Source: Octopus bimaculoides (taxonomy: Eukaryota). From it: a stretch of DNA of 34,451 bases. Positions 1-34,451 of the stretch are shown here, piece by piece. The position numbers and the translations under genes are program-made. Location of the stretch: the NCBI RefSeq assembly GCF_001194135.2, contig NC_068981.1:22165386-22199836 (forward strand), read 5' to 3'. How positions within the stretch are numbered: the stretch's first letter is position 1; the number at the start of each line of letters is the position of its first letter. Below the pieces are notes generated by a model, which worked only from the letters and a program-made list of their open reading frames with translations, was not told the DNA's origin and did not search any database.

Positions 1-737
1 TATATATATATATATATATCACTTTGAGTAAGTCTCTTCTACTATAGCTCTGACCTAACCAAAGCCTTGTGAGTGGATTTGGTAGACAGAAATTGAGAGC
101 AGTGCACTGTTTGAGTGTGTGTTTTAATGTCCATTTTCCATGCTGGGGCATGAGTTGGACAGTTTGACAGGAGCTGGCAAGGCCAGGAGCCACACTAGGT
201 ACCATTGTTTTGGCATGGCTTCTACAGCTGGATGCCCTTCCTAATGCCAACCACTTTACAGAGTGTACTAGGTGCTTTTTATGTGGCACCAGTACACACA
301 CACACTTACGTATATGTATATATGAATATATGTGTGTGTGTGCGTGCGTGTATGTTTTTGTTTTGATGTCACATGATAGTTGTAAGTGAGTGTCAATGTC
401 ATATAGGCAGTGCCATTCATTCATTCCCACAATTCTACAAAAACATGGGGAAATATGACCTTGCTTGGAAATAAGTAAGGGATGGCAACAAAGAGAATCC
501 ATAAAAATTTACATTAGTAAATCTGTCCAACCCTTGCTAGTAAAAGAAAGCGTACATTAAAATCATGACAGTGATACTGCTGAAGATGATGATGGTTAAT
601 TACTCATGGATACCATCAACATAAAAATCAACAGTTAAGTTATAAAAATACTTAATGAAATGAGCACCAAAAATATAATTAGAAACAACTTATGTGATGA
701 GGGAAAGATATCATTAGTTAAGTGTAAAAAAAAATAA

Positions 738-978
738 TAAATGCGCCCTTTTAAAGCCTATCCAGGCTCATGGGCCCGGTTTCCCGGTATGTGTTTCCCA
801 GCTGGACGGGACGCCAGTCCATTGCAGCGTTACTCATTTGTGCCAGCTGAGTGGACGGGAGCAACCTGAAATGAAGTGTTTTGCTCAAGAACACAATGCA
901 TCGCCTGGTCCAGGAATCGAAACCACAATGTTACGATCATGGTGCTGACACCCTAACCACTAAGCCACGTGCCTCCAC
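738..978 (-). mobile_element. tRNA-derived SINE, family C (CORE-like central domain)
   Basis: Minus strand reads GTGGAGGCACGTGGCTTAGTGG (A box), GGTTTCGATTCC (B box), then CTTGAGCAAAACACTT...GTCCACTCAGCTGG, and ends in a (TAT)n tail. Degenerate relatives lie near 5400-5520, 17300-17450 and 21640-21820. Confidence 0.75.
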
Positions 979-3085
979 TTAGCTAAGTGTAAATGACCAA
1001 TATTATTTTAATAAGCCTATGCTTCACTGAGGGCAAATAAATGCAAGAAGTTATCTCTCATCTCTGCTAATATTTTTTTTTCTGTTCACTTCATTAGTAT
1101 GTTAACACTATCTTAATTATTACTTCTTAATGTTAAGTTATTATTAACATAATTTATGCAGCAAACATCAAAAAGCCAACTAGTTCTAGTTTAGAGAAAT
1201 CTTTTAAATTTCATATAGATATAATAAGGAAAGAAATAATCAAGATCAGTGGGTGCATAAGTAGTAGAGTGCTGGTCCAAACATCATACAGCATACAATT
1301 TCATCCCTTTACATTTTGAGTTCAAATCCCGCTGAGATTGATTAGCCTTTCATTCTTTCATAACCAAATCTGTGTCAGGCATATTTTGGAGTTAAATTAA
1401 TTAATCATGCCCTAGCATGGAAAGGAAATAAACTGACATTTACTACAACTAATGCAGTGAAGCTTTAAATCTTTGAATGCTCACTTTGCAACCATGAGGT
1501 TGAGGATTCAGTGTGTGTGTGTGTGTGTGTGTACGTGCCACCTACAACTTGACGACCAGTGATGGTTTGCAACTTAGCAGTTCAGCAAAAGATATCAACA
1601 GAATAAGTACTTGGGTTGCTCTGTTTGACTAAAACCTTTTAAGATGTTGCCCTAACAGAGCTGCAATCCCATGACTGAAACAAGTAAAAGATATATGCAG
1701 AATATGAGACAATAACTTAGCAAGAGCTATCACTGAAGAACACCACCAGCAAAAAGAAAGCATTAGTGATGTCGGTGTTGTTATAATACTCACTGTATTA
1801 AGTATGATAACTTAGCTACTGATTTTCATGCAGATGGCATACCTAAATACTCTTTCTCAAAAATAAACTAATGTTCATAGCCACACATGTACAGTATTGT
1901 ATATCTACTTAGGGTTCTCTCATCATTACTTCAGAATGTATGGTAACATTTGTTTCACTGAAGAGGACTAATAAAATTGAAACATAACCAGAGTTGTCTC
2001 CCATATTTATTGTAATAATTATAATTAGCAAGACCAGGAAATATTTCACAGAATTAATGGTAAACCTATTGGGTTATTTCTGAAAACTTTATCCAAAACC
2101 CTGAAAACATAACCTGTATTGTGTCTGTATAGAAAGATAGTAACTCATTTGCTACTCATTAAAATGTGAACGAAATTGGAATACGATGATTACTTAATAC
2201 ACTTTACATACTTTATGCACAATTTTATAGACTCAATACACAACACTCATAAAATATTTGCTCTAATTTTTCCATTTTCCCCATTAACAAAAAAAAATAT
2301 CCCATACATATGATACAACTTTTAGTTAAATTGCATATGTCTGCCATGTAAATAAGCATGAATATTTCACAGAATTGCACTTATGCACATGCGTTAAGTG
2401 ATAGATGATATATAACACTCAGTTCAATTTTAAAAAAAAATACACTTTCCACTATCCAATCACCACCACCACCACCATCATCATCTCTCTCTGTGTGCCT
2501 TTTTTTAACCTCACCATCAGAACATCACCCCTCTGCTAAAATTATATTTTTAACTCTCTTTCTCTACCTTCAACTAACTTTTATAACCACGAAATAAATA
2601 CTACGTTCCCCCTACTTCATGTCATGGACACTTCTCTCTCCCTCTTCACCTTATCCTCTTTTTGTCTCTCCTTTTTCTTTCTCCTCTCTTTCCCTTCAGC
2701 TAATCGCATGAAAGTGCTACAATTACATTCCCTCTACCTTACATCATGAATGCTTCTCTCTTCCTCTTTTTCTCTAATCATGTGAAAGCGTTACCAATGG
2801 GTTAAGTAACACAATGACAAGCAGAACTGTTATAAGATAATATTAGTCATTGACTAATACTGTCATTTCCTTCCTGCATTAAAGCTGATAGCAAAAACCT
2901 CACATACATAATACAAGGTTACTAATTATTGACAAAACACATTTTAACAGAAGTGAAACCACAACTTTGCTGGTTGAAAAGTGCTGCTAGTTGATGATGG
3001 GCACTATAGGGCTTTCCTATAAGGTGTTATCCACCCCTGATTGGAACTCTCCCGTATGACATGTACGCATGCTCAGTGACTTGCT

Positions 3086-3617
3086 TTAACAGTTGCAATC
3101 AGCTGAATGCACATTGCCAGTGACATTTGACATAATTACCCACACTCTGTGGTCAGGATTCTTTTTTTGGTTTGATGTCGGTATCGAAGGGATTACCAGA
3201 CACCGGACAATACAGTGAGAGCAGCTTTCACTCACATCGTGGTATTCGATGCTGTGTACGTGTCTGTCGTGGTAAAATATGCCACTCCTTAACNNNNNNN
3301 NNNNNNNNNNNNNNNNNNNNNNNNNNNNNNNNNNNNNNNNNNNNNNNNNNNNNNNNNNNNNNNNNNNNNNNNNNNNNNNNNNNNNNNNNNNNNNNNNNNN
3401 NNNNNNNNNNNNNNNNNNNNNNNNNNNNNNNNNNNNNNNNNNNNNNNNNNNNNNNNNNNNNNNNNNNNNNNNNNNNNNNNNNNNNNNNNNNNNNNNNNNN
3501 NNNNNNNNNNNNNNNNNNNNNNNNNNNNNCATACTGTCCATATAATCTTAAATATTTCTTTAACTCAGGCACAGTAAGTACTTCGATAGCTGAATCATCA
3601 AGCTGCTTTATATCCAT
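3086..3617 (-). CDS. Transposon-borne ORF: N-terminal SAP-like motif plus truncated SWIM-type Zn finger, interrupted by an assembly gap
   Basis: MDIKQLDDSAIEVLTVPELKKYLRLYGQY resembles the SAP consensus (LTVxELKxxLrxxGL). After the gap, ...HRVWVIMSNVTGNVHSADCNC* resembles the pre-SWIM beta strands plus CxC, and the CxH half is missing. The two halves fall in different computed frames only because the gap length is an estimate. Confidence 0.65.
3294..3529. other. Assembly gap (further gaps at 5629-6523 and 11122-11385)
   Basis: Runs of N. All three gaps lie in or abut repeats (TIR element, SINE A head, SINE B head). Confidence 1.
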
Positions 3618-4759
3618 GATAAGATGTAAAACAATAACAATGGCGTGGGTTAGCCTCTGGAAGTTTAATTATCTACATGGAGCGCCGCCTAGCCAAGGGA
3701 GATAACCTACTTATAGGAAAGCCCTATAGACAATAGATATAAAATACAGAAAACTTGGGAAGAAGCAGTTAAACTAGATCTCAGATTGCTGGGCTTCAGA
3801 GATGTAGAAATGCAGAAGTGAAATGCTCCAAGCAGACATTAAAACAGATGATGATGATAACAATGACAATGACAGTGATGAAAACAGAGCTGATAGCAAA
3901 TTAGATACTAATAGTAGTGTTATGGAAAAATACAACAAAAATGTGTGATTAATGGAGAAAACAATTTCTGGGTTGTACATCTTTTTGTCTTATGTTAGAT
4001 TTAATTTTAAATATCAATTTTCACTCAATGGTTTCTAAAACTCTTGATACATTAGGAAAATTGGCTTCCTAATATTAAGCTTAAAGCTTCAAGAGGACAC
4101 ATACAAGCAAATTTCTTATCTTTTTTTTTATGTAAATTAACGAATAATCAACAAATTAACAAATAACCATCAATATTCCAGCATTTCTATTCATCATGTA
4201 ACAGAAAATTATAGCAAAGCTGTTACCAAAAAGGAAATAGAAATGTTATGATAACATCAGCATATTAATTAGTTCTCAGATGTCTATTGTCATAACAAGA
4301 AAACCATGGGATGTATAAGTAGATTAACTTATAAAATCTCTTAAGAGAACTGTTTCAAATATGTATGTATGGATGTATGTATGGATATAAATATATATAT
4401 ATATATATATATAATTACTTTTCACAAATGAATCCTGATGAAGCAATTATAGATAACGATCCAGTTTCAAGGTCACAGACAGATAAAGAATATTTTGTTA
4501 ACACAATTTATTTCCTTCAACAGTGATACTGGAATGAAACAACTTGCAATAAACATGACTGAACTAAGAGTTTCACTTCTTTTTCTCTACTTAACATGTA
4601 ATAAATTATAATCTGACTGTCTTTTTTTGCTTTTTCTTACTGAATGGATAACTAAAACTGCCAACTGTTTCCTTTATAGTCTTGGTAACAATATGGTTAC
4701 AGTAAAACAAAATCTGCTGACACTCGTTGATGCTGCATCGAAGAGGCCAGGGAATAGAA

Positions 4760-5176
4760 GAAAGAAGACATGCACCCAACACCAGAGCTGAAGACACCTC
4801 CGAAAGGGGGGGCCCCGCCACGTCAAAACGGTAGAGGAGTAGGGGCCGAAACCGGACGTGGTTCCTCCTGATGATGTCTTCAGCTAACTGGATCCTAATC
4901 CACCAAGGGAAGGTATGTCAGAAAAAAGTAATTCAACAACGCGGGTTGATGAACCGTAAAACGTGTGGCCAGAACCTCCTGGAAAATAACCATAGCGAGG
5001 GACATTCCACAGTTGAATTAGAACAGTCACAAACAGTGAAAGAAGACATGCACCCAGCACCAGAGCTGAAGACACCTCCGAAAGGGTGTGGCCCTGCTAC
5101 GTCAAAACGGTAGAGGAGTAGGGGCCGAAACCGGACGTGGTTCCTCCTGATGATGTCTTGAGCTAACTGGATCCTA
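4760..5176. repeat. Two ~138-bp GC-rich direct repeats (4760-4897 and 5038-5176) separated by a 140-bp spacer; possibly Penelope-like pseudo-LTR
   Basis: Direct alignment by eye shows about 6 differences including one indel. The Penelope assignment is only an inference from the tandem partial-repeat layout and the CTGANGA/GAAAC motifs. Confidence 0.75.
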
Positions 5177-5560
5177 TAAAGGAGCTGTTGTGGTAGCAGA
5201 CCACGAAACATGGTTGAAATTCCTCCTTCTTCTTCCTTCTGTTCATTGCAACACTACAAGCACTCAATTGATTATGACGATGAGGGTTCGATTTTAACCA
5301 ATCAATGGAACAGCCAGCTTGTGAAAGTAATTTTCAAGTAGCTGAGCACTCCACAGACATGTATCCTTAACATAATTCCCAGGGAGATTTGGCCTGACAG
5401 AAAATGTGACAAGACCGGCTCTTTGAAATACAGGTACAACACATTTTTTACCAGCTGAGTGAACTCATGACATTCTGATCATGAGATGAATACCCTGACC
5501 ACTAAACCACGTCTTCACTCGTCATTGTCGTCGTTGTCATTATTATTATTATTTAACATA

Positions 5561-5628
5561 GGCGTAAGAGTGGCTGTGTGGTAAGTAGCTTGCTTACCAA
5601 CCACATGGTTCCGGGTTCAGTCCCACTG
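5561..5628 (+). mobile_element. SINE family A, 5' head running into an assembly gap
   Basis: Matches the head of the copy at 12745 (AGTGGCTGTGTGGTAAGTAGCTTGC...GGGTTCAGTCCCACTG). Confidence 0.85.
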
Positions 5629-6745
5629 NNNNNNNNNNNNNNNNNNNNNNNNNNNNNNNNNNNNNNNNNNNNNNNNNNNNNNNNNNNNNNNNNNNNNNNN
5701 NNNNNNNNNNNNNNNNNNNNNNNNNNNNNNNNNNNNNNNNNNNNNNNNNNNNNNNNNNNNNNNNNNNNNNNNNNNNNNNNNNNNNNNNNNNNNNNNNNNN
5801 NNNNNNNNNNNNNNNNNNNNNNNNNNNNNNNNNNNNNNNNNNNNNNNNNNNNNNNNNNNNNNNNNNNNNNNNNNNNNNNNNNNNNNNNNNNNNNNNNNNN
5901 NNNNNNNNNNNNNNNNNNNNNNNNNNNNNNNNNNNNNNNNNNNNNNNNNNNNNNNNNNNNNNNNNNNNNNNNNNNNNNNNNNNNNNNNNNNNNNNNNNNN
6001 NNNNNNNNNNNNNNNNNNNNNNNNNNNNNNNNNNNNNNNNNNNNNNNNNNNNNNNNNNNNNNNNNNNNNNNNNNNNNNNNNNNNNNNNNNNNNNNNNNNN
6101 NNNNNNNNNNNNNNNNNNNNNNNNNNNNNNNNNNNNNNNNNNNNNNNNNNNNNNNNNNNNNNNNNNNNNNNNNNNNNNNNNNNNNNNNNNNNNNNNNNNN
6201 NNNNNNNNNNNNNNNNNNNNNNNNNNNNNNNNNNNNNNNNNNNNNNNNNNNNNNNNNNNNNNNNNNNNNNNNNNNNNNNNNNNNNNNNNNNNNNNNNNNN
6301 NNNNNNNNNNNNNNNNNNNNNNNNNNNNNNNNNNNNNNNNNNNNNNNNNNNNNNNNNNNNNNNNNNNNNNNNNNNNNNNNNNNNNNNNNNNNNNNNNNNN
6401 NNNNNNNNNNNNNNNNNNNNNNNNNNNNNNNNNNNNNNNNNNNNNNNNNNNNNNNNNNNNNNNNNNNNNNNNNNNNNNNNNNNNNNNNNNNNNNNNNNNN
6501 NNNNNNNNNNNNNNNNNNNNNNNAATATTATCTCAGTTTTAAAAAAACCTTTGATAATGTAAATAAATATGTTAATAGTTACCAGAGGTAGCAAAATTAC
6601 ACTAGAAACCAAGATATCACAGCCGTTTTACAGGTAGAGATACCAAGTTAAAGTGATACATTTTGAGAAGATATGAATAATAATAATAAATGGAGCAAAA
6701 CACATATAAGGAACTTTTATTTATATGCGTTTTGCTCCATTTATT

Positions 6746-6855
6746 CATCATCATCATCATCATCATCGTTTAACGTCCGCTTTCCATGCTAGCATGGGTT
6801 GGACGATTTGACTGAGGACTGGTGAAACCGGATGGCAACACCAGGCTCCAATCTA
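6746..6855 (-). mobile_element. 5'-truncated RTE-type LINE 3' end with (GAT)n tail (young subfamily)
   Basis: (CAT)n followed by GTTTAACGTCCGCTTTCCATGCTAGCATGGGTTGGACG. 92 bp are identical to 18027-18118. Confidence 0.75.
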
Positions 6856-7341
6856 ATTGGAGCCTCATCATCATCATTTAAAATCTATATAAGATTTATC
6901 AAGTAGCCAGCATGGAAAACTAAGTGAGGAAAAAATTAATACAAAATATATAAATTTTTTCTGAAATATAAAATACATTAGTGTATCAAGGGCTATTACT
7001 ATAAGTAATGCCTCACGCTGTAATGGGACTCTAAAGTCAAACTACTTCAATAAATATACACAGGCACCAAAATCAAGGGAATGAACATAGAAGAGGTTCC
7101 TTTATTAAAAGGTTTAGCCGTATATGGTTAATGATTTCATGGCCAGCATGTATAATATGCTCTACAATCATCTGTACAACATAACCAGAAAATATAAACA
7201 TCTCTACATACCAAGCAAACAACAACACATCCAGCAGAGCATATACAAATGTTCACACTTATATATCCAAGAAAGGGAGCTTCTCATGTTCATCTCAGCC
7301 CAAAGCAAATAAGAAATGTGTGTGCGTGTGTGTGTTTTATG

Positions 7342-7546
7342 TACTCTTTTACTTGTTTCAGTCATTTGACTGTGGCCATGCTGGAGCACTGCCTTTAGTC
7401 GAGCAAATCGACCCCAAGACATATTCTTTGTAAGCCTGGTACTTATTCTATCAATTCCTTTTGCCAAACTGCAAAGTTACGGGGACGTAAACACACCAGC
7501 ATCGGTTGTCAAGCGATGTTGGGGGGACAAACACAGACACACAAAC

Positions 7547-7597
<51 letters not shown>

Positions 7598-7774
7598 CAT
7601 ATACATATATACAACAGGCTTCTTTCAGTTTCTATCTACCAAATCCACTCACAAGGCTCTGGTCAGCCTGAGGCTATAGTAGAAGACACTTTCCCAAGGT
7701 GCCACACAGTGGGACTGAACCCGGAACCATGTGGTTGGTAAGGCAGCTACTTACCACACAGCCACTCCTACGCC
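7342..7774 (-). mobile_element. SINE family A, full-length copy with internal (TA/CA)n
   Basis: Reverse complement of the 12745-13214 copy: A/B boxes, CTTGGGCAAGTGTCTTCTACTATAG core, internal microsatellite, and TGACTGAAACAAGTAAAAGAG end. Confidence 0.9.
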
Positions 7775-7934
7775 TATATCAAAACAAAAATTAGAAAATT
7801 TATAAAATGTGGAATCTTCATAGGTCTTGCAAGTCAATATAATTCTAAATCTATATTAACCTTTTATAAGTTATCATCAGGGAGAAAAGAAAGGAAACGG
7901 AACATAAAAACATTGACTGTAGTTGGCTTCAAAT

Positions 7935-8117
7935 TTTGGCACAAGGACAGCAATTTTAGGGGAGAAGCTAAGCTGATTCCATCGATGTCAGTGTTTAACT
8001 GATACTTACTTTATTGATCCTGAAAGGATGAAAGGCAAAGTCAATCTCAGCAGAATTTGAACTGAGAATGTAAAGACAGACAACAGCATGCTAATGATTC
8101 TGCCAACTCGTTGCCTT
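7935..8117 (-). mobile_element. SINE family D (MetaSINE-like central domain)
   Basis: Contains TACTT...TTGATCCTGAAAGGATGAAAGGCAAAGTCAATCTCAGCAGAATTTGAACT, shared with 25500-25693. The MetaSINE label is from memory of that domain. Confidence 0.65.
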
Positions 8118-10495
8118 AACACTGACTATTATTATAACAAATCAACACATTTGTCTATTTAGGGATTTCAAATAAAGTTATATTTTACATATGGAATTTT
8201 GTTTCTTTAACAATCACACAATATTTAAAATACTCAACCTAACATAAAATAGAAAGCAAATAACATACCACAGTTACGTTTTTTTTTTTTAAATATGCTA
8301 CATTTTCTTTATGAATGAATTTACAAACTGCACTGTAAATATTTGCTTTACATTTTCTTTGTTCTTTTTTGTTTTACTGGTATTTTACAAATCAAAAACC
8401 AAAAACTGGCAACTTATTTTGATATTATACATTTTTATGTTTATACTGACAATAGATATTTCCTTAACTTTAGTATAATGATAAAAAATTCCAGAGGTTT
8501 AGTAAAAGTGAAGAGAATTGTTTCCCTATACTACAAACAAGGTTTTCAGACCTATGAGGGAGGCTGAAATAGTTGTCAACCCACAAGTAATAACAGCCAA
8601 ATCTCCCTCAAAGCATATTTGAGGGAGATGCCTTAAAAAGGAAGGATACACTGGCCAATGTAGTCAGAAGTACATTTTGCTCGTAAAGACAGGGTGGTCA
8701 TGACTGGAAAATTTTAAAACAAAACACTACCAGTGCACCTATGAACATAGCAATTCTCAACCAGTTAGAAATTGCAGCCAAATATCTCCCTCAAATGACA
8801 CCCAACTGTTATGAAAAATTAATAACATTGGACAATGTTGTCCTACATACATTATGGCTGAAGAAAAAGACAGATTGTCATAGCAAGAATACCTCTTATT
8901 ATAGATCTCGCTTAATGACAGCTGATCAGAAGTTAACAATAGCATAAGGTTTCTATTATAAAAAAATAAGTTATGTATTATAGGTTGTTGCATGTGTGAT
9001 GTTAATGTATTTGGAATACTGAGAACAATAGATTTGAGAAAGTGGCTGGTGTCAAAAGCATTGATTGTTGTACATAGCAGAGTTGTAAAAGCGAATTAGT
9101 ATAAAAGGCATTGGTTGATATGGACAAGAAAGTTATGGATGAAGCTGGGAACTGAAAGTCTTAAGTAATGTATATATAAAAGTTGAAAACACGGTTGGAC
9201 ACTAAAAGTACTGAGTAGTGTAGAAATAGGACAATCAAGAAAGTAGTTGAGTACCAAAAACATTGGGTACATAAGAAAGTTTTGAAAGTGTTTTGGCACG
9301 AAAGGCTGATGTAGATAAATAAGATGACTACTTTGGGATGAATGTCTTACATAAATGGAGGATGTATGTTAAGAGAAGTTTTCTTATCAGTAGTTTATAG
9401 CAGAAGGTACTCATGGGAAAATTGAGAGTAGGCTAGAGGGGTTCTAAGAAAAGTAGCCATTAGGGATGAAATGCTGCCAGATTAACATGTATAAAAAAAA
9501 CTTGTGTAATGCAAACCCATTCAATTCTTACCAGCATGGGATAGTAGATGGTAAACACATCAACAAGGTCATTCAACTAGCTAGAAATAACAGCAAAGTT
9601 TACCTGAAGTCACACTAGCATTTTAGAAATAAAATGAAGGTAATATTACACTAGGTAATCCTCGGTACAATTATGGCTGAAAAATGACAATATAGTTATG
9701 TTTGAAAGGCTTTTTTTTTTACATACAGATCTGTCTGACAAAGGCTGCCCTGGGGCTAAACTACAACAGCCAAGACAAGAAATGTAAAAATTTAATACAA
9801 TAAAGATAATCCAAAATTTAAAGAAAAAGCCACATATTTCACCATTTAATCTAGTTTTAGATATATCAGAATTTTTTTTTATGGAAAAGGTTTCAGTTTC
9901 ACTAAAGTTAAGGATAGCTGTTTAATAAGAAGGGGTTAAGGCAAAAAATGTACTTTTATTCTATAAATCTCAGTGAAGGACAAAATAAAAGAATTTATCA
10001 GGACTCTATGTGCTGTTTCACTGCTCACTATGTAAATTTCAGCCCAAATTCAGCAACAGGAAAAAAAATAAAAAATAAATAAATGGGTAAAAATTTTTTA
10101 AAAAATGATAAACAGTTATTTAATCTTCCTGGAACTGTCAAGTTGACATCATGTACAACTTTGGCTACAAGCAAATAGTTTTGGCTCTGTGACCTTTTCA
10201 CTGTAGTTAAAATGGAAGTCAGCAGCCTGGGAAGTGCAAAACAAGAGGGCAAATGAAATACTAATTGATAGCAAAATGTGAAAACACCTGAAAGTTACAA
10301 TTAGACAGGAGATATCAGATGTCAAAATCTAAAGAGAATTTGAAATCGCAAACAATAATCTACGCTACTTGATACTTTACAAACACAAAGTATACAATTG
10401 TAGTTTGTTTGTTGAAGCCATTAAACAGTAAAAACTATTTAAATACCTTCAAGCTAATAATCCTTTTCAGTCTGGTTATGTATTCAAACAAGTGT

Positions 10496-10506
10496 AAAAA
10501 AAAAAA

Positions 10507-10544
<38 letters not shown>
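10496..10544. repeat. Poly(A)/poly(T) tract (49 bp, one interruption)
   Basis: Seen directly in the sequence. Confidence 0.95.
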
Positions 10545-10546
<2 letters not shown>

Positions 10547-11385
10547 TTTAGAATAATTACTTTGCACTGCAATAATAATGATGAAGCCTGATAGAGACAT
10601 TGTAATGTAATTCTATGTAATACCACAAATTGTTAAGCATTTACACCAAACTCAAAACTGAAGTGTGTTTACAAACAGTAAAGAAGTTCCCTCATAGATA
10701 CCTGGTGACCTAAACTCTTCAAGAAGAAAGAAACAGAAAACACACTTGCCCAGGATGCCACATAGTGGAACCTTGAACCTTGGACAAGTGTCTTCTACTA
10801 TAGTCCAGGGCCAACCAAAGCCTTGTGAGTGGATTTAGTAGATGGAAACTGAAAGAATTGAAGTTGCAAAGAAATATTTATTGACCATGTATAACTAGTA
10901 AATGGAAAAGCATGCGAAGTAAAAAGAGTTAATTTCGGCCTGTATATGTGTGTACACGATCTCATAGTAGTATATAGAGAGAGATATAGTAATGTTATAG
11001 AGAAAAGAAAGTAAGTTAGTGAAAGTGAGAGTGGTGGGACAAAACAACTGCTTCGTTGGTGAGTTACCATAGTTGTTCTTTTGTGCCTTTTCCTTTAAAG
11101 ATGGTGTTTTGTTTAGCTAGTNNNNNNNNNNNNNNNNNNNNNNNNNNNNNNNNNNNNNNNNNNNNNNNNNNNNNNNNNNNNNNNNNNNNNNNNNNNNNNN
11201 NNNNNNNNNNNNNNNNNNNNNNNNNNNNNNNNNNNNNNNNNNNNNNNNNNNNNNNNNNNNNNNNNNNNNNNNNNNNNNNNNNNNNNNNNNNNNNNNNNNN
11301 NNNNNNNNNNNNNNNNNNNNNNNNNNNNNNNNNNNNNNNNNNNNNNNNNNNNNNNNNNNNNNNNNNNNNNNNNNNNNNNNNNNNN

Positions 11386-11721
11386 AGAATCGCGGTTTCG
11401 ATTCCCAGACCGGGCGTTGTGAGTGTTTATTGAGCGAAAACACCAAAAGCTCCAACGAGGCTCTGGCAGGGGATGGTGGCAAACCCTGCTGTACTCTTCC
11501 ACCACAACTTTCTCTCACTCTTACTTCCTGTTTCTGTTGTACCTGTAATTCAAAGGGTCAGCCTTGTCACACTGTGTCACGCTGAATATCCCCGAGAACT
11601 ACGTTAAGGGTACACGTGTCTGTGGAGTGCTCAGCCACTTGCACGTTAATTTCATGAGCAGGCTGTTCTGTTGATCGGATCAACTGGAACCCTCGACGTC
11701 GTAAGCGACGGAGTGCCAACA
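11386..11721 (+). mobile_element. tRNA-derived SINE family B (head lost in the gap)
   Basis: Colinear with 20990-21360 from GATCGCGGTTTCGATTCCCAGAC to GGAGTGCCAAC. Confidence 0.85.
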
Positions 11722-12744
11722 CAGTCAGCCAGACTCAGTTCTCACTAATTGACTTTGGCTTATGGAGTTCTTGTTTTTATAACTATCTAAAACCGGCCAG
11801 AAGGATAGACATATTGTTGAGAACAATTGATTTCGTTGGCCTAGCTTTTGGTGGCCTACAAGAGGTTAGAAGGGTTAAGTGGCAAAGACATTATTATGCT
11901 TAGTGATGGCATCTAGCAAAGGTAACTGCTGTCACTCACAGAAAAGCTATTGTTTTACTGTGAGAAAAAGACTGTTGGACTGTTAAATGAAATTTGGCTA
12001 TCGAAGATCAAATCCACGCTATGCCTGCATGAAGCCACTACATATATATATATATACTTTTATATATAGTCCACTCTGTAAGGTGGTTGGTGTTAGGAAG
12101 GGTATCTAGCTGTAAAAATCTAGCCAAAACAGATAATGAAGTCTGGTGCAGTCTTCTGCCCAGCCAACCCATCAGACTGTCCAACCCATGCCATTTAATG
12201 GACGTTAAATGATGATGATGATGATATATATAAGGGCATCCAGTTGTAGAAAATTCACCTCAACAAATTCTGTCTAATCTGATGTATGCAAGCATGGAAT
12301 GGAAATCAAATGACGATGATGATGTAATCACATACAAAGAAGAAGAACAACAACAACAACAACTGCTGTTGCTGCTGCTGCTACCACAATCACCTTTAAA
12401 TCTGTCTTATTTGATTCAAACCCACAATCACCAAATTGGCTGAAAAATAAAATCAGTGTTGCATGAATAACTACCTATAAATCATAGATTTTATGCACTG
12501 ACTGAGTCCATAGTAGAAGTGACATGTCTCATTGATAAACAACTAGACTGCCTGCTCGTGCAAGAGGTCAAATCCATTGTAAGAAGTTTTGCTTTTCTTT
12601 TTGTCTTTCTTTCTATAAAACATTTTAACTTTTTACCTCAATTCACACAGCTAGTAGAGATAGGTACCAGACCATCAGGGAATAGCTTACTGAAATAAAT
12701 TGGTAGCTTATCCAGATGGAAATATATTTCTCATCTACATAATA

Positions 12745-13214
12745 GGCACAGGAGTGGCTGTGTGGTAAGTAGCTGTGTGGTAAGTGGCTGTGTGGTAAGT
12801 AGCTGTGTGGTAAGTGGCTGTGTGGTAAGTAGCTTGCTTACCAACCACATGGTTCTGGGTTCAGTCCCACTGAGTGGCATCTTGGGCAAGTGTCTTCTAC
12901 TATAGCCTCGGGTTGACCAAAGCCTTGTGAGTGGATTTGGTAGACGGAAACTGAAAGAAGCCCGTCATATATATGTATATATGTGTGTGTGTGTTTGTGT
13001 GTCTGTGTTTGTCCCCCTAGCATTGCTTGACAACCGATGCTGGTATGTTTATGTCCCCGTCACTTAGCGGTTTGGCAAAAGAAACCGATAGAATAAGTAC
13101 TAGGTTTACAAAGAATAAGTCCCGGGGTTGATTTGCTCGACTAAAGGCGGTGCTCCAGCATGGCCGCAGTCAAATGACTGAAACAAGTAAAAGAGTAAAA
13201 GAGAGAGTAAAGAG
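12745..13214 (+). mobile_element. SINE family A, full-length copy with tandemly amplified A box
   Basis: tRNA-like head, core, internal (TA)(TG)n and conserved tail. The 15-bp unit is repeated five times at 12757-12831. Confidence 0.9.
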
Positions 13215-13521
13215 TATAATATCATTGAAACTGGAACAAAGCACTGGTCCTTAAAATCACCTATCCTATGGCTGAGAAGACATTTAAATTTTACAATTGA
13301 ATCTAGCTCTCCTCCCTCTACTACAACCACAGAGAGAGTACCAGTTCTGTCAAAATTAGTTCACACAAGATACTAGACGAAGCCTTTTTACACTATCATT
13401 GGATCCTACCCCAGTGAACACAGTATAATAGAAGCGTGCATTGTAATATCAGTAGAGCTGGTTGATGGAGGGAGGGGGAAACCAGCAATAACAATGATGT
13501 GAAATTTCATGTTCACACAGG

Positions 13522-13792
13522 TACAGGCATGGCGATGTGCTTAAGAAGCTCACTTTGCAACCACATGATCTTGGGTTCAGCTGCACTGAGTGACAGTTCG
13601 AGCAAATGTCTTCTGCTGTAGCTCTTAAATGCCTTGAGAGTAAATCTGGTAGATGGAAACTGTGAGGAAGCCTATTGTATATATCTAAATATATGTGTGC
13701 AATGGGTTTTATGTATATATATCATCATCATCGTTTAACGTCCACTTTCCATGCTAGCATGGGTTGGACGAATATATATATATATATGTATA

Positions 13793-13858
<66 letters not shown>

Positions 13859-14100
13859 TGCATACATACACACGACAGGCTTCCACACAGTTTCCGTTTA
13901 CCAAATTCACTCCTAAAACACACACATATACATGTGTGTGTATATGCCTTTGTATCTGTGCTTGTACTCCACAACCACATGAAAACCCGTGTTGGTTCAT
14001 TTACATACATGTAACTTAGTGGTTTAGCAAGAAATGCTGACAGAATAAGTAGTAGACTGTAGCTTCAGCATGGCTGCAGTCCAATGAGTGGAACAAGTAG
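13522..14100 (+). mobile_element. Degenerate SINE family A copy with nested RTE tail, (TA)n and an inverted SINE fragment
   Basis: Head/core at 13522-13690, RTE tail at 13722-13770, (TA)n at 13772-13850, antisense core fragment at ~13872-13915, and tail at ~14005-14100. Confidence 0.6.
13772..13850. repeat. (TA)n microsatellite; others at ~4390-4412 and ~22935-22966, plus (ACT)n at ~18385-18460
   Basis: Seen directly in the sequence. Confidence 0.95.
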
Positions 14101-14999
14101 CTGTAAGAAACGTAGACACTCTGAATACGATGAATAGGTTAATAGTTAAGTCTAAAACTGTGTTTGCTAAAAGAGAATAGCAGCTTCGATCAACACAAGT
14201 TACATGACTGCTTTCTAAACAATGGTAAACTTAAACCTAAAATCTACTACTTGAGAGTAGGTGATGAAGTCAGTTCTGAGAATGCTTGGCCTAACAGACA
14301 AGGAGTTACAGAATTGAAATTAATGATAAGTTTTACAATAATCTGTCCAACTTGTGTTAGTCACAAAATGCAGTCATGAAGATGATGATGATGCTGATGT
14401 TAATGTTGATGATGACATTGATGATAACTGTGGTGATGAACTAATAAAATTGCTGCAATTTTTCATAGGAACAGAATATATAAAAACTATAAATTCATTT
14501 TTCATAAAATGGGCCATTTAACAAACTGAATGAATTTCTAAGTGCCACTGAATGTAACCTTAGAAACTAATATTATATATCAGTTGAACTGAAATTCTGA
14601 ATTTAAAATCTAACCTATTTATGAATTTCACACAATCGTTAAATTCTAGAACATGATCTTTTTTTTATCAAAATGTATATTATATATTTATATATATATA
14701 TACATAAATAACATTGAAAATCATTTTGTATATCATTGGAGTCTATATGTGTGTATAAATTGCTTCATAAATTCCTCAATTAAGAAAAAAGAAAAATGAA
14801 TTCACACTCAGATACAAAAGATTTTTTTAATAAAATTAATGAAGAGAAAATTTGATCTTCAACCTTCTGCAAAGCACAAGTCAGACCCACATTGAAGTAA
14901 TGTTCACATATATGGAACAGTAATGTTACTGCACTCACAGATATCCTAGACTGCATTAAAAAAAATAAGGCCATTTAACAGATTGGTCTCAACAGACAT

Positions 15000-15190
15000 G
15001 TTTCTTCTATCACAACTACAACAGCCTCTGTACTAAGCAGACTAGTTGTATACTCTATCCATTAAACCCTACTCAATGCACTTGCTTTACTGCCGCACAT
15101 CTCAGACCCTACGCAAAATACTTCATCTATCATTCCTCACAAGAACTACAAAGCTATGAAATTCCTTCCCCATTCTTACTTTCTTCTCCA
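15000..15190 (+). mobile_element. CR1-like LINE ORF2 C-terminal remnant
   Basis: Translates to FYHNYNSLCTKQ..., resembling the CR1-group FYRYYNGLCSSEL motif; heavily decayed. Confidence 0.4.
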
Positions 15191-18010
15191 TATATTGACA
15201 TACAAATGTTCAAGCTGTATATCATATGTTTTGCTCTTATAAGTCTGGGATGTCCTGTAAACATCATAGTCCTGCTTCTCCTACCATCACTAACTTTAAA
15301 CATATGGGTAGATAACACAAGGATCACTTCTTCTCGACAATGAAATACTCATTCACAGCTCATATCCCATCCTTAGATTTTTATATATTTCCTACAGTTG
15401 TTATAGATAGTAACTTGATGCCTGTGAAACTTCATGTTCCAGCTGAATAAATAGCACACACATGAACACTATAAGTGTCAAGGGACAAAAACATGGAAGT
15501 GCTCAGTAAAAGTTTGTATGTAAAATAGATATGATTTCCTATCTGGATATCAGATGGTTACCAGTAGCATCAATCTGAACAATCCCAGAGAGAATACATA
15601 GCTCCATTGTTCCTTCCCCCAACAAACATATATGATTTAATCACACTAATCTAATCCTTTACCTCAAACACTCAGAGCCAAAAAAAGAAGCTATGGGCAC
15701 AACCACTCTATTTCGTTTCCAGTCAAACTAACAAAATAAATAAATTCAATCTTCCAGAGAAAATAAATTTTAGAAGATACAAAATGTTCAATTCAAGGCC
15801 AATGGCATAGGATATATTAAAATATTGTTTCCTTCAGAGTAAAGAAAGATTTAATGATTTACAACTCAGTGTTAGTTTACAAGCTTAGCTATGATTCCAA
15901 TTTGTTTATTGAGTGTCAACCTAGTATAATCCAGAGATGTGATGTAACATCAACATCTGGCAGTAATGAAAATTTAAACTGAATTGTAAAAGGTTACATC
16001 AGCAACCTATGTGCATGTGTGGTAGATTAGTTAAGTTTAACAATATTTGTGTATAGTATAATACATTGATAATTCAGACTATCATGGCATTGCAGTGGCA
16101 GAAATGTCAGACTGAATGCTTTTTTAGTATTTAGACTCATCCCAATGTATTTAGTGTTTAAATCCTACTGAGGTCAATAAAAAGCAAAGTAGCAGGCAAA
16201 TACTGTTTAGGTTCATCAACTATGCCTCTTCTCTACAAATTTATGGCTTTATGACAAGATGATAAATCAGTCTAACATTACATTGCAACTGTCAATTTTT
16301 ATGTTCTTCATTTCTCAGACAGAGGCCAGATGGCTAATTTGATCAGGTACTGTACTAGCTGACAGTATATTTTGAGTTCAAATATATTCCTGGCAATTTG
16401 TTGCATTTATTTAAAGCAGAATACTTTTATTCTACATTGTTCCAGTGCACTTATCTGTCAGGAAATAGTGCCAAATCATTAAAAAATGTTGCGTGCATTT
16501 GTTTGTTGATCTGTCTAGGAAGAGATTGATGCCATAAAACCAGAGCTAAGTACTGACCCTTTAAAGCCATTTGATCTCAACCCTTAAGTTATCACTCTGT
16601 AGGGCTGACAAAGGCTATGTGACAACAATGCAACATTATACACCTAACATTTAAAACCAAAGGAAATATTATTAAACAAAATGGATACACATATACACAT
16701 TAGTATACAATTATCAAGTAATCAATACAGACTGTCAGTAACACCTGACACCATCACTTTAATTCTAGCAAAGGATATATAATTAAATGTAAGCAAAATA
16801 GGAGTGAGGTTGTTAGCATGTAAAAGTTTAACAGAACAACCAGTACTGAACTTCTGTACTGTTAACTCAAGAAGACTAATGGATAGAAGGAGGTTTAGGA
16901 TAGATCCCTGGTGAATGCCTACCTAACTTATATTCAGCAAAAGAAACCAAATAATTGAAGAATCATTTTCAACAACTGAATTATCAGCAAAGTCAGTCCT
17001 TGCTACACTCCACACTGTTTGTGGTCATACTCTAAACCAGTGTAACAGCCAAGGGAATTTTGGGTAGATTCTCATAATTCTGTCTTCATTGAAAGATACA
17101 TTGAACCATTAGTTTCCTGATGATTAAGGATAAAACAGCTGAAACATCATATTGTAATATTAACATTTGGCCTTGTGATATTTTAGGTCAACCTCAGGCC
17201 GACAGGCTCATTAGACCAAAGCTTGTCTTAGTTTCTATGAGCAAGAAAGCATACAATATTCCTGCTAAATGGAGCATTCAGTCTGTTACAGGATTAACCT
17301 TGAGATGTGACTGGTTCTCACTTCAACTGGGTGAAGATGAGCAACAAGAAATGAAATGTTTTTGCTCAAGAACACTACACAATATCCAGTCTGAAAATTG
17401 AAACTGCACTGTTATTATCTGAAGTTCAACACCCAAAACACCAGAGATATAACAGCAATTACGTTTTTACTATGCCCAAGGGTAATTTTATAAGAGAAGG
17501 TATTTCTGTTGACTTCAGAATGTTTCTGGTGTTTATTGTATTAGGCTGAGAGGGGTGAAAGATAATGCGAACAGGAGCAGGATTTCAACTCAGTGCCAAA
17601 CTAAATGCAATTAATCTTTCAGTAGAACCATCACCAAAATCTGTTATAATATTACTAGACTAATTATAACAATTACATTTGCACCATGAGGGCCATGGGA
17701 TGGCAGAAATATTAGAATGTATGACTAAATACTTGGTATTATTTAATTGTATTCTTTCTTATATTGTGAGCCAGGGTTCCTTTTGCTTTCTAGCTCATTG
17801 GAACTTAAAATAAGTACCAGTAATGTACTGAGATCAATTCAATATAATATGTACAGCAACATATTGCAAATATATTTCTTCTTGGTGACAACATACACTT
17901 CTTGCATCAAAATTAAAGGAAAAATGTTAGGACCAAGAATGTAAAATGAAAATTTTACCTAATGTTTATCACATCACATCTAGATGTTAATGGTAATATT
18001 AACATTTGAA

Positions 18011-18162
18011 TCATCATCATCATCATCATCGTTTAACGTCCGCTTTCCATGCTAGCATGGGTTGGACGATTTGACTGAGGACTGGTGAAACCGGATGGCA
18101 ACACCAGGCTCCAATCTAAATTTGGCAGAGTTTCTACAGCTGGATGCCCTTCCTAACGCCAA
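18011..18162 (-). mobile_element. 5'-truncated RTE-type LINE 3' end (young subfamily)
   Basis: Identical to the copy at 6764-6855 and extends into CTACAGCTGGATGCCCTTCCTAACGCC. Confidence 0.75.
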
Positions 18163-20149
18163 TGTGATACAAAAATCATTGCTTATAAGTACCTTTGTTT
18201 ATAAGTACCAACTAAATATTGGTGTTGGTGGTGGTGGGGAGGGGGAAGGAAAGGGATATAACTGACTACATTTTTCTACCCAAATTTTTTTGTTTAAGCA
18301 ACCCTCTGGGGATGATAAGGTGTGTATTAGTCAAGTGCTGAGTTTAATTAATTGTTCCCTCCCTACAAATTACTGGCCTTGTGTTGTTACTGCTACTACA
18401 ACTACTACTACTACTACCACCATAAGCACTACCTCTACTACTACTACTACAACAACTACTGCAGGACAAACAACATAACAACCACTGGAGAGAAGGTAAA
18501 GCTATCAGAAGTCACTTCTATAAAACATGATTATCAATTATTTTATTGATCCTCAGGCAGACTATAAAACATTTTCAACATAAGCACTGTAGTTAGTTAA
18601 CAAACAGCTGCTCCACTGTCAAATTGATCTGTCTTTACAATGTTAAGTTTTTGCTCGGGGGGGGGGGGGAAGCCATTTGTATACTGTGCCATTTCCATTG
18701 TATGCATTCCCACAGTTATCATCATTATCATCGATGTTTGAATGTCTTCTACTATAGCCCCAGGCCAACCAAAGCCTTGTGAGTGGATTTGGTAGATGGA
18801 AACTGAAAGAAACCTGTGGTATATATAAATATGTGTATAGACATGTGCGCATGTGTTGTTTTTGTCTCTTGACTTGACATGGCATGATAGTTGTAAATGA
18901 AGGTCACTGTCATACAAGCAGTGTCGTTCATTTCCAATATTCTACAGAAACATGTCTGGCCATGGGGAAATATTACCTTGCTTAGAAACAAGTGAGGGTT
19001 GGTGACAGGAAGGGTGTCTCTATTCTTTATTCTTCTGGACAACAGCCAAGCTGAAGCACAGCCTTAATTTATTTTCTTTCAGTTTTACTGTTACTTTATG
19101 GCTGGAAGTTGGTCTATGATTGAGTTTGTAACAGCTGATTTTCCCTGGGTGTATCCTTGAATGGATGCTTGATCTGGTATTGTCATTAGGAATTTATCCA
19201 ATGTTTTGTGTTTCAGTAGAGGTTCCCTTTTACATTTCTGATTTCTTCAGACTGATACAATAGAGTGTTTTTGTTGTGATTTCGAAGGTGGAAAATCTAT
19301 CTCAAGTATACTGTCTGTCCCATGCAAGCATGGAAAAATGGCTGTTAAATGATGATGATCATCATCATCCTCTAACGACTGTTTTCCATGCTGGCATGGA
19401 TTGAAAATAAACAGAAATAATGGGTTATATTACATTGATTTATTTGCTACAGCTGTTTCAGATATGCATTAGGGTGCATTCCTGGTTCATATAATTAAGA
19501 TTCGGTTGAATTAGGTACTTAAATTGTGGCATTTTGTTAGGCCAATCTAATTTGCATACCCAAATAATATCAGGTGAATATCAAACTCTGTGCAGAAGTG
19601 TTTGCACTTGATATTCTTGCAGCGTATGCAGATAACATGACCCAGCTTAGTGAAGAGATTCGCTCTTGGTTGTTCAGACATGCACTTTATATAAAAGTAC
19701 AAAAATACTTTATATAAAATTTCCAAAGTGCAGATTCCAGGGTAGGCAAATAAGATACAAGTAACAAAGATGTACAGGTATCAATTCATTATGGTCGTTT
19801 CAAGCGACTCCTTTAATTGATTAATGAAAACATCATTGCAAAGAAACTGTTTTCATCAATAGACTTCAAGCACAAAGGACAAACCTACTGCTTTAATATA
19901 TCCATATCACCAATGGAGCTCAAATATTTACATTGATTCTGTAGGCACACACACACAGCATGGCAGGTTTCTTTCAGTTTTCATTTAACAAATCCACGTG
20001 TGTGTGTGTGTGTGTGAATGCACACACTTTCATACATATGTGCACAGGCATGCATAAAAATATTTTGTTAGCTTGCAATGGAGAAAAGCGACTTTGTCCT
20101 CAGGAGGTCTTTCTGGGTTTTTTTTGGGGGGTGACATTGGTGTAATTGA

Positions 20150-20745
20150 TGTTTAGTTTGAATGTATTGTAGGTCAATGCTTAAAAAATTAGATAGGTAG
20201 GGAAAAAGTTCCAGAGGATAAGAATTGGAAACAACTGGGTGAAGTATTTAGTGTGGGACCATAAAAGTTAAACACAGCGAGGGTGAAGGGGGATGAAGGG
20301 AGTCAGGCAGTGGAGCAGACATGCAAGTAGCTAGTTCAAGTGGAGCGAAGGCTGTTGTAGCAGTGTTTGAAGTATTCAAAAAATTAGATCATACATCTGT
20401 GAATGTGGTGTGTAGGTGAATGAATTAATGTCAATTAGTCAGGCCTGGCTTTGAATTTGGTCTGAAGTGTTTGTGCGCGTAACAACAATGCCATCTTATA
20501 TAAGTGAACAATACTGCAGGGTGGGTATTACACACGCTTTGGAACAGAGGTGAGTTACAGAGGGTAGTCTGGACAGCAATGATAGTTTTAAGATAAAGGG
20601 TGATAGATTTGTACCTGGGTATAATACGAGGTGTGGTTGACATGTTAGTAGAAGGTGTCAAGTGGGATTCAAGTTGGACTGAAGTTTCTGAACATTGTCA
20701 TAGAGGAATGGTTTAGCAGATTTTACAAAATTCTTGTATTGTGAG
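20150..20745 (-). mobile_element. CR1-like LINE 3' remnant
   Basis: Minus strand contains FKHCYNSLRS and LWNFFP (cf. LWNSLP), the same family as the 15000 remnant, with many stops. Confidence 0.45.
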
Positions 20746-20989
20746 CTTTTCCTGTTTGCAGTAGTTTTGGTGAAGGAAAGGAAGAAGGATAACCTTACTT
20801 TGATCTACATGAGTTTGTCAGTTAATAAGTCAGTGCATGCAACATAGTCCTCAGACTCTTGGACTCGTTATGAACTAAGGGACTAATGAACATTTATGTA
20901 CCAACTGATATGTGTGTGTGTATATGCGCGCGCACGTGTGTGTGCATGTATAAGTGTGCATGAATGTTTGTGTGTATATATATGCAGAG

Positions 20990-21360
20990 GGAGGTGCAAT
21001 GGCCCAGTGGTTAGGGCAGTGGACTCGCGGTCATAGGATCGCGGTTTTGATTCCCAGATCGGGCGTTGTGTGTATTTATTGAGCGAAAACACCAAAAGCT
21101 CCACGAGGCTCTGGCAGTGGGTGGTGGAAAACCCTGTTGTACTCTTTCTCTCACTCTTTCTTCCTGTTTCTGTTGTGCCTGTAATTCAAAAGGTCAGCCT
21201 TGTCACACTGTGTCATGCTGAATATCTCCGAGAACTACGTTAAGGGTACACGTGTCTGTGGAGTGCTCAGCCACTTGCACGTTAATTTCATGAGCAGGCT
21301 GTTCCATTGATCGGATCAACTGGAACCCTCAACGTTGTAAGCGATGGAGTGCCAACAACA
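20990..21360 (+). mobile_element. tRNA-derived SINE family B, near full length
   Basis: GGAGGTGCAATGGCCCAGTGGTTAGG (A box), GGTTTTGATTCCC (B box), a body shared with 11386-11721, and a (CAA)n end. Antisense remnants lie at ~5270-5460 and ~23225-23380. Confidence 0.85.
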
Positions 21361-22138
21361 GGATATATGCACATATGGTGCCAAATGATAAAGAAGCTCA
21401 CTTCACAATCAGGAGGCTCTGTGTTGAATCTCACTAATGGCATCTTATTGTGTTGTATTACACATGAGGATTGAGTCTCTTTCCTATGTAGCAGCAGAGT
21501 TACATTGAGAAGTAGAATTTCCTGTTGTAAATGACAGATGAGGGTTCCATAACATCTGGCTTAACAACTGCCCAAATAATTTGTTTATAGTGATCAAATG
21601 TATGTGCTGGACATAAGCTCACTCTCTCCATCAAATCAATATTGCCTGAACAGGTGCATGATGTGTCACATGTCAGATGTCAAAGTGATTGCAGAGCAAC
21701 ATGAAATGAAGGGTCTTGCAAAGAACACAATGCACCATCAGGTCCTGCAATTGAAACAACAATCTTGCAATGATGAGTGCAACACCCTAACCACTAGGCT
21801 ATGCCCCTTCACACCCTGAGAGGTAACAAACAATAACATTATGCAAGGGAAAGTGCAACTAGAGGTGGCACATCAAAAGACCCGGTTATATTCACAGTGA
21901 GCTAGCTCAAAATATTTACATATGAGCTACATTAAATACATCAAGAACCAGATGGTACTATTAAACTATGTGGAGCCACCTACTCAAAAGAAAATATTGA
22001 TATAAACACTAAAGGTGTTTTCATATTCACACACACAAACACATATGTATACATGTATGTGTGTATATGTGTGTGCGTGTGTATATGTCTGTGCGTGTGT
22101 ATATGTGTGTGCATGTGTACATACACATACATACATAC

Positions 22139-22515
22139 ATCATCATCATCATTGTTTAACGTCCGCTTTCCATGCTGGCATGGGTGGGACAGTTTGACTG
22201 AGGACTGGCAAACTAGAAGGCTGTATCAGGCTCCAATTTAATCTGGCAAGGTTTCTACAGCTGGATGCCCTTCCTAACACCAACCATGCCGAGAGTGTAG
22301 TGGGTGCTTTTTAAGTACCACCAGCACGAGGGCCAATCAAGTGGTACTGGCATTGACCATGCTCGAATGGTGCTTTTTACGTGCTGTCAACATGGGAGCC
22401 AGTCAGGTGGCACTGGCAACAACCATGCTCAAATGGCACATTCTACGTGTCACCAGCACAAGACCAGTCAGCAGCACTGGCATTGACAACGCTCAAATGG
22501 TGCTTTTTACATGCC
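22139..22515 (-). mobile_element. Older RTE-type 3' UTR copy with an internal ~65-bp tandem array
   Basis: Same (CAT)n-GTTTAACGTCCG end. Repeat units start at 22347, 22413 and 22477. Further older tails lie at ~122-295, ~12072-12225 (+) and ~30735-30850 (+). Confidence 0.7.
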
Positions 22516-22561
22516 ACGGGCAAATATCTTTTATTTGATTCAGTGATTAGACTGCAGCCAC

Positions 22562-22933
22562 GAATCACTTTTAGTTGAATAAATTGATTCCAGTACTTAT
22601 TTTTTTAAAGACTGGTACTTATTCTATCAGTACCTTTTGTTGAATCACTAAGTTATGGGAACATAAACACACTAACACCAGTTGTCAAGCAATGGTAGGG
22701 AACAAATACAGACACAAAGACACACACAAATATATGTGTGTGTGTGTATATATATATATCATCATCATCATCGTTTAACGTCCGCTTTCCATGCTAGCAT
22801 GGGTTGGACGATTTGACTGAGGACTGGTGAAACCGGATGGCAACACCAGGCTCCAGTCTGATTTGGCAGAGTTTCTACAGCTGGATGCCCTTCCTAACGC
22901 CAACCACTCAGAGAGTGTAGTGGGTGCTTTTAC

Positions 22934-22982
<49 letters not shown>

Positions 22983-23135
22983 TGATGGGCTTCTTTTCAG
23001 TTTCCATCAACCAAATCCACTCCCAAGGCTTTGGTTGGCCTAAGATTATAGTAGAAGGCACGAGCCCAAGGTTCCATGCAATGGGACCGAACCTGGAACC
23101 ACGTAGTTGGGAAGCAAACTTCTCATCGCACAGAC
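22562..23135 (-). mobile_element. SINE family A copy split by an RTE 3'-end insertion in its internal (TA)n
   Basis: Tail at ~22562-22735 and head/core at ~22985-23135, both on the minus strand, with the RTE tail at 22760-22934 between them. Confidence 0.75.
22760..22934 (-). mobile_element. 5'-truncated RTE-type LINE 3' end inserted in (TA)n
   Basis: Two differences from the 6764/18027 copies over 92 bp; flanked by (TA)n on both sides. Confidence 0.75.
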
Positions 23136-23273
23136 ACTCTTTCATGTGCGTGTGTAGACATATATACATAAAAGTAAATGGATCCTCTGTCACTTATAAC
23201 AGAGAATATTCAATCACAGTATTAGCATGTAAGTAGCTGAGTACTCTAAAACATGTGTACCCTTAATGTAATG

Positions 23274-23353
23274 GATAGAATCAATGTGACACAGGATAAA
23301 ATCAATGTGACACAGGATAGAATCAATGTGACACAGGATAGAATCAATGTGAC
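23274..23353. repeat. 21-bp minisatellite GATAGAATCAATGTGACACAG x3.8
   Basis: Units start at 23274, 23295, 23316 and 23337, with one substitution. Confidence 0.9.
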
Positions 23354-23659
23354 CCTAGCTGGTCCTTCGAATTAGAGCCATTGTCCATTCAACAAGCTCC
23401 CACATAGATTCCATGTACCCAAGGTTTCACTCATAAAGAAAAAAATGCCATTAGTGAGATTCAACACAGAACCTCCTGATTGTGAAGTGAGCTTCTTAAC
23501 CATTTGGCACCATAGACACACACACAATGTATGTACGTATGTACGTACGTACATACATACATCACTGTTTATGTGGAAATTATGTGTGCTTGTTAGTATT
23601 CTTCAGGTTTTCACATCAATGGCTCAGATCTCATCAAGCATCCAATCAAGCAGCCCAAA

Positions 23660-24455
23660 TGCTTGAGTACTGGCACTGCAAACACATTGTGGGACACTGT
23701 TTTATTGAATGCAGAGAGTTCTGAGGTCCAAATTTTCTTTATTCGGCTGTAACATTCTTTAATGATATCCTTTTTGTTACAGGTGCCACTGTAAGATATA
23801 TTTTCACCCACCCCTAGATACCTGTAACATTCCTCATCAGATACAGGGGAAACAGTCAAATCATGAAGATGTTACTAGTCTGGCTTATAGTCTTCCCCCT
23901 TTTCACAATTATATAACAGCATTTATCCTACCAAACTCCAATCTTACATCCTTTGAGAATGTTGTAATTAGGTCAAGGCTCTTTTTCATCACATGCATAT
24001 TCTTTGCATAAAGTTTCAAGTCATCCACAAAGAAACAGTAATTTTGGTATTTCTGTTTTCTTATGAACCAGTGAAATATCCTTCAGATTTCCTTAACATG
24101 AATGACAAGGGGTTTACAGAAAGTATAAACAATATCACAGAGAGGTTGTCTCCTTGGAATAGGCCCTTGCGATATTGCATTCTATCGGTGAGAATGCATT
24201 CACTCTTTGTGTTTAATTTCAAGATGGTGGTCCACGATGAAGTCAGGTCAGCTATGGCTTTGACTATTCTCTCTGGAACTTTAACAAGTTGAAGGGCTTC
24301 TAGCATCCATGAGTGGGGAACAGAGTCAGAAGTGTTCTTGTAGTCTAGCGACATTGAAACTAGGTTCCTCCTATGCTCTCACACCTCTGACATCGCAGTT
24401 TTGTTGATTAACAATTGCTCAGCACATCCCCAGACCCCACTTCTTCCCAGCTGCT
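23660..24455 (-). pseudogene. R4/Dong-clade (RLE-type) non-LTR retrotransposon reverse-transcriptase remnant
   Basis: Motifs GVWGCAEQLLINK, SLDYKNTSDSVPHSW, KGLFQGDNLSVILF, FVDDLKLYAK, YRYLG and FAVPVL are in RT order, with stops and frameshifts. Confidence 0.8.
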
Positions 24456-24789
24456 TGTTCTGCTGTGATAATGTTATTGATTTCACAATGGTCATGTATG
24501 TATGTGTGTGTCTTTGTGTGTGTGTGTGTGTCTATTTATCTGCCTGTCTGTCTTACAACTTTATTGAAATATGACCACTTCTGTGTAGTACTGGTTTCAA
24601 TCATCTTAAAAACTGAAGAAAATAGTAGTGGATTCTCTATAGAAGATCATATAACCTCTAGCCTAAGCTATAGAAATTACATTACTGCAGTTAAAAATGA
24701 CATTGCTAAACATTAAGATTTCATTAGTCATTTAACTGCAAATCTAAGAAGTTGGCACTCAGCACATGGAAGATGGGCATCTACCAGAG

Positions 24790-25200
24790 TCTGTATGGCT
24801 TCAGAGAGAGCTGAAGGACAGGACATTTGTAGACTAACCAAGACCTTTGACACTGTCAGTTATGAATGGCTTTGGAAGATCATGGGTAAGTTTGGCTGCC
24901 TGGACAAATTCATCAGTATGGTGCAACTGATGGCGTGTTTGCTTGGATGCTGGACAATGGAGATTCTTCTGATGCATTCCCGGTCACTAACAGAGTCAAG
25001 CAGGGTTGTATACTCACACCTACACTGTTCAGCATGATGTTGGATGCCTTCTGCAACAACAGAACCAGCATGAAGATCAAATTCAAGACTGATGGCAGAC
25101 TCTTCAACCTGGGGAGGCAATAGACCAACAAAGTGGAAGAGGACTCAGTACATGACTTCCTGTTTGTAGACGACAGTCCGCTCAACACTGCCACAGAGGT
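24790..25200 (+). pseudogene. RTE-BovB-like reverse-transcriptase remnant
   Basis: FVDLTKTFDTVS..LWKIMGKFGC, NGDSSDAFPVTNRVKQGCILTPTLFS, KFKTDGRLFNL and DFLFVDD motifs, with frameshifts. Confidence 0.85.
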
Positions 25201-25499
25201 CCAGATATATACATATATATACATACATACACACATTCTTTCTATTTTATTGATGTGTGGGAAAAACAAAGGGAGAGAGACTCCTGAGGGATGATTTCAT
25301 GGTTTGTTGACTGCTCCTTAGATAAGACATACCCAGGTTCATTCTTCAATCACTATGTAAAGCAGGCATAAAATAGGCTAGCACCAAAGTGGATTGTCTA
25401 ATTTGCATACTTGTAATTTTGACATTTCATCACTAGTTTATGTTCAATACAGTGTAGACTGATAACTGTGGAAGACATAAACAGAAATGAATCCAAATA

Positions 25500-25693
25500 T
25501 TGGTTTCAAATTTTGGTACAAGACCAGTAAGTTAATTCCATTGATCCGCCCTAGTGCTCAAATGGTACTTATTTTATTGACCCCAAAAGGATAAAAGGCA
25601 AAGTCAACCTCAGCGGTATTTGAACTCAGAACAAAGAGGCAGCCAAAATGCCGTTAAGCATTTAGTGTGCTAACAGTTCTACCAGCTCACCAC
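25500..25693 (-). mobile_element. SINE family D (MetaSINE-like)
   Basis: GGTACTTATTTTATTGACCCCAAAAGGATAAAAGGCAAAGTCAACCTCAGCGGTATTTGAACTC, same family as 7935-8117. Degenerate plus-strand copies lie near 1255-1365 and 16090-16250. Confidence 0.65.
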
Positions 25694-25849
25694 TTTAATA
25701 AATCTAAATATTAAAAAGATTCACTGTGGGTGTAATATAAATGTAAGTACCTTCTTTCTTTATTATTGATGGAATAAAGGAGGAACCATCTTGGCTATTT
25801 CATCACAGTGAGCTTTTGTAATATCTAAATTTCTTTCATGAGACATTAA

Positions 25850-26069
25850 CCCTTTCATTATCAACCTGGCTGAAACTGACTCTTGCTCTGAATACAAATG
25901 TCTTGTTTTCATAAGTTTTGAATTAAAATCTTCCACCAAACCTTAGTCACAATTTATGTTCCTAACACTAGCTGAATGATAACTGAGTTATTTTACTAAA
26001 TTCTTTGTTATATTTAAAGTAATTCAAAGAAACACAGAGCATCTCAAAATAAATACAGTAATGAAAGGG
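25850..26069. mobile_element. piggyBac-type MITE (220 bp)
   Basis: TTAA at 25846-25849 and 26070-26073; TIRs CCCTTTCATTA (25850-25860) and TAATGAAAGGG (26059-26069). Confidence 0.8.
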
Positions 26070-26212
26070 TTAACTTAAGACAAGCTGTCAAAAGCACAAG
26101 CAAGCAAATCAGACTATCTTTTAATGTGCTACTCAATATATATGTGGTGTGTTATGGTGTGGAGAAACGTGTGAAGAGATGGGAGGCTGGATGTATATTT
26201 GAAGGTTTAAAA

Positions 26213-26450
26213 CAGTGGTTTTTCAACAGGGGTTCATATGGCTGATAAGGGTGCATATAAAATTTTGTTGTTAAAATTCATCAGCAATTAATTAGTCATA
26301 TTTCTACAATAAATTATTTTAAATATAATACCTAATAATATTTAACTACACAAATATAGGATTTTTTAAACATTGAATGGCTATGAGGGTCCTGTAAAGT
26401 AAGACAGGAATCAAAGGGATCCATAGGCAGAAAATGGTTGAGAACGACTT
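26213..26450. mobile_element. hAT (Charlie/Buster-type) MITE
   Basis: Ends CAGTGGTTTTTCAAC and GGTTGAGAACGACTT; candidate 8-bp TSD GTTTAAAA/GTTTAACC with central TA. Confidence 0.65.
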
Positions 26451-28493
26451 GTTTAACCCACAAAGCGCTGGGATTTGTACTTACATAGCTTGGGCTGCTG
26501 AGCACATTTTATGAAAATGAGACTGCCATGCACACATAAAAAACAAAAAAATAGTTAAAATATCTTCTTAGTATACAATAGTAGTAAGTTTTACATCATC
26601 TGAAAAGTCATTAGTTGAACTATTAGTCCTCTTGCATTATGGGGGTTATCGGAGCGTTTGAATGACATAAGACCCCACCAAACGCCCATAAATTAAATGC
26701 ATCTATCTGGGCCACGATCGTGGTCTGTCGACCTGTGCCTGACGGCCATGATCGTGGCCCGTCGTGCTTTGTGTGTTAAAGTCAGATGGTGTGTTTCAAT
26801 GTGTCTGTAAGTGTGCGCACATAGGAAGTGAGTAGTTATATCCACGTGCCAGTTTATGTGGGTGTATAGATGCATGGAGATAGTGTTATGTAGTGAGGTG
26901 TGTATAAGTGTAGTGCAATATGGAGTGAATGTAGAAGGACGAAATGCAATGTAGTAGGGTGGAGTTCGATTATCTTGACTAAACTATTTAATTCCGAAGG
27001 TGTGGAGGAGCAACTGAAGCAGAAAATAACACGTACATACATACACAGACATATATGTAAGTAGGCGAACATGTGTGCACATACATCGAAATATAATATA
27101 AACACTTGATAAGATTTATTCTAAACATTTACACGGTAATTTCGCATGTTTCAGATACCGAAAAAAAAAGCCAGAAGAATTATTTTCGGTGAATTAAGTT
27201 TGAATGAAGTCAAATAGTCATCCAAAACTTTCTATTAATCTATCAGTATATTTGTTTTACATGTGTATGTGTGTGTGACTTGATTTATGATACAACTAGA
27301 AAGATTAATAAAGTTTCTGAATTTGAAAGCAAAATTAGATCCTGCCATCACCACCACCTTCGCCTCTCCCACAATTAGGGAAAACAAAAACTAATTATGT
27401 TCTAAATGAGTCATTAAAGTACATCGGGTCTTGAATGATTATGCTGTTGAACTGTCAATGTTTCCCTTTCAAAATGATTTTCTTCTCAATTACCAAAGCT
27501 ATGAATGCATGTGTGTGTGTGAAGAATGAGAGGGCGAGTCGGGTATTTCAATGTGGAATATTTATGTAATTAAATTGAAGAATAGTTAGTTTATATATAA
27601 TTGAAAAAAGGATTCCGATACTATGTATGTGTATGCCACTTTGAAGGAAGAACCCATTAAGGTAAACTTAAATGTTCGCTCGACCTGTTAGAAAGAGCAG
27701 CTAAATTTTCATCAAATCTCTTCAACTCTCAATAAAGGAAAGACACTCTATCTACAATTCAAAGACATCTAAAATGTCTTTGACCATAGGATGTTCTATC
27801 AAGGTTGGCCTGGGTTAAACGAGGACACGTCGAGCCAGTGTAGGGGGCTCGACCTGCTAATTCGAACCAAATTTCACACAGTTCATATCCTAGTATCTTA
27901 AATAAGGAAAGAACACAGACACTGCATGTATGCATACCCCTAAAAGAGAGGAGATAGACTTTGATCCCGAATCTATATAACAGGGGTTGAGCATCAACAA
28001 CACCAGCTTGACTGGCATTCTTTCGTTAGAAGCGGCACAAAAGAAGGCCTGAAAGGCATTCTTAACAGTTCTCTTTAACTTCAGTTCATAAATATCCTCA
28101 AATAAAACTCACATAGCATATCAGACACAATTACATTTAAGTTTTAGAATAAATAGTTCAACACTTTAACTAAAGAACATACACCCACCGCTCGATGATC
28201 GATCCCTATTAGACGACGAATGTTGATACTATTTGTGCGACAGGATTGAAGTATACTATACTAACTTATGTACTGCTGACACCTCACTACCTGAAATAAA
28301 TAAATTCGAAAGAAACAACAAAACATTATTCTAACATCGAGGTATATATATATATGAATAACAAAACAGATCCCGGGTGAAGGTCTTCATATTGACCCAT
28401 ATCTTATTGTTTTTTTTTTACCCATCAAAGAAATATAAACAATAAGTTTCGGGTGGAATGCAAACAGGAAATACAAATTAAAGTTTCACTTAC

Positions 28494-29150
28494 CCCAAAC
28501 AGACCATTTTGCAAACCAAATGGAATTGGTGTGAGCCTAGCCAAAGCGATGACTTTGTATCCCTGGGGGCCTTCCACAACTTTAATGACAGCCTCTAGTT
28601 TTTTACTGTAAAATCTCACGGTTATACATCGACAGCAGGTCCTCAAAACTAAATAAGCAGTTGATACACCGACAGCCCCACATGTAAGTACAACAAAGAT
28701 GCCACGAAGGAAACCGTATACGTAACCTGTGGTTAACAACAGTAGAAAGTATCCCCAGGCAATGGGGAAGCTAACAAGTGTGTACATACATAGAAAGGCT
28801 AAGTAACTGACAATTGCATCTGTATGTTCTAGCCATAACAACATGTCTTTAACATAACTCTTGAAAAATATCAGCAGCAAACAGATTATTGAAATAACTG
28901 TCAATGAAACGATGGACATATGACCACAATTTGTGGCCGAAGGGTCGCTGTAAAAACTATCTTCAAGAACTGACTGTCCACTATTGAGATTTAGGGAATG
29001 ACGTGGAGAAGACGCTCCAGAAGAAGCAGAGGTGTTTGTCATCAATGAAGATTTACAAGGTGTTAGATTTTGCATCTTCGACATGTCCGAGCTCCCAGGC
29101 TGCTGAGAAAAGAAAACTTTTTCCAGCGAAGATAAATCTCCGAATATCAT
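28494..29150 (-). CDS. TMEM64: First coding exon (219 codons) of a TMEM64-like DedA/VTT (SNARE-associated) domain membrane protein
   Basis: The ORF has a Ser-rich N-terminus, hydrophobic helices and the family motifs LVSFPIAWGY, GYVYGF and ALARLTPIPFGLQNGLFG. An in-frame TAA lies immediately upstream of the ATG at 29150. A canonical GGG|GTAAGT donor (intron starts at 28493) follows GLFG in phase 0, so the ORF-track tail VSETL... is intronic read-through. The true start could be the later Met (MSKMQ). Confidence 0.9.
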
Positions 29151-29519
29151 TTATATAAAGTTGTGTGTAAGCGACTATAGATAAGTTCAAAGTCCCTTTA
29201 AACATATAACTTTAAATGAAAGAAAACAAAACAAAAAAACGGTCACTTGAAATTCATCGTTAACAATGGGTGTTCAATGGAAACCGTAATGTTTAGGAAA
29301 TAAATAAACAAATAAATAAATCACAATTATTCATTCATTAACTTGATGTCCATAAACTTTCCTCTGAAGTATATTCATGCTGGCATCAGTTTGTTAAAGA
29401 CAAAAAGTAAGTTTTCTAACATGTTCATGTTTACAGCGTTTTTATATAAACTCCCAGATTTTCACAACCGTTGATGTGGCTTGACACTTGATTTACTGTG
29501 TTAATGTGTGTATTTGAAA

Positions 29520-29720
29520 ATAATAAAGGTTCATCGCGTGATCCATATCAACAATACGTCTGTATAACATTTGTTGCTACCGACCTCATTCGGCGATTCG
29601 CTTCTTTCAGTTCCCTGGGCATTTGGATATCGCTTCGATGACAGGCAAAACTAATGTATCTTGTTATGATGCATCGTCATTACTTTTGCCTGTCATTACA
29701 GTTACGTGTGACGTAACGAG
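29520..29720 (-). promoter_or_regulatory. Probable promoter/5' region of the TMEM64-like gene (local CpG enrichment; palindrome GTTACGT-GTG-ACGTAAC at 29701-29717)
   Basis: CpG-enriched, repeat-free segment 370-570 bp upstream of the ATG in an otherwise CpG-poor window. It contains TGACGTAA, a CRE/ATF-like bZIP site. Confidence 0.45.
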
Positions 29721-30852
29721 TTATTTCCCTTAGTAAGCAGAATTTTTACCAATTCTGTTTCTCATCATAATAGTGTAACTAAGCAACATATCCACTGAGA
29801 ATTTTATTTAACTCTTTGCCAATCTCACACACCACATAATGTTTTATGAGTTAGATTGAAATGTTTGCGTATATTGAGAATATTTTTTTAATGCACTCTA
29901 ACATATGAATTATACATTTTTCATCCCAAATATATTTCTCAAATACAAAAGCCGAAATAAGTTTCTGAAATTGAAAGAGAAAAGAAAACTTTTGCTAAAA
30001 AAAAAAAGGCAGATTTAATAAATATAATGATTATATCATATTAAAGTGATATTTTCCATTTAAACTAAGATATTTTACCAATGTGTGAAAAACAATTGTT
30101 AATATATGTAGATTAAATTGTAAAAAATAAATTTTAATTGTAAAAATAATACAACAAAGGATCAAAGTGTTAATTATTTAATATTGAAACAAATCATGCA
30201 AAAAGTATCATTATTTATTTATTTATATCTTGGATTATTTTGTTTAACCTTTTCCTTGAGATTTTTATGATTATATGCTGCGGTAATTATTTTGAAACAG
30301 CAATGGTCTTAAATTCAAATTTGTTATAATCTTTTCCTGGAATTTTGCCTTCAGACCTTGCTCTAGTCCAGCATTTCTAAAAAGAAGTTGCTGCGAGGAC
30401 TGAAAAATGAGCAGACAATGTTTAACAAAATTAAGGTGGTTTTAATCATTTGAACCTTGTTCAAACAACATGGTGAAAAAAGATGGTTATATGGATGTAA
30501 ACTCTCTTTTGTCTTCTCATTAATAAAGAGAATGTAGTAGACTGGAATCACTAATATTGACGGTGGGGAAGGGGTATTTTTCAGCTTGAGACCCACTAAC
30601 CTTGTGGATAAGAGCATTGTTAACTCTAGTTTAGGAATAAATGTTTATAGTTTCATTCCACTCTGATATTATGGATACATCTTGGGCCTTACAAAGGCAA
30701 TGACCAAGACCTTTGGTATTATGTCATCTTTGTGAAGAAGACCCATCAAGCTGAGCAAAATCGCAGTTGTAACAGATACCAGTGTCATGCAAATGGTACC
30801 CGTACCAGTGGCATGTAAAAACACCCATTACACTCTCGGAGCAGTTGGTGTT

Positions 30853-31005
30853 TTCTTCCACATTTGAAGTGACCATGCCACTCAATACATTGCACATGAC
30901 CCATTGCCTCATTACCATAAGCTTGCTGAAGCATACTCAATGCCTCTGTAGCAGACTTTCCAAGCGTAACACAAAATTTCACATTGGCTTCTTGTTCATG
31001 TCCAT
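30853..31005 (-). pseudogene. Mariner transposase N-terminal HTH remnant
   Basis: KFCVTLGKSATEALSMLQQAYGNEAMGHVQCIEWHGHFKCGR matches the mariner pattern KFCxKLGKSATET..L..AYG..A.S...V.EW..RFK.GR. Confidence 0.85.
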
Positions 31006-31152
31006 GACAAAATCACAGCCTATAGCATACATGTAATCACAAAAGCACAAATTTCACATCTTGCGAAGTAAACACAGCAATGTCACTTGGCTTACTGCCT
31101 CATGAAGGGTCACCCTTAGCTCTCACTGCACACACAACTGTATGCTGCCATC

Positions 31153-31335
31153 TCTCTTTACTCTTTTTGCTCTTTCACTTGTTTCAGTCATTTGACTCTG
31201 GCCATGCTGGAGCACCGCCTTTAGTCGAGCAAATCAACCCCAGGACTTATTCTTTGTAAGCCAAGTACTTATTCTATCGGTCTCTTTTGCCAAACCGTAG
31301 GGGACAAACAGACACACAGACACACACACAAACAC

Positions 31336-31366
<31 letters not shown>

Positions 31367-31528
31367 CGAAGGGCTTCTTTCAGTTTCCGTCTACCAAATT
31401 CACTCACAAGGCTTTGGTCGGCCCGAGGCTATAGTAGAAAACTCTTGCCCAAGGTGCCATACAGTAAGACTGAACCCGAAACCATGTGGTTGGTAAGCAA
31501 GCTACTTACTACACAGCCACTCTTGTGC
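31153..31528 (-). mobile_element. SINE family A copy with a ~55-bp internal deletion in the tail
   Basis: Colinear with 7342-7774 but lacks the ...GTTACGGGGACGTAAACACACCAGCATCGGTTGTCAAGC... segment. Confidence 0.85.
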
Positions 31529-31661
31529 TATCTGTTGGTGCACTACAAAACTTTTTGACGCCACCTCATATATCACATGTAAAGCTGATCTACCTTTCAT
31601 CTACTCGTTGACCAGCTTTCCTCCTTCACTACATCTCCCCATTCACTTCAATCGTCTAATC

Positions 31662-31901
31662 CAGTGTCCTTATGACCCCTGGGGGTCCATATACAGTTTT
31701 GTTATTAAAATTTACATGCAATAAATTACTTATACTCCTACAACACACAAAATGTTCTAACAATGTTTTTTTTTTATACAATTCCTAATAATTTTTAATT
31801 ATAAAAATATAATAAAATGTTTTTAAACATCAAATAAAGGTCCAGTGAAGTAAAACAGGAATCAAAGAAATCCATGAGGAAAAAATGGTTAAGAATCACT
31901 G
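31662..31901. mobile_element. hAT MITE, same family as 26213-26450
   Basis: Shares the AAAC/AGACAGGAATCAAAG...ATCCAT...AAAATGGTT(G/A)AGAA..ACT end and an AT-rich body. Confidence 0.55.
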
Positions 31902-32639
31902 ATCAAACCTATCATCTTTATGAAGCTCATATTCTATGAAACTTGTATCCTATGAAGCTTTCTGATTGTGAATGGTTGTCTCTCATACCATCTCCATCTC
32001 TCTACCTCCTTCATCCTTTACTAAGCCTATTTATGAGCGATTATTTTGGTCCAGCCTTCAATTCATCAGTACTCACTTGCCCTTCTCCATCCATTTCTCT
32101 GCTCCATTTCGGTCCATCACCCAATCACTCATATCTCTCATCTGTCCATCCTCATCACTCGGCTTCTGCCCACCTTCTTTCCTCCATCTCTCCATTTACT
32201 TTAATTATCACCTTATCATTCACACCTCTCATCTCACCACCTGTGGGGCTTGCTCACCTACTATCATCCATCATTCCTTCTCTGGTTGTTGTTTTTCTCA
32301 CTGTTCTCCTCCAGTAGCTTCCCTACCACCTTAACTAACCCTCATCTCTCTTGTGTGTTGTATGTGTGTGTGTGTGTGTGTGTAAATATGTGTATGTATG
32401 CATACATGTAAATTATCATCATCATATACTCAGGCCTATTCCCTATTTTCTTTTTTAGGAGTAGGTAGCCACAGCAAGACACACATTCCATTCATTTCCC
32501 AGCTCAAAGGAGCAAGCCCCGTTCTATGCTTGGTTCAAGGCATAGAACACAACCCCCAATATCAGCAGCAGGGTCCAACAGCATATGCTGGTTTACCCCC
32601 ACCACAACATGCTGGTTCTGAACCCCTTTGAGCAACATC

Positions 32640-32870
32640 AAAATTCACTCATCCATCCACAAACGCTCCCCAAGCTTTCCTATCATTTATAAACTCTCCT
32701 GCCTCTCTCACTCTAACACCTCTAATTACCAAAGCTTTCCTCACTCCGTCCATCCACACAAACTGAGGTCTGCCTCTGGTTCTGCTGCCTACCACTTCAG
32801 CCTTCATCACCCTCATTATTATCTGCTCCTCATCCATTCTCTCCATGTAGTTAAATCACCTCAACATTTG
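32640..32870 (-). pseudogene. RTE-clade ORF2 C-terminal remnant
   Basis: ERMDEEQIIMRVMKAEVVGSRTRGRPQFVWMDGVRKAL is a typical RTE C-terminal GRP..W motif. Confidence 0.75.
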
Positions 32871-32989
32871 TCTATCCAATTTGGTTGTTAGTTTTCCTTT
32901 CATCCTTACTGGCAGAACTTCAGTATGTGGCCTGTACAACTTTTACAAGCCATTCATCTACCCCTAGCTTCCTCAGAGCCCACCATATC

Positions 32990-33245
32990 ACACAGCAGGA
33001 TACTCTGTCAAAGGTTTTCTCCTAACCTACAAATGCCAACTACAATGGTTTATTTTTAGCCAAATACTTCTCCTGCAGTTACCTGACTATAAAGATGGTG
33101 TCAGTAGTACTTCTTCCCAGATCAAAGCCAAACTGCATTTCACCTATTCTGATTCTGTTCCAAATTAACTGGGCTATAACCCTTTCTGTAACCTCCATGA
33201 CCTGATCCAGCAATTTGATGAGTTTGTAGTTATTTCTATCTAAAC
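32990..33245 (-). pseudogene. RTE reverse-transcriptase remnant (older copy)
   Basis: LDRNNYKLIKLLDQVMEVTERVIAQL...EMQFGF..GRSTTDTIFIVR*LQEKYLAKNKPL*LAFVG*EKTFDRV. Confidence 0.8.
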
Positions 33246-33261
33246 TTTTCTAGAGGAACAT

Positions 33262-33972
33262 AACTATGATTTGCTTGGATAATTGGAATTACAAGAATTC
33301 AATCAAATGCTAGCTTATTTGACAGACATTTTCACTTGTATGAATGATCTGAGTCTATCTCTTCAAGGAAAAAACATAAACATATTGAAATGTTGTGCAA
33401 AGCTAAATGCCTTCAAAGAAAAGTTAGCTCTTTGGTGTTGATGAGTGAAAAGAAGGAATCTTTCAAAGTTTCCATCACTTGAAGAAACAGTCGATGATAA
33501 TGAATCTGTAATTCCTAGTGTGGGTGAAGAAACTGTGGCTCATTTGGAAATGTTGTCAAAGTTGTTTGATGGATATTTTGCAGTAGGAAAACTGGAAACT
33601 TCTGAAGAATGGATTATGAATCTATACTCCTTCAAATTGGATAATATGTCAGATGGTAGAGAGCTGAAGGAGGATCTTATTGAACTGTGTCCAAGTTGTG
33701 TCCTTGAAATGCAATTTGAAAGCAAGACTTTGGAAGAGTATTGGTGTTCAGCTATGGATGTGTTTCCAAGACTTTGTGAAAAAGCACTAGCTGCACTCAT
33801 CCCATACGCGACGACATACATATGTGAGTCTTAGTTTAATACTCTTTTATCAATCAAGATAAAACCTAGAAACCACTTGAATGCACAGGCAGACATGTGG
33901 ATTGCTATCAGCAATATAATGCCATGTTTTGAAGAACTCATAACCTAGAAACAGGAACAGAAGAGTAATTAA
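33262..33972 (+). pseudogene. hAT transposase C-terminal remnant (Buster/Charlie; ZBED5/ZBED8/FAM200-like) with dimerisation domain
   Basis: LAYLTDIF..MNDLSLSLQGKN, AFKEKLALW, EDLIEL, TLEEYW, LCEKAL..LIPYATTYICES*FNTL and KPRNHL motifs, with several stops. Confidence 0.88.
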
Positions 33973-34041
33973 ATTTAAATTCATTTATGAATGCTTAAGC
34001 GTTAGTCCTTTCACTTTTTTAATTTGTGAAAAATAAAATTT

Positions 34042-34451
34042 AAGCTTTTAGATCAGGTAATGAAAGTCACGGAGAGGGTCATAGCTCAACTGCTTAGGGA
34101 GCGAGTCAGCTTAGATGAGATGCAGTTTGGGTTTGTGCCTGGGAAAAGCACCATTGATGCTATATTTCTGGTAAGACAGCTTCAGGAGAAATACCTAGCC
34201 AAGGATAAACCTCTGTTCCTGGCTTTCGTTGACATGGAGAAAGCCTTTGACAGGGTCCCCCTCTCATCTGGTGGTCAATGAGGAAACTAGGGATAGAAGA
34301 ATGGTTAGTGAGAGCTGTGTGAGCCATGTACAGAAACTCTGTCAGTAAGGTGAGGATTGGCAGAGAGTACAGTGAAGAATTCTGGGTGGAGGTAGGGGTC
34401 CACCAAGGTTCTGTCCTCAGCCCCCTTCTATTTATCATAGTTCTCCAGGCT
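34042..34451 (+). pseudogene. RTE reverse-transcriptase fragment running off the window end
   Basis: KLLDQVMKVTERVIAQLL..MQFGFVPGKSTIDAIFLVRQLQEKYL..AFVDMEKAFDRVP, then a frameshift, then LIWWSMRKLG...VGVHQGSVLSPLLFIIVL. Confidence 0.9.

Follow-up and report, generated by a model that had tools for sequence, protein, structure and literature searches.

ISL2EU elements are DNA transposons described only from animals. They duplicate AT on insertion, encode a transposase with THAP, HTH and DDE domains, and carry a second open reading frame (ORF) with a YqaJ domain; their repeats usually begin with GG, they are about 4.8 kb long, and four families are described from Crassostrea gigas (PMC4482050, PMC4122938, PMC9179366). 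Terminal inverted repeats in the group range from 6 to 259 bp, and ISL2EU-2/3/4_CGig combine a THAP + HTH_Tnp_4 + DDE_Tnp_4 transposase with a YqaJ-bearing second ORF (PMC4482050), which is the gene content that we find in the lineage described here.

We analyzed a 34,451-nucleotide stretch of the Octopus bimaculoides genome (contig NC_068981.1, forward-strand positions 22,165,386 to 22,199,836), hereafter the window. Judged from its sequence, the segment at 3008–3725 of the window is, with a probability of roughly 90%, a non-autonomous, internally deleted copy of a transposon of the ISL2EU group (PIF/Harbinger-ISL2EU-Spy, 'PHIS'). We assign the transposase of the lineage to ISL2EU from its domains and the layout of the elements rather than from a tree that includes Repbase references. 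Like the ISL2EU (IS4EU) group, the octopus family occurs in an animal, measures a few kilobases, has short G-rich repeats with AT beside the ends, and includes non-autonomous deletion derivatives.

Ends and flanks of the element

The element is 718 bp long and is bounded by 15-bp perfect inverted repeats, GGGCTTTCCTATAAG, at 3009–3023 (+) and 3710–3724 (−), with TATA on either flank (3005–3008 and 3725–3728). The repeats with their GG...CC termini and the TATA flanks are present as the initial annotation described them. Written as (A)GGGCTTTCCTATAAG, the 15–16-bp perfect repeat agrees with what is reported for ISL2EU, with GG at positions 2–3 if the duplication is AT and at positions 1–2 if it is TATA. 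When the flanks are included, complementarity extends over 20 nt (CTATAGGGCTTTCCTATAAG, 3004–3023 and 3710–3729), and none of 100 Markov simulations of the window produced a perfect inverted repeat of 20 nt at a spacing of up to 3 kb. No further copies of the repeat occur in the window beyond the two ends of the element, with up to three mismatches allowed, and tblastn with THAP, DDE and YqaJ queries returned no other match anywhere in the window.

With its terminal A the repeat reads AGGGCTTTCCTATAAG. At the transposase-side end it occupies 3008–3023 (+) and is homologous to positions 8197–8212 of L013, a longer octopus copy, where it adjoins the THAP exon. At the accessory-gene-side end it occupies 3710–3725 (−) and is homologous to positions 12796–12811 of a second longer octopus copy, L002, and to the start of L001, a Logan contig bearing an intact relative of the window ORF.

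The ORF is a split exon fragment of an accessory gene

The ORF lies on the minus strand behind a 5' leader (3618–3709, −) that runs from the repeat to the ATG and is homologous to L002:12812–12903 and L001:17–110; the probable accessory-gene promoter is predicted to lie within this leader. The start codon (3615–3617) lies 107 nt into the element as counted from the outer edge of the right repeat, and the 5' part of the exon (3530–3617, −) translates as MDIKQLDDSAIEVLTVPELKKYLRLYGQY, which contains the first SAP helix, before it runs into an assembly gap of 236 N (3294–3529). Beyond the gap the ORF resumes as LRSGIFYHD...HSADCNC, with the 3' part of the exon (3091–3293, −) ending in VWVIMSNVTGNVHSADCNC and comprising the SWIM beta-strands and the CxC half of the finger (alignment A3). 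The TAA stop (3086–3088, minus strand) is supplied by far-end, transposase-side sequence and is 62 nt from the left repeat, so that both distances given in the initial annotation, about 107 bp at the start and 62 bp at the CxC stop, are recovered by measurement.

An ORF listing returns two separate ORFs, one on each side of the gap, which are two ends of one exon on a shared strand and in the correct order. Restoring the frame requires 3n+4 nt, and the halves are off by one base at the nominal gap length. In relatives without a gap the equivalent landmarks lie 245 nt (L002) and 262 nt (L001) apart, and octopus protein copies have 36–88 codons across the equivalent stretch; a copy like P0003, with 78 codons, would need 232 nt in the gap. 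Because relatives have sequence of this length here, the gap very probably holds the remainder of exon 1, most probably the second half of SAP and the exon-1 linker.

A gap in the middle of a repeated element is a frequent point of assembler failure, and one could suppose that scaffolding linked two different copies, one contributing its accessory-gene end and the other its deleted end, in which case the 718-bp element would be unreal and the lost frame would be a symptom. We consider such a chimera very improbable, as the halves are correctly ordered and oriented, the gap of 236 is close to the 245–262 nt of relatives, the repeats together with their flanks are perfectly palindromic to each other over 20 nt and have matching duplications, and octopus proteins such as P0001, P0003 and P0004 span both halves in one ORF that ends at the same junction.

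The initial annotation had read the ORF as SAP followed by a truncated SWIM finger. On the 29-residue window fragment that is cut by the gap, SAP (PF02037) scores E = 0.024 and 14.7 bits against a cut-off of 23.9, covering profile positions 4–18 of 37, while the cut-off is passed by the intact relative P0006 (26.3 bits) and by P0046 of Mya arenaria (29.7 bits). The CxCxnCxH pattern of SWIM (PF04434) is represented in the window by CxC (C-N-C) only, followed by the stop. The CxC half is present as read, the SAP reading is supported by the intact relative, and the window SAP fragment itself falls below the Pfam cut-off. Segment 3091–3293 is 85.8% identical in nucleotides to L001:461–664 and 97–100% identical in protein to P0002, P0012 and P0013 of O. 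bimaculoides, and all protein matches to the ORF pieces are from this species.

The parent gene encodes SAP, SWIM and YqaJ

The window ORF corresponds to exon 1 of a gene for a SAP + SWIM + YqaJ exonuclease, and in this it matches the YqaJ-bearing second ORF of ISL2EU. Full-length homologues of 565–614 amino acids with SAP and YqaJ/Viral_alk_exo are common across molluscs, and they keep both CxC...CxH and D...ExK. Eleven full-length relatives have CxC-x9-CxH, and in L001 the CxH half sits in exon 2; by this residue pattern the parent gene has a SWIM-type finger, of which the window copy has half. The Pfam SWIM profile scores 17.5 bits on P0024, slightly below its cut-off of 19.6. The nuclease domain is clearer, with Pfam YqaJ at E = 3e-17 to 3e-18 in P0046 and P0024, and it is also carried by exon 2 of L001 and by L002. 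The closest solved structure is 3syy, a bacterial lambda-type exonuclease (E = 8e-6). A literature search combining YqaJ, SWIM and transposon found nothing relevant.

A deletion joins exon 1 to the far terminus

Comparison with the intact relative locates the point at which the window copy departs from its parent gene. In L001 the exon continues TGCAACTGCACTGCAGG|gtaag, and CNCTAG is followed by an intron, then by (Q)GEACNHIGALL, with which the SWIM finger is complete, and finally by the YqaJ domain; the window reads TGCAACTGT|TAAAGCAAG instead. At the junction (3090–3091, with 1 nt of microhomology) exon 1 breaks off 11 nt short of its splice donor, and the terminal ~83 bp of the far end follow. 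Here the left 83–87 bp of the window element are 93% identical to the transposase-side terminus of L013 (3004–3090 against L013:8193–8280), and the match ends exactly at 3090, the base at which the exon begins to be lost. The subterminal remnant between repeat and junction (3024–3090, +) is the region that lies upstream of the THAP exon in full-length elements. Since its left end matches the L013 terminus in this manner, the window copy is, on alignment, a deletion product in which exon 1 is fused to the far terminus. The junction and the L013 match bear out the proposal of an internally deleted, non-autonomous derivative with terminal inverted repeats, and the identity of the ORF as exon 1, together with the absence of the transposase, likewise supports the view that the accessory gene's 5' end was the part retained.

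The same junction recurs elsewhere in the genome. At least 11 annotated octopus proteins terminate in ...SADCNC at the identical position, among which P0002 and P0005 continue into the same far-end sequence as the window, and others, such as P0001, P0003 and P0004, hold both ORF halves in a single ORF ending there. As the junction is common to at least 11 proteins, the derivative spread after the deletion.

Full-length relatives carry a convergent transposase gene

Full-length elements of the lineage are 4.6–6.9 kb long, and their short terminal inverted repeats enclose two genes that converge. The SAP + SWIM + YqaJ/lambda-exonuclease-like gene starts about 100 bp from one end, and a THAP + HTH_Tnp_4 + DDE_Tnp_4 gene enters from the other. 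This layout is clearest in Mya arenaria, where the accessory gene lies within a 6,483-bp element at 10 loci whose copies are 99.9% identical, and at nine of the ten it faces a convergent annotated gene whose product bears THAP, HTH_Tnp_4 and/or DDE_Tnp_4; P0205 from this species has all three domains (E = 1e-41). This gene pair also stands within inverted repeats in Sinanodonta and Mercenaria, and neighbouring gene identifiers suggest an equivalent pairing in Pecten and Solemya. A Haliotis locus (L018), which has neither a partner transposase nor a recognisable repeat, was left out of the comparison.

The window copy itself has no transposase domains, and the ISL2EU-type transposase is found in its octopus relatives. 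L002 contains the repeat, the SAP exon, YqaJ (13630–14436, +) and a decayed DDE gene (15813–14870, −), the remnant of which is 49–61% identical to the Mya transposase. L013 contains the repeat, then the THAP exon (8323–8589, 31.5 bits), and then HTH_Tnp_4/DDE_Tnp_4 (P0238). Long copies with a THAP/DDE transposase and a YqaJ-like nuclease, which the initial annotation had proposed to look for, thus exist in octopus and in other molluscs. Neither of the longer octopus copies is intact, as the L002 transposase is both interrupted and full of stops, and the L013 locus is truncated and contains a gap. An intact autonomous element was thus not encountered in O. bimaculoides, where these two loci were the longer copies compared.

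The flanking TATA is best read as a 2-bp AT duplication

The initial annotation had taken TATA as an atypical 4-bp target duplication. Register-aligned copies from Mya point to another reading: all seven single copies with usable ends read W-AT-TGTCCTTTCCGATAAC...GGACA-AT-W, with AT on both sides, and a 4-bp reading fails among them, as where AATT on the left faces AATA on the right. Termini from octopus, Sinanodonta, Mercenaria, L014 and L001 fall into a common register of AT and then A. Because the Mya copies show AT and exclude 4 bp, the window flank is best read, by alignment of termini, as T + AT + A, that is, a 2-bp AT duplication at a T|AT|A target beside the element's own terminal A...T. 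With the register of the Mya, Sinanodonta, Mercenaria and L014 termini, the probable left copy of AT is at 3006–3007, inside TATA 3005–3008 and after C3004–T3005, and the probable right copy is at 3726–3727, inside TATA 3725–3728 and before A3728–G3729. Taken by itself, the window fits TATA/TATA equally well.

It is conceivable that octopus, Sinanodonta and Mercenaria form a sub-lineage of ISL2EU with a true 4-bp TATA duplication and repeats that start with GGG or GCC. The window, Sinanodonta L017 and Mercenaria L019 all have TATA/TATA around an inverted repeat that begins with G, ISL2EU repeats 'usually' begin with GG, and duplication length within PHIS ranges from 0 to 3 bp and is possibly 5 bp for NuwaII (PMC4482050). 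We nevertheless regard this as unlikely. The repeat aligns base for base with that of Mya, in which the transposase is 49–61% identical to the octopus remnant and AT is the only direct repeat, and AT is duplicated in all 25 catalogued ISL2EU families (PMC4482050). Moreover, exactly one AT separates abutted ends in two cases, between head-to-tail Mya copies (L004, GGACA-AT-TGTCC) and in L014, probably a molluscan contig (GTGCT-AT-AGCAC). An empty site reading CTATAG is the prediction of both the AT and the TATA models, and CTAG or CTATATAG would indicate another duplication model and leave the family assignment untouched; a BLAST search with the two flanks, covering the window, L002 and L013, returned no paralogous empty site.

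The octopus copies do differ from published ISL2EU elements in detail. The reported ISL2EU target is A|AT|T, with GG straight after AT, whereas the octopus element has A at its tip (AGGG...) and the context T|AT|A. All five octopus termini that were seen, from four insertions, read CTATAGGG, i.e., CT|AT|AG, and because this specificity exceeds that reported for ISL2EU, the CT could belong to the element. CT|AT|AG is also the sequence that arises where two element tips abut (..CCCT-AT-AGGG..). From these observations one may construct a more speculative reading, which we think improbable, in which the octopus ISL2EU uses CT|AT|AG as an unusually long palindromic target, which together with the abutted ends in L004 and L014 could point to self-targeted insertion or a circular junction intermediate in ISL2EU transposition, and in which, separately, the half-SWIM ORF is a modulator like KP (see Discussion). 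We retain the AT duplication as the best reading of the flanks of the window copy.

Assignment to ISL2EU rather than Kolobok

The initial annotation had related the element to Kolobok, as a non-autonomous member with an atypical target. The likeness lies in the purine-purine...pyrimidine-pyrimidine (RR...YY) termini, here GG...CC or AG...CT, in a 4-bp AT-only flank, and in the PD-(D/E)xK, lambda-exonuclease-like accessory nuclease of one lineage, KolobokE (PMC9587614). RR...YY termini do not discriminate, however, because ISL2EU termini have them too, and we consider a Kolobok origin extremely unlikely on several grounds. Kolobok makes a TTAA duplication, while the window is flanked by TATA and its relatives by AT or TATA, never by TTAA. 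Kolobok also has a different DDD/E transposase with a C/DxxH signature, whereas the partner here is THAP + HTH_Tnp_4 + DDE_Tnp_4, both in the elements of Mya, Sinanodonta and Mercenaria and in the two longer copies from octopus. The KolobokE nuclease lies downstream of the transposase domain rather than in a SAP-SWIM gene of its own, and KolX, which is the second protein of Kolobok, adopts a cytoplasmic-ballast fold and has no SWIM finger (PMC9587614), whereas the second protein here is SAP-SWIM-YqaJ.

Two other superfamilies were considered and set aside. A Tc1/mariner element would have a TA duplication and TAGGG repeats, but the partner is of the DDE_Tnp_4 type and the cross-species register puts AT, not TA, by the tip. 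A piggyBac reading fails on the flanks, which differ from TTAA, and on the repeats, which begin with GGG, not CCC. Two matches to the repeat pattern in fermentation metagenomes share no further homology with the element and represent chance hits in bacterial sequence.

Assignment to ISL2EU also bears on novelty. The idea of an uncharacterised cephalopod lineage largely fails because the features of the family are already catalogued, which the initial annotation had itself named as grounds for giving the idea up; the two-gene ISL2EU content is described for species including Crassostrea gigas (PMC4482050). The octopus family is absent from the published table (PMC4482050), and we found no mention of ISL2EU in octopus in the open literature. 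The window element is an ordinary deleted copy, and it adds a member to the known ISL2EU group.

Discussion

In the window copy one deletion took out all that lay between a point 11 nt ahead of the splice donor of accessory exon 1 and a point about 83 bp short of the far terminus. The two repeats and the leader were left, with a piece of exon 1 that reads into the far-end stop codon, and this accounts for a SAP motif and half a SWIM finger without a transposase. The copy would be mobile only with the THAP-DDE transposase supplied in trans by an autonomous element. The transposase would bind the repeats and subterminal sequence and excise the element, re-insertion would follow by a 2-bp staggered cut at AT in the context T|AT|A, and AT duplications would result beside the terminal A...T of the element. 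Tourist-type, MITE-like derivatives of PIF/Harbinger are similar in that they are short and non-autonomous, keep the termini for mobilisation in trans and were amplified from one deletion. The window element differs from them because part of a gene, recognisable as a 5' end and with its frame open, is still present in it, for which reason we regard it as a recent deletion derivative and not a fully non-coding MITE.

The truncated ORF is most likely a functionless relic. By analogy, one could propose that the SAP + half-SWIM ORF has been kept for a function, for example as a DNA-binding modulator of transposition comparable to the KP repressor. KP is an internal-deletion derivative of the Drosophila P element. 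The two cases are alike in that an internal-deletion copy keeps the N-terminal DNA-binding fragment of an element-encoded protein, SAP being a DNA-binding module, and many octopus copies hold the frame open from their own ATG behind their own leader. They are unlike in that KP truncates the transposase and is a proven repressor, while the octopus derivative truncates the accessory nuclease and its role is putative only. Open frames are expected from youth alone among copies that are 97–100% identical, the copies vary by internal ORF deletions (linkers of 36–88 codons) and by frameshifts, and the SWIM zinc site cannot form because two of its four ligands are missing. A retained function is accordingly quite improbable in our view, and we favor the relic.

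These findings document ISL2EU in a cephalopod and show that the SAP + SWIM + lambda-exonuclease architecture of its second ORF is conserved across molluscs. Dozens of O. bimaculoides database entries that go by 'SAP domain-containing protein' or by 'uncharacterized protein' represent accessory-gene fragments of one transposon and not host genes, and should be masked as ISL2EU derivatives. With both ORFs intact and 99.9% identity among copies, the Mya arenaria elements are apparently good material for the role of the exonuclease in ISL2EU transposition.

Termini and reading frame of the element

The element (window 3008–3725) is bounded by a 15-mer, GGGCTTTCCTATAAG, that forms a perfect inverted repeat at 3009–3023 (+) and 3710–3724 (−) in the region read (2800–3950), and the window holds no further site for it with 3 mismatches permitted. 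Counting the flanking bases, 20 nt are complementary (CTATAGGGCTTTCCTATAAG, 3004–3023 and 3710–3729), and a perfect 20-nt inverted repeat within 3 kb arose in 0 of 100 simulations under a first-order Markov model of the window. TATA flanks both ends (3005–3008 and 3725–3728), each time within the palindrome CTATAG.

The ORF lies on the minus strand. It begins with an ATG at 3615–3617, reads MDIKQLDDSAIEVLTVPELKKYLRLYGQY as far as an assembly gap (3294–3529, 236 N), and resumes beyond it as LRSGIFYHD...RVWVIMSNVTGNVHSADCNC before a TAA stop at 3086–3088, in agreement with the distances of 107 and 62 nt from the repeats given in the initial annotation. The repeats, TATA flanks, SAP start and stop at CxC described there also stand; an uninterrupted ORF is only likely, as at its nominal length the gap is out of frame. 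Base 3530 is the first and base 3293 the third of a codon, so an in-frame join requires a gap of 3n+4 nt; 236 is not such a number, and at this nominal length the ORF listing gives two ORFs. Assembly gap lengths, however, are estimates only. Each half is one end of a single exon, and both lie on the same strand and in the correct order; gap-free relatives have 245 nt (the longer octopus copy L002) or 262 nt (the Logan contig L001) between the same landmarks; and annotated octopus copies hold 36, 54, 75, 78 or 88 codons in this stretch, the 78-codon copy requiring 232 nt across the gap. The ORF is therefore likely continuous, in a frame that the 236-N length does not fix. Several copies of the octopus family carry differing small deletions in this stretch of exon 1.

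The accessory gene

The ORF pieces return 21 matches, all of them Octopus bimaculoides proteins, mostly named "SAP domain-containing protein", except for one unnamed Logan protein (P0006). The latter is encoded on L001 (1,990 bp), where exon 1 runs ...SADCNCTAG|gtaag into a 250-bp intron, after which (Q)GEACNHIGALLHAL completes the SWIM finger with the CxH absent from the window, followed by a YqaJ-type PD-(D/E)xK nuclease (ITSSSFG..., ASPDGLV, LIEIKCP). Used as a query, this second exon finds 1,413 relatives; the full-length ones are bivalve and gastropod proteins of 565–614 aa with SAP and YqaJ/Viral_alk_exo domains, several of them named "SWIM-type domain-containing". An alignment of 11 full-length proteins shows conserved CxC-x9-CxH and D...ExK residues, and the window fragment aligns up to the CxC. 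Pfam places SAP above cut-off in P0006, in the Mya arenaria protein P0046 and in P0024, another relative, and the latter two also have strong YqaJ matches; SWIM in P0024 falls slightly under cut-off (17.5 versus 19.6 bits). Because the gap truncates its SAP domain, the window fragment (29 aa) scores no better than E = 0.024. The solved structure nearest to the nuclease is a bacterial lambda-type exonuclease, 3syy.

Octopus copies and the deletion junction

Two longer octopus copies retain parts that the window element has lost. On chromosome CM046608.1, L002 has a terminus (CTATAGGGCTTTCCGATAAG at 12792) followed by the leader and SAP exon, YqaJ (13630–14436, +) and a decayed DDE gene (15813–14870, −), where an unrelated insertion cuts the element. 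Its SAP exon is broken by a palindromic insertion of ~130 bp (12985–13117, ggtaatttttcagattaacaccc...gggtgttaatctgaaaaatcacc). TAAGATTA is repeated at the flanks of this insertion, which resembles a small hAT-type MITE whose duplication is 8 bp long. L013, on chromosome CM046603.1, has a terminus (CTATAGGGGGTTCCGATGAGG at 8193), a THAP exon 110 bp inward (8323–8589) and HTH_Tnp_4/DDE_Tnp_4 (9977–10534).

Window 3004–3090 is 93% identical to L013:8193–8280. This identity ends exactly at 3090, and from 3091 the window is accessory-gene exon 1, 85.8% identical to L001; judged from these alignments, the window copy is therefore a single internal deletion that fuses exon 1 with the terminal ~83 bp on the transposase side. 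This bears out the proposal that the element is a deletion derivative keeping the 5' end of the accessory gene. The junction, with 1 nt of microhomology, lies 11 nt before the exon 1 splice donor, and the TAA derives from the far-end sequence, hence the end of the ORF halfway through the SWIM finger. At least 11 annotated octopus proteins terminate in ...SADCNC, and in P0002 and P0005 the stop is lost and the frame continues through that far-end sequence (...SKSLSMRTCHTGEFQSGV.NTL). The junction is therefore common to these copies, and it was after the deletion that the derivative multiplied, the signature of trans-mobilisation.

Gene pairing and family assignment

In Mya arenaria, a 581-aa SAP-SWIM-YqaJ gene is present at 10 loci, and at 9 of them a gene of 311–521 aa with THAP, HTH_Tnp_4 and/or DDE_Tnp_4, transposase domains that Pfam confirms, lies downstream on the opposite strand. 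Over a common unit of 6,483 bp, the Mya copies are 99.9% identical. At least 10 copies have an intact 581-aa ORF and several a 521-aa transposase (L005–L012, element at 9913–16397); the family looks active now or very recently. The same pair lies between inverted repeats in Sinanodonta woodiana (~4.6 kb) and Mercenaria mercenaria (~6.8 kb), and adjoining gene identifiers suggest it in Pecten and Solemya. The THAP/DDE and YqaJ genes that the initial annotation proposed to look for in long copies are thus present: YqaJ with a decayed DDE gene in L002, THAP and DDE in L013, and both genes in the three bivalves.

This two-gene element fits ISL2EU as defined in the literature, a group confined to animals whose members average ~4.8 kb, make AT duplications and have repeats that usually begin with GG; they pair a THAP/HTH/DDE transposase with a second ORF that carries a YqaJ exonuclease domain (PMC4482050; also PMC4122938, PMC9179366). 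The original assignment to Kolobok was mistaken; there the duplication is TTAA, the transposase is of another kind, and the second protein, KolX, has a cytoplasmic-ballast fold. Nor is the lineage new: the window element adds a member to a catalogued group that includes four families in Crassostrea gigas (PMC4482050). A search of the open literature found no paper linking ISL2EU and octopus.

Target-site duplication

Mya copies read W-AT-TGTCCTTTCCGATAAC...GTTATCGGAAAGGACA-AT-W, with AT the sole direct repeat, present on both sides of all seven single copies with usable ends. Termini from outside Mya align with these base for base: AT-AGGGCTTTCCTATAAG in the octopus window, AT-AGGGCATTCCAATAAG in Sinanodonta, AT-AGCCCTTTTCGGAAAG in Mercenaria, AT-AGCACGATTCAATAAC in L014 (ENA contig ERZ26168041) and AGCACTTTCCGATAAG in L001, which begins at the tip. 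Taken by itself, the window fits a 4-bp TATA duplication, as initially annotated, equally well, since CTATAG is the empty site expected from either model; that reading is nonetheless unlikely, as it fails in Mya (for example, left AATT versus right AATA) and the other termini are in the same register. Abutted ends also argue against it, being spaced by exactly AT both in a Mya tandem pair of head-to-tail copies (L004:16390–16400, GGACA-AT-TGTCC) and in a 28-nt perfect palindrome between the SAP-YqaJ and THAP-DDE genes of L014 (8195–8250, ..CGTGCT-AT-AGCACG..). Such ends could reflect insertion beside an existing copy, or be left over from a circular or tandem intermediate. The most economical reading of these sequences is the canonical 2-bp AT duplication, with element tip A...T and target T|AT|A.

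All five octopus termini seen (window left and right, L002, L013 and P0005, in which the ORF runs on through the terminus as ...KESPIV) read CTATAGGG, and the octopus flanks differ outside it. CTAT precedes all octopus termini seen (window 3004–3009 and 3724–3729; L002:12792–12799; L013:8193–8200), giving the full context CTATAG, of which Sinanodonta and Mercenaria share only T-AT-A. The octopus family may have its own 6-bp palindromic target preference, on a small sample of four insertions.

Other features of the window

A 77-nt inverted repeat (94% complementary, 5552–5628 and 7707–7783) encloses ~2.1 kb, including an assembly gap (5629–6523) that cuts its left arm; its arms could be long terminal repeats belonging to a different DNA transposon, or a short repeat that occurs twice in opposite orientations. 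At 28428–29150 (−), a 241-aa open frame with a VTT-domain match (TVP38/TMEM41/TMEM64-type membrane protein, E = 4e-7, slightly under the Pfam cut-off) is probably an exon of a local host gene. Reverse-transcriptase fragments among several broken ORFs (RVT_1, E = 3e-6 at 24064–24354, −) mark 23600–25300 as a decayed non-LTR retrotransposon. Tandem arrays occur at 12753–12834 (15/30-bp unit AGTAGCTGTGTGGTA, 5.5 copies) and 23273–23353 (21-bp unit GGATAGAATCAATGTGACACA, 3.9 copies), with long (AT)n and (TATG/CA)n tracts near 13.7 kb.

Proposed mechanism and implications

By analogy with PIF/Harbinger-type cut-and-paste elements, a THAP-DDE transposase acting in trans would bind the repeats and subterminal sequence, excise the element and insert it through cuts staggered by 2 bp. 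In the intact accessory protein, SAP and SWIM are the probable DNA-binding parts, and the lambda-exonuclease-like domain probably resects 5' ends, at the excised element or the donor break; the role of this ORF is stated as unknown in PMC4482050. The truncated window ORF is most likely a relic, because its zinc site is without two of the four ligands and copies differ by deletions inside the ORF. For annotation, the consequence is that many octopus "SAP domain-containing proteins" are pieces of an ISL2EU transposon.
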